NCBI GenBank assembly: GCA_965217585.1
Contig: OZ244561.1
Coordinates: 3,744,001 to 3,808,000 of the forward strand
Source: Candidatus Latescibacterota bacterium
GTDB lineage: Bacteria; Latescibacterota; UBA2968; UBA8231
Length of the DNA stretch: 64,000 nucleotides
Direction: 5' to 3'
The position numbers were made by a program, and so were the translations under genes. The notes below the pieces were generated by a model. That model was given only the letters and a program-made list of their open reading frames with translations, did not search any database and was not told where the DNA came from. Positions 1 through 64,000 of the stretch are shown in pieces; position 1 is the stretch's first letter; every line of letters starts with the position of its first letter.

Positions 1-474
1 GATGGTGCGTTTGAAGGCCGCGAGCGCACCCGCAAAATCGCCCGTGGCGCGGCGCACTTCACCTAGATAGAAGTGATATTTGGCGCGCTCGGGCGCGCGG
101 GCGATGGCCTGCTCCAGATAGGTAGCTGCCTCTAGATAGCGGTGCTGGTCACGCAGCACCGCGGCGAGGGCAAAGTGAGCACGGGGCTGGTCGGGCGTCA
201 GGGCCAAGGCGCGTTTAAAGGCCGCAATGGCGTGCGCGGGTTGGTCGAGCCGAGCGTGGGCTAGTCCCTGCTGAAAATGGGCGGTGCTCGACGAGGAATC
301 GAGCGCCACGGCCTGCGCGAGTGCCGCTAGGGCGCGGGCGGGCCGATCCTGTTGCAAGAAGAGCGTACCGCGTTGGAGCAAGCGGTGGGCTTCTGCGGGG
401 CGCGCCGCATCTTGCGGATCGGGTTGGTCGGCGCAGGCGAGTGCGCCCAAAATCAGCAATAGGCGCGCGGTCAT
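1..474 (-). CDS. Tetratricopeptide-repeat protein, possible lipoprotein (3' end runs off the window)
   Basis: Manual translation from ATG at 474: MTARLLLILGALACADQP..., then TPR-like units (AHFQQGLAHARLDQPAHAIAAFKRALALTP; AHFALAAVLRDQHRYLEAATYLEQAIARAP). Starts 4 nt after the PPIase stop. Confidence 0.8.
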   Translation of the reverse strand, partial: MTARLLLILGALACADQPDPQDAARPAEAHRLLQRGTLFLQQDRPARALAALAQAVALDSSSSTAHFQQGLAHARLDQPAHAIAAFKRALALTPDQPRAHFALAAVLRDQHRYLEAATYLEQAIARAPERAKYHFYLGEVRRATGDFAGALAAFKRTI

Positions 475-477
475 CGC

Positions 478-2121
478 TCAGGTGCCTTGGACCAGCGAAT
501 CCGGCAGGGCGGCCTTGAGTGCTTGCTCGTCGATTTCGACCCGGCTCTGATAGCGCTGGCGCAGGTCTTGGACCAAGCTGGTGAAGGCCGCGTTTTCCCG
601 TTCGCGGCGCAGCAGCGCGTGGGCGCGGCGCTGGACCTGTTCGTACGGCTCGACCCTGCCGGGATTGCGCCCTTGGACGCGGAAAATGGAGTACCCGTCG
701 CGCACCCGAATCGGCCCGACGAGTTGGCCGGGTTCCGCCGCATAGATGGCCGGGACTAGGTGCGGATAGAGCTTCTCGTCGCGCGGGTGGAAGTGGAAGC
801 GCGCTCGCGACTGGACGGCTTGGGCGCGCACGCTGCGGTCGGCGAACTCGGCAAAACTCGCGCCAGCGGTGAGCTGGTTGCTGAGCCACTGGGCCTCGGC
901 CGGGCTGGACGCGAGCAGCTCTTCGACCTCGACGGACTCTTCGTGATAAAACATGTCGGGATGGCTGTCGTAGTATGCCCACACCTCGGCGTCAGATAGC
1001 ATTTCGACGGCAGCGAAGCGGTTGCGCACGGCGTTGAGCAGCGCGTCTTGGTAGGCCCTCGTGGCCAGCCGTTGGACATCCGGGTCGTCGTATAGGCCCT
1101 GTTCGCGGGCGGCGCGGCGCTGGAGGAGGGGCCGCAGCACCAGCCTGTCTAGCGCGGTGTGCGCGCGCGTGCTGTCTTTGAGGCTGCGCTGGGCATTGAG
1201 CCGCCGCAGGGCTTTATAAGCCGCAGCGACTGTGGCTTGACCCTCGGCAAAGGTGTAGAGTGGCGCAGCGCACGTGTCGAGCAGTGCGACGTCCTCGCGC
1301 TGAGCCGCGCTGAGCATGAGTTGTAGCCCGTCGCGGTCGAGGGCCGCACCCACCGCGGCGCTGAGCGACTCAAAGTGCTCGGCCTCAATTTGGGATAGGC
1401 GCTCGCTGAATAGCTGTTCTTCGATGAGGGGCCGGTAGCGCTCGTAGGGCGTGTCGCGGTCTTCGGTGAAGCGGACGATGTGCCAACTGCGGCCGGCGTG
1501 CAACGGGGCAGATATTTCTCCCAAGGGCAGCGTATTGAAAACCTCGGCCGGGATGTGCAGACTGGGCGCGGCCTCGCGGCCAATAAAACCCAACTCGCCG
1601 CCTTGTTCAGCCGAGCGCTTGTCGAGCGAGTGCGCGTGGGCCACCTCGGCAAAGGGCTGGCCGGCATTGAGCGCGGCTACGGCCGCTTCGATCTCGGCGC
1701 GGGTGTGGACCAAGATTGCGTTGAGCTTGCGCTCGCGGTGGTAGCCCTCTGCGGCAAAGACGCGCCGCACATCCTCTTCGGGCACTTGTATCTGAGCGGT
1801 TATGTTGCGCGCCCGATAGAGGGCGATGACTCGCGCATCCACGGCCTCATCGACGGCGCGTTGTACCGATTGCAGCGTATCCAGCCCGTGGGCGAGGGCC
1901 TCTTTGAGGATTAGTTGGCGGTCGATGAGCGATTGCACGTATTGACGCCGGGCCGCGTCGCCGCCTTCGGGATGGTGCAAGCCTGGGGGCAGCTTTTCGA
2001 CAAAGGCCCGCAGGCTCTCCGCCGAGATGGGTACGTCATCGACCCGCGCCACGGACGAGTTTGTTTCCTGAGAGCAGTTCGCGAGGGCGAAGACGATAGC
2101 GAGGATGTATAGAGGTCGCAT
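478..2121 (-). CDS. Parvulin-type peptidyl-prolyl isomerase, SurA/PrsA-like lipoprotein with two rotamase domains
   Basis: Likely start MRPLYILAIVFALANC (lipobox-like) after AAGGA; parvulin motif FAEVAHAHSLDKRSAEQGGELGF and a second domain ending GPIRVRDGYSIFRV. Confidence 0.85.
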   Translation of the reverse strand: MRPLYILAIVFALANCSQETNSSVARVDDVPISAESLRAFVEKLPPGLHHPEGGDAARRQYVQSLIDRQLILKEALAHGLDTLQSVQRAVDEAVDARVIALYRARNITAQIQVPEEDVRRVFAAEGYHRERKLNAILVHTRAEIEAAVAALNAGQPFAEVAHAHSLDKRSAEQGGELGFIGREAAPSLHIPAEVFNTLPLGEISAPLHAGRSWHIVRFTEDRDTPYERYRPLIEEQLFSERLSQIEAEHFESLSAAVGAALDRDGLQLMLSAAQREDVALLDTCAAPLYTFAEGQATVAAAYKALRRLNAQRSLKDSTRAHTALDRLVLRPLLQRRAAREQGLYDDPDVQRLATRAYQDALLNAVRNRFAAVEMLSDAEVWAYYDSHPDMFYHEESVEVEELLASSPAEAQWLSNQLTAGASFAEFADRSVRAQAVQSRARFHFHPRDEKLYPHLVPAIYAAEPGQLVGPIRVRDGYSIFRVQGRNPGRVEPYEQVQRRAHALLRRERENAAFTSLVQDLRQRYQSRVEIDEQALKAALPDSLVQGT

Positions 2122-2135
2122 AGAGATTCTTTCCT

Positions 2136-4088
2136 TTAATATACAGGTGTTCGATTGCCGACCATGCCGGTAAAGCCATCCACCACCAGCCACAGGCCAG
2201 CGGCGACGAACTGGCCGAGTACGACTCCGACGAAAAAGGGGCGGGTGAGGAGGTAGGTGCGGGGGCCGCCGTATTTGAGGACGGTGATCTTGATGAGCCA
2301 AGCGAGAAAGATCGAAAACCAGATGCTGTTCATTACCCAGCCGGTGCTCACCGCAAAGCCAAGTGGGTGAAAGGGCCACCAGACGAAGAAGTGGCGGGCG
2401 GTCATCAAGCCGCCCATGATCAGGGCACCGAAACTCGTCCACAGCCACCCGGCGAGGCTCGGTCCCGTGGGATTGGCGAGTTTTTGCGCGGCAAAGTCCG
2501 AGGGGTATGCGGCAAAGCCCGTGAAGTACTGGGGATGCAGGTTGAGCGCGCCGTCGCGATACGCGAGGTAGAGCATGAACCAGCAGGAGACCACGAGGCT
2601 GATGAGCATGGCCGCGACAATGGCCCAAAAGAGCAGGCGGCGAGTACCGTTAATCGCGCTGCCCAAGCGCAGGCTGTTGGCGAGGGGTGCGGTCATAAAG
2701 ACCAGCAGGTCACCAGTCCAGACGAAGGTGTAGCCCGTGGCGACCATGCCCTGCGCGCCGAGGGCCGGGACGCCAACGCCGGAGACGACAAAGCCGGCCG
2801 GAACCATTTCTGGGGTTACGGTGGGCATGCCTGCTTCGGCGATGACGCGCGCTAGGCCGATGAATATGACCAGCGACGAAAAGAGGAAGAAGGGCACGAT
2901 CCAAGCCGGGATTCCGCTCTTCCACAGCCAGAAGCCCATGGTGCAGACGCCACCGACGAAGAGCCAAAACGCGGCCCGATAGGAGAGGATCTCCTGCGAG
3001 TCGTCGATCCGGTCGTCGCCCCACAGGGCCTTGCGCAGGACGTTTTTGAGGTGGGGCCGCGCCGTCCACAGCCCATAGAACACCAAGATAATGATCGCGC
3101 CCATCATTTGATGCCCCATGATCGCGCCCACCGGCCCAGACCCGGTCCAAGGCCCTAGCTCCTCGGGGCTGAAGATGCCGATGTACCTGAAGATGCTTTC
3201 TTGTATTACGTGGAGCAGGTAGAAAAACCACAGGCTGAAGGCGATATTGGAGTTGATGAAGTACGCAAAGCCGAACATCAGGAAGTTGATGCGGATGTTG
3301 AGCGAGGCCGTGCGGTTAAAAAGCTCGACGCTGGTCTGGAGGGCGAGGGAGGGGACGAAGTTGAAGTAGTGGTGCAGAGCGTTGGTGCTGTTGAACAAGA
3401 AGGGCAACAGCAAGCCGCACCACATGATGGGGTTGCGAAAAAAGGGTTTGAGGCTTTTTTGCTCGCCGTCATCGTCGTCTTGGATCATGGCGAGGGGGAC
3501 TTGGGCCAGCGGAAAAACGAGTCGCTCGTTGTCAACCCACTGGCGGCGCAAGATGGATATGGCCGCGATAATGGCTGCGTAAAACCCCGCGTAGAATGCA
3601 AACCAGCGCCCGAGCGGCTTGAGCCAGACATCGTAGGGAATGGCCGAGCCTTTGGTGCCCTCGTAAAATGCCTTTACCGCGGCTGGATCGTACACCACCA
3701 TCCAATCCGAGAGAAACGGGTGGACTAAGTCGGCCCATTGGTTTTCAGGAGTGGCGTAGTAGAAGGTGCCGGTGATCATGGGCAGCAGCATCCCCACCAC
3801 GCCGCGCGTGGGGATGGCCGTGGCGACGGCCATCATGGCGAAGATGACGACCAACTCGCCGCGCCGAAAACCCCAGCGTCCCAAGGCAATTTGGAGGGTC
3901 AGGAGCAGAACGAACAGCAGGAAAAACGCCGCCGGTGTGGCCGAACTCAACCCGAGGCGCGAGCCTTGCACGACCATGCTACCGTAGGGAATACCGACGG
4001 CAATGACCAAGCTCAGCGCGGCGCCGACGAGGATGCTCCGGCCCGTAATGGCGGCTGGCGCATTGTCCGATCGGTCGATTTCAGCCAT
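2136..4088 (-). CDS. DUF6785/DUF6784-type polytopic membrane protein (putative permease)
   Basis: 650 aa, many TM helices; motifs YYATPENQW, RRQWVDNERLVFPL, WWPFHPLGF, KYGG; paralogous to 23326..25302 and 49778..51697. Confidence 0.8.
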   Translation of the reverse strand: MAEIDRSDNAPAAITGRSILVGAALSLVIAVGIPYGSMVVQGSRLGLSSATPAAFFLLFVLLLTLQIALGRWGFRRGELVVIFAMMAVATAIPTRGVVGMLLPMITGTFYYATPENQWADLVHPFLSDWMVVYDPAAVKAFYEGTKGSAIPYDVWLKPLGRWFAFYAGFYAAIIAAISILRRQWVDNERLVFPLAQVPLAMIQDDDDGEQKSLKPFFRNPIMWCGLLLPFLFNSTNALHHYFNFVPSLALQTSVELFNRTASLNIRINFLMFGFAYFINSNIAFSLWFFYLLHVIQESIFRYIGIFSPEELGPWTGSGPVGAIMGHQMMGAIIILVFYGLWTARPHLKNVLRKALWGDDRIDDSQEILSYRAAFWLFVGGVCTMGFWLWKSGIPAWIVPFFLFSSLVIFIGLARVIAEAGMPTVTPEMVPAGFVVSGVGVPALGAQGMVATGYTFVWTGDLLVFMTAPLANSLRLGSAINGTRRLLFWAIVAAMLISLVVSCWFMLYLAYRDGALNLHPQYFTGFAAYPSDFAAQKLANPTGPSLAGWLWTSFGALIMGGLMTARHFFVWWPFHPLGFAVSTGWVMNSIWFSIFLAWLIKITVLKYGGPRTYLLTRPFFVGVVLGQFVAAGLWLVVDGFTGMVGNRTPVY

Positions 4089-4098
4089 GTTTTTTTAG

Positions 4099-5646
4099 GT
4101 GTTGATGGACGCGCAAAACAAAGTAAAAACGACAAATAGGGCAAAAGGCCGGGCCGTTGCCCTACTGATTGGTTTGTCGCTCGTCGTGCTCTTTGAGGCG
4201 GCCTTGTGGCTGATGGACGTCGGCCCAGACGACGCTCTTTTCGCGGCTACCGGCTCGTCCTACCGCATCAATCCGCAGGCCGCGCGGCGCTTCTTCCCCC
4301 GCCAATACGTGCGCTTGGCCCCGGGGCAAGATCGCTTTGCCCGCGACAAAGACGCGCGTGCGTTTCGCGTGTTCGCGCTGGGGGCTTCGACCCTACTCGG
4401 CTTCCCCAACCCCGCCTATACCTCGTTTCCCAACTTCTTGCAACAGATGCTCGCCGATGCGTATCCAGCACGCGAGATCGAGGTCGTCAACTGCGGCGTC
4501 ACCGCCATCAATTCTTTCGTCTTGCGCGAATTTGTCGAGGAGGTGGCCGAGCACGAGCCGGATTTGGTCGTGATCTATGCCGGCCACAACGAATTCGTGG
4601 GACCGTACGGGGCCGCGACTCCGTTTGCGCGCCTGAGCGGCAACAGGTCCTTCATACGGTTGCAGATACTTTTGCAGCGGGCGAAGACCTACTACTTGCT
4701 CGAAAATCTGCTGCACTACGCCGCGGCCGCGCTGCGCCCCGCCGCACCCGCCGAGTCCTTCGGCGTGCACTTGGTGCAGCGCGAGATCTACTTGGAGGAC
4801 GAAGCGCATCGGCAGACCGAGGCCCATTACCAGCGCAATATGGCCGAGGTGATCGAAGTGCTGCGCGAGCGCGAGGTACCGGTCGCGCTCTGTACGCTGG
4901 TTTCCAATTTGACCGGATTCTATCCCCTGCGCTCGCAGGGGCCGGTCCCGCCGCCGGACGCGGTGCCCGCGGATTATCCACAGCACGCGGCCCTGCACTT
5001 TGCCGCGGGCTTGGCGCACCAAGCGGCCAGGGATTCCGCGCAGGCACTAGCCGCGTTGGTGCGCGCTCGCGATTTGGACGGCATTCACCTGCGGGCCTGC
5101 TCGCCCTTCAACCGCGCCATTCGCGCCTTGGCCGCTGAATCTGGGGCGATCTTGATCGACGTGGAGCAGGCGTTTGCTACCCATGCTCCGGCCGGTTTGG
5201 TCGGCGACGAGCTAATCACCGAGTATTTGCACCCCACGGTCTGGGGCCACTACCTGATCGCGCAGACCATAATGACGACTCTCTTTGCGCGGGCGGATGT
5301 GCTGGGTTTGGCAGGGGGGCGGGCGGATGCTTTGGACGACTTTGACGGCTATTGCCGTGGCTTGGGCTACGGAGTCCGCGAGCGCGTCTTAGCGCGCAAC
5401 GACCTAATCCTGCTGCTGAAGAACATGCCGTACGCCGAGCGGCCGCCAATCTTAGAGCAGCGACTCGCGCACCTAGTGGGCGAGCAGCTAGCCGACCTGC
5501 CCAAGCTGAGTTACGCGCAGATTGCGGATTTTGCCCGCCGCCGTGGCGTGGTCTTCTTGGCGGCCATCATCGCCGATCTTGAAGATCCCCAGCCGTTGGC
5601 GGACGCGCTGGACGAGTTGGTTGGGCCGTTGGGGTTAGCCCCCTAG
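4099..5646 (+). CDS. Membrane-anchored SGNH/GDSL hydrolase family protein
   Basis: N-terminal TM; blocks FALGAST, EVVNCG, YAGHNE, EYLHPT. Confidence 0.75.
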   Translation: MLMDAQNKVKTTNRAKGRAVALLIGLSLVVLFEAALWLMDVGPDDALFAATGSSYRINPQAARRFFPRQYVRLAPGQDRFARDKDARAFRVFALGASTLLGFPNPAYTSFPNFLQQMLADAYPAREIEVVNCGVTAINSFVLREFVEEVAEHEPDLVVIYAGHNEFVGPYGAATPFARLSGNRSFIRLQILLQRAKTYYLLENLLHYAAAALRPAAPAESFGVHLVQREIYLEDEAHRQTEAHYQRNMAEVIEVLREREVPVALCTLVSNLTGFYPLRSQGPVPPPDAVPADYPQHAALHFAAGLAHQAARDSAQALAALVRARDLDGIHLRACSPFNRAIRALAAESGAILIDVEQAFATHAPAGLVGDELITEYLHPTVWGHYLIAQTIMTTLFARADVLGLAGGRADALDDFDGYCRGLGYGVRERVLARNDLILLLKNMPYAERPPILEQRLAHLVGEQLADLPKLSYAQIADFARRRGVVFLAAIIADLEDPQPLADALDELVGPLGLAP

Positions 5647-6653
5647 TCGAGCAGGGCTTCTCCGTAGGCGAAGAGAAGCGGCGTGCCGCCGGTGTGGACG
5701 AAGACGACGTTTTTGCTATCTCGAAAACGCCCTTGGCGCACCTGATCAATTAGGCAGGCCAATCCCTTGCCCGAATAGGTGGGATCGACGAAGATGCCCT
5801 CGCTCTGGGCGAGGAGGCGGATGCTGTCGAGCGTGGCGCGGTCCAAATGGCCGAAGCCCGGGCCGACGTACTCATCGGTCACGGCGATGCGCTCTGGGTC
5901 GGGCGCGCATTCGAGGCCGAGGTGGGCTGCGGCTTCCGCGGCGGATTGGGCGATGCGCTCAGAGACTCCTTCGCGCTGGCTCAGCTTGCTCTGGGGGGTG
6001 CCGAGGAAGCGGGCCGACCGTTCCAAGAGGGAAAATCCGGCTACCAGCCCGGCCAAGCTGGTTCCTCCTGACCCGACTACCACGTCGTCGGCTTGGATGC
6101 CTGCGGCGCGCAGTTGGGTTTCGATTTCCAACGCACATTGGATGTAGGCAACGCGCGACAACAGCCCGGACAGGCCGGTGAACGGCTTGTGTCCTTCTGC
6201 CTTGAGTCGCTCCACTTCTTCGGCTATGGCTGCGCCGATGCCCTCGGGCGGAGCAAAGCGGATGCGCGCCCCACATAACTGGCCTAAAAGGTAGTTGCCC
6301 TGGGCCGGCGACTTGCGCCCCATGATGGAATCGTTCTCGCGCAGGACGACGACGCCCTTGAGGCCGAGCTGGGCGCAAGCTGCGGCGAATTGGCGGCAGT
6401 GATTGGACTGGACGACCGCGCTCAGCACGGCCGCATCGCATCCTTGGGCCGTGCCCTCGGCGAGAGTGAATTCGAGGTAGCGAGACTTGTTGCCGCCAAA
6501 GGCGAGGCCGGTCAGATCGTCGCGCTTGATCCAGATCTGCGGCCCCCCGAGCGCGGCCGACAGTCGCGGACAATGCTGTAAGGGCGTTGGCAAATGCGTC
6601 AGGCGGTGGCGAGGCTGCGCGTCGATGGCGCGTTGGATCGCTTGGAGGTCCAT
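5643..6653 (-). CDS. PLP-dependent D-cysteine desulfhydrase / ACC deaminase family protein
   Basis: KRDDLTGLAFGGNKSRYLEF, QSNHCR, DPTYSGKG, VHTGG; start taken at MDLQAIQ (6653). Confidence 0.85.
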   Translation of the reverse strand: MDLQAIQRAIDAQPRHRLTHLPTPLQHCPRLSAALGGPQIWIKRDDLTGLAFGGNKSRYLEFTLAEGTAQGCDAAVLSAVVQSNHCRQFAAACAQLGLKGVVVLRENDSIMGRKSPAQGNYLLGQLCGARIRFAPPEGIGAAIAEEVERLKAEGHKPFTGLSGLLSRVAYIQCALEIETQLRAAGIQADDVVVGSGGTSLAGLVAGFSLLERSARFLGTPQSKLSQREGVSERIAQSAAEAAAHLGLECAPDPERIAVTDEYVGPGFGHLDRATLDSIRLLAQSEGIFVDPTYSGKGLACLIDQVRQGRFRDSKNVVFVHTGGTPLLFAYGEALLD

Positions 6654-6703
6654 ATCGTTAGCTCCGTGCGGCCCCAGCCGCTTCGCTCTGAGGCCGGAAA
6701 GCG

Positions 6704-7873
6704 CTACGCCCACAGATGGCGGTGGGTACCGATCCATTCGAGGTGGGCGCGGCGGATGAGTCCGTAGTTGTAGAAGGCGTAGCCATTGACGCCCGCTTGG
6801 CTCAGCGCGGTTAGATGCGCGCCGAGCGCGTCGCCGTCGGCGAATGATCCAGGGGAGACGATGGCACTCAGGCCGGTGTTGGCCGGGAATTCGCCGCGCA
6901 GAGAGCGGACGCTAGCGGCTAGCGCGTCCGGCTCGCCGCCCACGCCGGCGTTGACCATGTACACGTTGCGGAGGACGCGATCCGAGTCCAGCCCGTTGAC
7001 GGTCCGGTCGCGGCCCCCGAAGAATGAGGCGCGCGCGCCGGCTTGGTTGGCGATGGCAACGGCTTCCTCCATCAGTGAAGTTGCCGTTTCGACGCGGGCG
7101 TCGAGAAAGGTCTGCAAGCGGCCGGAAAAGGCGGTGGCGAGGCATTCGGCGCTCGGGGGCTGCATGTCCGGGGCAGGCTCAGCAGCGAGTTCGCGGGTGA
7201 GGAATTCGGCGACATCTGTGCGAAAGCCCTCCCCGTCCAAGCCGAGGGCACCAGCCCGCTGCAAGCAGTGCTGACAGTAGCACAATCCCATCAGCAGTTC
7301 GCAAAAGGGCGTGATCTTTACGCCGACCTTGGGATTGCGGAACCCGTAGCTGAAGTGCAGGTAGCCCAGCGATTCGAGGTGGAACTCGTCGGGCTGGAAC
7401 TGCGCGGCTATATCGCGGCAGAGAGCGCGAGCGTAGTCGCGCACCAAGGGGCTAGCCGGGCATAGCTGGGCGAAGTTGATGTGCCCAAAGGGATCGCGCT
7501 TGGCCGCGTCTGGATAGCGCTGGGGCAGGTAATGGTTGTAGTTGAAGACCAGCCAACTCGTCAGGTCGAGGCCGCGCTCCCGGATTTTATCTGCGATTCG
7601 GCGCATGTAATCCGGGCCATCGACGACGTTGCTGATCAGGGGCGCGATTGGGCTTTCGTCGTAAAAGGCGGCGGACGGCTCGAAGTAGAGCGCGCCTTCT
7701 TCCCCCCAGTAGAGGGGTCGCCGGGGATTGTGCGGCAAAAAGTACGTCGATACGTGGTAGCTCTGGGCTAGGCTGACGCTGTTGAGGCCGGCTGTGTGGG
7801 CGATGGTGTCTAGGGCCGGGTCAATGTCTTCGTCCGTCAAGTCCCAGGGGTACGTGTATATGGTCGCTCGCAT
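6704..7873 (-). CDS. Hypothetical TIM-barrel glycoside-hydrolase-like protein
   Basis: 389 aa with RBS AAGGAG; YTYPWD, LCPASP, FHLES, YAFYNYG resemble GH-like barrels. Confidence 0.55.
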   Translation of the reverse strand: MRATIYTYPWDLTDEDIDPALDTIAHTAGLNSVSLAQSYHVSTYFLPHNPRRPLYWGEEGALYFEPSAAFYDESPIAPLISNVVDGPDYMRRIADKIRERGLDLTSWLVFNYNHYLPQRYPDAAKRDPFGHINFAQLCPASPLVRDYARALCRDIAAQFQPDEFHLESLGYLHFSYGFRNPKVGVKITPFCELLMGLCYCQHCLQRAGALGLDGEGFRTDVAEFLTRELAAEPAPDMQPPSAECLATAFSGRLQTFLDARVETATSLMEEAVAIANQAGARASFFGGRDRTVNGLDSDRVLRNVYMVNAGVGGEPDALAASVRSLRGEFPANTGLSAIVSPGSFADGDALGAHLTALSQAGVNGYAFYNYGLIRRAHLEWIGTHRHLWA

Positions 7874-8201
7874 GGGTGTGGTCTCCTTGTTTTGTAATCG
7901 TCTTTCCCGAGGAACTCATGGTTGAAATCGACTAGGCGCAAGCGACATCTAGGCTCGCAGGATATGCGACACTGGTTGAGCGATACGACCTCGACCTTCG
8001 CGTAACAAAATTTTTTGCGCGAACTCACATTGATTTAGGATCGCTATATGAGTATGAAATTAGCATTTTTTTATTGAACTCTAGCTAAAAAGTTAGCATA
8101 CTGTTAAGACTGATAAAACGGTTTATGTAAAGACTATACATCCGACATGGGGATTGTTCACGTAATGTTCTGATAACTGCCTGCTGCCCTCTCCAAGGAA
8201 G
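7874..8201. promoter_or_regulatory. AT-rich divergent promoter region with an imperfect inverted repeat (TTCGCGTAACAAAA/TTTTTTGCGCGAA, about 7997-8023)
   Basis: Sharp drop in GC between divergently transcribed genes; inverted repeat read directly. Confidence 0.5.
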
Positions 8202-11087
8202 TTGAGTATGCGGTGGCCTATATCCATACTTCGATCTTTCCTCATAGGTGTGATGCTGGTTGGTGCCTTGGTATTTCCGGCGCAGAGTACTGCCCAGCCA
8301 CCAGAAGAGGGAGCCGAACCCACGGCAGGGAAGGGACACTTGCGCTTCCCTGGCTCGCCGTTCGCGGAGCCTGGCAGAGGCTTTCTCAACCGCGGAGTCT
8401 GGCAGGGTTATATAAACTACGGCATTGAACCTTACGAAACCTACACCGTCAGTACCCAGTCCTTCGAAGTTTACGACCGTCTGGGCAATCGGTTGCTGCG
8501 CGGCTATCCGCTCCTAACTTGGCAGGAGAATCGCTCAAAGGAACTCGACCTGCAGGAAAGCAGCATCTTCCGCTCCGCCCAGTACTGGCAGTGGTTCGAC
8601 AACCTCATAGTTTTCCAGGAAGCGCACAAGGGCTGGGCTGCCGGTTTATTCATAGGCGACAAAATCCGCACGACCCTCACTCCCCTCACCGTCAGCCGGC
8701 CGCGCTGGGACGGCCTCCGCCTTGATGCCCGCTCCGCATCCCATGGTTTGACCTTCCTGCTCACCCGGGGGCAGGCAAGGCGCTTTTCCACCTTCCAGTC
8801 GCGCAACGAAATCAATCCCATTCTGCAATACGGGGGACGGTGGTACTCCAGAATCGGCAAGGTGCTGACGGCCGGTTTTACCTTTTTCAACCAGCACCAA
8901 GCCGATATGCTGTCGGACCGGGGGAATTTACTGCGCGGCACCCTGCCCCGCGGCACGGAGGTGCCGACCACGATTTTCGTGCGGGTGCAGGACGACTCGC
9001 CGGAGGACGGGACCCCAGCGCAGGTGTACGCGCTGCACATCTACCTGAGGATTGTGCAGCCCAATGGAACGCGCACCACGCACACCTCGAATCCCGATGC
9101 CGGTCCTGGGGGCACCGAGTATATTCAGGATCTCAGACCCGTAGTGCTGCCCGGAGCGCGGCAGGTCGGAGATTACTACGAGGCCCGGGGCCCCGACGAG
9201 GTGGTGGATTTCGAATTCACCCTACCGCCAGGGGCGGTGGTGGATCGCGCCCGTTTCGAGGCCACGGTCGCCGGGGACTATCGGATCAGCGTGCGCCAGA
9301 AGCACCCCTTCTTCAACAGGGAATTGAGCGAACCAGACTGGGAGGAGCGACAGTGGCCGGCCAATCCCATAACTAGGCTGCACAACGTGGATGGGCGTCC
9401 CGGCTATCCGGTCGATTTCAAACCAGGCGAGACCGAGGCTTTTTTCATCCTCGTGCGCGCCAAAGGCAATCCCGCCACCCCCGGAGCCGATGCCCCTTCC
9501 GAGCAACCTAGGGTCGTTTCGTTTAAATACGGCATCCCCATCGGCCAGACCTTGATCGGGGCGGATTTTGCGATTGAGTCCATGGAGATGGTGGGCCGGG
9601 GAGAGCTGGTCTACAACTGGCAGGAGCACCAGTTCCCTCTCCACAGCGATTCCCTCGCGTTTGCGGGAAAGCACTTCGATACCAGCGCCCTGGCAGGATA
9701 CTTCACCCTCGTGAGGAATTTTGGCCCGCGTCTGCGCCATGGCGAAGTGGCGCTCGAAGTCTTCCGCATCGATCCCGATTACAGCGGCGGGTACGAGAGC
9801 CGGAGAGGGGGCGGGATTTTTTTTACGGACCAGGAGGGGGACTTCGAAACCGTGCGGCGGCAGCGGTTCTATTCCGGTTTTACCCAGGAGTTTGAACTGG
9901 TGGCCGACAACGACGACAATGACGATTGGCCCGACGACTGGCCCAAGGAGGAGGGCCGGTTCCAGCCATTGCAGCCGCAGGTGTACTCGGGTGCCAAGGC
10001 GCACTCGGGAGTGTTCCCGGGACTCGACGAGGACGGCGACAATAGCCCGGATACGGATCGCAACCGCAATGGGATCGCGGACTGGACCGAACCTTTTCTG
10101 CTTTACGACAGCGACCCGCCCGCCTTTGTCTACGGGATCGACTTCAACAACAACGGCATCCCCGACTTCCGCGAAAACGACGCCGAGCCCGACTATCCCT
10201 ATCGGCGCGACAGCAAGGGCTACCATGGCTTTGTCGCCGTCCCCGATCTGGTGCCTTTGTGCAAGCGCCTGACCATCGGCTATTTCTCGATCGGGCAGTT
10301 TGTCGGCGGGGGCGAAGCAAAGGGCCCCTACGCTCGCATCCAGCACCGCTCCCGTCCCCGGCGCTGGCTCGAAGTGGACTTTGACGACAATGTGAAGTAC
10401 GTGCGCGATAGCATCCGGGACGATGTCTACGTTTTCGACATAACACCGGAGGGTGTCAACTCGGGATCGGTGCTGAATCCCCCCCCTGCCGATCCGCTGA
10501 CCATGCGGAAAAGCATTGTAAACACCGGATTGCTCAGACTGGATTCGAGGCCGTGGCGCGATCGCAATCTCAGGCTGCAGGCGCAGATCTTGCATTTTAC
10601 CAACAAGCAACTGGAAGTGGAAGCGAGCGATGGGACGCGCCAGGAATCGGACCGCATCACCCGCCTGACATGGATCGGGCGCGCAGATTACGCCGTCGAC
10701 TGGGGCAAGTCGGATCTGTGGTTCGGGCTAAAATACCTAGCGCGGGAGGGAGACAAAGATAGCCTCGATGAGCCCGAATCCTCGCTGCGCTTCTTTACCC
10801 CCATCTTCCGGCTCAACTACCCGTTCATGGCCAATGTCTCCTTTCAGCTAGGCATGTCCGGTTTCGCCTGGCTGCCCATGCGCTATACCGACAACGTGGA
10901 CGAAGTCAACAGCTACGAGCAGAACTCGACCATCTTGATGATCACCAGTTCCACCGACGATTACCTCGGCTACAGCCTGTCGACCAGTGCGGGGATGCAG
11001 TGGCAGAAGATCGATTTTGACGCAAAAGAAAAATTTTTGGACTCGGATACCTTCGGGTTCTTCGTGGAAACCTTTGCCGGTTTTTAG
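8202..11087 (+). CDS. Exported protein, putative outer-membrane beta-barrel with Asp-rich insert (paralog 1 of 3)
   Basis: Signal peptide; amphipathic C-terminal strands ending FFVETFAGF; block DNDDNDDWPDD...GVFPGLDEDGDNSPDTDRNRNG...GIDFNNNGIPDFRENDAEPDYPY. Confidence 0.7.
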   Translation: MSMRWPISILRSFLIGVMLVGALVFPAQSTAQPPEEGAEPTAGKGHLRFPGSPFAEPGRGFLNRGVWQGYINYGIEPYETYTVSTQSFEVYDRLGNRLLRGYPLLTWQENRSKELDLQESSIFRSAQYWQWFDNLIVFQEAHKGWAAGLFIGDKIRTTLTPLTVSRPRWDGLRLDARSASHGLTFLLTRGQARRFSTFQSRNEINPILQYGGRWYSRIGKVLTAGFTFFNQHQADMLSDRGNLLRGTLPRGTEVPTTIFVRVQDDSPEDGTPAQVYALHIYLRIVQPNGTRTTHTSNPDAGPGGTEYIQDLRPVVLPGARQVGDYYEARGPDEVVDFEFTLPPGAVVDRARFEATVAGDYRISVRQKHPFFNRELSEPDWEERQWPANPITRLHNVDGRPGYPVDFKPGETEAFFILVRAKGNPATPGADAPSEQPRVVSFKYGIPIGQTLIGADFAIESMEMVGRGELVYNWQEHQFPLHSDSLAFAGKHFDTSALAGYFTLVRNFGPRLRHGEVALEVFRIDPDYSGGYESRRGGGIFFTDQEGDFETVRRQRFYSGFTQEFELVADNDDNDDWPDDWPKEEGRFQPLQPQVYSGAKAHSGVFPGLDEDGDNSPDTDRNRNGIADWTEPFLLYDSDPPAFVYGIDFNNNGIPDFRENDAEPDYPYRRDSKGYHGFVAVPDLVPLCKRLTIGYFSIGQFVGGGEAKGPYARIQHRSRPRRWLEVDFDDNVKYVRDSIRDDVYVFDITPEGVNSGSVLNPPPADPLTMRKSIVNTGLLRLDSRPWRDRNLRLQAQILHFTNKQLEVEASDGTRQESDRITRLTWIGRADYAVDWGKSDLWFGLKYLAREGDKDSLDEPESSLRFFTPIFRLNYPFMANVSFQLGMSGFAWLPMRYTDNVDEVNSYEQNSTILMITSSTDDYLGYSLSTSAGMQWQKIDFDAKEKFLDSDTFGFFVETFAGF

Positions 11088-11090
11088 CGC

Positions 11091-13919
11091 ATGTCCAATG
11101 CAGGCCACATTATCGCGGCAATCCTAGTCCTCGAACTGACGACGCTGGTTGGCATCTGCTCGTCCGCCCCTCCAGTCGACGAGGATCGCTTTATTCGCAA
11201 GGCACCGGCCTATCAGAATCTCGGCGTACGGGGATACGAGCGCTATCCCGAATTCACCCAACTCAGGCCGGTTTACAGCCGCATTGGAAGCTACGTGGGA
11301 CACGGCAGTTACCTGGTGCAATGGGACGAGATACGCGAGCGCTACATGGGGGAGAAGATGGAGGCGGGCAACAGCATGCTGGATACCCGGGCCCGGAGCG
11401 TCGTCTTCAAAGACGATCCGGGCCTCAACCCTTTCGGGGGGGTCTCCATGTCCCACGAAGGCTGGAAGGGACGCGGAGCTTCCTTCTTTGTGGGCCGAGG
11501 GCCCATAACCACCTTCAGTTCCCTGATTTTATACCACACGGACTTCAGCGGGGCCCGCATGGATTTTTCCCTGGCTTCCAACGACCTGACCTTGCTGTTC
11601 TCGCGCGGGGGGCTTTCGGAGCGCGGCAGCTTCACCGACTTCGACGGCACTACCAGCGGCATCGTCTCGACCAGTCCGGTGCTGCTCTACGGCGCCAACT
11701 GGCGCGGCAGCTTCGGAGCCCTCGACCTGGGCAGCACCTTCCTGCGCCAGGTTCAGTCGAGCCTCAAAGGGGATCGCGAGACCTTGTTCAGAGGCGATGT
11801 GCCCTACCCCGAGTTGCGCCAGCCCAAAACCATCACCGTGCGGTTTAGCGACGACTCTCCCCGGGATCCGTACGGCACCGCGGTCTACGAGGTGGAGGTC
11901 TTTGTCAAGGCCAGAGAACAAGACCAGATCTACACCAGTTCGAACGAGGCCACAGGTCCCGGCACGATCTACCGGGCCGACCTCGAGCCGGTAGTACCGA
12001 TCCGCAATGCCGGGGATCACTGGGAGGTACAGGGGGCGGGCGCGGCCATCGATTTTGTTTTTTCCCTGCCCGCGGACCTCGAGGCCGAGTGGGTCGAATT
12101 CGCCGCGACCGTGGCGGGCGACTACCGGATCGGGCTGCGCCAGATGCACGACTTTGAAAACCCCAGGTCGGGCGCGATCGAGCAGCGTTCGTGGCCCTCG
12201 CCTCCGACCCGCAACCGTTTCAATATCGACTTCAAGGACAATCCCTACGAAGCCGAGCCGTTCTACACGGTGAAACGAGCGGAGCGCACCCCGGCCCTGG
12301 ACGCAGAGCCCACTGTGGTGCGCTTCCAGCACGCCATCCCTACGGCGCAGACCTTCTACGGGGTCAACGGCCGGATCAATGCCGAAGCCCTTTTCGCAGA
12401 GGCTGAATTCGTCCTCAACCCTCAGGATTTCATCTTCCCGATCAAGGGGGGGAAGCGCCAGAGAGAACTCTCCTACGCCGGCTTCCTGACCCTGAAAAAG
12501 GACCTGAAGGGCATCGGGTTGGGGGCCGAACTCTACCGCATCCAGCCGACCTACGGAGGGTGGTACGACAGCCGGCGCGGCGGGGCGGTGTTCTTTTCCG
12601 ACCTGACTGGAGACGCGACCGCCGGAGAGGCTGCCAACCTCCAGGCTTCGACCCAGGAGTTCTCGCTCTACTCGGACAACGACGACCACGATCCCTGGCC
12701 GGACGACTTCGTGCCGGTGGATTTTCCCTACGTGCCCAAAGGCGCTTTTGAAGGGGTTGAATCTCTGGGCCCCCGCCCCGAAGCCGGTGTCTATCCAGGT
12801 CTGGATATGGACGGCGATCGGGTCTACGACATGGACCTCAACCGCAATGGAGTAGGGGACTGGTTCGAGCCGTTCTTCGCCTACGAAACCGATCCGCCGG
12901 AATTCGTCTACGGCATCGATTTCAACAACAATGGGATGCCCGATTTTCGCGAAAACGACAACGAACCGGACTATCCCTATCGGCGCGACCAGCGCGGCTA
13001 CCACCTCTTCTTTGATCTGAACAGGCGGCCCGACTGGCTGGACCGGGCGGCGGTGGGTCTGTACCGAGCGCGCGAGATCGCGGCGGGAGGGACCAGCCGG
13101 GGGCTCTACGCCCGGGTTGCGGCCCACGCCACCCTCTTGGGCGTTTCCCTGGGCTTGTTCGACGATATCAAGCGAGTCGAAGACGATATCGGCGACGATG
13201 TGTACCGCTTCGTGCTCACCAGCGATACGGATCTGTTCCGCCATTTCAACACCAGCGCCACGTTGCCGCCGCCCGATCCGTTGCTCATGCGCGACAGTGT
13301 GGTCAATACTCTGTTTTTGGAAACCCGCTACACTCCGTTGCGCTACCTAGAAATCGCCAACAACTTTAAATACCTAGTCAACCGGCGGGGAGAGGTACTG
13401 GATCGCCAAGAGGAATTCCTGCAGGATGGGCGCACCCTGCACAATTTCACTATGGTCAACAAGGCGCAGTACTTTCTGCAACCCTTCGAGGCGCTGCAGG
13501 TGGTCTTGCGGGCCAAGCACCTGCTGGTGAAGTGGGACGAGGAAAGCTACAACTTCAGGTACGTGATCTCCGCTCCGAGCGATACCTTGCTGGCCAATCC
13601 CAAGGCTTCGTGGTCGATGATCACACCCAGTTTGAAGGCGCGCTATCACCTCACGCCGCGCACCCGTCTGGAGTACGGCCAGGCCGGCTTTTTCATCCCG
13701 GCGCTGCGGGTTCGCTTCCACGACCGCGAGGACCCGGCCGCCAGTTATACCTCTAATATTTCCATCCTACAGTTGACCATGCAGGGGATTCACCAAGGGT
13801 ATGAGGTGACTACCAACGTCGGCGTGCGGCGAGAGCTGGTCAATTACGACGCGAAGGCAGAGCGCCCTAAAGAGCAATTCAGTGCCTTTTTCGCCGATGT
13901 GGTATTCGGGCTGGAGTAG
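11091..13919 (+). CDS. Exported protein, putative outer-membrane beta-barrel with Asp-rich insert (paralog 2 of 3)
   Basis: Same collinear motifs as paralog 1 (DDSP, AGDYR, SRRGG, DNDD, GIDFNNNG, EPDYPY); ends FFADVVFGLE. Confidence 0.7.
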   Translation: MSNAGHIIAAILVLELTTLVGICSSAPPVDEDRFIRKAPAYQNLGVRGYERYPEFTQLRPVYSRIGSYVGHGSYLVQWDEIRERYMGEKMEAGNSMLDTRARSVVFKDDPGLNPFGGVSMSHEGWKGRGASFFVGRGPITTFSSLILYHTDFSGARMDFSLASNDLTLLFSRGGLSERGSFTDFDGTTSGIVSTSPVLLYGANWRGSFGALDLGSTFLRQVQSSLKGDRETLFRGDVPYPELRQPKTITVRFSDDSPRDPYGTAVYEVEVFVKAREQDQIYTSSNEATGPGTIYRADLEPVVPIRNAGDHWEVQGAGAAIDFVFSLPADLEAEWVEFAATVAGDYRIGLRQMHDFENPRSGAIEQRSWPSPPTRNRFNIDFKDNPYEAEPFYTVKRAERTPALDAEPTVVRFQHAIPTAQTFYGVNGRINAEALFAEAEFVLNPQDFIFPIKGGKRQRELSYAGFLTLKKDLKGIGLGAELYRIQPTYGGWYDSRRGGAVFFSDLTGDATAGEAANLQASTQEFSLYSDNDDHDPWPDDFVPVDFPYVPKGAFEGVESLGPRPEAGVYPGLDMDGDRVYDMDLNRNGVGDWFEPFFAYETDPPEFVYGIDFNNNGMPDFRENDNEPDYPYRRDQRGYHLFFDLNRRPDWLDRAAVGLYRAREIAAGGTSRGLYARVAAHATLLGVSLGLFDDIKRVEDDIGDDVYRFVLTSDTDLFRHFNTSATLPPPDPLLMRDSVVNTLFLETRYTPLRYLEIANNFKYLVNRRGEVLDRQEEFLQDGRTLHNFTMVNKAQYFLQPFEALQVVLRAKHLLVKWDEESYNFRYVISAPSDTLLANPKASWSMITPSLKARYHLTPRTRLEYGQAGFFIPALRVRFHDREDPAASYTSNISILQLTMQGIHQGYEVTTNVGVRRELVNYDAKAERPKEQFSAFFADVVFGLE

Positions 13920-13924
13920 GAACC

Positions 13925-16726
13925 ATGGGCAAAAGTACATGGCAGTGGAAAGTGTTGCAGGCTCTGCTGGGAGTAGCCGTACTGGTCTCCCTAGCCCAGA
14001 GCCAGAGACTGACCCGTGCCGCGCCCGACCGCGGGTTCCTGCACGTGGACAACCCCATTGGTTACCAGAGTTATGCCCTCGAACCCTATGTGCTCTATCC
14101 CTCTTACACGCGCCGGGTGCCGCGCTACGATCGCATGGGCAATTTTCTCACGGTGGGCGAGTTGGCCTACTCGGTGGACGAGGCGCGTCCGGGGCTCAGT
14201 CAGTTCGGGGGCGTGGCGCGCGGCCTGTACGCCCAGCAAATCACGCTCAATTATTCGGTCCAGCGGGACGCCTACAAAGGCGCCGGTTACAGCCTGATGT
14301 TACTGACCGCCAACCCGAACCTGGATGCCCGCCAGCTAGCCGAGGGAGTCCGCACTCGCTTTTCGCCTCTGACCCTCAACACCACCCGCTTCGCCGGGGT
14401 GCGGTTCGATATGCACGGGCTCCGCAACCAGTCCACCTTCATATACAGCCGCGGGGCAGCCGACCGGCTGCGCTTTTCGTTCTTCGCTCCCGGCCGGGAT
14501 GAACGTTCCCCGGTGATCCTCTGGGGCGGCCACTGGCAAAGCTCGATCGGTGCGGCCCTGAAAATAGGCACGACCTTCGTGAACCAGCACCTCACTGATA
14601 CCACAGTCAAGGAGGGCAGCATCTTCCGGGGCAACCTGCCCTACCAGATGCTGCCGCCCAAGAGGATATACGTGCGGGTGACCGATGACTCGCCGGGGGA
14701 TCCGGAGACGGCCGCGGCGGTGTATTCGGTAGCCGTGGTAGTCCACGGCTCCGATGCGGATGGAACCTCCCGCGTCTTGACCAATGACCCGGCCCTCGCC
14801 GGGGAGGGCATCGAGGTCGAGGCGGATATACAGCAGCGCTTTGTCGCTGGCCGGCGGGTCGGAGACCACTACGAGGCCCGCGGCGGGGATGAAATTATCG
14901 AGGTGGAATTCACCATGCCGGGAGACTTCGCGCCCCACAGAGCGGAATTCGTGGCTTCCATGGCTGGCGACTACAGGGTTGGGGTGCGCCAGGTGCATGA
15001 TTATATCAAGGAAGGCAGAACCACGGCGACCGAGAGTTCGTGGCCGGCCACGGCCAACCCGGTCCACTTCGAACGGGCCTTTCTCACCCGGTTCGACCCG
15101 CGCTATCCGACCGATTTCAAGTTTCCCGAACAGGACCCGGTCTACACTGTTCTGCGCGCCAAGGGCAATCAAGGCGACCTGTCCCAGCCCAAGACCTTGC
15201 GCTTCATCTACGGCATGCCCACGGCCCAGACCCTAGCCTCGCTCGATTTCGCCTTCGAGTACCAGGGTTACACCATGGATGGAGAGGTGGCCCTCAACGT
15301 CCAGGACTTCCGCTTCCCGGCGGTGGGGGGCGAGCGCAGCAACCAAGACTACACCGCCTATTTCCTGAAGGGTTCGGGTCCCGTTCCCTTCTTCCCGACC
15401 CGTTTCCGTCTCCAGCTCGGGGCCGAGGTCTTCGCTTTGCCTGCCGCCTACAGCGGCGGCTACGACTCCAAGCGGGGCGGGGCGATCTTCTTCACCGATG
15501 TCGCGCCTTCTCCGCCCGGGGCTCTGACCCAAGAGTTCAACCTCTACGACGACAACGACGACGGCGACCAGTGGCCCGACGAACACCCTAATGACAGCGC
15601 TTTCTCGGAGATCAACGACGCCGGCGTATTCCCGGGCCTGGATGAAGACGGCGACAATATCATCGACACCGACCGCAACGCCAATGGCAGGCCGGACTGG
15701 ACCGAGCCTTTTCTCTTCTTCCACACCGATCCTCCCGAGTTCATCTACGACGTGGATTTTAACAACAATACGCTGCCGGATATGACGGAAAACGATGACG
15801 AGCCGGACTATCCGTATCGCCGGGGCCAACGCGGTTTCCACGGCTTTGTGGATTTTCCCGCTCTGTTCAGGGGCTTAGAGCGCTTGGCTTTCGGACTCTA
15901 CAGGACCGAAGATCCGCGCGCGGGACTCGAAAGCGTGGGACGCTATGTTCGGCTCGACGCGCGCTACACCCATTCCACCTGGGGCTACATCGCTGTGACG
16001 GACGTGTTGAAATGGGTGGAGGACGACATCCCCGATGCCAGCTACATCTGGCAGGTGAGCGACGATCCGACGGTCAATATGCTGGTGGTGCAGAGCAAGG
16101 AGAGGGCCACGGAGGGAGCCCTGCTCGACCTGGTGCCCCCCCGGCCCGATCCCATGCTGATGCGCAACAGCATGGTCAACACTTTGTACATTGAGAGCTT
16201 TTTGACGCCTCTTCCCGGCTTGGCGGTGAAGGGGCGCAACAAACTGGTGCTCAACCGGCGGCACGATGACGAATTCGAGGATGGCAGCAGCCAGAAAAGC
16301 GGCACCGTCCTGCGCTGGACCCTGTCCAATCGCGCCGAGTACACCTACCCGGTGCGGCACAATCTGGTGGCGGGCGTAAGAGCCAAGCACCTGTTCCGCT
16401 GGGATCGGGGTTTCGGCGCTGCCGAGCAGGTGCGCTTTTCCACGCTGGGACCCAGCGCCGACCTCAGCCTGCAGGTGTCGCGCCGCGCGCAACTGGTGCT
16501 GGGACAGGAGGGATGGCCCTTGCTGCCCTTCCGCTTTACGGATCTGTCGGAAAGCGCCAACAATTACCGCCAGCGGACCACGCTGGCGCTGGTGCGGGTG
16601 GACTGGGATTACTGGGGCTGGAAGATGACGGTGGAGAGCGGGATGCAGTGGCAGTCGCGCAAAACAAAGGCCGAGAAGGAACTGGGGGAGAGGACCTTTT
16701 TCCTAGAGGGTTATGTCGGCTTCTGA
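13925..16726 (+). CDS. Exported protein, putative outer-membrane beta-barrel with Asp-rich insert (paralog 3 of 3)
   Basis: Same motifs; ends FFLEGYVGF (terminal Phe). Confidence 0.7.
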   Translation: MGKSTWQWKVLQALLGVAVLVSLAQSQRLTRAAPDRGFLHVDNPIGYQSYALEPYVLYPSYTRRVPRYDRMGNFLTVGELAYSVDEARPGLSQFGGVARGLYAQQITLNYSVQRDAYKGAGYSLMLLTANPNLDARQLAEGVRTRFSPLTLNTTRFAGVRFDMHGLRNQSTFIYSRGAADRLRFSFFAPGRDERSPVILWGGHWQSSIGAALKIGTTFVNQHLTDTTVKEGSIFRGNLPYQMLPPKRIYVRVTDDSPGDPETAAAVYSVAVVVHGSDADGTSRVLTNDPALAGEGIEVEADIQQRFVAGRRVGDHYEARGGDEIIEVEFTMPGDFAPHRAEFVASMAGDYRVGVRQVHDYIKEGRTTATESSWPATANPVHFERAFLTRFDPRYPTDFKFPEQDPVYTVLRAKGNQGDLSQPKTLRFIYGMPTAQTLASLDFAFEYQGYTMDGEVALNVQDFRFPAVGGERSNQDYTAYFLKGSGPVPFFPTRFRLQLGAEVFALPAAYSGGYDSKRGGAIFFTDVAPSPPGALTQEFNLYDDNDDGDQWPDEHPNDSAFSEINDAGVFPGLDEDGDNIIDTDRNANGRPDWTEPFLFFHTDPPEFIYDVDFNNNTLPDMTENDDEPDYPYRRGQRGFHGFVDFPALFRGLERLAFGLYRTEDPRAGLESVGRYVRLDARYTHSTWGYIAVTDVLKWVEDDIPDASYIWQVSDDPTVNMLVVQSKERATEGALLDLVPPRPDPMLMRNSMVNTLYIESFLTPLPGLAVKGRNKLVLNRRHDDEFEDGSSQKSGTVLRWTLSNRAEYTYPVRHNLVAGVRAKHLFRWDRGFGAAEQVRFSTLGPSADLSLQVSRRAQLVLGQEGWPLLPFRFTDLSESANNYRQRTTLALVRVDWDYWGWKMTVESGMQWQSRKTKAEKELGERTFFLEGYVGF

Positions 16727-16741
16727 GCAGGAGGATGGCGG

Positions 16742-19700
16742 ATGTTTGCTTTGTTTGTTCTGATGGTGGGGCTGACGCTGGTAGGCGGGGGACTCACCCG
16801 TTTCAGCCTCACGGTCGACGAGATCAAGAGTCGCTTCGACCTGGCGCAGAAGTACTACGCGGCCAAGGACTACGAGAACGGGGTCACCATTTTCAAGGAA
16901 ATCGTCGAAACCCCCAATCGCGTCATTCTCGAGGTGGATACCATCACGGTGGAGATTGACGATCTCGTACTGCCGGTGCGCATCGCAGCTACCTACCAAG
17001 TGGGCAATAGCCTGCGCAATGTGGGGCTCGACCTGCTGGCGCGCTCGAATTCGGCGCGGGAAGAAGGCGATTCCCTGCTGGCGGAACAGCGGCGGGGAGA
17101 GGCCCTCGAGGCCCTCAAGGCAGCCCGCGAACACTTTTCCGCGATTGTGGCCGACGCAGGCGTGCCGCGCAATGTGCGGGTAATGTCCCAGTACCAGACT
17201 GTGCGGGTAACCTATGCCATGGAGGACTTTCCGGGCGTGGTCGAAGAAGTGGACCAGTTGTTGAGGCAGTTTCCGGGCAACCCGTACGAGGAAGCCGCGC
17301 TTTACGATCTGGGCTGGTCCTACTTCAGGATGGAGGATTACCTCAATTCGATCGCAACCTTCGAACGCGTCCTGGAACGGTCTGCGGATGCTGTGCGCCT
17401 AGATCGCGCTCTTTTCCAGATTGCGGAGGCCCATAGCGCGCTGGCGGCTTATCCAGAAGCTCTGTTCTGGTACCAGAAGCTGGTGGACAAGTACGATTTT
17501 TCCACATTGTCTGCCAAGGATCTCAGGGCCATGCAGACCGCGAAAATCCGGGGGGTGGTACAGGAAACCACGCGCGAACTAGTGGCCAAAGCCCAGATCA
17601 AGCTCGGGGATACCTATGCTCTCCAGGGGCGAGAGGAACAGGCTATCACAGCCTATTCCCTGGTGCCCCGGCGCTACCCCCAGGAAGTGTTTCTCGTCGA
17701 GCAGTCCTACACCCGTCTGGCCCGGCTGATCTTGGAGCGGCGCGGCCTAGATGAAGGGATCAGGGCGTACGAACAGGCCATACAAAGTTCCGCTCGCAAG
17801 GAATTCCAGGCCACCACGCAACTGCAGATTGCCCGCCTGCTCTTCGAAGCGCGGCGCTTCCAGAAGGCCATCATGGCATACCGGGTCTATCTGAAAGCCT
17901 ATGGAGGGGTGGCCCGCATAGTCGGATTTACCGAGGAGAAGGTGATTTTCAAAATCGCTGAGGCCCATCGCGAGCGGGGTCTGGAGATGCTGAAAGAGGA
18001 TGGCGGGGGCGCGCAGGGCGAATTCGAGAACGCCCTGGCGCACTACGACTCCCTGCTGGCGCAGTACGGAGCCAGTCCCCTGACGCCGGATGCCAAGTTC
18101 GGCAAGGGGGTGTGCTATCAGGGCCTCAAGCGGCCGGATTCCGCTCTAGTGTTTTTCCAGGATCTGGTCGAATCCCATCCATCCCACCTAGCTGTTCCCA
18201 GTGCCCTGCTGCAGATCGGCCGCTTGCTCTACCAGGCCGGAGCTTATCCCGGCGCAGCGGTGACCTACGAGCGGCTTATCGCCCAGTACCCGCAATCCGA
18301 ATTGATCGACGATGCGCGCGTGGAACTCGGGGTGGTCTACAAAGCCCAGGAGCGCTTGGGCGAGGCCGTGGTGATTCTCCAGCAGGTCAGCCGCGACTCG
18401 CCCAACTGGGTGAAGGTGCGGGTAGAGATCGGCGATATGCTGACGGCTGCCGGCCGTTACGAGGAGGCGCAGGATGAGCTGGACGGAGCCATAAGCTTGG
18501 CCGGAGACGATTCGGAAGCCATGGCCGCATTGCAGTACATCAAAGGAAAAATTGCCTATTCGCAGAAGAAGTACGCCGAGGCCCTGCCCGCCTTTGGCCT
18601 GGCCATCGACACCGCCGCCAATCAACAGATCATCTCCAGCGGGTTGTTCCTGCGCGGCCTGGCCCACTACGAAGTGGGCCGCCGGATGGATGCGGCCGGC
18701 GACAGCCTCGCCGGGACCCGGAACTTCGAACGTTCCACTCAGGACATGCGCCGGTTGCTGGAGGTAGATATCTCGCTACAGATGCGGAACATCGCCTACC
18801 GGACCCTGGGTACGGCCATGACGCGGCTGGGCCGCTCCGAGGAGACCATAAGGTATTATGCGGAACTCATCGCCAGCACCACCGATGCCCAGGAGCGCGT
18901 GGGGTTCGAACTGCTGCTGCTGGAGCTTTACTACGACCAGCGGCGCTTTGAGGAGGCCATCGAGGTGGGTGAGAAGTTGATACGGGAGGACTTTGAGGAC
19001 AATGACGAGATGGGCTATTTCCTCGTGGAGCGCGCCTACTCGATTCTGGCTTCGGCCCAACTGGAGCGCAAGCGCTATGCCGAGGCCCTAGCCGCCGCGG
19101 GTGTGGGACTGTCCAGGTACCCGCGTTCGGGAGAGCGCGCGTCCATGGCCTTTGTGATCGGCCTGGGACACTACTTCCTCCAGCAATATGCCGAGGCCGT
19201 TGCGGGCTTTGTCAACTACGTCGAGCAATTCCCCCGCGACAGGAGGCAGCTAGAGGGTTGCTACTACGCTGCGCAATGTTATCAAATTCTCGGCGAGTAC
19301 GGGAAAGCAGCGACCTGGTTCCGCAGGGTACTCGATCAATTCGGGCCTTCGGAATACGCGTCGGAAGCCCTCTTCCTCTGTGCCGAGAACCTCTACAATG
19401 CCCTGCAGTTCGAGGCGGCCCTGAACACCTATGAAGAATTGCTCGCCGACTTCCCGCACAGCGAGTATGCCGACGACGCCATGTACTCCTCGGCCTGGGC
19501 GCTCTTCGAATTGAAGAGGATGGAGGAAGGGGTGCAGCGCATGGAGCAATTGGTAGCCGGATTTACCCGCAGCATGCACGCGCCGAGGGCGCAATTCACC
19601 ATAGGCGATTATTACTACAGCATCAAGGATTACCGCAGAGCCCAAGAAGGGTATCGGAAGCTGGTGGATCTGTCTCCGGAGAGCCCCGAGGCCGGCCGGG

Positions 19701-20002
19701 CTGGGGAACTTATCATCGAGCTGGACGAGGAAATCGCCAGCCAGATTTACGACCGGGCCGTCGAGCACTACCAGCGGCAGGATTACCGCAAGGCCATCCA
19801 GCTCTATCAGGAGATTGCCGCGCAGTACCCCGCGACTTACACGGCCTTTGCGGCGCTGGGCAATATGGGGGTGGCGCTCGAAGACATAGGTGAGAAACAG
19901 CAAGCTGAACAGGCCTATAAACAGGTTATTGCGCGGGCCGGAGGTGATCCTGCATACGGGGAAGTCGTGGCCTTTGCCCGAGCCCGCTTGGGACACTTAT
20001 AG
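16742..20002 (+). CDS. Large exported TPR protein (BamD/CpoB-like repeats)
   Basis: 1086 aa, N-terminal hydrophobic segment, many TPRs with YP.S/FP.S turns (e.g. ALYDLGWSYFRMEDY, AQFTIGDYYYSIKDY). Confidence 0.85.
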   Translation: MFALFVLMVGLTLVGGGLTRFSLTVDEIKSRFDLAQKYYAAKDYENGVTIFKEIVETPNRVILEVDTITVEIDDLVLPVRIAATYQVGNSLRNVGLDLLARSNSAREEGDSLLAEQRRGEALEALKAAREHFSAIVADAGVPRNVRVMSQYQTVRVTYAMEDFPGVVEEVDQLLRQFPGNPYEEAALYDLGWSYFRMEDYLNSIATFERVLERSADAVRLDRALFQIAEAHSALAAYPEALFWYQKLVDKYDFSTLSAKDLRAMQTAKIRGVVQETTRELVAKAQIKLGDTYALQGREEQAITAYSLVPRRYPQEVFLVEQSYTRLARLILERRGLDEGIRAYEQAIQSSARKEFQATTQLQIARLLFEARRFQKAIMAYRVYLKAYGGVARIVGFTEEKVIFKIAEAHRERGLEMLKEDGGGAQGEFENALAHYDSLLAQYGASPLTPDAKFGKGVCYQGLKRPDSALVFFQDLVESHPSHLAVPSALLQIGRLLYQAGAYPGAAVTYERLIAQYPQSELIDDARVELGVVYKAQERLGEAVVILQQVSRDSPNWVKVRVEIGDMLTAAGRYEEAQDELDGAISLAGDDSEAMAALQYIKGKIAYSQKKYAEALPAFGLAIDTAANQQIISSGLFLRGLAHYEVGRRMDAAGDSLAGTRNFERSTQDMRRLLEVDISLQMRNIAYRTLGTAMTRLGRSEETIRYYAELIASTTDAQERVGFELLLLELYYDQRRFEEAIEVGEKLIREDFEDNDEMGYFLVERAYSILASAQLERKRYAEALAAAGVGLSRYPRSGERASMAFVIGLGHYFLQQYAEAVAGFVNYVEQFPRDRRQLEGCYYAAQCYQILGEYGKAATWFRRVLDQFGPSEYASEALFLCAENLYNALQFEAALNTYEELLADFPHSEYADDAMYSSAWALFELKRMEEGVQRMEQLVAGFTRSMHAPRAQFTIGDYYYSIKDYRRAQEGYRKLVDLSPESPEAGRAGELIIELDEEIASQIYDRAVEHYQRQDYRKAIQLYQEIAAQYPATYTAFAALGNMGVALEDIGEKQQAEQAYKQVIARAGGDPAYGEVVAFARARLGHL

Positions 20003-20016
20003 CGAGGAGCAGCATT

Positions 20017-20766
20017 GTGGGACAAAGACTAGGGCAGATTTGCGTTTGGGTTATCGCGGGCGCGGCCGTCCTCTTGCAGTACGGGTGTCTGACTCCTTTG
20101 GGTGCCGTGTACCACGTGGGTATGACGCCCCGGCTCGAGGTGGACGAAGGTTTTAGCATCGATCCGGTCGACGATGCCCTAGTGTTCAGCAAAGAGGGCC
20201 TGCAGGTCAAGGTGCGCTACCAGACCGATGGAGAGTTGAAATTCGAGATCCCCGGCCCTGAAAACCCGTATGTGTTCGAGGAAGTCGACTCTAGGCTGGG
20301 GTACCGGCCCAAGGCCTTCACGGTCTTCCAGGTCGAGGTGGTCAATCCCACCTTTGCCAAGGTCCGCCTAGATCCGGAGAAGGCCGCCTTGATCACCGAC
20401 CAGGGCAAGAGATTGGACAGTTATGCCATCAACCGCACCGATGCCAGAGGAGGGGTGCGCAACTTCGAGGCCTATTTCCTGGCCCGGGGAGTGCAAACGG
20501 GCAATGCCCAGAAGGTCTATCTGGAGCGCATGGGCAAGGTCCGCGAGACCATCTACCACCGCGATTCGCCGGTCTTCAAGGGGAGAACCTACAGCGGCAA
20601 AATCATCTTTGCAGCTATTCCCCCCGAGACCAAGCAGGTGGAGCTGGTTCTCTACGATTTCATCCTCGGCTTTGGCATCGACGACGAACCCACCGAAAGG
20701 GTTACCTTGCGATTTCCATTTTCCGTGGACCAAGGCGTGCGGAAATCCCCAACAGAAAGGAGGTGA
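20017..20766 (+). CDS. Hypothetical exported protein, possible lipoprotein
   Basis: Hydrophobic leader ending in imperfect lipobox LQYGC; RBS GAGGAG; beta-rich body. Confidence 0.65.
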   Translation: MGQRLGQICVWVIAGAAVLLQYGCLTPLGAVYHVGMTPRLEVDEGFSIDPVDDALVFSKEGLQVKVRYQTDGELKFEIPGPENPYVFEEVDSRLGYRPKAFTVFQVEVVNPTFAKVRLDPEKAALITDQGKRLDSYAINRTDARGGVRNFEAYFLARGVQTGNAQKVYLERMGKVRETIYHRDSPVFKGRTYSGKIIFAAIPPETKQVELVLYDFILGFGIDDEPTERVTLRFPFSVDQGVRKSPTERR

Positions 20767-20870
20767 TGTACAGTGCTTTGGTGGTTTCAGGGTGGGAATC
20801 ACAGGGAAGTTACTCTACACGAGGTAGAGGAGAACAACAGAAACACTCACTTTTTGGAGGAGGAATCATC

Positions 20871-21848
20871 ATGAGACGAATGCTCGTTTTGAGCTTGGGT
20901 GCATTGCTGGCATTCAGTGCCGTGGCTTTCGCCCAGGTTTCGAACAGTGCCCTGCAAGACGGCACCGAGTACATGGCGTTGATAGGACTCAGTGGCAAGC
21001 ACGATGTGCCCTACACCGACAGCCCGCCTACCCTCGACGGAGAGCTGTCACCAGGGGAGTGGGAAAACTACTTCTTTGTGGAGTTCGGCCCCTCTACCCT
21101 AGCCATGTGGGGCGATCAGATCGGCTACAAGAGGAACGACCCGGGTCAGGTCGTGGCCGATGGCCTAGTGAGCCAGCTGATCGAACACGCCGGCGGGTCG
21201 GAAGATCCGGCTGAAGTCGCTACCGACGCGGATCTGTATACCTTCACTTGGCAGGCCTGGGACGAGGAATACCTCTACGTCGCCGTAGACGTGACTGATA
21301 ATATCTACGACGTGGTGGGTACCCAGGACGGGGGTTACTGGGAGCGCGACGGATTTTTCATGGAGATCGACTTTCTCAACTCCCTCGGAAACGGTGCAGA
21401 CGCGGGGCCGGGCATGACTGCGCTAGCGTTCTCAGCCATGCCCATAGACAGCCAGCGGTATTCCATTACGTCCTGGAATTTCGGCATGTTCAGCACCGGC
21501 GGATCCGAGAATTTCACCTTCTTCTACGGTGACGACCCGGATCTGTTCATGGGTACCTCCAGCGCTTTCAGCCTTACCGATGTGGGCTATATCCTCGAAA
21601 CCCGCTCGTCCTGGGCCCACATGACGCGGCTGGTCCCCGAGGGGTTTTCGATCTTCAGCGGGTGGAACTTCGGCAACAGCTACCACATCCTCGACCCGGA
21701 TGGGGGCGGTGGCTATGGCGGCCAGTTCCAGTACGGCCGCAACGGGGATCCTTCCGATACGGGTGGATTCGCCCGCTGGAACTTGGTGGGCGGTTCCGTT
21801 ACAGCTATCGAGGCCACCACCTGGGGAGCGCTGAAGGAAACGTTCTAG
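20871..21848 (+). CDS. Secreted CBM9/DOMON-like sugar-binding protein with C-terminal TWGALK tail
   Basis: RBS GGAGGAGG before ATG 20871; signal peptide ending AFA; PTLDGELSPGEW, WDEEYLYVAVDVTD, WERDG, GYILE; ends TAIEATTWGALKETF. Confidence 0.75.
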   Translation: MRRMLVLSLGALLAFSAVAFAQVSNSALQDGTEYMALIGLSGKHDVPYTDSPPTLDGELSPGEWENYFFVEFGPSTLAMWGDQIGYKRNDPGQVVADGLVSQLIEHAGGSEDPAEVATDADLYTFTWQAWDEEYLYVAVDVTDNIYDVVGTQDGGYWERDGFFMEIDFLNSLGNGADAGPGMTALAFSAMPIDSQRYSITSWNFGMFSTGGSENFTFFYGDDPDLFMGTSSAFSLTDVGYILETRSSWAHMTRLVPEGFSIFSGWNFGNSYHILDPDGGGGYGGQFQYGRNGDPSDTGGFARWNLVGGSVTAIEATTWGALKETF

Positions 21849-21887
21849 TTCTAGTAGGGTACTTAATTCTTTCGGAGATAAGGAAGG

Positions 21888-21943
21888 TCTCCGGTTTGAC
21901 AGGAGAGGTTGCCGGGGCCGGTTGGGTCCCGGCAACCCGGAGA
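21888..21943 (+). terminator. GC-rich stem-loop after the CBM9-like gene (terminator, attenuator or mRNA-stabilising hairpin)
   Basis: GGTTGCCGGGGCC (21907-21919) pairs with GGTCCCGGCAACC (21925-21937); outer TCTCCGG/CCGGAGA; only a short U run follows. Confidence 0.55.
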
Positions 21944-21970
21944 TTTCGACGGGTTTAAAGAGGTTTAAGC

Positions 21971-23269
21971 ATGAGAGAAAAATTCGGGGTACTGCCTTCG
22001 TACTACCGGGAATTCGCCATCGGGATTGCGCTGTCCTTGGGGCTGCACTTGGGGGTTATGGGGCTTTACAGCCTGCTGCAGGAAAAGGTCGAGGAGGTGA
22101 TTCAGCGCATCACCTTTGAAAAGCCCCCGCCGCCCGGTTTCTTTGTAAAACCCCCGACTGCAACCACAAAGGTCCTGGAATTTCGCAAAGTGCCCGTGCC
22201 CCAGGGTCACTTTCTGCGCCAGAGGACGCAGACCACCACGCAGACGAGGGTGGAACAGGTGCAGGCCTTAGCCGCGCTGCGGACCGATGCAGTGGTGGAG
22301 CAACTAGAGGTGGCGGAGGTGACGCCGGCGGTGATGCGGCACCAGGGACGCTTGGGGGTGCGCGGGGATGTCGGGGCCGTGGCCAGAGGTATGGTGGGGC
22401 TGGGCCTTCCCGAACCAGCGCTGCAGGTGGCCGCGGTACAGGGGGTGAAAGAGGCGCGACACCAGGTGGACATGCAGCTAGACATGCTGAGCGTGAAGCA
22501 CCTAGATACCGGCCAGTACCAGGCCATGGTCATCCAAGATCCCAACCAGCGCCGCAAGGTGAAAGGGTTCCTGCACATTGCCCAGGCATACAGCGTGCAC
22601 TATACCCTCACCAACCACACGGATGTGACTTTGCCGCAATTGGACGTGCTCATCAAAACCCTGAAGGAGTACACCGGTATTGAAGCCGATTATGTAGGAT
22701 CTATTCCCCTGGCCGATCCGCAACTTTTGCAGATTCCCTGGTTGCTCCTGACCAAAGTATCCAGTCGCGACATAGGTGATGTAGAACTAGAAAACTTGGG
22801 GCGCTATCTGGCCGGCGGTGGGTTCGTCCTGAGTACCCTTTCCGCCAACAGCGGCTCGAATGCAGTGCTCAAGCGCAAGACGGGTATTTTCGATATTTTG
22901 CGTCGGGCCATGAAAACACAGGCCCTGAACGAGGGAGCGGACTGGCGCTTTGTGGTTCTCGAATCGGACCATCCGATCTACCACTCCTTCTTCGATTTCG
23001 ACACCTCGGTACGCGCCAATCAGATGAGTCAGCATTCGGAAGCCAATCCCCTGCCCAAAGATCTGGGACTCGAGATCGGAGAGCGCCTAGCGGTTTTTCT
23101 CAACTCCGGTCCCCAGGTAGAAGGTGGAAGGGGCAGTCTCGGAGAACAAAGTACCCATCAGGTGAAAGCCGATGCCACGCGGGCATTGCAATTCACGCTC
23201 AACACCATTGTATTCGCGCTCACTCAGGAGGGCTCAGTGACCCAGCAACTCATGACTGGTGTGCGATAA
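21971..23269 (+). CDS. DUF4159-type protein with TonB-like N-terminus (TM with SxxxH, Pro-rich linker)
   Basis: TM ALSLGLHLGV, then EKPPPPG..KPP..; C-terminal domain with NLGRYLAGGGFV, DHPIYHSFFDF, NTIVFALT typical of DUF4159. Confidence 0.7.
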   Translation: MREKFGVLPSYYREFAIGIALSLGLHLGVMGLYSLLQEKVEEVIQRITFEKPPPPGFFVKPPTATTKVLEFRKVPVPQGHFLRQRTQTTTQTRVEQVQALAALRTDAVVEQLEVAEVTPAVMRHQGRLGVRGDVGAVARGMVGLGLPEPALQVAAVQGVKEARHQVDMQLDMLSVKHLDTGQYQAMVIQDPNQRRKVKGFLHIAQAYSVHYTLTNHTDVTLPQLDVLIKTLKEYTGIEADYVGSIPLADPQLLQIPWLLLTKVSSRDIGDVELENLGRYLAGGGFVLSTLSANSGSNAVLKRKTGIFDILRRAMKTQALNEGADWRFVVLESDHPIYHSFFDFDTSVRANQMSQHSEANPLPKDLGLEIGERLAVFLNSGPQVEGGRGSLGEQSTHQVKADATRALQFTLNTIVFALTQEGSVTQQLMTGVR

Positions 23270-23325
23270 GAGAGGGAAGGTATAAAAGTCACCTGCTGCG
23301 CAGTTCAGATGCGAATGGCTCAAGG

Positions 23326-25302
23326 ATGGAAAAGGGGATTACACTGCGGGCCCTGATTGCGGGGGTCTTCATGGCTGCTGCCATCGGGGCTGGAGCCGCC
23401 TATGAAAACCTGATGATCTCCGGCTCCACCATGAATTTCGATTACAGCATGGGCGCGGCCATTTTCTTTTTTGCGCTGTTCGTGCTGCTGGTCAACCCGG
23501 CACTGAGGCGCGTCCATCCGTCCTGGTCTTTCAGCCGCAGTGAACTGGCGACCCTGTACATCATGGCCATGGTGGCCTGCGTGCTGCCCACCAATGGCTT
23601 GGTCGGATTGTTGATTCCGGCTATTTCGGGAGGAAGCTATTACGCGACCCCGGAGAACAACTGGCTCGAATACATAATACCCAATATCGAGCCGGGATTA
23701 CTGGTCGTGGATTCGCAGGGCATCAAGGGATTCTACGAAGGCCTGTCCGAAGGCGAATCAATCCCGTGGGGTTTGTGGTTCCAGCCTTTGCTCTACTGGT
23801 CGATGCTGCTAGTGGGTTTCTTCGGCACCGTGATCGCGCTGATGCTTCTGCTACGCCGCCAGTGGGTGGTCAACGAACGCCTGCTCTATCCACTGGTACA
23901 GGTGCCCATCGCCATGATCGGCGAGGAAAGCGGGGTCCGGATTGGAAGCACGCCCTTGTTCAGGCGGTGGATGTTCTGGGGGGGCGTGATGATTCCGGTT
24001 TTGATGTACAGTCTAAAAGCGCTGCACAACTACTACCCGGCCGTCCCGATTGGGTTGCCGACATTCATACACGTGGGTTTTGCCAACGATGCCGTGGTGA
24101 TACCCTTCGGGATCAATTACGCCGGTATTGGTTTCGGTTATTTGCTGACCACCAAGCTGAGTTTTTCGATATGGGTGATAGCCTTGATGACCATAATCGA
24201 AGAAGTCGTTTTGATGCGGATTGGACTGTTCAGCAGCGAGCGCTTGATATACAACACCAGCCCGGCCGTTTATCCGGCCTACCAAGGGGTGGGTGCCTTG
24301 CTGGTGTTTTCCCTTTTTGTGATCTGGATGGCTCGGTCTCATCTGCGCGAGGTGTTCTACGTGGCCTGGAAGGGAAAAAGAAGAGAGAGCGTGGAAGAGT
24401 CCGGTAACAGTGAATATGGGAGGAAAAGGGAGGATGAGATTCTCTCCTATCGTTCCACCTGTGTGTTACTGCTGCTGAGCCTGATGTTGATGACCGGCTG
24501 GCTGGTGGGCGTCGGGTTGAGTTGGTGGGCGGCCATCCTCTTTATCGTGATATTCTTCTTGATGATGCTCGGAATCACCCGCATCGTGGTAGAGGGAGGG
24601 CTGGCCGTAAGCCGGATTCCAATCATTCCGAGCGATGTTGTGGTGGGTGTGGTCGGGAGTGGCAACCTCGGAGCGGCCAACCTCGGGGTCCTAGGGTTGA
24701 CCTTTCCATGGGCGGGCGAGATGCGCACCTCGGTGATGGCGGCTCTGGCACACGGTTTGAAGCTGGTGGAAATTCACGTCAAGAAGCAGCGCCAGCGCCT
24801 GATCCTGGCCGTGGTTCTGGCCATCGGTATATCCATCGGCTGCGCTGCCTTTACCATGCTGCTCCTGGGATATAGCTACGGGGCGATCAACCTGAGCGCG
24901 CACTGGTTTTTCGGCAGCACGGCCGGAGGGCGGGTCTTTGATTTTATCGCCTACCACCTCGCCCAGGACAGCGGGCCCCGGTGGGATAGCCTAAGCTTTG
25001 TCGGAATAGGCGCAGTAATTCAGTTGTTGTTGATGCTGGCCCACCAGCGCCTGACTTGGTGGCCGCTGCACCCGCTGAGTTTTCCGATCGGGGCTATCTG
25101 GTGTACCCATCAGGTGATGGCCAGCATGTTGATCGCCTGGGTGGCAAAGACGACGGCTCTGCACTACGGGGGGGGGCGGCTCTACAATACCACCAAACCA
25201 CTTTTCTTGGGTTTGATTCTCGGACAGTACCTCACTGGAGGACTCTGGCTCATAATCGATGGATTCACGGGTAAACAGGCGAATTACCTGTTCTTCTGGT
25301 GA
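23326..25302 (+). CDS. DUF6785/DUF6784-type polytopic membrane protein (putative permease)
   Basis: 658 aa; YYATPENNW, RRQWVVNERLLYPL, WWPLHPL. Confidence 0.8.
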   Translation: MEKGITLRALIAGVFMAAAIGAGAAYENLMISGSTMNFDYSMGAAIFFFALFVLLVNPALRRVHPSWSFSRSELATLYIMAMVACVLPTNGLVGLLIPAISGGSYYATPENNWLEYIIPNIEPGLLVVDSQGIKGFYEGLSEGESIPWGLWFQPLLYWSMLLVGFFGTVIALMLLLRRQWVVNERLLYPLVQVPIAMIGEESGVRIGSTPLFRRWMFWGGVMIPVLMYSLKALHNYYPAVPIGLPTFIHVGFANDAVVIPFGINYAGIGFGYLLTTKLSFSIWVIALMTIIEEVVLMRIGLFSSERLIYNTSPAVYPAYQGVGALLVFSLFVIWMARSHLREVFYVAWKGKRRESVEESGNSEYGRKREDEILSYRSTCVLLLLSLMLMTGWLVGVGLSWWAAILFIVIFFLMMLGITRIVVEGGLAVSRIPIIPSDVVVGVVGSGNLGAANLGVLGLTFPWAGEMRTSVMAALAHGLKLVEIHVKKQRQRLILAVVLAIGISIGCAAFTMLLLGYSYGAINLSAHWFFGSTAGGRVFDFIAYHLAQDSGPRWDSLSFVGIGAVIQLLLMLAHQRLTWWPLHPLSFPIGAIWCTHQVMASMLIAWVAKTTALHYGGGRLYNTTKPLFLGLILGQYLTGGLWLIIDGFTGKQANYLFFW

Positions 25303-25366
25303 GCCGGGCATGATACGGGGTAGGGAAACTCGCCATTTTCTCGCGCTAGCATAGGAGGATGCCTGT

Positions 25367-26053
25367 ATGGAATTTACGCTTTTGGGACTGTGGCAATCCA
25401 TGGGGCTGGCTGCAAAAACAGTGGTTGTAATTCTGGCGTTCCTGTCGGTTTACTCCATCGCCATCATGCTGGAGCGCGGCTTCTTGCTGCGCCGGACCCG
25501 GCAGCAATCCGGTGCCTTTGCCGAGTTGGTGGATACAGCGGAACGGCTAAGCATCGACGAGGTCATGGCCTTGGCCAGCGATCCGGAGCGCGGCAAGAAT
25601 TGCTATCTGGGCCAGGTAGTGCTCGAAGCTTTGCAGGAGTCCAAGTTGCTCCTGGACCAGGGCCATGATGCGGCCGCGGTCCTAGAAACCGCCCAGGCCG
25701 CCGTGACCCGCTCCATCACCATGACCGTGGCCATTCTGCGCAAGCGGCTGGTGCAACTGGCCAGCACCGCCTCTGGAGCGCCCTTCTTGGGTCTGTTCGG
25801 CACGGTTCTGGGCCTGATCCGCGCCTTCCAGACCATCGCCACCACCGGCTCGGGGGGAATCACTTCGGTCTCCGCCGGTATTGCCGAAGCCCTGATTACC
25901 ACCCTAGTAGGCCTGTTCGTAGCCATTCCCGCCCTGTGGGCGCACAATCTCATCGCCGACCGCATCGATACCCTGGTAGTGGAACTGGACAGTACGGCAA
26001 CGCGGGTGGTGGAGCGGTTGCTGAGACAAGAATTGAGCGAGCGGAACGGCTGA
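25367..26053 (+). CDS. exbB: MotA/TolQ/ExbB proton channel protein
   Basis: APFLGLFGTVLGLIRAF and GIAEALITTLVGLFVAIPA motifs. Confidence 0.9.
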   Translation: MEFTLLGLWQSMGLAAKTVVVILAFLSVYSIAIMLERGFLLRRTRQQSGAFAELVDTAERLSIDEVMALASDPERGKNCYLGQVVLEALQESKLLLDQGHDAAAVLETAQAAVTRSITMTVAILRKRLVQLASTASGAPFLGLFGTVLGLIRAFQTIATTGSGGITSVSAGIAEALITTLVGLFVAIPALWAHNLIADRIDTLVVELDSTATRVVERLLRQELSERNG

Positions 26054-26066
26054 AAGGAGATATGCG

Positions 26067-26480
26067 ATGGCCTATCGGCCCGACTGGAACCGGCGCGGTG
26101 CCGGCATAGATATGACGCCTCTAGTGAACGTGGCCCTCATCCTGTTGATCGTCTTCATGGTGGTGACACCCATGATCCGCCAGGGCATCCAAGTGAACCT
26201 GCCGCCGGCCGAGCACGGCAGGGACTCGTCGCGCGCCAAGGAGAACCAGGTGGTGGTGTCCATCCGCGCCAACGGGGAGTTGTTCGTGGATCTGAAAAGG
26301 GTTTCCAAGCAGAATCTGGAGCGGGCCCTAGCGCAGGTGTATCGCGGCAAGGAAGAGATGCCGATCGTCATCAAAGGCGACAAGATCCTGGACTATGGCG
26401 ACGTGCTCGATGTGATGCACGCCTGTCGCAAGATCGGGGCCGCGGGCGTGGATCTGATGGCGATGAAACCCGGAGGTTAG
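26067..26480 (+). CDS. exbD: ExbD/TolR family protein (TM Asp replaced by Asn)
   Basis: IDMTPLVNVALILLIVFMVVTP, VNLP, IKGDK..YGDV..VM. Confidence 0.85.
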   Translation: MAYRPDWNRRGAGIDMTPLVNVALILLIVFMVVTPMIRQGIQVNLPPAEHGRDSSRAKENQVVVSIRANGELFVDLKRVSKQNLERALAQVYRGKEEMPIVIKGDKILDYGDVLDVMHACRKIGAAGVDLMAMKPGG

Positions 26481-26516
26481 CTCCTCCAGCAGGAGCTATA
26501 AAAAAAGGACATCACT

Positions 26517-26921
26517 ATGGCGGTAAATCCCTGGGCAAAGAGCAGCAAGTTCAGTTCGGATATCAACGTCACTCCCCTAGCCGATGTCACGCTGTCCCTG
26601 CTGATCCTTTTTCTGGTGATCACCCCGCTCATCCTCTATTCCTTCACCGCCGATCTGCCGCGGGCAGATCGCGGGGGAGTGGCCGGTCAAGTCGAGCAGG
26701 AGGTGGTGGTAAAGGTCACGGATGACAATGTGATTCAACTCAATGGCAAAGAGATGTCGGAGGAGGAGTTCGCCGAGGGTTTGCTGGAATTGTTTCCCGC
26801 GGAAACCTCCCGGGAGCGCAAGGTGATCTTCGACGGCGGCAGGAAGGCGCGCTACGAGAAGGTGATCCGCGTGATGGACATCCTCAGAAAACAGGGCATT
26901 GAGGCGGTCGGGGTGCGGTAG
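26517..26921 (+). CDS. exbD: ExbD/TolR family protein
   Basis: INVTPLADVTLSLLILFLVITP, YEKVIRVMD. Confidence 0.9.
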   Translation: MAVNPWAKSSKFSSDINVTPLADVTLSLLILFLVITPLILYSFTADLPRADRGGVAGQVEQEVVVKVTDDNVIQLNGKEMSEEEFAEGLLELFPAETSRERKVIFDGGRKARYEKVIRVMDILRKQGIEAVGVR

Positions 26922-26934
26922 AAGGTAGAGCGCA

Positions 26935-28563
26935 ATGAGATTCACCGGAGCGGTCGTGCTGGGATGTGGGCTCGTCGCGGTCACCCTAGGTGCCTGCGGT
27001 GAGCCCGGGGAGCGCATCGTGGTCGAAGTCGGTGGGCGCGGGACCACGGTGAGAGAATTCGATGCCCTAGCGGCCAGACTGCAGGAGGAATACCAGGGCA
27101 GCGAAAGAGACCGGACGGCGTTCCGCAAGCAGGTCCTGGACATGGTGGTGGCGCGCCAGCTCCTGCTTTTAGAGGGGGAGGCGCGCGGCCTGGATCAGGA
27201 TGCAGAGGTGCAGGCCGAACTGGAGCGCTACGAACGGGAATTGTTGATTCAGGCGATGTACGATCGGCAGATCTACCGGGACATCGAGCCGATCCGGGAG
27301 GAAATCGAGGCCCTCTACCGCGAGCGCGGGGCGGGCGAACAAGTGCGGGCGAGTCACATCCTCTGTGCTACCCAGGAGGAAGCCGAAAAGGTGCTGGAGG
27401 AACTCGGGCAGGGCACGGCTTTTGAGGAACTGGCCAGAAAGGTGTCCATTCACCGGATGAGCGCGCCGGGGGGGGGGGACATGGGGTATATGAGAAAAGA
27501 AGAACTCCTGCCGCAGCTGCGGGAAGCGGTGTGGAATGCCCGACCCGGGGAACTCCTGCCGCGGCCTTTCAAGACCAGACTCGGCTATCACGTGGTCAAG
27601 GTGGTGGACCACACAACCCGTTCCCTCGAGGAACTGGAAAAACACCTGATGGGGGAAATCGCGCACAGCAAGCGGGATTCGAGCAAACGGGCCTTTGCGG
27701 CTGCGCTGAGGGCGCGCTACAGATTCCGCTGGCACGGGGCTGTGGCGCAGGGGCTAGTCGCAGGTGAGATCAGTGCGTCCCAGACGCCGGAGCGCCTTAT
27801 CGCGGAGTGGTCGGGGGGCGGTATGACGGTCGAGGACTACATCCAGCGGATCCAGCGCTACAGCGTCCGGCGGACCCTCGAGGATACGGTCGTAGCGCGC
27901 CAGAGGGGTGAGGAGGTGGTGTTAGACGATCTCCTAGTGGCCGAAGCTCGCGGGCAAAACTACGACAAAATTCCGACCATCGTGCACGCTGTGGAGGGGA
28001 AGAAAACCGCACTGCTGGCCGAGAGGCTGTTCGAGATTGAGGTGGGGAGCCGGGCGACGGTCAGTCGGGACTCCCTGAAGAGATTCCACCAGAAGCACCG
28101 GCAGAACTACAGGCACCATCCCGAAATCTACATCCAGGAAATCCTAGTGGACGACCAGGCTCTGGCGGATTCGCTGCGGCATCTCCTCCTAGGTGGGGCC
28201 GATATGGATTCTCTTGCCCGCCAGTACACCCAGCGGCGGTGGGCGCGCGCCAGAGGGGGTCATTTCGGTCCCCTGACAGGTAGCTCGCTGGGGTACCGGC
28301 CGATCTTGTCCAGGGCCCTCAGGGCCGCAATCGGGGTGCTCCAGGGACCGCTGCGGGCCAGTGGCGGGTACTCCCTGTTCCGGGTGACGAAGCGGGAAGA
28401 AGTCGGAGAGAGCCGTTTCGAAGAGGCCGAGGAACGGGTGCGCCAGGACCTGCGGGAACGCAGCATGGATCGTTTTATCCAGGCGCTCAGACAGCGTTAT
28501 GCGGCTCGCATACACATAGATCAGGAGGTACTGGCGGCGACGCTGGGGGGCATGGATGAATGA
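26935..28563 (+). CDS. Parvulin-type PPIase lipoprotein (SurA/PrsA-like)
   Basis: Lipobox LGAC; VRASHIL, FEELARKVS, GGDMGY, GYHVVKV; second parvulin domain. Confidence 0.88.
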   Translation: MRFTGAVVLGCGLVAVTLGACGEPGERIVVEVGGRGTTVREFDALAARLQEEYQGSERDRTAFRKQVLDMVVARQLLLLEGEARGLDQDAEVQAELERYERELLIQAMYDRQIYRDIEPIREEIEALYRERGAGEQVRASHILCATQEEAEKVLEELGQGTAFEELARKVSIHRMSAPGGGDMGYMRKEELLPQLREAVWNARPGELLPRPFKTRLGYHVVKVVDHTTRSLEELEKHLMGEIAHSKRDSSKRAFAAALRARYRFRWHGAVAQGLVAGEISASQTPERLIAEWSGGGMTVEDYIQRIQRYSVRRTLEDTVVARQRGEEVVLDDLLVAEARGQNYDKIPTIVHAVEGKKTALLAERLFEIEVGSRATVSRDSLKRFHQKHRQNYRHHPEIYIQEILVDDQALADSLRHLLLGGADMDSLARQYTQRRWARARGGHFGPLTGSSLGYRPILSRALRAAIGVLQGPLRASGGYSLFRVTKREEVGESRFEEAEERVRQDLRERSMDRFIQALRQRYAARIHIDQEVLAATLGGMDE

Positions 28564-28635
28564 AGAGACCGGGAGGAACTGGTTGGCCTCCACGGGAAGC
28601 CGGCCGGCATCGCAGCTCGGCGAAAGGAACCCGAT

Positions 28636-30840
28636 ATGAAAAAAGCACAAATACGTAAACACAATGGTACCCCGACCTTGTTCATGGACGATCGGCCCAC
28701 CTTCTGCGCCTACTTGTGGGAACGCGGACCGAGTGCAGAGGGATACGAGCAGGAGGCCACGGCTAGAGCCTATGCTCGGGCCGGGATCCACTTTCACGCC
28801 TTTGATGTGGGTACCGTCGGGGTTGCACCGGAGTGGTGCGGGCCGCGGCAAGGCAATGATAGCCACTACGACTTCTCCACCTTGAAAGCCCGCTTTGAGC
28901 GCGTGCTCGAGGCCGATCCGCAGGCCCATTTCCACCTGCGCATCCACCTGAGGATGCAGGAGTGGTGGCTGAAACTTTACCCGGAAGAGCGCGAAATTCC
29001 CTCGGTGGGAGAAGGGCAGTTGCCAGTGACCCAGTCTTTTGCCTCCCAGGTCTGGCACCGGCAGGCCAAGGACTTTCTGCGAGCGTATGTGGAGGCCTTC
29101 AGGGAGGCAGGTCTGGAGGATCGCGTCTTTGCCTACCAAGTGGGTGCGGGCAATACCAGTGAATGGGTAAAAGGCGACCTGTCCATGGACTCGGTTTGCG
29201 GCGATTACAGCGCCCCCATGCGCCGGCATTTCCAGGCCTGGCTGCGCCGCGAGTACGGCGAAGACACCGCAGCTTTGCGGCAAGCCTGGGCCGACCCGGC
29301 AGTCGACTTCGATACGGCCGTGGTGCCCGCTGCCGAAGCTCAACTGCGGACCTTGCACTTCACTTTCCGGGATCCGCGCCGCGAACAGCAAGTGATCGAC
29401 TACTTCCGCTGCTTGGCCGATTTGTGCGGCGACTTGGTGGTGGACTTCTGTCGGACGGTCAAGCAAGCCACCGGAGGCCGGGCCTTGGCGGGGGCGTTTT
29501 TCGGCTACCTGATGGAGCTGGCCTGGAACAAGAGTTTCTTCAGCGCGGGCACCGAGAGCGAGTACTCCACCTACCAGCGCAGCGGCCATCTGGGCCTGCG
29601 CCGACTGTTGCGCTCGGAGTGGGTCGATTTTGTGGTCAGCCCGTACAGCTACGGCTTTCGCGCCGTGGGCGGGGAGGGTGTGGGCATGCCGCCCATCGAC
29701 TCGCTGCGCCACCACGGCAAGCTCTACATCTTCGAAGAAGATACCCGCACCCACCTGGCGGAGGAAACCCACGAATACGGTCGCTCCTATTCGCTCGCGG
29801 ACGCCACGGCCGTTCTGCAGCGCAACTTCGCCCAGATCGCTACCCGTGGACAGGCGGTGTGGTGGCACAGTCAGGTCGATCCCACCCGCGACCCGGCCCT
29901 GCAGCCGCTGCTGGCGCGCTTTCAGGAGCTGGGCGAGTTTGCCCTGCAACTGGATCGCAGTCCCAGCGCCGAGATCGCCGTCGTTGTGGATGACGAGAGC
30001 TTCTTGTACGAATCCGTGCGCAACGACCTGGACTTGCCGCTGATCTTCCAGCAGCGGCTGTGGGGGCTGCCGCGTCTGGGGGCACCCTTTGACACCTATC
30101 TGCTCGAAGATCTGTGCGAGGGCGCCCTGCCGGCGTACAAACTCTATATCTTTCTCAACGCTTTCAGGCTGGACCGGGCGCGGCGCGAGGCCCTAACGCG
30201 CGTGCTGCGGCGCAACGGCCAAGTGGCCGTGTGGCTCTACGCGCCGGGCTACATCGAAGACGAGCCATCCCTGGACCACATGCTGGATCTGACGGGCCTT
30301 TGCTTTGGCAAGGGCGAGCACCCTTGGGGGCCGCTGATGCACATCATCGACTTCGATCACCCGATCACGCAGGACCTATCCCAGGATCTGTTCTGGGGCA
30401 CCAACAGCATTCTGGGGCCGGTTTTCCATCTCGAAGATCCCGATGCGAGGATACTGGGCCAGGTGGTCTACTCGGAGGGACGCTGCCGGCCGGGGCTGGG
30501 GGTCAAGGTCTTCCCGGAGTGGAGTTCTATCTACGTTGCCGCGCCCAATATCCCAGCGCCGGTCCTGCGCGGCCTAGCTCGTTTTGCCGGGGTCCATCTC
30601 TACAGCGAAGCGGGCGATGTCCTCTACGCCACCCCCGAACTGCTGAGCGTGCACACCGTGGCAGGGGGGCCGCGGAGCTTTTCCCTGCCACGGAAGGTGG
30701 AAAGGGTCTACGATCTATTCAACCAGGTCGAACTGGGGCGCGATGTGGAACGCATCGACACCGTGCTGCCACCCCGATCGACCACGCTTTACTACACGGG
30801 GGATGCCGAGATCTTAGCCGGCCTGACCACTGCGGCCTGA
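28636..30840 (+). CDS. Glycoside hydrolase, beta-galactosidase (GH42)-like
   Basis: GNTSEW, DYSAPMRRHFQAWLRREY, SPYSY, EEDTRT; C-terminal trimerisation-like domain. Confidence 0.65.
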   Translation: MKKAQIRKHNGTPTLFMDDRPTFCAYLWERGPSAEGYEQEATARAYARAGIHFHAFDVGTVGVAPEWCGPRQGNDSHYDFSTLKARFERVLEADPQAHFHLRIHLRMQEWWLKLYPEEREIPSVGEGQLPVTQSFASQVWHRQAKDFLRAYVEAFREAGLEDRVFAYQVGAGNTSEWVKGDLSMDSVCGDYSAPMRRHFQAWLRREYGEDTAALRQAWADPAVDFDTAVVPAAEAQLRTLHFTFRDPRREQQVIDYFRCLADLCGDLVVDFCRTVKQATGGRALAGAFFGYLMELAWNKSFFSAGTESEYSTYQRSGHLGLRRLLRSEWVDFVVSPYSYGFRAVGGEGVGMPPIDSLRHHGKLYIFEEDTRTHLAEETHEYGRSYSLADATAVLQRNFAQIATRGQAVWWHSQVDPTRDPALQPLLARFQELGEFALQLDRSPSAEIAVVVDDESFLYESVRNDLDLPLIFQQRLWGLPRLGAPFDTYLLEDLCEGALPAYKLYIFLNAFRLDRARREALTRVLRRNGQVAVWLYAPGYIEDEPSLDHMLDLTGLCFGKGEHPWGPLMHIIDFDHPITQDLSQDLFWGTNSILGPVFHLEDPDARILGQVVYSEGRCRPGLGVKVFPEWSSIYVAAPNIPAPVLRGLARFAGVHLYSEAGDVLYATPELLSVHTVAGGPRSFSLPRKVERVYDLFNQVELGRDVERIDTVLPPRSTTLYYTGDAEILAGLTTAA

Positions 30841-30913
30841 ATGCGCCCGGAGTGCCGACGGATCTGGTAGAGCGGGCACCAAACCGCTCGTATCTCAGAG
30901 GAAGGGCTTTTGC

Positions 30914-32263
30914 ATGGACGGTCCGCGCAACCGTTTCGCCAAGGAGTCAGCTCTTCTGCTCGGTGCCGCTCTGGCCCTGTGTTCGGCCTACGCCGAGCTA
31001 GGGGGGGAATCGCCGGCACCGGCTGCGGTAGCCTCCGTCCATTCCGCACGGATAGGGTACCGCAGCAAGACGGATCAGTGGCGTCAGGTCCTGCGGCGGG
31101 ATCCCTCTGATCGGGAGGCCCACATCCGCCTGGCCGGTGCGCTACTTGAAGAAGGTGCGGGTGAGGCTGCGATTGCGGCCTGCAGGGCCGGCCTAGCCGT
31201 GGATTCCACCCTAGTTCCCCTCTACGGCATCCTCGCCGCTGTGTACGCGCGTGAGGGCCGCTATATGCAGGCCATCGACAACCTGGAAAAAGCGGTGAAA
31301 CTGCAGCCGGACTACGCGGTTGGATACGCCAACCTAGGAGGGATGTACACCAAGCTGGGTCGTTACGAGCAGGCCGAACAAAGCCTCGAACGCGCCCGGG
31401 ACCTCGCTCCGGAGCGGCCTTCGATCTACCGGCGGCTGGGCGAACTCTATTTGAACACGGATCGGCCCCGGGCCGCCGTACGCCAGTTCGAGCAGGCGGC
31501 CCGGTTAAATCCAGATGAAGGGGTTGTATTTTATCTGGCGGGGAAGGCGCACGAAGCCCTCGGCCACAACGAAGAGGCTTGGCAGGCTTATAGAAAAGCA
31601 GCGCGGCTGAACATTTCGCTCGAAGAGGCGCTTTTCCGGGTGGCTACGCTGGGACGGCGGTTGGGGTACAAAGCCGAGGCGGATTCCGCCCTGCAAGCAT
31701 TTCACCGCCTGCGGCAAATCGGCGAGCAGGACAGAGCCCTGGCCATCCAGAAGCACAAACTCAGAACGGCTGTGCTCAATACCCCGGAAAATCCTTCCTA
31801 CCACTACGACCTGGGAGTGTTTTTCGCCGGCCTAGGCTACCATGACGAGGCGGTCAATAAATTCGATCGGGTGCTCCAGATGAGGCCGGAGGATTTCACC
31901 ACCATGACGCGCAAAGGCAATGTCCTTGCTGCTCTGGGAAAAATCGCAGCAGCGTTGGAATTCTATGGCCAGGCCCTGCGCTTGGCACCGGATTTCCCAC
32001 CCGCTCATATCAGCGCGGCCCACGCGTACATGCAAATGAACCGGCCCGGGACGGCCCTCGAGCACTATGCGAAAGCCGTCGAGCTGGTACCCGAGGCACC
32101 AGTGATCTGGTACCAGCTCGCTAGGTGTCAGGTGGCCTTGAAGCAGTTGCAGGCGGCTGAAACTTCACTGGAGACAGGGCTGCAAAAGGCGACTTCCAAC
32201 GAGGGCTTACGTCTGAAGCTGGAGGCCCTGCTCGCAAAGGTGCGCAAAAGAGAAGGACTCTAA
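30914..32263 (+). CDS. Exported TPR protein
   Basis: Multiple canonical TPRs (AVKLQPDYAVGYANLG, ALRLAPDFPPAHISAA). Confidence 0.85.
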   Translation: MDGPRNRFAKESALLLGAALALCSAYAELGGESPAPAAVASVHSARIGYRSKTDQWRQVLRRDPSDREAHIRLAGALLEEGAGEAAIAACRAGLAVDSTLVPLYGILAAVYAREGRYMQAIDNLEKAVKLQPDYAVGYANLGGMYTKLGRYEQAEQSLERARDLAPERPSIYRRLGELYLNTDRPRAAVRQFEQAARLNPDEGVVFYLAGKAHEALGHNEEAWQAYRKAARLNISLEEALFRVATLGRRLGYKAEADSALQAFHRLRQIGEQDRALAIQKHKLRTAVLNTPENPSYHYDLGVFFAGLGYHDEAVNKFDRVLQMRPEDFTTMTRKGNVLAALGKIAAALEFYGQALRLAPDFPPAHISAAHAYMQMNRPGTALEHYAKAVELVPEAPVIWYQLARCQVALKQLQAAETSLETGLQKATSNEGLRLKLEALLAKVRKREGL

Positions 32264-32278
32264 ACCGAGGGGGCTATC

Positions 32279-33451
32279 ATGAAAAAGCGCAAAATTGGCG
32301 TCGGTGTGATCGGCATGGGCTGGATGGGTGTGGTCCACAGCCGCGCCTACAGGATGCTTCCAGACCGCTTTCCGGACTGCCCGGTCGAGCCGGAGTTGCT
32401 CGTCTGTGCCGATGCCGTGGAAGAGCGGGCACATCGCGCCCAACAACAATGCGGATTCGCTCGCTGCACTACGGACTGGCGAGAAATACTGGAGGATGGG
32501 GATGTAGAGGTGGTCAATATCGCCACGCCCAACCACCTGCACCTCGAGATAGCCACGGCCGCAGCCGCGGCGGGCAAGCACATCCTCTGCGAGAAGCCGG
32601 TCGGCCGCAGCCCTCAGGAGACTGCGGCGATCGAGCGGGTGGCGCGGGACGAGGGGGTGCTCACCTTCGTGGGATTCAACTATCGCTGGGCCCCGGCCGT
32701 ACAGCGCATCCGGGCCTTGATCCGCGAAGGGAAGCTGGGCGAGTTGACGCACTACAGGGGGCGGTTGTTCGTCGGGTACGCCAGCAACCCGCACAGTGTG
32801 CTCTCGTGGCGTCTGCAGGCCGAACTAGCGGGCATGGGCGCGCTGGGCGATCTTATGTCGCATGCGCTGGACACGGCCGGGATGTTGGCAGGACCCATCA
32901 GCCGGGTCGTGGGGCAGCGGCAGATCTTTATCAAGGAGCGCCCTCTGAGTACACCCGGTCAGGGGGACCACTACTCCTTGAAAAGCGGCGGTCCGCTTGG
33001 CGCGGTTACCAACGAGGACTACGTTGGCGCCCTGGTACAGTTCGAAAACGGGGTGTACGGCAACCTGGAGGTCTGCCGTGTCATCCAGGGGCCCCGGTCG
33101 GAAATCGGCTTTGATGTGCACGGAACCAGGGGGGCGGTGCGCTGGGACTTCGAGCGCATGAATGAATTCGAACTCTACCTCGTCGACGACGGGGATGACC
33201 GCGGGTACCGGCGGGTACTGGCTGGCCCCGAGCATCCCTTTCACGCCAATTTTTCGCCCGGTGCGGGCATCGGCCTGGGCTACGACGACCTGAAGGTCAT
33301 CGAAGCGCATCAGTTTTTGCAGTCGGTTGCCCGACAAGAACAGGGCGAGCCTGGGTTCGCCGAAGCCCTGGCCGTAGCCCAGGTCCAGGCCGCGATTCTG
33401 CGCTCTTGGGAAACGGAACGATGGGAGGAGGTCGAAAAGATTGCCCATTAG
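32279..33451 (+). CDS. Gfo/Idh/MocA family oxidoreductase
   Basis: [29 protein letters not shown]. Confidence 0.92.
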
Positions 33452-33480
33452 GGAGAAAACACAAGACAAAGCAGGAGAAA

Positions 33481-33969
33481 ATGAAGGGAAAGCTGATCGA
33501 TCTCACCTTGCCGTTGTTCAGCGGCGCGCCCATCTGGTCCCCCGAGCCCAAGACGATTATCACCGACTACTTTACCCTCGGACGCGCTTACGGGGCCGAA
33601 TAAGGCATGAACATGAAGGTCCTCTACATGAGCGGCCACGCCGGGACCCACTGCGACGCGCCCGTGCATCTGCGCTCGGGCAGGCCCTCCCTGGACGAGA
33701 TACCACTGGAACGCTACGTGGGTCGGGCCAGCGTCGCCCATCTGCCCGACAAGGGGTTCGACGATCCGTGGATCGCGATTGCCGATCTGGAACACCTAAG
33801 CGATAAGCTAGGCGAGGGCAGCCGCCTGCTGGTCCACACCGGCTGGGATCGCTTCTGGGAGACGGATAACCAGACCTACTTCGACCAGCAGAAAGCCCCC
33901 AAATTGCACCTGGAAACCTTGGCCTGGCTGCGGTCGCGCCCAACCTTGTTGCCGAAGCAGGCTTCGTAA
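33481..33969 (+). pseudogene. Cyclase / kynurenine formamidase family pseudogene (in-frame TAA at 33601-33603, 3' truncated)
   Basis: MKGKLIDLTLPL...YGAE*GMNMK...HAGTHCDAP...LLVHTGW; the C-terminal part with the catalytic ENL region is absent. Confidence 0.8.
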
Positions 33970-34125
33970 GCCAGCGCGTTCACTAGCCACGGCTGGCCCT
34001 GGGTCAACTCCCAGACATGCCGACTGGCCGACCTCGACATCAAGTCGCGCCAAGAGCTGAACGTGATAGTGAATCTCCGCCTTGATGGGGCCGGCAGTGT
34101 TGAAGAAACGCATGGCTGTCGTCAT
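33925..34125 (-). pseudogene. Internally deleted remnant of an AAA-like ATPase gene
   Basis: N-terminus MRFFNTAGPIKAEIHY is joined out of frame to HVWELTQGQPWLVNALAYEAC, two motifs normally hundreds of residues apart. Confidence 0.65.
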
Positions 34126-34147
34126 TTGTCGCGACTCCTCACTGGAC

Positions 34148-37100
34148 TCAATTGAGTTTCAGCTTGTCGGACACTTCAGCGAGCAGCTCATTGATCTTTT
34201 CCACCGCCTCTGGGTCGGGTGTGGTTTCTCCACCAAACTCGATGCGGATGTTGAACTTGAGGGTATTGCCGACGGCGGCCTTGGTAATGTCTGGAATCTG
34301 ATCGGCCAAATCTTGGATGCCATTGGCTTCAAGGACATCTTCGGCCATGAGGAGTCCCCGTGGTTTGGGCTCAGAGGGTTCCTCGCGTGCTGTGGAAGGT
34401 ACCTGGAAGATCACCTGTTGAGCACCGGCCAAGTCGCACGGCCATGCGGCGCTCTCACTGCTCAACTCGATCCAGCGCGCACGGATACCATCTTCTATCG
34501 CCGACTTCACCGTAGGCCACGGCAAATTGACGCCCCGCTTGGTCGAAAGTGCAGTGGCAATGGCGAGGGCGTTGGCCTTGCTGTCTTTCCAAGCATCGGG
34601 GATCGACTTGGCCATCAGTTCGTCCACGTCAATCCGCTCGGGTGGCGGCCTTAATATCGCGGCGGCACTGAGCACTCCAGCAGGGACTGGCTCTTCTATG
34701 ATTGAGGCTGGTCCGCTGGTCAACCACACCACTCCCTGCTCGACGGCTTGTGAGATCGCGGTCTCGACATCCGCTGGTTCGCACTTCGGGATGCTGAGCA
34801 TCTCTTCGTAGCCCTCTCTGGGTACGCTCACGGTGTGGCTGCCGAAAAAATAGTCGTACACGTCTTGAACACTGATCTCCGCAGCCGACCAAAGCCCCGG
34901 GATTTTTTGATATTCGAGCAGATCGGGCACGAGGTCGCTTAGAGTGGCTGCTTCGGGCAGCAGTACCTCAAGCCCTGAATCCTTGAGGGCTGGCTCGTCG
35001 ATAGCCGTGCGCCAGAATGTCCTAGCGGTACGGTCTGGGCGCACGACTCGCGCTACCCAGATTCCTTGCTGAACCCCTTGCACGACGGTATCCAGAATTT
35101 CCTTCTGGCGCAGCATTTTGGGCAGCTTGGGGAACTGGGCGAAGGCACCGACCAGATCCTTGACCCGGCGAGAATCCTCTCCTTCGCGCCACAAGTCATA
35201 GGGACCGCCTGGCATCATTGCCTCTGAGCTGATGGCGGTTTCCTGGATGCGCGCTCGCGGATCGGCCTTGATGGTGGTGAACAAGGGTGCGTCGGTCACC
35301 ACGACTTTGAAGGCGTGGATGTCGTTGTTCTCGTTGACAGTGACAACCAAGGAGTACGCTTGCCTGATAGCCCCAGGGATGTGCTTTCTCGCCGCCTCTG
35401 TTTCGTTGATGAGCATCTGCTCGCGGATTGGGTCAATAGGCTGATTCTTGAGTTGGTCGCGGACCTCCTCCCAACCGAGATACTCCCGCGCCCGCCTGCG
35501 CGCCGCGTCGAGACCTTCCCGGGAAGGAACGGCGAGAACGATGGCGTTGCGATGGACTCGGGGGCGGTCAGGCGCAGTCGTCTCGTCGATAAATCGCTTG
35601 GCTTCGGCGCTTGGTTTGCCAGACTCCGAGGCCGCTTGCGGGCCAAGGACTGCGTAGTGGAACTCGCCGTCGTCCGCGATGTCGCGCGGTCTTTCTGGCA
35701 GGTTGTGGACCTTTGCGCCGGCCGCGGATGCGCCAGTGGTGAGTACCTTCAGTTTTTCGATGGCATTGATGATCTGTGATTCCACGAGGGGGGGCGATAC
35801 GCGGGAGGTGCAGGCATCGTGGTGCATCTGTCGTAGGTTGGGGCGATTGCCCAGCCGCCACGCCTTGGGCAATCCCTCGTCTTCTGATCCTGTGGAGACC
35901 TCCACCTCGTCGAGAAACCAAGAGAGTTCCGTCCAGCGACGCAGGGCCTTTTCCAATTCTATTTTATCCGGCTTGGCCGCTCCGATCAGCACCATCAGTT
36001 CCTGAGTCAGCGCCTTGTGGCCAATGGGTTGGGAACTCAGAAACACCGCAACAGCCGCCTTTTCCATCTCCCGGTGGCCCAAGCCGGTCGTCTCGGACTG
36101 AATGGTGCGCGCCTTGGCTAGCTCACCTTCGAGAATTGGCCGCCATTCTTGGTGCTTGCCGGTATCTGTGTCAACGCTGGCAAAGGAAGCAAGTTCACTT
36201 GCGGCTTCGGCCAAGTCGTTCTTGTCCGGCTCGTTCAAAAACACATTCGGCCCAACCAGTGGGCTCGTGTCCCACTTCTCGGCATCGCGCAGGGCAATGG
36301 CAAATGTCCGCAGGATGCCACGGGTGCGCTGGAAGCCGTCGAGTTGGGTCCAGCGGGTGTAGAAGACGTCGGAGAGATCTGGGTGGAAGGGATAGCTGCT
36401 TAGATAGCGATCCTCCGCGCTTCCCCGCTCTTTCTGGGTCTGTTCGTCGAGCGCGGCGATGCTGCTTACTACCGAAGTGACGTGTGGGCGGAAAGCGCCT
36501 GGATCGCTAATCGACTCAGGTTTGAAAAAGCGCCGCCGCAGCACTTCCGCCACATCCTCCTTGCTCACGGGGCTGGCGTCTTCTTCCATCTGGCGGCCAA
36601 AGACTTCGGACACGTCTCGCAGCAGTTCGCTGCCAAAGGCATCGTGCTTCCTCGGATCGGAGGCGAGCAGCGAGGCTACCATGGCGCAGCGGTCCACTTT
36701 TACGACTGCTTGCGTGAGGTACTGGAAAAAGCTGATCAGGCGTCCGCGCGAATCTGAGGCGGCTTCGACCTGAGCGCGGATATACATCAATACCTCGTCG
36801 AGCAGCACCAGCGTCGAGAGATCGTCTTGTTGCGGTTTCGACAGCAGGTCTACCACGAGCGGTTCCGCCGGGGGGGTGTCGCGCTCGGCGTCTTTGCCGT
36901 CGGCGTGAATGAGTTTAAGGCCGTCTGCTCCCGCCAGTTGAAAGGCGAGGATGCTCCACGGATGCTTGAGCATCCTGATCGTGCCGTCGGGACTTGGCGT
37001 CTCGACGCCTTTCTCTAGGTCAATCTTGTCGAAGCACAGCGCCGCGATCCGCGCCTTGGGCGCTTTGGAGCCGATGGACGCCTCGAACTCCTCTACCGCC

Positions 37101-37441
37101 GGCAGGTCGGGCAGGGTGGCTGGATCGTGGACTAGGTGCCTAAGTGTGATGAGCGTATGGGTTTTGCCGCCGCCGTAGTTGACCGAGAGCTTTCGGTACG
37201 CCTTGTCGCTTTTGCCGGCCAAGCGCAGGGCCACGTCTTTGACTAGTTCCCGCAGATTGTAGGTGGGATAGGTGAGAGCGAAGAACTCGGCGGGATGTTC
37301 GTACACTGGCCGCTGGCCTTTCTGCATGACCACGTCGTATAGGTCGGCGGCGAATACGGCCAGCGACAGTTCGCCGGTCTTTAGGTCGTCGCGCAGTTGC
37401 ACGACCTCGTGCCAGGGTTTATAGGAAGGCTTTGTTGTCAT
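34148..37441 (-). CDS. DUF499 family ATPase (restriction-like / BREX-related defence component)
   Basis: FAADL, FFALTYPT, Walker A YGGGKTH, LLDEV, YPFHP, FQRTRGILR. Confidence 0.88.
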   Translation of the reverse strand: MTTKPSYKPWHEVVQLRDDLKTGELSLAVFAADLYDVVMQKGQRPVYEHPAEFFALTYPTYNLRELVKDVALRLAGKSDKAYRKLSVNYGGGKTHTLITLRHLVHDPATLPDLPAVEEFEASIGSKAPKARIAALCFDKIDLEKGVETPSPDGTIRMLKHPWSILAFQLAGADGLKLIHADGKDAERDTPPAEPLVVDLLSKPQQDDLSTLVLLDEVLMYIRAQVEAASDSRGRLISFFQYLTQAVVKVDRCAMVASLLASDPRKHDAFGSELLRDVSEVFGRQMEEDASPVSKEDVAEVLRRRFFKPESISDPGAFRPHVTSVVSSIAALDEQTQKERGSAEDRYLSSYPFHPDLSDVFYTRWTQLDGFQRTRGILRTFAIALRDAEKWDTSPLVGPNVFLNEPDKNDLAEAASELASFASVDTDTGKHQEWRPILEGELAKARTIQSETTGLGHREMEKAAVAVFLSSQPIGHKALTQELMVLIGAAKPDKIELEKALRRWTELSWFLDEVEVSTGSEDEGLPKAWRLGNRPNLRQMHHDACTSRVSPPLVESQIINAIEKLKVLTTGASAAGAKVHNLPERPRDIADDGEFHYAVLGPQAASESGKPSAEAKRFIDETTAPDRPRVHRNAIVLAVPSREGLDAARRRAREYLGWEEVRDQLKNQPIDPIREQMLINETEAARKHIPGAIRQAYSLVVTVNENNDIHAFKVVVTDAPLFTTIKADPRARIQETAISSEAMMPGGPYDLWREGEDSRRVKDLVGAFAQFPKLPKMLRQKEILDTVVQGVQQGIWVARVVRPDRTARTFWRTAIDEPALKDSGLEVLLPEAATLSDLVPDLLEYQKIPGLWSAAEISVQDVYDYFFGSHTVSVPREGYEEMLSIPKCEPADVETAISQAVEQGVVWLTSGPASIIEEPVPAGVLSAAAILRPPPERIDVDELMAKSIPDAWKDSKANALAIATALSTKRGVNLPWPTVKSAIEDGIRARWIELSSESAAWPCDLAGAQQVIFQVPSTAREEPSEPKPRGLLMAEDVLEANGIQDLADQIPDITKAAVGNTLKFNIRIEFGGETTPDPEAVEKINELLAEVSDKLKLN

Positions 37442-37453
37442 ATCAAACCTCGT

Positions 37454-38026
37454 TCAGGTATTTTGTATCGTGGCTTCGAGACGCTGGGCAAGGGCGTCAA
37501 AGTCCTCGGGACATTTCTGCCGAATCGCGCCAATCCGGCGGGACGCCTCTTCTCCCAGATGCTTTCGACCACCGCCCAGTGCGTCCGATAATCCGCGCTG
37601 GGCAGCGAGCGGCTCAAAATAAGTTTCCTTGACTTGTACTTCCGCTCGAACGGTGCTCCAATTCCAATCTGTGGGCAAGTTCAAGCCCGCGAGGATCCAG
37701 GTTTCAATCTCTTCCCAGGCGTTCTCGGCCAGGAAGGTTTGTCCGTTGTCGAACTTCTTTTGGAGCTGGTCGAGTCTCTGATGTCGCCCTTTCTTGCCGT
37801 CCCGATCTATGCACAGGATGAAGATATCCGTCATTCCTCCATGTTTTCTGACGACCTCTGTAATGCGCCCTGATTTCAGCGCTTCTTCGACGCCGCCAAG
37901 CAGCGGATCACGGCAAACGTCAACATGTACACGCCGCCTAACAATGGACTGAAAGAGACGCGAGAAAAGAGGTTTCAGAATGTACTGATCGTTGCGGAAG
38001 TCCTCGGGAATGATGAGAACATTCAT
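37454..38026 (-). CDS. Putative TOPRIM-like nuclease partner of the upstream ABC ATPase
   Basis: IIPED, CIDRDG, EIETWIL acidic motifs; ATGA overlap with the ATPase stop. Confidence 0.6.
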   Translation of the reverse strand: MNVLIIPEDFRNDQYILKPLFSRLFQSIVRRRVHVDVCRDPLLGGVEEALKSGRITEVVRKHGGMTDIFILCIDRDGKKGRHQRLDQLQKKFDNGQTFLAENAWEEIETWILAGLNLPTDWNWSTVRAEVQVKETYFEPLAAQRGLSDALGGGRKHLGEEASRRIGAIRQKCPEDFDALAQRLEATIQNT

Positions 38027-39261
38027 TCTCCATCTCCCTCGGCTTCGTCGTGGTTTTCAGTGAAGGCGAGTGCGGTTTCCATCCAGCCTTCGGTAAGCAG
38101 CCCTCCCAATCCTCTCCCGGACTTGCGCAATTTCTTGGCGTCGGGCAGTTCGGCAACCGGGCGGATGATGGCGTCGTGCGAGTCTTCCAGCCGGCAAACG
38201 ACGGACATATTCTCAAACGTGCTGTCGTTGACAAAAGTCAACAGGTCCGGTGCATGGGTGGTGGTCATTATCTGAATGTTGTTCTTAGCGGCCTGCTTTT
38301 CGATCAGTTCGAGCAAGAGCCATTGCCGCGCCGGGTGGATGCCGGTATCGATCTCCTCGAAGAAATACAGGCCCTTGGGGTTTTCTCCGAGCAGTACAGA
38401 CAGCATGGCGAGAAAACGTAGCGTGCCGTCTGACGCGCTATAGGCCGATACCTTTCTCCCATTTGTCTCACAGAGCATAAGATGGACCCGACCGCTAGGA
38501 TCAAGCTGAAATTCGAAATCCTTTATGTCCATGGGCGTTAGTTCGTGTACCCAACTTGCCAAAATCTCTCGACGCTTGGGGTCATCGCAGATCTCCTTTA
38601 GTACCGTCGATAAATTCTCGCCGGAGTCTCCCAATATGTTCGCGCCGGGGAAACCAGGTTCCCGCATTTGGTCTGGCGACGGTTCTAGAAAACGCATGTT
38701 GACAAAGATCGAGTGGAGTTCCTCAATATCTTGGTCGCCGGGAAAGCGAAAATTTACCTTTTGGCTAAGCGGTGATAGATGCGTTAGGGCTAGTTGGTCT
38801 GGAGGTATAGGGATATTAGGCTCTTCAGACGTTCCGATTTCGATTATTATGCCACTATGGCGATGGAAAACAGATGTCGCACCAGATATAAGTTGTTCCC
38901 TTGACACCCAGAAGTGATCGATCCTTTGAGGGTTGTATCTGTCCGAAATCGATGAGATCTCCATCGAGTAGTGTAGTTCAATGCCGTTCAGATCGACTCC
39001 GACGTCCAGAGAAAACTCGGCCTGCCCGAACCGGACAATCTCATTCACCGCACCACGAATAGGCTTCCAGGCCGCTCCGTATTTGCCACCGAAAATCTCG
39101 GCTAGCGTGTAGCCCCGGCCGATACCGTGCAGAAAGCGGAAGGCGTCGCGGATATTGCTCTTGCCGCTGGCGTTCGCGCCTACGATTATGGTGAACGGGC
39201 CGACGCGCAAGGTTTCGTCGGCGAAGTTCTTGAAATTTACGAGGCGAATCGACGTAATCAT
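38023..39261 (-). CDS. ABC/SMC-like ATPase (AAA_21 type)
   Basis: GANASGKSN, SASDGTLRFL, FEEIDTGIHP, TTHAP. Confidence 0.88.
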   Translation of the reverse strand: MITSIRLVNFKNFADETLRVGPFTIIVGANASGKSNIRDAFRFLHGIGRGYTLAEIFGGKYGAAWKPIRGAVNEIVRFGQAEFSLDVGVDLNGIELHYSMEISSISDRYNPQRIDHFWVSREQLISGATSVFHRHSGIIIEIGTSEEPNIPIPPDQLALTHLSPLSQKVNFRFPGDQDIEELHSIFVNMRFLEPSPDQMREPGFPGANILGDSGENLSTVLKEICDDPKRREILASWVHELTPMDIKDFEFQLDPSGRVHLMLCETNGRKVSAYSASDGTLRFLAMLSVLLGENPKGLYFFEEIDTGIHPARQWLLLELIEKQAAKNNIQIMTTTHAPDLLTFVNDSTFENMSVVCRLEDSHDAIIRPVAELPDAKKLRKSGRGLGGLLTEGWMETALAFTENHDEAEGDGE

Positions 39262-39689
39262 CAGCCTTCCTCCGGTTGACTATTACCAAGCTCTGGGGAC
39301 AGCCGGTCCGCCGCCCACTGAATTACGGCTTCGGCGATCCCTATCGCATCTCTGTAGTCCTGTTCGGACACAGGCTGTTCGACGCTTGGATAGCGCGTGT
39401 CCACGGCATAGGGAGTGAGTCTCGTAGCGCGACGAACCTCATCCGGGACATTCTCCCCATCTTCTTCGAGTATCGACAGCAAAAGGGCCAAGTCGTGTAC
39501 ATAGGGGAAGTCAATATTGCGAGATATCATCACGGCTTTGATCGCTTTCTCGGCAGCCTGCTGCGTCCCGAAGCACAGGTCTTCCAAGTAGGCATCGGGA
39601 ACGCGATTCCTCGCCATCGCGAGACTGCTTTTGGCGCGGTTCAGCCATTCGCGGGGATCATCCGGCGGAAAGCGTTCAGGCGGCTTCAT
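39261..39689 (-). CDS. HEPN domain protein (MNT-HEPN pair)
   Basis: CFGTQQAAEKAIKA, YVHDL, TRYP; start taken at MKPPERF. Confidence 0.85.
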   Translation of the reverse strand: MKPPERFPPDDPREWLNRAKSSLAMARNRVPDAYLEDLCFGTQQAAEKAIKAVMISRNIDFPYVHDLALLLSILEEDGENVPDEVRRATRLTPYAVDTRYPSVEQPVSEQDYRDAIGIAEAVIQWAADRLSPELGNSQPEEG

Positions 39690-39999
39690 ACACCACTTTT
39701 CCCTCTTGTAGTGCCGGTTTGATGACCAACGCATGGCTATCCTTGTAGCGTTCTACATCTGTCGGCGAGACTAGAATCGCGTCAACCGCGACGCGCACGC
39801 CGTACATCTTCTCGTAAATCTGAGCCCTGAGATTTGCGTCGCCGCCCTCCTTGATGATTAGGAGATCTACATCGCTGTTCCGCGTCATGCCGCCTCGGGC
39901 GGCGGAGCCGAAGAGTATAATCCGCTCCGGCTGCGCGACCTCTACGACACGCCGGATGATGTCATCTAGGGTCTTCTGATCAAGCACTTGTTTTTTCAC
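39676..39999 (-). CDS. Minimal nucleotidyltransferase (MNT) antitoxin
   Basis: LFGSAARG...SDVDLL; GTG start overlaps the upstream stop. Confidence 0.88.
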   Translation of the reverse strand: MKKQVLDQKTLDDIIRRVVEVAQPERIILFGSAARGGMTRNSDVDLLIIKEGGDANLRAQIYEKMYGVRVAVDAILVSPTDVERYKDSHALVIKPALQEGKVVYEAA

Positions 40000-40622
40000 T
40001 GATCTTCTTTCTCGGGCGGAAACCAATTGCTCAGAATACCTTTGAGTTCTATGAACGCTGTATCCGTACATCGACGCAGGGAGACTCTTTCTGCAATCTG
40101 CTGATATAAGGAGGCACTGCGCGGTTTCCGTGCTTCCCGTAAGGCTGCTTCGAAAGCCTCTTTGGGCCGAGCCGGCTTGACCTCACCCGTTTGCAAATAG
40201 TCTTGTTCGATCAACCAAGGTCGAAGCCTAGGATTGCGGTTTTTCCATCCTACTACCTCGTCGATGTGCGGAGAGTCGCTCCAAATCCACACTTCCAGTT
40301 CCGGTACCAGCACGATTGCCCTTGCCCGATTGCCCCATGCCGAACTGGCGAATTCCTCATTGAGACTTTTTTGCAACTCTTGGGGCGCAATCGCCTCCTT
40401 TCCACTTCCTTCATGATCGAATATGAGCAAACCATAACGATACTGTCCCGAGAGATTATCTAGGAAATCAATGCCGCGCAGTGCGCATGCAGGGTCGTGC
40501 TCTGGGTGGACGAAAATATCCTCCTCGACGGTGCGCATGCCCAACGCCTCCGGCCTTGAGAGCATACCTCTCAGCGCGAATTCCAAGTCTTTGTCGGCGG
40601 CGAGAATGACCAGATCCTTCAT
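39996..40622 (-). CDS. MAD4-like protein (putative nuclease partner of a MAD3-type ATPase)
   Basis: MKDLVILAADKD..RPEALG..HPEHDP..FDHEGSG..PELEVWIW..RPKEAFE; recalled similarity to MADS MAD4; ATGA coupling to the ATPase. Confidence 0.65.
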   Translation of the reverse strand: MKDLVILAADKDLEFALRGMLSRPEALGMRTVEEDIFVHPEHDPACALRGIDFLDNLSGQYRYGLLIFDHEGSGKEAIAPQELQKSLNEEFASSAWGNRARAIVLVPELEVWIWSDSPHIDEVVGWKNRNPRLRPWLIEQDYLQTGEVKPARPKEAFEAALREARKPRSASLYQQIAERVSLRRCTDTAFIELKGILSNWFPPEKEDQ

Positions 40623-41878
40623 CCCAAAATCCCCGAGGCGAGGAGCGTGCCGAGATTGGCTTCTCCACGCCACTGCTGCAGTTTGGGATGCTCGGAACCG
40701 AGTACGATGTCCGTCGATCCTGTGCTATCCTTGGCAAAGCACAACAATTCTCCCATCTCGGCGGCGTTCAATACTACTGGCGAATGAGTCGCCAGCAGGA
40801 CCTGGCCATCATACACCGAGGAAAGGGAATCATATACGGCAGCAACGGCGCTAGGATGAATCCCATTCTCCGGCTCTTCAATCAAATAGATCCCTTGGAG
40901 CTCGTCGAGATACGCCGGCAAGGTCAGTGCCGTCAGTCGAAGCGTGCCATCGGATACAAGCCAGGAAGGGACTTGCAGCCCACTCTCGTACTCGTAAACC
41001 ATGTAGCAATGTCTGTCCTCCGGGCGTTCAACGGTAGCGATGTCAACGAGATCGGGGAGCGCCGTCCGCAGGTGGGCAATCCAGTCGCGGTACCGCTCCC
41101 CTTCTTCCTGGCGCAGACGACCGACGACCCAGGGCAGATTTGATCCATCGGGTAAAAAACCTGAAACTCGGGTCGGCGGACTGGGTTGTCTGATCGCGAG
41201 GCTGTTAAGAACAAACTGCTGGACGCCGGTGCTCAAATATCCTCGAAACCAAGTAGCCACAGGAAAGGACTTTGTGTCCGCTGGAAGATTACCGAGAGCA
41301 CAGTTTTTGGAGCCAAGTGAGAACCAGGGAGTTAATTCCCTTTTCTCCTCATAAACGATCTCGGTGAGATAGACGTCATCCTCTCCCGACATCTTTTCGA
41401 CTACAACCATTACTTCGTGTCCGCGGCCAGGAGTCAGCAGTGAATTTGACGCGCTAAAAGGCATCGGGAATGACGAGCGCTGTGCCGAATCCACTTCATT
41501 GGTCTTCTTCAGTAGAAACTTCTCCGCCTTGAACTCAAACTGGCGCTCTGTTTCGTCGAAACCGAGAGCCACTTCGTAGCGCGCGGTGTCCAGCTCTGGT
41601 CTCGCCGTACGCCTGCGCAGCTCATCGGGTATACTGGCCTCGATGGCCAATTCCAACGTATCACCTTGACGCTGAAAGAGAAGTTCTTGCGGGTTGTTGG
41701 TTCGGCGCGACAGCGCCTCATCCAACCCCTCGGATACTAGATCCCGTAGAAAGCCGACGACATCGAGAAAGGTCGATTTACCGGACGCATTCGGTCCGAC
41801 GAGGACGTGAAACGGCCCGAGGGGTCTCGACACGTAGCGTAAGCATCGATAATTCAAGGCTTCAATCAGTGTGACCAT
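40619..41878 (-). CDS. ABC-type ATPase, MAD3-like
   Basis: IEALNYRCLRY, GPNASGKST, VSDGTLRL, IEEPENGIHP, ATHSP. Confidence 0.8.
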   Translation of the reverse strand: MVTLIEALNYRCLRYVSRPLGPFHVLVGPNASGKSTFLDVVGFLRDLVSEGLDEALSRRTNNPQELLFQRQGDTLELAIEASIPDELRRRTARPELDTARYEVALGFDETERQFEFKAEKFLLKKTNEVDSAQRSSFPMPFSASNSLLTPGRGHEVMVVVEKMSGEDDVYLTEIVYEEKRELTPWFSLGSKNCALGNLPADTKSFPVATWFRGYLSTGVQQFVLNSLAIRQPSPPTRVSGFLPDGSNLPWVVGRLRQEEGERYRDWIAHLRTALPDLVDIATVERPEDRHCYMVYEYESGLQVPSWLVSDGTLRLTALTLPAYLDELQGIYLIEEPENGIHPSAVAAVYDSLSSVYDGQVLLATHSPVVLNAAEMGELLCFAKDSTGSTDIVLGSEHPKLQQWRGEANLGTLLASGILG

Positions 41879-41930
41879 CTATCTGCCCTCTCATTTCGAG
41901 AAGTTTTTGAAATTCGCGGACCGGGGCCTT

Positions 41931-42155
41931 TTACGCGAACTCGTACAAAGGCACTGTACTCACTGGTTGGTGCTTATCTTGAAGCAGGGCCTCGATTTTG
42001 CGAACCGTGTCCGGTCTCAGCAGCACATCTCCGCATACGGAACAAATGTCAGCCGGAACGTGGTCAATGACCATTACTTGACCATGGTGCCGTACGGTGT
42101 GCATGACTTTTCCCGCTTCGTATTCTCCTAGACATCCATCAATGCTGCATTTCAT
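41931..42155 (-). CDS. YgiT-type zinc finger protein (MqsA-like antitoxin)
   Basis: MKCSIDGC...VPADICSVCGD; 74 aa. Confidence 0.85.
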   Translation of the reverse strand: MKCSIDGCLGEYEAGKVMHTVRHHGQVMVIDHVPADICSVCGDVLLRPDTVRKIEALLQDKHQPVSTVPLYEFA

Positions 42156-42211
42156 GGCGATTGTCTCCTCTGAGTCGGAGTAATCCATTTGGGCGATTTG
42201 GGTTCGTAAAC
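42152..42211 (-). pseudogene. 3' remnant of a DUF4258-type toxin gene cut by the IS
   Basis: Reads VYEPKSPKWITPTQRRQSP*, stop overlapping the YgiT ATG; begins exactly at the IS end. Confidence 0.6.
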
Positions 42212-43389
42212 GGCTTTGTTGCATGAAACCAGGTCGGCTGTGTTGGCCTCTTGGTTTTTTGGTTTACGCTTTTTTTGTGATCGGATAGGACTCGGGTTTG
42301 GCCAACGCGAGCAGTCGGTTAAGTACCGCACAACCCAACCGTGTTTCGGTCTGTTGGTGGGGTAAGGTTCGGGCGCGTAAGGTATCGCCGAGTATCTGTT
42401 TATAGCGGCCTATCTGCGTTTCGGCGATCGAGCGGCGATGATAGCCGCTGTCGTTTTTCCAGGTTCGACGGCCCCGTTGGCGGATCGCTCGAATCGTCTC
42501 ATCGCGGGGTAACGGCTCGGCGTGAGTGTTGCCATGTTGCTCGATTTTGGCGTCCTTGCGCGGCGGAATGATCGGGCGAATAGGCCGGCCTTGATCGGGC
42601 GCGGCCAACGCGTCGAAGACCTTGCGCTTATCATAGGCTCCATCGCCACCCAACGCGACCACGGACGCTTCGACTTGCTGCAGCAACGGCTCCACCTGCG
42701 AGGCATCATCTCGGCGGTTGGTGGTCAAGGTCTGTGCGACGATTTCGCCGGTAGCCTCGTTGACCCCTAGGTGCAATTTGCGCCATGCGCGCCGCTTCGT
42801 CCAACCGTGCTGACGCACCTTCCACTCGCCTTCCCCATACACTTTCAGCCCCGTCGAGTCAACCACCAAGTGCAGGGGTTGGTCGGTACGCTGGGGCGGT
42901 AGATCCACCGCCAAATCCGCCTGACGGCGAGACCAGGTCGTGTGATCGGGCCCCTGTAGATCCAGTCCCATCAAGGCCAAGATGGAGCTGACAAAGCCCT
43001 CGGTTTGGCGCAGCGGCAAATGATAGAGCATCCGTAGCGTCAACGCCGTTTGGATGGCTCCATCCGAAAAGGTGTATTGCGCTCCCCGCTGGGAGGGCCC
43101 TTGATAATACCAAGCTTGAACCGCTTGGGGGCTAAACCACACCGTCAGACTCCCCCGCTGTTTAAGGCCGGCCTCGTAGGCAGACCCATTACGCACCCGG
43201 TATACGACCTTCGGGCGACCGCGAGCAAACTTGACCGGGGAGGAAGAAGACGATACCTTGGGCATGACAGGTTCCTTGGACGAGAAAGCATGGATTTTTT
43301 GCCAAAAAGGTCCTGCCCAAACTACTAAGGAACCTGTCTTTATTCAACCAATGAACACAAGAAAAACCGACGATTCATGCACCAAAGCC
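42212..43389 (-). mobile_element. IS5 family (IS903 group) insertion sequence, 1178 bp
   Basis: Terminal inverted repeats GGCTTTGTTGCATGAA (42212-42227) and TTCATGCACCAAAGCC (43374-43389), 15/16 match; no flanking direct repeat. Confidence 0.9.
42264..43265 (-). CDS. IS5 family DDE transposase
   Basis: RGSLTVW, LRQTEGF, VDSTGLKVYGEGEW, WRKLHL, DGAYD, GYHRRSIAET. Confidence 0.95.
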   Translation of the reverse strand: MPKVSSSSSPVKFARGRPKVVYRVRNGSAYEAGLKQRGSLTVWFSPQAVQAWYYQGPSQRGAQYTFSDGAIQTALTLRMLYHLPLRQTEGFVSSILALMGLDLQGPDHTTWSRRQADLAVDLPPQRTDQPLHLVVDSTGLKVYGEGEWKVRQHGWTKRRAWRKLHLGVNEATGEIVAQTLTTNRRDDASQVEPLLQQVEASVVALGGDGAYDKRKVFDALAAPDQGRPIRPIIPPRKDAKIEQHGNTHAEPLPRDETIRAIRQRGRRTWKNDSGYHRRSIAETQIGRYKQILGDTLRARTLPHQQTETRLGCAVLNRLLALAKPESYPITKKA

Positions 43390-43964
43390 GTCTTGTATTA
43401 TCCGAGGCAATCGTGTCATACCCGGCCTTAATGCGTGGCAGTTTGATCCAGCGCGGATACCCGGCCCCGTCTTTGGGGTTGATCATGCGCACATGTAGCT
43501 GGAATTTGCCCTTCGTCACTCCCTCGGCTCGCTTCTTGGGATCCAAGGACATCGAATCATAAATACGCCCGCACACTGCCGAATACCTCCGGCAGCGTAT
43601 CGCGATTGGTCATCCGATTGCCCACCGTAACCGTGTCACCCACAAGAGCCAAATTTCGCAGGCTGTCGTAGCCACCGTTGAACAGCCGCTCAAAGTCGCG
43701 CCGCGTGTACCGATCTCTCACATCCTGCCCCGGATTGGTGCCGTAGGGTAGGTCGTGTTCGTGATAGTCGTAAGCGGTCTCAGACGCTTGCGTCGTCGCA
43801 TCGTCAAAGGTGACCAGCACCACATCCAGCGTACAGGCCTCGGCCTGTGCGGCCGGGTCGGGGTTGTTGGCGTGTGGCCACGTCGAAAGCGAACCGCGCC
43901 CATAGGCTCCACTTTCCCACAGTACGGAGATTAACAGGATTAAAAGAAACGCTGGTGCCCTCAT
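43390..43964 (-). pseudogene. Secreted protein resembling the N-terminus of an M6 (InhA) metalloprotease; frameshifted near 43560 and cut by the IS (cassette copy 2, gene B)
   Basis: Signal peptide, VVLVTFDD, FERLFNG, GSVRAY then out-of-frame YDSMS..GKFQL; no HExxH present. Confidence 0.55.
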
Positions 43965-44764
43965 TGGTCTCTCCTTTCTCCCGCCAACAACGACTGCTTG
44001 ATCTGACCCCAAGAAGAGGACGACGTACTCGTGGAAATTAAGACGGCGTCCAAATACTCTACCTGAGTACCTCCGATAACTGCACGGAGAGCCTTTACAC
44101 GGTTGCCGAAGACGCGGTGATCTTCCCCGAAAATCGACCAAGCGCATATGCTGCAACCGTAACCCGCACGAAAGCTACACGACCTACTCCCTTCACCGTT
44201 GCCCAAAAATCGGAACGAATACGACGGTGCATACAACGGTGAATCTAGGTATGCTTCCACCTTCACTTGGTTGTCCCCTTCTTCAGTTGGGATCGCGTAT
44301 TTCGTCTCATATAGATTCATCTCTCCATAGGCTGGGTCCGAAAGGGGGGTATAGTCCTCGGAGGTACCGTCGAAGCGAAAGATGGCTTGCTCGCCATCGG
44401 CAGTGCGCTCCATGAGGCGAGTGCCTTGCCAGCGCAGCTTCTTGCTGGCAATAAAATGCGGTGGTGCTGGTGGCCAGTTGGCCGGCATGTCGCTGAGTAC
44501 GTAATACGTCTTGCCGTCTATGACCTCCGTCCGATTCACCGTAATCGTGAATTGAGGAAATTCTTGGTCCATATACGCCGACCATTGAATTTTATCTCCA
44601 TAACGCCCGTCAATGTCGTAGAGTACATGTCTGTACGTCCACGAGTTACCCACGGCCAGCGGCAGATAGTCCGACGCTTGGTAGTCCGTGGCTGCGGCCG
44701 GCAGCACCCCGCTCAGGCTGAGTAGCGCCGCCAAGATCAAGCGAATCCTCTTCTTCGTTTCCAT
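43961..44764 (-). CDS. Secreted hypothetical protein with SWGQIK tail (cassette copy 2, gene A)
   Basis: Signal peptide, DYLPLAVGNSWTY, EVIDGKTYY; ends STSTSSSSWGQIKQSLL... Confidence 0.75.
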   Translation of the reverse strand: METKKRIRLILAALLSLSGVLPAAATDYQASDYLPLAVGNSWTYRHVLYDIDGRYGDKIQWSAYMDQEFPQFTITVNRTEVIDGKTYYVLSDMPANWPPAPPHFIASKKLRWQGTRLMERTADGEQAIFRFDGTSEDYTPLSDPAYGEMNLYETKYAIPTEEGDNQVKVEAYLDSPLYAPSYSFRFLGNGEGSRSCSFRAGYGCSICAWSIFGEDHRVFGNRVKALRAVIGGTQVEYLDAVLISTSTSSSSWGQIKQSLLAGERRDQ

Positions 44765-44841
44765 GATACGTCTCCTTCTTGAGAGATGAGATATCCGTTC
44801 CAGCGGCCAGACGCCGACCAGATACGGAATGTGAATGGTAC

Positions 44842-45165
44842 TTACGCCCGCAGGCTACCGTAGCCGCCGCTGAACAGCCGCTCGAACTCGCGCAGGGTGT
44901 AACTGGAATCAGGATCAGGATACGTCCCGTCGTCATTGGAGCCGTGGGGCCGATCGTGGTTGTGATAGTCGTAAGCGGTCCCGGACTCTGGCGTCGTCGC
45001 ATTGAGAAAGGTAACCAGCACCACATCCAGCGTACAGGCCTCGGCCTGTGCGGCTCGGTTGGGGTGGTTGGTGTGTGGCCACGTCGAAAGCGAACCGCGC
45101 CCATAGGCTCCACTCTCCCACAGTACGGAGATTAACAGGAGCAAAAGAAACGCCGGTATCCTCAT
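44842..45165 (-). pseudogene. Truncated paralog of gene B (cassette copy 1)
   Basis: Near-identical N-terminus to 43964; stops at GSLRA*. Confidence 0.6.
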
Positions 45166-45908
45166 TGGCCTCTCCCTTCTCCCGCCAACCACGACTGCTT
45201 CATTTCGCCCCAAGACGAGGACGACGTACTCGTGGGGGTTAAGGCATCCGAAAACTCTACCGAACGACCTCCGATAACTGCACGGAGGGCCTTTACATCG
45301 TTTTCAAAGAGGGGGTGATCGGTTCCGAAAATTGTCCGCAGACACCATTGGATGCCATAGCCGGCAACGAATCGAATCCCTCCGCCCCCTTCTTCAAATC
45401 CGCGGAAATCGAAGGCATACTTGGGCACAGGTTCGAAAATTACTTTCACCGCGAACTGATTGGCTCCCTCGTCGGTCGAGACCGCGTAGCCGGCTTCGTT
45501 GGCCCCGTCGAAGCGATATATGGCCTCCTCACCATTGGCGGTGCGTTCCATCAGATGCGTACCCTCCCAGCGCAGCTTCTTGCCGGCGATAAAATGCGGC
45601 GGGGCCGGCGGCCAATTGGTAGGCATGTCGCTGAGCACGTAATACGTCTTGCCGTCAATGACCTCCGTCCGCTCCACCGTGATGGTGAATCGGCGTGGGT
45701 CATGGACTTGAGCCATGTACGTGGACCATTGACTTTTATCGCCATAACGCCTTTCGATGTCATAAAACTCATGCTTGTACGTCCACGAATTACCCACGGC
45801 CAGCGGCAGATAGTCCGATGCCTCATAATCCGTGGCGGCGACCGGCAGCACCCAACTCAGGCTGAGCAGCGCCGCCAAGATCAAGCGAATCCTCTTCTTC
45901 GTTTCCAT
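45162..45908 (-). CDS. Secreted hypothetical protein with SWGEMK tail (cassette copy 1, gene A)
   Basis: Start METKKRIR at 45908 after AAGGAG; paralog of 43961..44764. Confidence 0.75.
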   Translation of the reverse strand: METKKRIRLILAALLSLSWVLPVAATDYEASDYLPLAVGNSWTYKHEFYDIERRYGDKSQWSTYMAQVHDPRRFTITVERTEVIDGKTYYVLSDMPTNWPPAPPHFIAGKKLRWEGTHLMERTANGEEAIYRFDGANEAGYAVSTDEGANQFAVKVIFEPVPKYAFDFRGFEEGGGGIRFVAGYGIQWCLRTIFGTDHPLFENDVKALRAVIGGRSVEFSDALTPTSTSSSSWGEMKQSWLAGEGRGQ

Positions 45909-46093
45909 GATACGTCTCCTTCTTGAGAGATGAGATATCCGTTCCAGCGGCCAGACGCCGACCCGATACGGAATGTGAATGTTGCTCAACGACCAATATG
46001 CCCAGTGCGGCCTCCTATGCCGCAGCAATCGCCCCGTCCATAGGATGCCCACCAACCGCAGGATCGGCATCAGAGAAATCAGGGTCATACCAA

Positions 46094-47272
46094 TCATGGT
46101 TGTCTCCTTATTGAATGGGGCTCATCCGGCCTGGACGCGGATTCAAGGGCCGTAGGCAGCTCAGACCGAGGCCACCGGTACAGCCCCTCGTATGAGGGAA
46201 TCCACAGATCACCCCGGCTATCGACGACCGGCGCACCAATGGCCCTGAACTCCTCATACGGGAACCCAATCCAAACGGCCCCCTCCAGTACGCCCAAAGA
46301 GCTATCTTCTACCCCTACATCCTCCGCCACCCCACAAAACTCATCCCAGCCTGCCTCGTCGCCGGTGCCAACCCGGTCGTAGCGCCTCCACGTCGAGCAG
46401 TCCGTCCACAGCCTTGTGGACGCACCCTCCTGGACATACAACCCTTCCCCACAATCCACCCACACCCGCCCCTCCCGATCCGCCAAGAGCATCCGGACGG
46501 CGAGCCGATACCACGTCCACTGCGTCCCATCAAAGGTCAGCAGCCGCGTCCAGGTCTTTTCTAGACCTCCCACCTCATCGAGGACTTGCCAAAAAGTAGC
46601 CATCGCCCACAGCGTGCCGGAGCGATCCACCGCGATCTCGGCAATGTGGAGGTTGTCGAAGCGATCTTCGCTCGCATCCGTCCCTATATCGTCGAGGTCG
46701 TAGGTCCACCAATCCTGCCCGTCAAAGCGCGCCAACAGGTCCCCGCCACCGCTGCCGGTACACCACACCTCCCCGTTGGGCGCGACGGCGTGGTGGTACC
46801 CCCGCTCTGCAAACTGGTAGCGAGTCCAGCGCTGGCCATCAAAGCGGCTCAGACCCGCCTCCGTCGCCACCCACACGTTGCCCGACCTGTCGGCTGCCAA
46901 GTCCCAAATCTTGCCGGCATAGCTCGTCGCCGCGTGCCCACCAGCCCCGGCACGAACCTCCGCCTCCACCTCCGGCAGCCAAAGGCCCATGCCCGTGCCG
47001 GTCACCGTCGAGACCGGGGCCTCCACCCGCCTAGGCCGCCCCACCTCCACCACCATCGGCGTCTCGAGCGTGCGCTGCTGCCGGCCGTCCAGCGTGTACA
47101 GGGTCACCGACCGGGGTCCTCGCCCGGCCAACCCCGCAGGCAACGGCAACACCATCACCGGCCAGCCCCTAGGCAGCCGGACGAGCTTGGGGGGCAACCG
47201 GACCGGATCGGCGGCGTTGCGTTCACCGATCAGGCGATCGGCGTCCAATTGTTGCTCCATGAGTAATGTCAT
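46094..47272 (-). CDS. Two-component-regulator-type beta-propeller protein, probably partly decayed
   Basis: Repeats DRSGNVWVATEAGLSRFDG, VDRSGTLW, VDSRGDLWI; RBS AAGGAGG before ATG 47272. Confidence 0.6.
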   Translation of the reverse strand: MTLLMEQQLDADRLIGERNAADPVRLPPKLVRLPRGWPVMVLPLPAGLAGRGPRSVTLYTLDGRQQRTLETPMVVEVGRPRRVEAPVSTVTGTGMGLWLPEVEAEVRAGAGGHAATSYAGKIWDLAADRSGNVWVATEAGLSRFDGQRWTRYQFAERGYHHAVAPNGEVWCTGSGGGDLLARFDGQDWWTYDLDDIGTDASEDRFDNLHIAEIAVDRSGTLWAMATFWQVLDEVGGLEKTWTRLLTFDGTQWTWYRLAVRMLLADREGRVWVDCGEGLYVQEGASTRLWTDCSTWRRYDRVGTGDEAGWDEFCGVAEDVGVEDSSLGVLEGAVWIGFPYEEFRAIGAPVVDSRGDLWIPSYEGLYRWPRSELPTALESASRPDEPHSIRRQP

Positions 47273-47325
47273 CTCGTGCGGCCTCCTTGTCCGCATCGGT
47301 TTCAACTGCGCTGGCATGATCTATA

Positions 47326-47342
47326 TGCACATTCCGTGCCAA
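47326..47342 (-). promoter_or_regulatory. Putative sigma54 (-24/-12) promoter
   Basis: Minus strand TTGGCACGGAATGTGCA versus consensus YTGGCACG-N4-TTGCW. Confidence 0.65.
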
Positions 47343-47428
47343 CGAGCAGACCGCGCACAAAAAAATCCTTCAGGAAGGCCCTAAAGGATTGAAAAACATG
47401 GACTTTAAAATTGTAGGAGGGGCTTTTT

Positions 47429-48075
47429 CTACGCTTCGCCGCTCAGCCCTTGTTGTCCGGCGGGCAGACCACCGCAATTGACGGGGATGAAGGCTTGCTC
47501 GCGGCGCAGGCTCATCTTGTGGAGAGTCTGGGCGAGCAAGCCCTTGCCCACGCCGGTCTCGCCCAACACCAGCACCCTCGTATCCGTCTCGGCTACTTGC
47601 TCCACCTGTTTCAGGAGCCGGGCCATGACCGGATTTTGGCTGAGTATATTCGGAGTCCGTCGCTTGTCTGGGTCGTCGGCGACCACCCGCACCTCCAAGC
47701 TGAGGACCCCTCGGCGCAGCGTCGCCAGCCACGTCGTCCCCGCCGCGTCAGTCGCCATGTCGTACACCGGCCCTATAGGCTGCCCTCCAATGGCCGTCGT
47801 GGACTCTACGCACCGATCCCCAACAAACCTGCCAACCCCCTTGCCGGTCAGGACCCGCATCGTGCCATCCGGCTGCTGTTGCAAGCCCAAGATGTCGTTG
47901 GAGGGCAGGCCGTCCTCGATGGTATATACCCGAAAACTCTGTCCGTCGTAGGCGGCCAGCCCACCGCCGAGCGTCCCAAAGAGCAACCGCCCATCCGCGG
48001 ATGCCCTAGCACATGGTCAAAGGATTTTATTTGCCTTGGGGTTTGTGCGACTTCGATCATCTCGTCCATCCCCAC
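47429..48075 (-). pseudogene. Deleted remnant of a beta-propeller / sigma54-activator (bEBP) fusion gene
   Basis: Propeller motifs (YTIEDGLPSNDI) joined to VLVLGETGVGKGLLA...FIPVNCGG, ending before GAFTGA; 5' part frameshifted. Confidence 0.7.
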
Positions 48076-48235
48076 CCAGTTCTAAGTTTGATGCACTGGC
48101 ATTACGCAGTGGCTATATATCTTGGCGTTCAAGCTCCCTCTCCTTTTGACCGCGCCTAAACACGATTGCACTCGATGATGGAAATATATGACTTTAATTT
48201 CTCTCGCTGTCAAAGTGCCCAGCGCCGATCAGCTA

Positions 48236-48865
48236 CTACACCCGCTCGGCCTGGGGTTCGGCCCGACCATGAGTATGGTCCCACAAATGCCCCCGCCGCT
48301 TCTGGCCTTCTAGGGTCGTTTCAAAGTACACCCCCCGCAGCGGCTCATGCACCAACGGCATATCGTGATGGTGCCCCATGCCCGTGGCAAGGCAGTCTCC
48401 CGGCTTCATTTCGTACGGCTTGCCCTCGGAAACGGCGCGGGCCTGACCCTCGAGGATGACCCAATACTCGTCGCAGTCGTGAAAGTGGCAATCGAAATTG
48501 GTCCATTTCTCGTACGGGACCGGGTCGCCCTTATCCTCGGGCTGAGGGCTATTGTCCATGTTAAAGATGCCCGAGCCGCCCGTCTCCGCTCCCCAGCATC
48601 CGCAAAAGCGCACCAGCGTGGCCGCCTCTTCTACCTCCAGTACCTCAAAAGAACCCGCACCGACCAAATCCAGATTGGCACCCGTGGCGGCTTCGACCTC
48701 TTCGGCACCCACCCGCAGTCGACAGCGCCCAGCTCCCACGATCAGCTTCTCCACCTTGCCACGGCGCGCAAAGCCGTGTTCATCGCCTGCGTTGAGCCGC
48801 ACGATCTCAAAGTGTTCCAACTCGCACCAATCGGGGTACTGGTCTTCACTTCTGAACATCGGCAT
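48236..48865 (-). CDS. Cupin domain protein
   Basis: HFHDCDEYW...GDCLATGMGHHHD cupin motifs. Confidence 0.75.
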   Translation of the reverse strand: MPMFRSEDQYPDWCELEHFEIVRLNAGDEHGFARRGKVEKLIVGAGRCRLRVGAEEVEAATGANLDLVGAGSFEVLEVEEAATLVRFCGCWGAETGGSGIFNMDNSPQPEDKGDPVPYEKWTNFDCHFHDCDEYWVILEGQARAVSEGKPYEMKPGDCLATGMGHHHDMPLVHEPLRGVYFETTLEGQKRRGHLWDHTHGRAEPQAERV

Positions 48866-48969
48866 AACATTTCTCCCTTCTCTCAGTTTTTAAAAGGTTT
48901 TAGAATATTAGGTGTCTGACGTTACCTAGCAGATTCGCATAAATCAACTGACACTGGGATGCACAAACC

Positions 48970-49770
48970 ATGACCGTTGAAGAAACCCTTTTTCATCTAA
49001 AGCTACACGGATGGTGCCTCGTCGAAAACGTCATCCCCGAATCAGCAGTCAATGGAGTACGGCAAAGTATCGAAGCCACCGCAGCCGAGTACGCCCGTCC
49101 AGATGCCGACAGCATCAACATTCCCGACGTCCTCAATGTCAACCAGTCTTTTGCCCCATACCTAGCCCACGAGGCGATCCTAAAACCGCTACAGGCCTTA
49201 TGGGGGCCCTACGTGCGCATGCGCACCGCCAAAGGGTTTGTCTCCAAGCCGGGCTGCCAAGGAGGCAGCCTACACGCGGATGGTCCCTACATCCAATCGG
49301 CTCCCATGCGAATGAACGCGCCGTATCAGGACTTCATCGCCAAGGTCACCGCAGTCTGGATGTTGTCGCCGTTTACCAAAGAGAACGGCGGCACCTTGCT
49401 GGTGCCTGGAAGCCATCGCGCGGACAACAATCGCACCGGCGGACTCGACCTGCCCGTTCCCCACCCCGGCCAAATACAAGCTACTGGACCAGCCGGCAGC
49501 GTAGTGCTGTTCGACGCCCGCACTTGGCACGGCAGCGGCAGCAACAACAGCGACGAGGACCGAGTGGGCTTGGTTATGGCGTATTTCCCCTGGTGGCTCG
49601 CCCAAGACCCATCCATGCCGCCGGACACGCCCGAGCGCCAGCGTCTCACTGAGGAAACGGGCTTGAGCGATGAAGAACTCGGGGCGGGCACCCCCCTGTT
49701 GCCCACAGAGGTCTATCGAGCATTGCCCGAAGAGGTGAAGCCGCTATTACGGCATTGGGTGCGGCCCTAA
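48970..49770 (+). CDS. Phytanoyl-CoA dioxygenase (PhyH) family protein
   Basis: LHAD, NGGTLLVPGSH, WHG. Confidence 0.88.
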   Translation: MTVEETLFHLKLHGWCLVENVIPESAVNGVRQSIEATAAEYARPDADSINIPDVLNVNQSFAPYLAHEAILKPLQALWGPYVRMRTAKGFVSKPGCQGGSLHADGPYIQSAPMRMNAPYQDFIAKVTAVWMLSPFTKENGGTLLVPGSHRADNNRTGGLDLPVPHPGQIQATGPAGSVVLFDARTWHGSGSNNSDEDRVGLVMAYFPWWLAQDPSMPPDTPERQRLTEETGLSDEELGAGTPLLPTEVYRALPEEVKPLLRHWVRP

Positions 49771-49777
49771 CCCTGTA

Positions 49778-51697
49778 TTACATGTTCGTCAGCCAGCGCC
49801 CTTTTTCCGCGGTCAGCGCATAGATCGCGCCCCACACCCCCGAGACCGAAACCTCGCCCAAAATCAACCCCAAAAAGAACGGCTTGGCATTCTGGAACAG
49901 GCGCACGCCACCAAAGCGGACGATGACCAACTTCAAAAGCCACGCGATCAGCGCCGAAAACCAGATCTGACTCGTCAGCCAGCCCACGGCAATGGCAAAG
50001 CCGACCGGGTGCAAAGGCCACCAAAACCACCGGTGCTGCGCCCACATTAGAAAGCCCTCCACAGCCGCGCCGATCCCCTTGAAGAGCCAGCCACGCATGT
50101 TGGCCTCGGGCATGTTGAGAATGGTCGGGCCGAGGTAGGGCCAGCCGTGGGCACCGGCCCAATTGATCAGCGACAGATTAATCGCTCCGTGGGTGTAGGC
50201 CAGTTTCAAGGTCATGTAGGCCGCGGCCAAAAGGCTGCACACCAGCGCCAGCATCAGGCCCCAAAACAGCCGCGTCTTGGGGCCGGGGACCAGCTCGGCG
50301 AGTTTGAGGCCGTTGGCGCAGGCGACCATCGGCGAAGTGCGCGATTCGCCCTGCCAAATAAAGGTGAAGTTGAGGGCGACCAAGCCCTTGGCCCCGAGGA
50401 CCGAGGTGCCCAAGCCCGAAATAATGAAGAACGCCGGGACAATGGGGCTGCGGGCGGTGGCCACGCCGCCGGTGGCCACCACGCGCGCGACCAAGATGAA
50501 GAACAGCAAGCTGACGACGAGCAAGACCGGGAGCACCGCAATGGGCACTCCCGAACGCCAGAGCCAGACGGCGACAAAGAGCAGGCTGCCCAAAAAGCCG
50601 ACCAAGGCCGTGCGATAGCTGAGTAATTCCTCGCTGTCATCGACGCCACCGTGCGGATCCCAGAGTTTGCTCCACACCTCTTTGAGATGGGGACGGGCGG
50701 TCCACAGTCCAAAGAGTACCAACACAATGACCGCGCCGGTGGCTTGGTGAGTCAGGTCAGCCGGCTGCGAGTACTCGTACGCGCTCAGGCGCTCGGTGCT
50801 GGCAATGCCGAGGGTCTTGAAGACCCCTTCCTCCACCTTGGAGAAGACGTAAAAGAACCAGATGCTGAACGTGATCTCGAGATTGACCAAGTAGAAGAAG
50901 CCGACCCAAGCCAAGTTGAGCGCAATCGGCAGGTGCAAGGTATGGTTGAAGAAGGAAAAACGGCCACTGGGGCGGTATTCGGGCACGATGGGGAAGTAGT
51001 GGTTGAGGGCGTTGAGGCTGAGCAAGATGAAGGGCACGGCAAACCCCAGCCACATCCGCTGGTCCTTGAAAAAGGGGGCTAGACGTACGGCAGCGTCCTT
51101 CTCAATCATGTTCTGCGGTAGCTGAACCATCGGATAGGTCAGCCGCTCGTGCTCCGACCATTGGCGGTGGAGGATGGCGCTCATGCAGATCAACATGAAG
51201 CTCATGGCCACGATCAACGCCAACCAGTAAGCCATCGGCTCCACCCAAACGCTCCACGGAATAGACTCACCTTGCGGCAGGCCCTCGTAGTAATTCTTGA
51301 TGGCCTCAAAGTCCTGCGGCGCGATCCACGCGGGGATAAAGTCGTAGAACAGCTCGACGTAGTTGTTTTCTGGGGTGGCGTAGTAGAAGGGATAGACGAT
51401 GGTGCCAATGAGGAAGAACATCAGGCCCCAAGTCGGCACGGTGACCGCCATCATCAACATGCAGTAAATCAGCACCAGGTCGGCTTTGGACAGGGCGAAA
51501 TGGCGGCCGATCAGGGCCACGAACCCATTGACGGCAAAGGTCAGGACAAAAAAGAGAAAGAGGGCACCCGGCGACGAGGGATTGAAGCCGACCCAATAGT
51601 AATTGAACACGACCCCATACGGCGCGAGCAGACCGACCGCTAGGGAGAGAGCTACGCCGGTTAGCAGTCCCTTGATGCTGAAAGGCGAATTGGGCAT
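49778..51697 (-). CDS. DUF6785/DUF6784-type polytopic membrane protein
   Basis: YYATPENNY, RQWSEHERLTYP, WWPLHPVGF. Confidence 0.8.
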   Translation of the reverse strand: MPNSPFSIKGLLTGVALSLAVGLLAPYGVVFNYYWVGFNPSSPGALFLFFVLTFAVNGFVALIGRHFALSKADLVLIYCMLMMAVTVPTWGLMFFLIGTIVYPFYYATPENNYVELFYDFIPAWIAPQDFEAIKNYYEGLPQGESIPWSVWVEPMAYWLALIVAMSFMLICMSAILHRQWSEHERLTYPMVQLPQNMIEKDAAVRLAPFFKDQRMWLGFAVPFILLSLNALNHYFPIVPEYRPSGRFSFFNHTLHLPIALNLAWVGFFYLVNLEITFSIWFFYVFSKVEEGVFKTLGIASTERLSAYEYSQPADLTHQATGAVIVLVLFGLWTARPHLKEVWSKLWDPHGGVDDSEELLSYRTALVGFLGSLLFVAVWLWRSGVPIAVLPVLLVVSLLFFILVARVVATGGVATARSPIVPAFFIISGLGTSVLGAKGLVALNFTFIWQGESRTSPMVACANGLKLAELVPGPKTRLFWGLMLALVCSLLAAAYMTLKLAYTHGAINLSLINWAGAHGWPYLGPTILNMPEANMRGWLFKGIGAAVEGFLMWAQHRWFWWPLHPVGFAIAVGWLTSQIWFSALIAWLLKLVIVRFGGVRLFQNAKPFFLGLILGEVSVSGVWGAIYALTAEKGRWLTNM

Positions 51698-51720
51698 GCC
51701 GGCGAGCGCAGTCGAGTACC

Positions 51721-52506
51721 CTACTCGGCGGCCGAGGCGGCCAAAAGTCCCCCATCCACCGGCAGGGACGCCCCGGTGATACAGCCGGCAGCCGACGAGC
51801 AGAGGAAGACCACCGCCCGACCAATATCTTCGGGAGTTCCCGGACGACGCAGAGGAACTATCTCACGGTGCTGCTCGCCAAGGATGCCCAACGCCGGAGG
51901 CGGTTCGTTAAAGACGTGATCGGTGTCCATGTATCCGGGCATGATGGCGTTGCAGCGGATTCCGTATTCGCCCAAGTCAACGGCCATGCTTTCGGTCAGG
52001 CGCAAGACGCCGGCCTTGGCAGCCCCGTACGCAGTGTCATTCTTCCACGCCCGACGCCCGTGCACCGAGGAGGTGCTGACGATGGCTCCTCCGTCGCCCT
52101 GCGCCACCATAGCGCGCGCCGCTTGCTGCGAGCACAAGAAAAAACCCTTGAGGCCCACGTCGAGATTTTGGTCCCAATTCTCCTCGCTGAGTTCGAGAAA
52201 GTGCTCGCCCGTGCCGCCGTAGGGGTTATTTACCAAGATGTCAATGCGGCCAAACCGTTCGAAAAAGGCCGCGAACATCGCCTCAACTTGGTCGCTAGCG
52301 GAAATATCGCCGGCGAAAAACTCGGCCTCGCGGCCCATGGCGCGGACCAAGCCCAAGGTTTTGCCGACATCCTCGTCGTCGTGCAGATCGTTGATCCCCA
52401 CGTCGCAGCCGGCTTCGGCCAAGGCTAGGGTGATGCCGCGACCAATGCGGCGCTTGCCGCCAGTGACGAAGGCTTTTTTTCCATGTAGCGAATATGGATC
52501 GGACAT
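51721..52506 (-). CDS. Short-chain dehydrogenase/reductase
   Basis: TGGKRRIG, DILVNN, YGAAK, PVDGG. Confidence 0.92.
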   Translation of the reverse strand: MSDPYSLHGKKAFVTGGKRRIGRGITLALAEAGCDVGINDLHDDEDVGKTLGLVRAMGREAEFFAGDISASDQVEAMFAAFFERFGRIDILVNNPYGGTGEHFLELSEENWDQNLDVGLKGFFLCSQQAARAMVAQGDGGAIVSTSSVHGRRAWKNDTAYGAAKAGVLRLTESMAVDLGEYGIRCNAIMPGYMDTDHVFNEPPPALGILGEQHREIVPLRRPGTPEDIGRAVVFLCSSAAGCITGASLPVDGGLLAASAAE

Positions 52507-52573
52507 ATTGTGCTCCTTATTGGGCTAAGAGACCGTCTTAACATTCCAACGGTACCCCAAAAACATCATCTCC

Positions 52574-52605
52574 CATCTGCGCTCATCTGCGTTCATCTGC
52601 GGATT
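52574..52605. repeat. Short 10-bp tandem repeat (CATCTGCG-N2)x3-GATT, copy 1
   Basis: CATCTGCGCTCATCTGCGTTCATCTGCGGATT; similar to 58497-58526. Confidence 0.75.
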
Positions 52606-53340
52606 CTAAACAATCTCGGGATGTTCGTGTATCGAGGGGGTGGCCATGATGCGCTTTTGGCGTTCGGTCAGCTCGCCGTACTCTTCGAGGTTGTAAAACT
52701 CCTTGGCCCACGTCGAGTAGCCGGGGCTGTACTTATAGAGCAAGGTGCGGCGCTGATGCTCGGAGCGCCACGGCATGGTCCCGTGGATGAGGGCCTCGGT
52801 AAAGAACAGCGCATCCCCGGCCTTAGCTGTCGGTTGGACCACGTAATGCGCGTCGCGCTCAAAGACTCTGACATCTTGGGGCAGGTTGCGGGGGTAGTTG
52901 GTCTTGTGGCTGCCCGGCACGCAGGCAAAGCCGCCGTCGCCCTCATTGGCATCGGCGAGAAAAAAGGTCACCACGCTCAGGCCATTGCGCATTTGGCCGT
53001 CGCGGTAACTGAACCAGTGGTCGGAATCTTGGCTAGGGCCGCCGTGCAGACCACCCCGGGCGTCGCCGCGATTCATGATAATGGCATAGTCGTGGTCAAT
53101 GCGGACCTTGGAGCCGATGAGCTCGACTAAGTAGGGCAGGATTTTGGGGTGATCAATCAGGTTTTTGGTGGCTTGGCCCCAGCTACTGACCTTGTTCAGG
53201 TCGTTGCGGGGATGGTTGTCCCAGCCGGCGATGTACCGGTCCACCAACGCGTTGAGATCGTCCAACTCCTGCGGGCTGAGGACGTCTTTGATGACTAGAT
53301 AGCCCTCCAAGTCAAAGACGAATTTTTCTTCTTCGTTCAT
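52606..53340 (-). CDS. Phytanoyl-CoA dioxygenase (PhyH) family protein
   Basis: Start MNEEEKFVFDLEGY; GGFACVPGSH, ALIHGT. Confidence 0.85.
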   Translation of the reverse strand: MNEEEKFVFDLEGYLVIKDVLSPQELDDLNALVDRYIAGWDNHPRNDLNKVSSWGQATKNLIDHPKILPYLVELIGSKVRIDHDYAIIMNRGDARGGLHGGPSQDSDHWFSYRDGQMRNGLSVVTFFLADANEGDGGFACVPGSHKTNYPRNLPQDVRVFERDAHYVVQPTAKAGDALFFTEALIHGTMPWRSEHQRRTLLYKYSPGYSTWAKEFYNLEEYGELTERQKRIMATPSIHEHPEIV

Positions 53341-53351
53341 GGCTTGCTCCT

Positions 53352-54908
53352 TTACGCGTAAATATCCTGCATCTGATAGGCGTCGAGCGAGAGCAACTCG
53401 GCACTCTGGCCCTGTGCCCGCAGCGAGACCCCGACGCTGTCGGCGCGGTCGGGATAAACCCGCGCGGCCACGCATTGTTGATCGTTGGCAAAGACTTCAA
53501 CGACGCTCTTATCGACGAAGACCCGCAGCTTGAGCGTCTCGCCTGGGGCGAGGACAACCGGCGCGGTCTCTGGGGCGCGGGAGAGGACGTCGGGCGCGAC
53601 AGAAGAATACGAGGTGTCGAGCGAGATCAAACTCTGGTGGTGGTCGCTGCCAAAGACGCGATTGCTGAAGCCTCGGTTTTTGAAGAAGGCGATGCGCGTG
53701 TACTCCTCCCTGCCGGCAGCGCGTAGGACGTTGAGTTCGACCATGGGCGCGTCTTGGGGATCGATTTCGGCGACGATTTCCATGGCGTTGCCGCGGACCG
53801 CATCGAGGACGAGCTCTTCATTGGCGGGGAGGGTGGTTTTGCCAACGCGCTGGTGGTCCCGCCTGAGCGACGCTAGGTCGCCGGCCGGCTCCATAGCCAA
53901 CTCGTCGCCAACGACGGTCAGCCGACGGGGCAAGGTCATAATCTGGTTCCAGCCCTTGGTCGGTTTGCCGGGGTTCATGTTGAAGATGGTCAAGACGCCG
54001 CCTTGGCCATCGGGGGTCGCCGAAGGAGCGTGGACGCCCGAGGGCGCGGCCGCGCCAAAGTTGAACTTGGCACCGTAGGTCACGACGAACTTGTCGCGCT
54101 CAGTGTCGTAGTCGCCGAGCAGGTACTGACCGCCGCTTCTATGGCTGAAGAAGAGGAGAATGTGGCGGTCGCCAATGGGCCAAAAATAAGGGCAGGCTCC
54201 GTCGTCGCCGACTAGCGTGTACCCGTCGTCCTCGACGAAAGGGTGGAGATACTCCCAGTGTTCGAGATCTCTCGACTTGAAGAGGAAGTTAGCGCGGACG
54301 GGTTTGCCAGCCGGGCCTTCGGGTTTGGTGCCCGCCGACAGCGAGTAGTACGCATCGCCCTGCTTCCAGATGCAGGGGTCGAAGACTCGGTAGGGCAGGG
54401 CGGAACCGTCGGCCGAGCGGATGGGGATCACAGCCTTGTTGGCGACCTTTTCCCAGTTGAGCAATAGCGGGTCCGAAGAAGTGGCGACCATGTTGCCGAC
54501 CTCGGTGCCGTGGTACATGGCAATGACGCGATCTTCCTCGACTAGCGCGGCCCCTGAATAACAGCAACGCTCTGGGTTCGGATAAATGCAGTAGGGCAGG
54601 TCGCGCCAGTGGACGAGGTCGTCGCTTATGGCGTGGCCCCAGTGCTGACGGGTATCCTCCGGTGGGTAGGCTTGGTAGAAGAGATGGTAGCGGCCCTGCC
54701 AGAAGCAAAGCCCGTTGGGGTCGTTGAGATTGGCTTCGGGGTTGATATAATGGTAGATGGGTCGGTGTGGGTCGCCGGCGTACGAGCGGCGCGCTTCGAG
54801 CAGACGCTGCATCAGCGGGTTGGTCGCCAGCGCCTCCTCCTGTCCGGCCAAGGTGTCGGGGAAGGTGTAATAGGGGACCTTTGAAGTGTAGTCGGGCGCG
54901 GCAGTCAT
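53352..54908 (-). CDS. Glycoside hydrolase family 32 protein
   Basis: HRPIYH, NDPNG, HWGHA, LPRRL, VDKSVVEVF. Confidence 0.88.
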   Translation of the reverse strand: MTAAPDYTSKVPYYTFPDTLAGQEEALATNPLMQRLLEARRSYAGDPHRPIYHYINPEANLNDPNGLCFWQGRYHLFYQAYPPEDTRQHWGHAISDDLVHWRDLPYCIYPNPERCCYSGAALVEEDRVIAMYHGTEVGNMVATSSDPLLLNWEKVANKAVIPIRSADGSALPYRVFDPCIWKQGDAYYSLSAGTKPEGPAGKPVRANFLFKSRDLEHWEYLHPFVEDDGYTLVGDDGACPYFWPIGDRHILLFFSHRSGGQYLLGDYDTERDKFVVTYGAKFNFGAAAPSGVHAPSATPDGQGGVLTIFNMNPGKPTKGWNQIMTLPRRLTVVGDELAMEPAGDLASLRRDHQRVGKTTLPANEELVLDAVRGNAMEIVAEIDPQDAPMVELNVLRAAGREEYTRIAFFKNRGFSNRVFGSDHHQSLISLDTSYSSVAPDVLSRAPETAPVVLAPGETLKLRVFVDKSVVEVFANDQQCVAARVYPDRADSVGVSLRAQGQSAELLSLDAYQMQDIYA

Positions 54909-55077
54909 GGGATCCTCCGGTTTGGTGAGTGGTCGTTAGGGCGGCGAGAAAGTATAGGTCTTGCGCGGGCGTCAATCCAGTCTTGGTCAGAAGACAACGC
55001 GCCGCTGCCCATGCAGTCGGATTGACAACCGCCGTGCGAATACGCTCTATTCCCTTTAATTGCATCCCAACAAGCCC

Positions 55078-56055
55078 ATGCGCATAGACTGCCAGACCCA
55101 TATTTTCCCCGTCGAATACGCGGAAGTTTTGGCCCAAAATCCCGAGTGGCCACAAACCTTGGTGGAAGCCGACCAATTCGTTCTCACCTATAAAGACGCT
55201 CAGACGTTTGTCATGGGGCGGGAGGCTTATGGCGTCAAGCGCAAGCTGAATGCCATGGACGCGGCCGGTATCGACATCAGCGCACTGAGCGTGAATATGC
55301 CCGGGCCGGAAAACCTCGCACCGGAGCTAGCGGTCCCCGCCGCCCGCGCTGGCAACGACGCCTTGGCCGAAGCCGTGGCACAGCACCCAGACCGCTTCGT
55401 CGGCTTGGCCTGCTTGCCTTGGCAGAGCACCGAAGATGCGCTGGCGGAGTTGGAACGCGCCGTCGTCACCCTCGGCCACCGAGGAGTGATGCTCTATTCG
55501 CACATTGTGGGCGTCGAGGTGGACGACGTGGCGTTGGATCCGCTGTATCGGCGCATCGCCGAACTAGGCGTTCCGGTCGTCCTGCATCCGAGCGTGCCGC
55601 CTTGGGGCGAGGCCATCAAGCACCACTCCATGATCCCCATGGCGGGTTTGATGGTACATCAGAGTTTTGCCACCTTGCAGTTGATTTTGGGCGGCGTCCT
55701 CGAACGCCATCCTCAACTCAAGGTCGTGCAGCCGCACTGCGGCGGTGTGCTGCCGTATCTGTGGGGGCGCGTCGAACACCAGACCGAGACCTTGTGCCGG
55801 GGCCGGGCGCAGATCAGTCAACCTGTCGGCAGCTACTATGAACGAGTTTATTTAGACGTGGTCTCCCCTTGGCCGCCAGCACTGAGGCTCGCCTATGAGT
55901 TTGCCGGCAGCGACCGGCTGCTCTTTGCCAGCGATCATCCGTGGGTGGAGATCGACGTGTTGAGTCGGCTGGTGGAGGACATGGACATTCCCGCCGAAGA
56001 CAAAGACGACATTTTCGGCCGCAACGCCTGCGCGCTGTTTGGAATCAGCGGCTAA
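55078..56055 (+). CDS. Amidohydrolase_2 family metal-dependent hydrolase/decarboxylase
   Basis: IDCQTH, VLHP, PHCGG, LFASDHP. Confidence 0.88.
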   Translation: MRIDCQTHIFPVEYAEVLAQNPEWPQTLVEADQFVLTYKDAQTFVMGREAYGVKRKLNAMDAAGIDISALSVNMPGPENLAPELAVPAARAGNDALAEAVAQHPDRFVGLACLPWQSTEDALAELERAVVTLGHRGVMLYSHIVGVEVDDVALDPLYRRIAELGVPVVLHPSVPPWGEAIKHHSMIPMAGLMVHQSFATLQLILGGVLERHPQLKVVQPHCGGVLPYLWGRVEHQTETLCRGRAQISQPVGSYYERVYLDVVSPWPPALRLAYEFAGSDRLLFASDHPWVEIDVLSRLVEDMDIPAEDKDDIFGRNACALFGISG

Positions 56056-56086
56056 CCGCGCCATTGCAAAAAGGAGCAAATCTTCC

Positions 56087-56749
56087 ATGGTCAAACCTGA
56101 AGTACTAGACGCCTTTAAGGAATTCGACTCGCCGACGATTTTCAACGCCATCGTGTTAAAGTGCGGCCTGCCCAACGAAGAGTACACCGACCACCGGATC
56201 CGCTATCTGCTACCGGAATTGGGGCCGATCATCGGCTATGCGGTGACCGCGGAAGTAACGACCAACGATCCAGATTCCGTAGTAGCACCTTGGGAGGAGT
56301 ATTACGAGTCGATTGACTCTATGGAGGGACCCGTGGTCGCGGTGATGAAGGATGTGGACTCGCGCCCTGGACGCGGGGCCAGTTTTGGCGACGGCATGGC
56401 GCGGCTGCACCAGCGGCTAGGTGCGGTGGGGGCCATTGTCGATGGAACGGTGCGCGACTTGGAGGGGATCCGCCGGGTCGGGCTGCCGATCTTCGCCTGG
56501 GGGATGGTGCCAGGGCACGGAGTATTCAACGCGACGCGGGTCAACGCGCCGGTTACCGTAGGGTCGGTGCGGATTCGGCCGGGGGACCTGATCTTTGGCG
56601 ATGGCGACGGATGCGTGCGCATTCCGCTGGAGCACGCAGAGGAGGTGTTGGAACTGGCAGCAGAGGTGCGGGCCAAAGAAGCGGAGATCTTCGCGTTGTA
56701 CGATTCGGACGACTTTTCCCTCGCCAAGTGGCGAGAATCGCGCCAATAG
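56087..56749 (+). CDS. RraA family / HMG aldolase-like protein
   Basis: GYAVT, FGDGM, DGTVRD, PGDLIFGDGDG. Confidence 0.88.
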   Translation: MVKPEVLDAFKEFDSPTIFNAIVLKCGLPNEEYTDHRIRYLLPELGPIIGYAVTAEVTTNDPDSVVAPWEEYYESIDSMEGPVVAVMKDVDSRPGRGASFGDGMARLHQRLGAVGAIVDGTVRDLEGIRRVGLPIFAWGMVPGHGVFNATRVNAPVTVGSVRIRPGDLIFGDGDGCVRIPLEHAEEVLELAAEVRAKEAEIFALYDSDDFSLAKWRESRQ

Positions 56750-56784
56750 GGGCGTGCCCTCATCGCCGCCCAAAGGAGGACATC

Positions 56785-57660
56785 ATGGAGGCCACCACGG
56801 TAAAAATTGATCCCAAAGAAGAAATCGGCTTTATGACGGTCGATGAGACTGATTTTGCCGCTTTCTCCCTGAGCCAGCAGATCCGCCATCTCGAAATGGA
56901 GGGCTACGTGCTCCTGCCGGATGTGCTCGACGCCGAGCACATTGCGGCGCTAAAGGCCGAGCTGAAAAACCTGCCGATGGGGCACAAGGACTACAGCGAG
57001 GCCCAAACCTTCCACCACGAACCCCAATGTACAAACCGAGCGGTGGCCGAGCTGATCGGCTATCCGCCGATCGCGGAATTCCTCAAAGCGCTCATGGGGC
57101 CGGACATCGTCTTTACGCACGGGCTTTTTACTCGCACGCTCTCCGGCTCGCCGGGCATTTCAATGCACACCGACGGCCAGCCATTCGGCTCGTCGATTTT
57201 TGGCTTCGAGGGCTCTTCGCCGCGCCTTTTGCGGGTGCTCTACTACCTCGATGACCTGCCGCCCGAGCGCGCACCCTTCCGGCTCATTCCGCGCTCCCAT
57301 CTCTCGTTTCACGCCCAAGCCAACCCGTACGTGCGCTATGTCTCGCACCCACAGGAGATTACCCTCTGTGCCAAGGCCGGTTCGGTCGTCATGATACCCG
57401 CTCTCCTCTTCCACGGCACCCATCCCAACAAGGACTTGGCCCCTCGGGAACTGATCCAGTTCGGCTACCGGCCGGCTTGGGCGGGGCCGGTTCAGCCGAT
57501 GGAGGAGTGGGACTCGGAATGGGTGGAGAACGCGCCGGCAGCGGCCAAACCTTTTCTCCAAAGCCGCAACACTTCCGGCAAGGAGTGGAAACAGGTACAC
57601 AAACCCCAGGGCATGCAGCGCGCCGCACCCGGCATCAATCCAGACCGCTGGGGGAACTAA
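56785..57660 (+). CDS. Phytanoyl-CoA dioxygenase (PhyH) family protein
   Basis: RBS GGAGG; MHTDG, IPRSH, LFHGT. Confidence 0.85.
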   Translation: MEATTVKIDPKEEIGFMTVDETDFAAFSLSQQIRHLEMEGYVLLPDVLDAEHIAALKAELKNLPMGHKDYSEAQTFHHEPQCTNRAVAELIGYPPIAEFLKALMGPDIVFTHGLFTRTLSGSPGISMHTDGQPFGSSIFGFEGSSPRLLRVLYYLDDLPPERAPFRLIPRSHLSFHAQANPYVRYVSHPQEITLCAKAGSVVMIPALLFHGTHPNKDLAPRELIQFGYRPAWAGPVQPMEEWDSEWVENAPAAAKPFLQSRNTSGKEWKQVHKPQGMQRAAPGINPDRWGN

Positions 57661-57673
57661 GGAGGAGCACATC

Positions 57674-58411
57674 GTGAAACTAGCTGAACTCACTTGGCCC
57701 GACTTGGAGCAGGTGTCCAGAGACGACACGGTAGTAGTATATCCCATCGCGGCGTTTGAGCAGCACGGGCCGCATCTGCCGTTTATAACGGACACCGCTG
57801 AGGTCGCCGCCATCGTCGATCGCCTCGACGCGGAGATTCCCGATCAGGTCCTCTGTCTCCCTGCGCAGTGGCTGGGCTATTCCCCGCACCATCTGCGGTT
57901 TAAGGGCACGATAACTGCCCAATCAGAGACTCACATCAACATGATCGTCGATACCGTAAGCAGCATGGTCCACGCCGACTTCGACAAGATCGCCATAGTC
58001 AACGGCCACGGCGGGAATGTCCCCAATATGAACGTCGCCCTCCAGCGCCTGATGGAGCAGTGCCCAGACGCGAGAATCTATGGGACCTCCTGGTTCGCCT
58101 ACGACGAGCTAGGCCAGATCAGGGAGGCGGGGCCCCACGGTTGGGGGCACGCGGGCGAGATGGAAACTTCGGTGATGATGGCCCTGCATCCCGAATGGGT
58201 CAAAGCAGACCGCCTGCAAAAGGACGGCCATCCGCCGCAATCTGAGCGCGCCGCCCAAGTCGCTCGCTACCGGTGGATCCACCAATCGACCGACCAAGGC
58301 ACCTACGGCGACCCCACCTTCGGGTCCGCCGAAAAGGGGGAGCGCTTCATCCGCGCCGCGGTCGAGATACTGGTCCGCATTGTCGAGGATATAAGAAAGG
58401 GGCACTTGTAG
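57674..58411 (+). CDS. Creatininase family amidohydrolase
   Basis: EQHGPHLP..TD, NGHGGN, HAGEMETS. Confidence 0.92.
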   Translation: MKLAELTWPDLEQVSRDDTVVVYPIAAFEQHGPHLPFITDTAEVAAIVDRLDAEIPDQVLCLPAQWLGYSPHHLRFKGTITAQSETHINMIVDTVSSMVHADFDKIAIVNGHGGNVPNMNVALQRLMEQCPDARIYGTSWFAYDELGQIREAGPHGWGHAGEMETSVMMALHPEWVKADRLQKDGHPPQSERAAQVARYRWIHQSTDQGTYGDPTFGSAEKGERFIRAAVEILVRIVEDIRKGHL

Positions 58412-58496
58412 CGCGGACCCGACTTTTTTAATGATGGATATAGCAACCCTGAATGACTTGAACGATTCGAGCTGCGGATCGTCTTGTTTCTACTAT

Positions 58497-58526
58497 TCTG
58501 CGTCCATCTGCGTCCATCTGCGGATT
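58497..58526. repeat. Short 10-bp tandem repeat, copy 2
   Basis: TCTGCGTCCATCTGCGTCCATCTGCGGATT. Confidence 0.75.
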
Positions 58527-58542
58527 TAGAGGAGAATATGCC

Positions 58543-59556
58543 ATGGAAATAACAAAGAACCAGCGCAAAATAAACTGGTATCGGTGTCCCTTGCCGCGCG
58601 AGACGCTCAATGCGCTCAACCAGCGCAGCGACTTTTGGGGCCTGCTACAAACGCTGGGGCATTTGGGCCTGCTGGCGGCGACGGGCGCGGGGGCTTGGTA
58701 CGCGGCGGAGCACTTGGCTCTGCCGTGGTTGCTGTTGATCCTCTTTTTTCACGGGACGTTCTACGCCTTTTTGCTGAACGGCTTCCACGAATTGTGTCAC
58801 TCCACGGTCTTCAAAAGCAAATTCCTCAACTACTTCTTCCTGCGCCTGTTCAGCTTTCTGGGCGGGTACAACCACATCCATTTCTGGACCAGTCACGCCG
58901 AGCACCACAAGTACACCCTGCACCCGCCCGACGATCTCGAAGTGGTGCTGCCGGCCCAATTGCGATTCGTGGATTTTCTCAAGAGTGCCATTGTAAATCC
59001 GTGGGGCTTGCACGGCCGCTACAAGACGACTGCGCGGCGGGCATTCGGGAAACTAGAAGGCGAATGGGAGCTGGCGCTCTTCCCCGAGTCGGACCCAGAC
59101 AAGCGGCGACGGCTCATTCGCTGGGATCGCTTCTTGCTAGTGGGACACGCCCTAATTGTGGCGGTATCCTTGTACTTCGGCCTGTGGCTGGTACCAGTGC
59201 TCATTACGCTGGCCCCGTTCTACGGGGGCTGGTTGCTGTTTTTGTGCAACAACACCCAGCACATCGGCTTGCAGGACGACGTGCCAGACTTTCGGCTCTG
59301 CACCCGCACGGTCATCTTGAATCCGTTCTTCCGCTTCCTCTACTGGCACATGAATTACCACATCGAACACCACATGTACGCGGCCGTGCCGTGCTACCGG
59401 CTCGGCAAGCTACACGCGGCCATCAAAAGCGATCTGCCGCACTGTCCGCGGGGGCTGTACGAGGCGTGGACGGAGATCGCTGCCATCCTCGAGCGGCAAA
59501 AGGCCGAGCCAGGCTACGAATACGTGCCGGAATTGCCCACGCCCGTCGCAGCTTGA
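58543..59556 (+). CDS. Fatty acid desaturase family protein
   Basis: His boxes HELCH, HAEHH, HIEHH. Confidence 0.9.
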   Translation: MEITKNQRKINWYRCPLPRETLNALNQRSDFWGLLQTLGHLGLLAATGAGAWYAAEHLALPWLLLILFFHGTFYAFLLNGFHELCHSTVFKSKFLNYFFLRLFSFLGGYNHIHFWTSHAEHHKYTLHPPDDLEVVLPAQLRFVDFLKSAIVNPWGLHGRYKTTARRAFGKLEGEWELALFPESDPDKRRRLIRWDRFLLVGHALIVAVSLYFGLWLVPVLITLAPFYGGWLLFLCNNTQHIGLQDDVPDFRLCTRTVILNPFFRFLYWHMNYHIEHHMYAAVPCYRLGKLHAAIKSDLPHCPRGLYEAWTEIAAILERQKAEPGYEYVPELPTPVAA

Positions 59557-59870
59557 GGCGATGCCTTTTGTATGGAAGAAACCCTAACTCCTGACCATGC
59601 GCTCGCGCTCACGCAGGCCGTACCTTTCCTGCTCGATTTTCCCGCCTCGCGTTTTTGGGTGGATTACGACCAAGAGGCTGACGTGCTCTACATCAGCTTC
59701 GCACGTCCGCAGCAGGCTACGGATACAACCCTGACCGATGAGGGCCTCCTGTTGCGCTATCGGGATAGCCAGCTAGTAGGTGTTACAGTGTTGGATGCCT
59801 CTACTCGCGTACCAACGTAAGTGATTTCCATGTCTCTTAAATTACCCACGCCCGTCGCGGTTTGAGACGA
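59531..59870 (+). repeat. 31-bp imperfect direct repeat (59531-59561 and 59840-59870) flanking the DUF2283 gene
   Basis: AATTGCCCACGCCCGTCGCAGCTTGAGGCGA versus AATTACCCACGCCCGTCGCGGTTTGAGACGA (4 mismatches). Confidence 0.75.
59572..59820 (+). CDS. DUF2283 domain protein
   Basis: YDQEADVLYI...LVGVTVLDAS. Confidence 0.8.
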   Translation: MEETLTPDHALALTQAVPFLLDFPASRFWVDYDQEADVLYISFARPQQATDTTLTDEGLLLRYRDSQLVGVTVLDASTRVPT

Positions 59871-59990
59871 CAGAGAGCCTCCGGCATCTGCCTTCTTCTG
59901 GCCGCTCGCCGACGATTGATTCTTGTGGCGTGAGATATTTACATGCCGCACAAGGCGTCGAGGTTGTTCATGTGAAAGCCAGTGCTGGGA

Positions 59991-60521
59991 TTAAAGTTGA
60001 GGGTCATAGCACCTTCTTTTTTTAGCGATTGCCTTCTCTTCTTTATCGACGCTTTCTCTGATTTTATCTCCAACTATCTGTGTAAGATCGCACACTTTAT
60101 CTATCCAGTCTTCTGTCCATGTGCCAAGCGGTTCATGTCTTGTTGGTATTGGCGGAAGCACTCCACCTATTGTATAAGACAGACCACTCGCGGCTATGTC
60201 AGAATGGGCATGGGCTGTATCCCTATCATCTATGAGTCGCTTATGCAGACCTCTATATTCTTCATCCTTGGGCACATATTCGTCAGAGAGACGCCCCTCC
60301 TCCCTTTTCCCATCTCTGTCATTATTACCAGTAAATGGGCGTGCATAAGCAACAGTCAGCGCTTCAACCAAGGCCTGAAAGATTACCCTGTCTTTCCTCC
60401 TGTTCTCCCTTACACTGTTGTAATTAAGCCCTCTGCGCTTTAGTTCCTCGGCATATATTTGCGCTTCAAGAATATCCCTTTGGGACATAACAAGTCTGTC
60501 CATCTTTTTATTGTTGCTCAT
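59991..60521 (-). CDS. Lower-GC hypothetical protein, putative HEPN RNase
   Basis: AYARPF and RDTAHAH (R-x4-6-H) motifs in a helical protein; start taken at MSNNKK. Confidence 0.55.
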   Translation of the reverse strand: MSNNKKMDRLVMSQRDILEAQIYAEELKRRGLNYNSVRENRRKDRVIFQALVEALTVAYARPFTGNNDRDGKREEGRLSDEYVPKDEEYRGLHKRLIDDRDTAHAHSDIAASGLSYTIGGVLPPIPTRHEPLGTWTEDWIDKVCDLTQIVGDKIRESVDKEEKAIAKKRRCYDPQL

Positions 60522-60578
60522 TTTTCTCCTTTTTTTAGGCTTTGCCCACATCGCTTTCTCGCTGACGCGGTTGGGACA

Positions 60579-61760
60579 TTAAAAGACCTCGCCCTCGTAC
60601 AGTCGGCGCAAAAACTCCTCCAGCGGCCACACGTCTAGGCCGTCGTAGTGATAGACTCGCTCTCCAGTATAGACGCCGATCATGCGCTCTACCTCAATGC
60701 CCTCTGTCTCGTGCAAGGAGCGCATAGATCGCTCCCAACTCCGGTTCCATTTTTCTGCCAACTTGATTTCCAAACAGACGACGTGCGGCAGCGAGGAAGC
60801 CGTGCGCTTGCGCGTTTCAATGACAAAGTCGATTTCCGCGCCAGCGGGAGTGCGGTAAAAGGCGATGGGACGGTGTTTGTTGTACACGTGATTATAGACG
60901 CGCAATTCGTGATAGACCAAGGTCTCTAGGGCCGCGCCCAGCCACAGGCGATCAGGCGGATCATAGGCAAGGCCGGCGGCGGCCCGGGCCACCCCAGCAT
61001 CGAACCAGTAGAATTTAGGACGGGCCTTTTCGCGCACTTTGAGCTGAGGGCGGTAGGCAGGCAAGAAGTGGCCGAGCAAGGTGTCCTGGAGAATGGAGAA
61101 ATACCCATCGACGCTACTGCGCGGGATGGCGGCATCGCGGGCGATGTTCTGGCCGTTTACTACTTGGCCGTTGAGCAGACCAGCGACTTCGAGAAAGCGG
61201 AGAAAAGGAGGTAGCCGACGCACCAAGCCCTCTTCGCTGATTTCTTCCTTGATATACGTGTGGACGTACGCATACAGCAGATCGGCGGCGTACCGTCGGT
61301 CTAATTGCACGAGGGGCAAAAGGCCCCATTGCAGGGAAAACTCGGCGTCGAAGTCGGCACCCAATTCCTGCTGGGAAAACGGTGCCATAAAGCGAGTCAG
61401 CGCGCGTCCACCGAGCAGATTGACGCCGCCGCGCCGCAACGTGCGTGCCGATGAGCCGCAGAGGGCAAAACGCCAACGCCGCGTTTCTAGCAGGCGATGC
61501 ACCTCGTCTAAGAGAGCGGGTACTTTCTGGATTTCGTCGAGCACAATCCACGAATCAGTCGCCCTATCGCCGACTAGTGCCTCTAGGTCATGGGGGTTAT
61601 GGGATAGCTGTAGATAGAGGGCCGCGTCTAGCAGGTCGAAGAAGGCGGCATTGGGCAAGGCTTGGCGCAGCCAAGTGCTTTTGCCCACCCCACGCGGACC
61701 GAAGAGGAAAAAGGAGCGCTCGGGCAATTCGAGCAGGCGCTGTATTGAGGAATCTTGCAC
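60579..61760 (-). CDS. AAA_14 ATPase with DUF4143 and C-terminal PD-(D/E)xK-like domain
   Basis: GPRGVGKST, LDEIQK, GSSA, KFYWFDAG, EIDF...LEIK. Confidence 0.9.
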   Translation of the reverse strand: MQDSSIQRLLELPERSFFLFGPRGVGKSTWLRQALPNAAFFDLLDAALYLQLSHNPHDLEALVGDRATDSWIVLDEIQKVPALLDEVHRLLETRRWRFALCGSSARTLRRGGVNLLGGRALTRFMAPFSQQELGADFDAEFSLQWGLLPLVQLDRRYAADLLYAYVHTYIKEEISEEGLVRRLPPFLRFLEVAGLLNGQVVNGQNIARDAAIPRSSVDGYFSILQDTLLGHFLPAYRPQLKVREKARPKFYWFDAGVARAAAGLAYDPPDRLWLGAALETLVYHELRVYNHVYNKHRPIAFYRTPAGAEIDFVIETRKRTASSLPHVVCLEIKLAEKWNRSWERSMRSLHETEGIEVERMIGVYTGERVYHYDGLDVWPLEEFLRRLYEGEVF

Positions 61761-61762
61761 AT

Positions 61763-61840
61763 TGCAAATTTACGGGACAACCGTAAAAAAACAATGCAAA
61801 CTTACGGGACAACTGTAAAAAAACAATGTAATCTTACAGA
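61763..61840. promoter_or_regulatory. Two 32-bp direct repeats plus a partial third, with TTACGG-N5-CCGTAA palindromes (operator-like)
   Basis: TGCAAATTTACGGGACAACCGTAAAAAAACAA / TGCAAACTTACGGGACAACTGTAAAAAAACAA / TGTAATCTTACAGA. Confidence 0.7.
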
Positions 61841-61876
61841 CCAAGCGGCGATGGATCGTTGTATCAGTGTGTATTC

Positions 61877-61905
61877 TTGACGTTATTAATGCGTCGCGTT
61901 ATTAT
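61877..61905 (+). promoter_or_regulatory. sigma70 promoter of higBA with overlapping palindrome
   Basis: TTGACG-17 bp-TATTAT; imperfect palindrome TAATGCGTCGCGTTA in the spacer. Confidence 0.7.
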
Positions 61906-61913
61906 GAATTGCG

Positions 61914-62192
61914 ATGAATCGATTCAGGGACCATAACACTGAACGGATATTTTATGGACAAACGGTCCGTCGCCTGCCTGTTGACATCCAACGCCGAGCA
62001 CGAATGAGGTTACAGCGAGTGGTTGCGGCGACTGTACTGGCCGACCTTCGGGTGCCGCCCTCCCATCGCCTTAAATCGCTGCGTGGGGACCGGACCGGCC
62101 AGTATAGCATTCGCATTAATGACCAGTGGCGCGTGTGCTTTAAATGGACAGACCAAGGTGCTATGGATATCGAAATCACCGACTATCACTGA
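61914..62192 (+). CDS. higB: HigB/RelE-family toxin
   Basis: DLRVPPSHRL..L.GDR.GQYSIRINDQWRVCF...DYH. Confidence 0.92.
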   Translation: MNRFRDHNTERIFYGQTVRRLPVDIQRRARMRLQRVVAATVLADLRVPPSHRLKSLRGDRTGQYSIRINDQWRVCFKWTDQGAMDIEITDYH

Positions 62193-62204
62193 GGAGAGAA
62201 TCCA

Positions 62205-62501
62205 ATGACTGCAACGACCTCGATTCATCCAGGAGAACATCTGGCAGAGATTTTGGACGAGCTCGGCATCAGCCAGTACCGTCTGGCTAAGACTATCGGG
62301 GTGCCCCCGATACGCATCAACGAAATCGTCCACTGCCGTAGATCAATCACAGCGGACACGGCTCTGCGGATCGGACAGGCCCTGGGGATGACCCCAGAGT
62401 TCTGGCTGAACCTCCAACGAATGTACGACCTCGACCTCGCCCGTGCCTCGACCGACATCAGCACCATTGAGCCGCTCGTCGAGGCATCCGCTCATCCTTG
62501 A
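62205..62501 (+). CDS. higA: HigA family antitoxin
   Basis: HPGEHL, RINEIV..RSITADTALR, PEFWLNLQ. Confidence 0.93.
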   Translation: MTATTSIHPGEHLAEILDELGISQYRLAKTIGVPPIRINEIVHCRRSITADTALRIGQALGMTPEFWLNLQRMYDLDLARASTDISTIEPLVEASAHP

Positions 62502-62511
62502 ACGAATTTCC

Positions 62512-63195
62512 TCACCACTGCTGTCCCAGCGGCGTCAGCACCAGTTCATCGACATTGACTCCGCGCGGCTGCGCCAGCACAAAGCACGCGGCGTCGGCGA
62601 CCTCGTCGCGGCTCAGGCGACAACGCCGGCCGCCCTCGTTCAACGGCACCGGATCGGGGCTAGCCACCGCGCCTAGGGTGATTAAGCCAACGTGGACTCC
62701 CTGCTCTGCTGCTTCCCAGCGCAAACTCTCGCACAACCCGCGCACCGCTGACTCGACCGCCGCATAGAGCACCGGCGGCCGAGCGCGGATCAATCCCTGC
62801 AATCCGTTGATATGCAGTATCCGTCCGCCGCTTTGCATCAACACCGGCAAGGCGGCGCGCGTGATCTGCAACGCGCCGCTTACATCCGTATCGACAAAGG
62901 CGCGCAGGTCCTCGTAGCTGACTTCGGCAAGCGGCTCCTCCACCCAAGTGCCCGCCGCATTGACCAGCGCGTCGAGACCACCAAACGCTTCCACCGTCTC
63001 CCGCACCGCAGCTTCGCAATCCGCAACAATCCCCACATCGCCCGGCACCGCTACCGCGCCGTCCAACTCAGCGGCGATAGCCTGCACCCGCTCCGCGCGC
63101 CGCGCCATCAGCGCAACTCGGTGCCCGGCCGCCGCCAGCCGCCGCGCGATAGTCTCGCCAATGCCAGAACTAGCACCCGTAATCAGCGCGTTCAT
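62512..63195 (-). CDS. Short-chain dehydrogenase/reductase (atypical YxxxE)
   Basis: Start MNALITGASSGIG; LVNAAG; YAAVE. Confidence 0.85.
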   Translation of the reverse strand: MNALITGASSGIGETIARRLAAAGHRVALMARRAERVQAIAAELDGAVAVPGDVGIVADCEAAVRETVEAFGGLDALVNAAGTWVEEPLAEVSYEDLRAFVDTDVSGALQITRAALPVLMQSGGRILHINGLQGLIRARPPVLYAAVESAVRGLCESLRWEAAEQGVHVGLITLGAVASPDPVPLNEGGRRCRLSRDEVADAACFVLAQPRGVNVDELVLTPLGQQW

Positions 63196-63214
63196 TGCGA
63201 GTATCTCCTGACGT

Positions 63215-64000
63215 TTAGATAAACCTAGACGTGATTTGCCCCACGAGCGCCTCGCCCCGCGCGTAGCGATCGAGGTTGTCCGCGGCCAGACGCGCCCGCT
63301 TGCGCGAGGTGCCGTCGGTCGAACCGGCGGTGTGGGGCATGGCAAACACATTGGGCAATTGGAAAACGGGGGCCGTAGCGTCGGGTGGCTCCTGAGCGAA
63401 CACATCGAGCCCGGCCCCGCCTAAGCGACCGTCCAAAAGCGCCCGGTAGAGGGCGTCCTCATCGACGAGCGCCCCTCGGGCCACGTTGATCAAGCAAGCG
63501 GTTTTCTTCATCAGGCCGATGCGCCGTGCGTCAATAGTGTGCCGGGTTTCCGGCGTCAGGTGCAGGTGCAGCGATAGGTAGTCGCTCTCAGCCACCACGC
63601 GGTCAACATCTTCGGGGCCGCCGAGAAATTCGGGTTGGATCTCGGCGAGGATTTCCTCTTCAATGGGGCGGATGTCGATGGCCAAGATCCGCAGACCAAA
63701 GGGCTTAGCCCGGCGCGCCAAATCTTGGGCGCTCGCGCCAAAACCGATCAGGCCGAGCGTCAGGCCCTCTAGTTCGACACCCGTAGGCGCGTACAGCCTG
63801 CCAGCGTCGAAGTTCATACGTGCCTCCGCATAGCGGTGGGCGTGCATGAGGACGAACATCATTGCACTCTGGCCCAACGCCACGCTGCTAAGCTGCCCGG
63901 GGCAATGGGCGAGTAGCAGCCCAGCACTGAGAATCCCTTCGACATCGACGTGGTCGAGGCCAGTGGTCTGGACCTGGAGGAATTTGACGCCAGCATCGGC
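63215..64000 (-). CDS. D-isomer-specific 2-hydroxyacid dehydrogenase (5' end outside the window)
   Basis: GLIGFG, INVARG, LDVFAQEP, PHTAG; the frame stays open to the window edge. Confidence 0.88.
   Translation of the reverse strand, partial: ADAGVKFLQVQTTGLDHVDVEGILSAGLLLAHCPGQLSSVALGQSAMMFVLMHAHRYAEARMNFDAGRLYAPTGVELEGLTLGLIGFGASAQDLARRAKPFGLRILAIDIRPIEEEILAEIQPEFLGGPEDVDRVVAESDYLSLHLHLTPETRHTIDARRIGLMKKTACLINVARGALVDEDALYRALLDGRLGGAGLDVFAQEPPDATAPVFQLPNVFAMPHTAGSTDGTSRKRARLAADNLDRYARGEALVGQITSRFI

Follow-up and report, generated by a model that had tools for sequence, protein, structure and literature searches.

Three tandem genes in a 64,000-nucleotide stretch of contig OZ244561.1 of a Candidatus Latescibacterota bacterium (hereafter the window) encode paralogous proteins whose best reading is as giant outer-membrane barrels of a new family, each with a surface loop stiffened by metal, which probably belong to an energised envelope complex. 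The Latescibacterota are a widespread, uncultured phylum, and to our knowledge the only descriptions of their envelope are lists of genes. The three genes, for which we use our own labels BarA, BarB and BarC, all lie on the + strand and are separated by gaps of 3 nt (BarA-BarB) and 5 nt (BarB-BarC):

8202..11087, + strand: BarA, paralogue 1, 961 aa counted from TTG 8202
11091..13919, + strand: BarB, paralogue 2, 942 aa, C-terminus ...VVFGLE
13925..16726, + strand: BarC, paralogue 3, 933 aa, C-terminus ...YVGF, the paralogue that was modelled

These are real genes, and they are probably co-transcribed. ATG 8208 is a more likely start of BarA than TTG 8202, since AAGGAAG lies 6 nt upstream of that ATG. 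The N-termini of all three proteins, judged by eye, are hydrophobic and signal-like, with plausible cleavage sites. An earlier note on this DNA had described three collinear but divergent paralogues, and this is borne out by the open reading frames, by the identity of BarA to the other two proteins (36% and 38% over the whole, collinear proteins), and by BLASTP (P0001 against P0003, E = 4e-149, 341/951 identical).

The family to which they belong is unnamed and, as far as sequence searches reach, almost confined to Latescibacterota. A word-indexed search returned 52 homologues, and HMMER against 1.84 billion representatives gave 430 matches at E<=1e-3, of which 119 were at E<=1e-30; all named homologues found are called 'hypothetical protein', and their source is almost entirely Latescibacterota MAGs. 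Family members were located at 64 genome loci, nearly all labelled Latescibacterota or Handelsmanbacteria, the rest comprising some Gemmatimonadetes, a few labelled 'bacterium' or 'uncultured bacterium', and one Planctomycetota, with several copies per genome. As whole proteins, BarA, BarB and BarC matched nothing in Pfam or NCBIfam at E<=1, and PDB sequence searches with a full-length profile (46 sequences) and with a profile of the acidic block described below (74 of 111 segments) found nothing at E<=10, in keeping with the remark in the earlier note that no characterised member was known. All 30 of the 30 ESM Atlas clusters nearest to BarC are without a Pfam family, and the nearest Pfam-bearing cluster (DUF6029, at 0.88) offers a lead only. 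A literature search on Latescibacter outer-membrane beta-barrels retrieved unrelated papers only.

Judging from sequence phylogeny and gene order, the three paralogues are ancient, separate orthologue groups. Each has a clade of its own, with 13, 12 and 13 sequences for BarA, BarB and BarC, respectively; the identical order BarA-BarB-BarC is found in 9 loci, and 8 further loci at contig ends carry two adjacent members in matching order. A 1:1:1 set that has been kept since before the sampled lineages split suggests that the three proteins are non-redundant and may form a hetero-oligomer. A second arrangement (module 2), present in 27 loci, runs CBM9-like, Bar, 249-aa protein, three further genes, Bar, TPR, ExbB, ExbD, ExbD, 249-aa protein, with ExbB-ExbD-ExbD following the TPR gene in 25/27. 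Since its two Bar copies are split by other genes, a fixed heterotrimer would not be general to the family.

From structural modelling, the Bar proteins are predicted to be very large outer-membrane beta-barrels of the BAM-substrate class. The AlphaFold2 model of BarC (pLDDT 76.7, pTM 0.75) is beta-rich, with long paired strands preceded only by a signal helix and a short unstructured N-terminus. Foldseek against the PDB gave 103 matches at E<=1e-3, outer-membrane barrels foremost, with Deinococcus SlpA/SDBC at the top (8agd 8.3e-10, 7zgx 1.4e-9, 8ae1 7.8e-9), and with MtrB (6r2q_B, E 1.8e-9), LptD entries (from 3.4e-7), and BtuB, FemA, FpvA, PfeA and RagA (E 6e-7 to 1e-4) among the others. 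The TM-scores of these matches are low (0.14-0.26, rmsd 18-28 A), so that the barrel class is supported but the specific architecture is not. Against viral structures, Foldseek returned 7 matches at E<=1e-3, consisting only of generic barrel and tail-protein noise. The large barrels proposed in the earlier note are in agreement with both the model and its structural matches, and no known family was matched. That note had also counted two paralogues with a terminal Phe, and these are BarA (...TFAGF) and BarC, in which a beta-signal with a terminal aromatic is present. The terminal residue is F, Y or W in 85/111 family members, with a last strand of FFxExxxGF type, a statistic biased, as are all those over these 111 sequences, towards block-bearing members, because the genome scan for loci used peptide patterns from the acidic block and its flank. 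Within the BarC clade it is F or Y in 13/13, and within the BarB clade it is F/Y/W in 0/12.

By our own count, derived from DSSP strings and loop-length statistics and not from model coordinates, each barrel would have ~28 wall strands, with sidedness assigned in the same way. Both the 28-strand count and the surface location of the acidic block depend on treating a PSPPG break at 528-532 as a turn; if residues 521-537 are taken as a single strand, the count becomes 27, a number that a closed barrel with periplasmic N- and C-termini cannot have. A literature search for '28-stranded' outer membrane proteins, in that wording, gave no match. The connections between the 13 C-terminal strands alternate between short, length-invariant turns (sd 0-0.6) and long loops of variable length (sd 1.3-6.2), the one exception being the connection 663-668, which has 4 residues and is length-invariant in the loop phase. 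The acidic block sits in the variable-loop phase, which would place it on the cell-surface side. The predicted barrel would be interrupted by two long excursions, an Ig-like sandwich and a ~100-residue acidic loop, located as follows:

14630..15049, + strand: Ig-like beta-sandwich in BarC, about residues 236-375
from 8937, + strand: region of BarA aligned to the BarC sandwich
from 11793, + strand: region of BarB aligned to the BarC sandwich
9882..10208, + strand: acidic block of BarA, residues 561-669, net charge -19
12651..12986, + strand: acidic block of BarB, residues 521-632, net charge -20
15527..15823, + strand: acidic block of BarC, residues 535-633, net charge -25
15554-15589, + strand: EF-hand-type loop I of the BarC block, residues 544-555
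15641-15676, + strand: loop II, residues 573-584
15671-15706, + strand: loop III, residues 583-594
15755-15790, + strand: loop IV, residues 611-622

In a separate AlphaFold2 model of BarC residues 236-665, the mean pLDDT of the sandwich over 10-residue blocks is mostly 90-98, with 79-86 in the first and last blocks. Foldseek of this segment model gave 0 matches at E<=1e-3 and no barrel matches; weak matches of the sandwich were DUF4425 (E 1.4e-3) and the fimbrial subunit MyfA. As it follows an odd-numbered strand, the sandwich would lie on the surface side. The earlier note mentions neither this inserted domain nor the conserved operon around the Bar genes. The plug of ushers is located in a periplasmic turn, and an usher-like plug was rejected for the sandwich, since the phasing puts it surface-side and no usher is among the Foldseek matches listed.

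The acidic block, with 18-21 Asp in each paralogue, is the best-conserved stretch of the family, and was found within a few bases of where the earlier note had placed it (~9880-10210, 12650-12990 and 15530-15830). Pairwise identity is 64-65% in the block (68/106, 64/99, 63/99) versus 33-35% elsewhere, 57/115 columns are invariant in all three paralogues versus 152/934 outside, and column conservation over 138 full-length sequences is 0.60-0.67 versus a mean of 0.42. Its loop unit, [DN]x[DN]x[DN]x-hydrophobic-P-D, is found four times per paralogue, and a six-frame translation of the window (127,996 aa) contains just 6 copies of its strict form, [DN]x[DN]x[DN]x[IVLMFWY]PD, which fall two each in BarA, BarB and BarC. 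In each of the four loops, 97-100% of the 111 sequences carry D/N at the first, third and fifth positions and D at the ninth; Glu12 is present in 96-99% in loops III and IV and in 1% in loops I and II, and Gly is in the majority at position 6 of loops III and IV. Many of the Asp, Asn, Pro, Gly and aromatic positions of the block are 90-100% invariant. The earlier note had spoken of DxDxDG loops; DxDGD is found in just 1/4 loops, and the unit that recurs is the one given above.

Four EF-hand-type loops make a metal-binding role for the block plausible, and from this sequence pattern we infer that it may bind Ca2+ (or another divalent cation) at four sites. Thrombospondin type 3 repeats and some toxin calcium sites carry DxDxDG[IV]PD, which resembles the Bar loops, and the ligand positions 1, 3, 5, 9 and 12 are shared with EF-hand and thrombospondin type 3-like loops, four times in Bar. 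The Bar loops differ from these in having no flanking helices, no cysteines, Asn largely replacing Asp, and Pro at position 8, which is atypical for EF-hands, and they have no Pfam profile match to any calcium-binding family (EF-hand, thrombospondin type 3, dockerin and Excalibur included). Searched alone against Pfam at E<=10, the block of BarA gave Excalibur at E 0.24 (12.2 bits, cut-off 22), and those of BarB and BarC gave nothing. The pLDDT of the block is <55 in both AlphaFold2 models (BarC and segment 236-665), reaching 37-54 in the segment model, which was built with 111 sequences and aimed at folding the block, and which has almost no predicted secondary structure there; an unfolded block is what a metal-dependent fold would give in AlphaFold2. 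The idea of dockerin-type docking was dropped, with 0 occurrences of dockerins or cellulosomes in the accessible part of the 2015 Latescibacteria paper.

The genes that follow BarC in the window are as follows:

16742..20002, + strand: TPR protein, 1086 aa, 15 nt after BarC, hydrophobic N-terminus, Pfam TPR families
20017..20766, + strand: conserved 249-aa protein, N-terminal hydrophobic segment ending ...LLQYGC, no family
20763..21848, + strand: CBM9-like secreted protein, likely start Met37 at 20871
21971..23269, + strand: DUF4159 protein, N-terminal membrane anchor
23326..25302, + strand: DUF6785+DUF6784 polytopic membrane protein
25367-26053, + strand: ExbB/TolQ
26067-26480, + strand: ExbD/TolR, first of two genes
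26517-26921, + strand: ExbD/TolR, second of two genes
26935..28563, + strand: SurA/PrsA-like peptidyl-prolyl isomerase

Much of this context is conserved. The TPR gene, whose repeats score also on the YbgF and BamD models of NCBIfam, is directly downstream of BarC in 12/12 related loci that reach past BarC. The 249-aa protein, for which the ESM Atlas held nothing usable, adjoins family members in 42-43/64 loci, and CBM9-like orthologues are found in 39/64; the CBM9_1 match of the window protein is weak (E 1.3e-4, 22.3 bits, just under the cut-off of 23.4), and an orthologue at locus L016 reaches 38.6 bits (E 1.4e-9). DUF4159 is downstream in those loci with the three-barrel arrangement (module 1) that extend that far, the DUF6785 gene is linked to the module in L002, L004, L008, L011, L012, L015, L028 and L033, and the isomerase adjoins it in L004, L011, L012, L015, L023, L028 and L033. 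ExbB/ExbD genes lie beside module 1 in the window, L011 and L023, and could be serving other receptors and be nearby for unrelated reasons. TonB_C had no match among the window genes scanned. PDB sequence searches with the 734-aa, CBM9-like and 249-aa neighbours gave nothing significant, and literature searches found no work on DUF6785 and only the Pfam paper on DUF4159.

In our working model, the acidic loop would bind ~4 Ca2+ (or other divalent cations) and take on a defined shape only when metal-bound, and would then serve, on the surface side, as a stiff cover or a docking platform sited over or within a wide pore. The partners encoded in the operon would be a periplasmic 1086-aa TPR scaffold, a small anchored protein, the CBM9-like secreted protein, DUF4159, the DUF6785 membrane protein, SurA-like chaperones and an ExbB-ExbD-ExbD motor, and the system may carry out proton-motive-force-coupled uptake of large substrates, possibly glycans, across the outer membrane, in a manner analogous, not homologous, to TonB-dependent or SusCD systems. 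Taken as a whole (barrels, metal loop and energised uptake complex in a conserved operon), we give this explanation about an even chance of being right. A more specific version, in which a heterotrimer of ~28-stranded barrels catches large substrates with surface Ig-like domains and four-site calcium loops and is opened by ExbB-ExbD2 via the TPR scaffold, without Plug or canonical TonB, is decidedly unlikely in all its details.

Several known systems share some of these features. With TonB-dependent, SusC and RagA-type transporters, the Bar proteins have in common a large barrel, as predicted for Bar, genomic linkage to ExbB/ExbD, and a carbohydrate-binding-like protein and an inner-membrane transporter candidate alongside; they differ in having neither Plug nor TonB_dep_Rec domains (Pfam and NCBIfam, E<=1), in a predicted number of wall strands above the 22 of TonB-dependent transporters, and in a sandwich that seems to be in a surface loop, not N-terminal. 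LptD and MtrB, which are large two-component barrels of 26 strands, are alike in their Foldseek matches and in the pairing of a barrel with a small partner, in Bar the 249-aa protein (module 2), a pairing known from genome adjacency alone. There is no LptD/OstA family match in Bar, its neighbours are not LptE, and a multihaem partner is absent.

The closest structural likeness, to SlpA of Deinococcus radiodurans, raises the alternative that the Bar proteins are a structural scaffold and not a transporter, being abundant envelope organisers as proposed for SlpA. Their lumen would then be filled by a metal-stabilised sandwich and acidic loop, and they would tie the outer membrane to periplasmic partners, with the TPR protein taking the role of an SLH/coiled-coil stalk, or hold a surface layer in place. 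Like SlpA, the predicted Bar proteins are single-chain barrels of very large size that carry long insertions and have a beta-signal-like C-terminus, and SlpA structures are the best Foldseek matches; a YbgF-like TPR protein, TolQ/TolR-like genes and SurA-like chaperones are typical company for envelope maintenance. In the accessible part of PMC9388160, SlpA is described as a barrel of 30 strands in which metal sites coordinated by Asp stabilise the insertions into the pore; a further metal site is at the subunit interface, and the role suggested for SlpA is that of a scaffold and not of a pore. However, sequence similarity between SlpA and Bar is undetectable, the TM-score to SlpA is just 0.17-0.18, and the connector of SlpA/OmpM, an N-terminal SLH domain and coiled-coil stalk, is absent from the Bar proteins (no SLH match in Pfam, no stalk). 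SlpA is a homotrimer of one gene, whereas Bar comprises three ancient paralogues; the insertions of SlpA are, in what is accessible of that source, lineage-specific and variable, whereas the acidic loop of Bar is its most conserved part. Substrate handling is also the better fit for a conserved CBM9-like partner and for several modules per genome, and we consider the scaffold role unlikely, albeit the strongest of the competitors to an uptake complex.

A second alternative concerns the acidic block, which might not be a metal site but a flexible polyanionic loop (for cationic ligands, basic partners or minerals), or a periplasmic contact with the TPR protein or the cell wall. Its low pLDDT in two models and the lack of a calcium-binding family match are consistent with such a loop, and N-terminal strand parity, with 521-537 as a single strand, would put it in the periplasm. 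Disordered linkers, however, are seldom the most conserved part of a family, let alone with many positions 90-100% invariant, the 1-3-5-9(-12) spacing recurs four times, and the C-terminal alternation of turn and loop lengths gives the outer side. We find this alternative highly doubtful.

The least probable of all is an export conduit, in which the barrels and the large TPR protein would be the outer-membrane end of a secretion or exopolysaccharide export system, either TPR-plus-porin as in AlgK/AlgE, BcsC and PgaA, or a surface-protein translocon with a logic like that of type IX secretion: the 1086-aa TPR protein does adjoin the barrels, the TPR gene follows them in both module types, its repeats weakly match PorW/SprE (94.5 bits versus a cut-off of 250), PgaA and BcsC are among the weak matches of a second TPR protein, and a 552-aa product of module 2 has a FlgD_ig/CHU_C-like C-terminus, but all TPR matches, which reflect generic repeats, are far under the family cut-offs, the window genes scanned include no homologue of a synthase, glycosyltransferase, Wza/Wzc, PorK-N or SprA, and ExbB/ExbD-type motors are classically associated with import and envelope maintenance.

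The preferred reading, of giant barrels with a metal-stiffened surface loop in an energised complex, bears on how the envelope of this phylum is viewed. In its accessible part, the 2015 single-cell genome analysis of Latescibacteria mentions only non-specific porins and Plug-domain receptors; the Bar family, with at least 430 sequence clusters, is invisible to annotation and is probably a major outer-membrane component of Latescibacterota. A Pfam/NCBIfam model built from the present alignments would annotate hundreds of 'hypothetical' proteins. The acidic block is a well-defined, conserved candidate for a four-site metal-binding module of a new sequence type, the predicted Bar proteins exemplify a giant barrel with two inserted domains, and the conserved set of TPR, ExbB/ExbD, CBM9-like, DUF4159 and DUF6785 genes provides a testable shared context for domains of unknown function. 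If the specific heterotrimer version of the uptake model is true, the Bar proteins would represent a class of energised outer-membrane transporter that is new and specific to the phylum, with several modules per genome, much like polysaccharide-utilisation loci.

Three forward-strand ORFs (961, 942 and 933 aa) with gaps of 3 and 5 nt between them lie at window positions 8202-16726, and the encoded proteins (here BarA, BarB and BarC) align end to end with 36-38% identity, reaching E = 4e-149 for BarA against BarC (BLASTP). The earlier note had described tandem paralogues, collinear but divergent, that share a strongly conserved block and two of which end in Phe, and each part of this description stood: BarA and BarC terminate in Phe, BarB ends in ...FGLE, and pairwise identity is 64-65% in the shared Asp-rich segment (the acidic block) versus 33-35% elsewhere. 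The start of BarA is more likely ATG 8208 than TTG 8202, which was chosen by the ORF tool, because AAGGAAG, a Shine-Dalgarno-like sequence, ends 6 nt before this ATG (window 8195-8210). The blocks, and the loops read position by position within one of them, are located as follows.

9882-10208, forward strand, acidic block of BarA
12651-12986, forward strand, acidic block of BarB
15527-15823, forward strand, acidic block of BarC
BarC residues 544-555, 573-584, 583-594 and 611-622, four 12-residue loops of the acidic block

Invariant columns in the three-way alignment make up 57/115 inside the acidic block and 152/934 outside. Each block contains 18-21 Asp residues, its net charge lies between -19 and -25, and the strict repeat motif occurs six times in a six-frame translation of the whole window, always within BarA, BarB or BarC. 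Among 138 full-length family members, drawn from unbiased searches, BarC 541-640 is the best-conserved stretch (column conservation 0.60-0.67 vs a mean of 0.42), and in the same protein set the first motif is present in 135 of the 145 proteins of at least 700 aa, two of which (P0004 and P0208) are unrelated neighbours.

The claim that no member had been characterised also held. Scanning BarA, BarB and BarC against Pfam and NCBIfam gave zero matches at E<=1, and PDB sequences yielded nothing at E<=10 with either a full-length profile (46-sequence alignment) or a block-only profile (74-sequence alignment). The acidic blocks scanned alone at E<=10 returned only Excalibur, for BarA (E 0.24), and the best 30 nearest clusters in the ESM Atlas carried no Pfam family. 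A word-indexed search recovered 52 homologues; with HMMER, run exhaustively against 1.84 billion representatives, 430 were recovered at E<=1e-3, of which 119 reached E<=1e-30, with "hypothetical protein" being the sole name attached to any named homologue. The majority are labelled Candidatus Latescibacterota or Handelsmanbacteria; the minority comprises some Gemmatimonadetes MAGs, a few 'bacterium' or 'uncultured bacterium' entries, one Planctomycetota and one Pirellulaceae. Ten of the genome loci carrying family members (L001, L008, L010, L019, L020, L029, L034, L047, L050 and L052) have record titles naming Gemmatimonas phototrophica, Gemmatimonadaceae, Gemmatimonadetes/Gemmatimonadota or Planctomycetota, and their Bar genes group with those of Latescibacterota records; such labels possibly reflect MAG mislabelling or mis-binning. 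A literature search found no paper on the family, and the available text of a 2015 report on single-cell Latescibacteria genomes (PMC4454575) mentions only non-specific porins and Plug-domain receptors.

Structure prediction agreed with the large-barrel reading of the earlier note. An AlphaFold2 model of BarC built with 46 homologues (mean pLDDT 76.7, pTM 0.75) is nearly all-beta, with long paired strands, and has 103 PDB matches at E<=1e-3 in Foldseek, led by outer-membrane barrels: Deinococcus SlpA/SDBC (8agd, 8.3e-10; 7zgx, 1.4e-9; 8ae1, 7.8e-9) and MtrB (6r2q_B, 1.8e-9), then LptD and numerous TonB-dependent receptors and porins. The TM-scores are low (0.14-0.26), so the model supports the class of very large outer-membrane barrel and no particular architecture. 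Among the classes in this list, identity with LptD was rejected, and TonB-dependent transporters were ruled out because Pfam and NCBIfam detect neither a Plug nor a receptor domain in the Bar proteins. The last residue is F, Y or W in 85/111 family members, following a final strand of the FFxExxxGF type; by clade, an aromatic C-terminus is found in 13/13 BarC, 4/13 BarA and 0/12 BarB proteins.

A second AlphaFold2 model, of BarC 236-665 with 111 sequences, places a very confident beta-sandwich at approximately 236-375, with 10-residue-block mean pLDDT values mostly of 90-98 and of 79-86 in the first and last blocks. Foldseek with this model gave no match at E<=1e-3 and no barrels, and the weak matches were Ig-like (DUF4425, 1.4e-3; fimbrial subunit MyfA, 3.6e-3), so that the sandwich is predicted to be an Ig-like domain inserted in the barrel. 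In both models the acidic block is almost without secondary structure, at pLDDT 37-54.

The four loops of the block follow the pattern [DN]-x-[DN]-x-[DN]-x-hydrophobic-P-D, which we take to resemble the thrombospondin type 3 motif DxDxDG[IV]PD, and their ligand positions are spaced as in calcium loops of the EF-hand type (DxDxDG class). In 97-100% of 111 sequences, each of the four has D/N at positions 1, 3 and 5 together with D at position 9, and Glu at position 12 is found in 96% for loop III, 99% for loop IV and 1% for loops I and II. These percentages should be read with caution, as the scan that supplied the sequences searched genomes with patterns derived from the acidic block and its flank. 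Membership of a curated calcium-binding domain family was rejected. The reading in the earlier note is largely reasonable: its acidic loops of metal type stand, like the barrel, and a plug or docking role is a possible one. We infer approximately four divalent-cation sites with a fold that would form only around metal; the failure of AlphaFold2 on so conserved a segment would follow from such metal-dependent folding.

Orientation was approached from the DSSP strands of the model and from loop-length variation over the 111 sequences. Outer-membrane barrels alternate periplasmic turns with surface loops, and the 13 wall strands counted from the C-terminus are joined by two alternating types of connection: short turns of 2-6 residues and invariant length (sd 0-0.6), and longer, variable loops of up to 47 residues (sd 1.3-6.2), with one exception among the latter, the length-invariant four-residue connection at 663-668. 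The phase that contains the acidic block is the surface one, as it is for the sandwich, which follows the ninth strand counted from the N-terminus. The N- and C-terminal counts agree, at 28 strands, only with the Pro-rich PSPPG break at 528-532 read as a turn that separates two short strands; a single strand at 521-537 makes the count 27, and a closed barrel with both ends periplasmic is then impossible. Because the agreement hinges on this turn, a cell-surface position for the acidic block is our best inference from the model and not a result.

The nearest precedent is Deinococcus SlpA, which the available text of PMC9388160 describes as a homotrimer of 30-stranded barrels in which Asp-coordinated metal ions stabilise both the insertions in the pore and the interface between subunits. 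The Bar proteins are predicted to share the giant barrel, and they too probably have metal-stabilised insertions. In contrast to SlpA, they have no SLH domain and no coiled-coil stalk, sequence similarity is undetectable, and their insertion is strongly conserved, whereas that of SlpA is variable as far as the same text describes it.

The genome scan, which included several complete Latescibacterota chromosomes, yielded 118 family ORFs in 64 loci. In a FastTree phylogeny of 111 full-length copies, with clades read without support values, BarA, BarB and BarC form separate clades of 13, 12 and 13 members, each with one copy per genome. Nine loci contain the full BarA-BarB-BarC series in one order, 8 further loci keep two neighbouring members in that order at contig ends, and none of the loci has a different order. 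The triplication therefore predates the sampled lineages, with all three copies kept; this retention points to functions that are not redundant, and a hetero-oligomer would fit it.

Downstream of BarC, genes continue with small gaps to approximately 33451.

16742-20002, TPR protein, 1086 aa
20017-20766, anchored protein, 249 aa
20763-21848, CBM9-like secreted protein, listed start GTG, overlapping the previous gene
21971-23269, DUF4159 protein
23326-25302, forward strand, DUF6785/DUF6784 protein
25367-26053, ExbB/TolQ
26067-26921, two ExbD genes
26935-28563, SurA-like PPIase
thereafter, in this order, a 734-aa protein without known family, a second TPR protein and an oxidoreductase

Among related loci extending that far, the gene after BarC encodes the TPR protein in 12/12, and the one after it the 249-aa protein in 9/9. 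In the CBM9-like gene, the signal-peptide-like MRRMLVLSLGALLAFSAVAFA begins at Met37 (20871), where the match to the orthologue in locus L016 also starts.

Polytopic DUF6785+DUF6784 membrane proteins occur three times in the window (2136-4088, reverse; 23326-25302, forward; 49778-51697, reverse), one in the barrel operon and another with a GH32 glycoside hydrolase (53352-54908) and PhyH-type dioxygenases as neighbours; they may be an expanded transporter family, and our literature search found no mention of DUF6785. The reverse-strand ORFs 478-2628 and 2136-4088 overlap by ~490 nt, so the SurA-like PPIase of this pair probably starts downstream of its first possible start codon. Beyond the operon lies a defence-like island (34148-43265, reverse). 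It encodes an HmaC-like AAA+ protein of 1097 aa (PADLOC E 1.1e-76), an unknown protein of 190 aa, an ATPase resembling PDC-M07A/AAA_21, a HEPN protein, a protein with weak likeness to HEC-01B and an ATPase resembling HEC-01A, after which comes a DDE transposase (42264-43265); GC dips to 0.54 at 38-42 kb vs ~0.60 elsewhere. A 185-aa ORF (47429-47986, reverse), whose match to the sigma-54 interaction domain covers only positions 2-63 out of 168, may be a truncated regulator gene.

A paralogous gene set, module 2, occurs in 27 loci, with ExbB in 25/27, in the order CBM9-like, Bar, 249-aa-like, three further genes, Bar, TPR, ExbB, ExbD, ExbD, 249-aa-like, and is found in the same MAG as the BarA-BarB-BarC module 1 (e.g. 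L004 with L046, L009 with L049). The three conserved genes between its barrels encode 216, 552 and 286 aa (L016 6758-9912; same position in ~28-32 other loci), and the C-terminus of the 552-aa product is FlgD_ig/CHU_C-like, a feature of sorting domains in type IX secretion. A third module is more distant (24-29% identity) and contains three or four copies in tandem (L056 3580-11597; L059 3795-12760); in L059 these again precede genes for a TPR protein and DUF4159 and one of the 249-aa-like type. The Bar genes are thus repeatedly linked to genes for an ExbB-ExbD-ExbD motor, a long TPR scaffold, a carbohydrate-binding-like protein and a polytopic membrane protein. Our working model, drawn from this gene neighbourhood only, is that the Bar proteins would act in an energised complex that takes up large substrates.

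We class the Bar proteins as a new family within a known kind of protein, the outer-membrane barrel, with an unusual architecture. This predicted outer-membrane family is large, phylum-specific and so far unannotated; its candidate metal module, with four sites, is sharply defined, and its operon context is conserved and testable.
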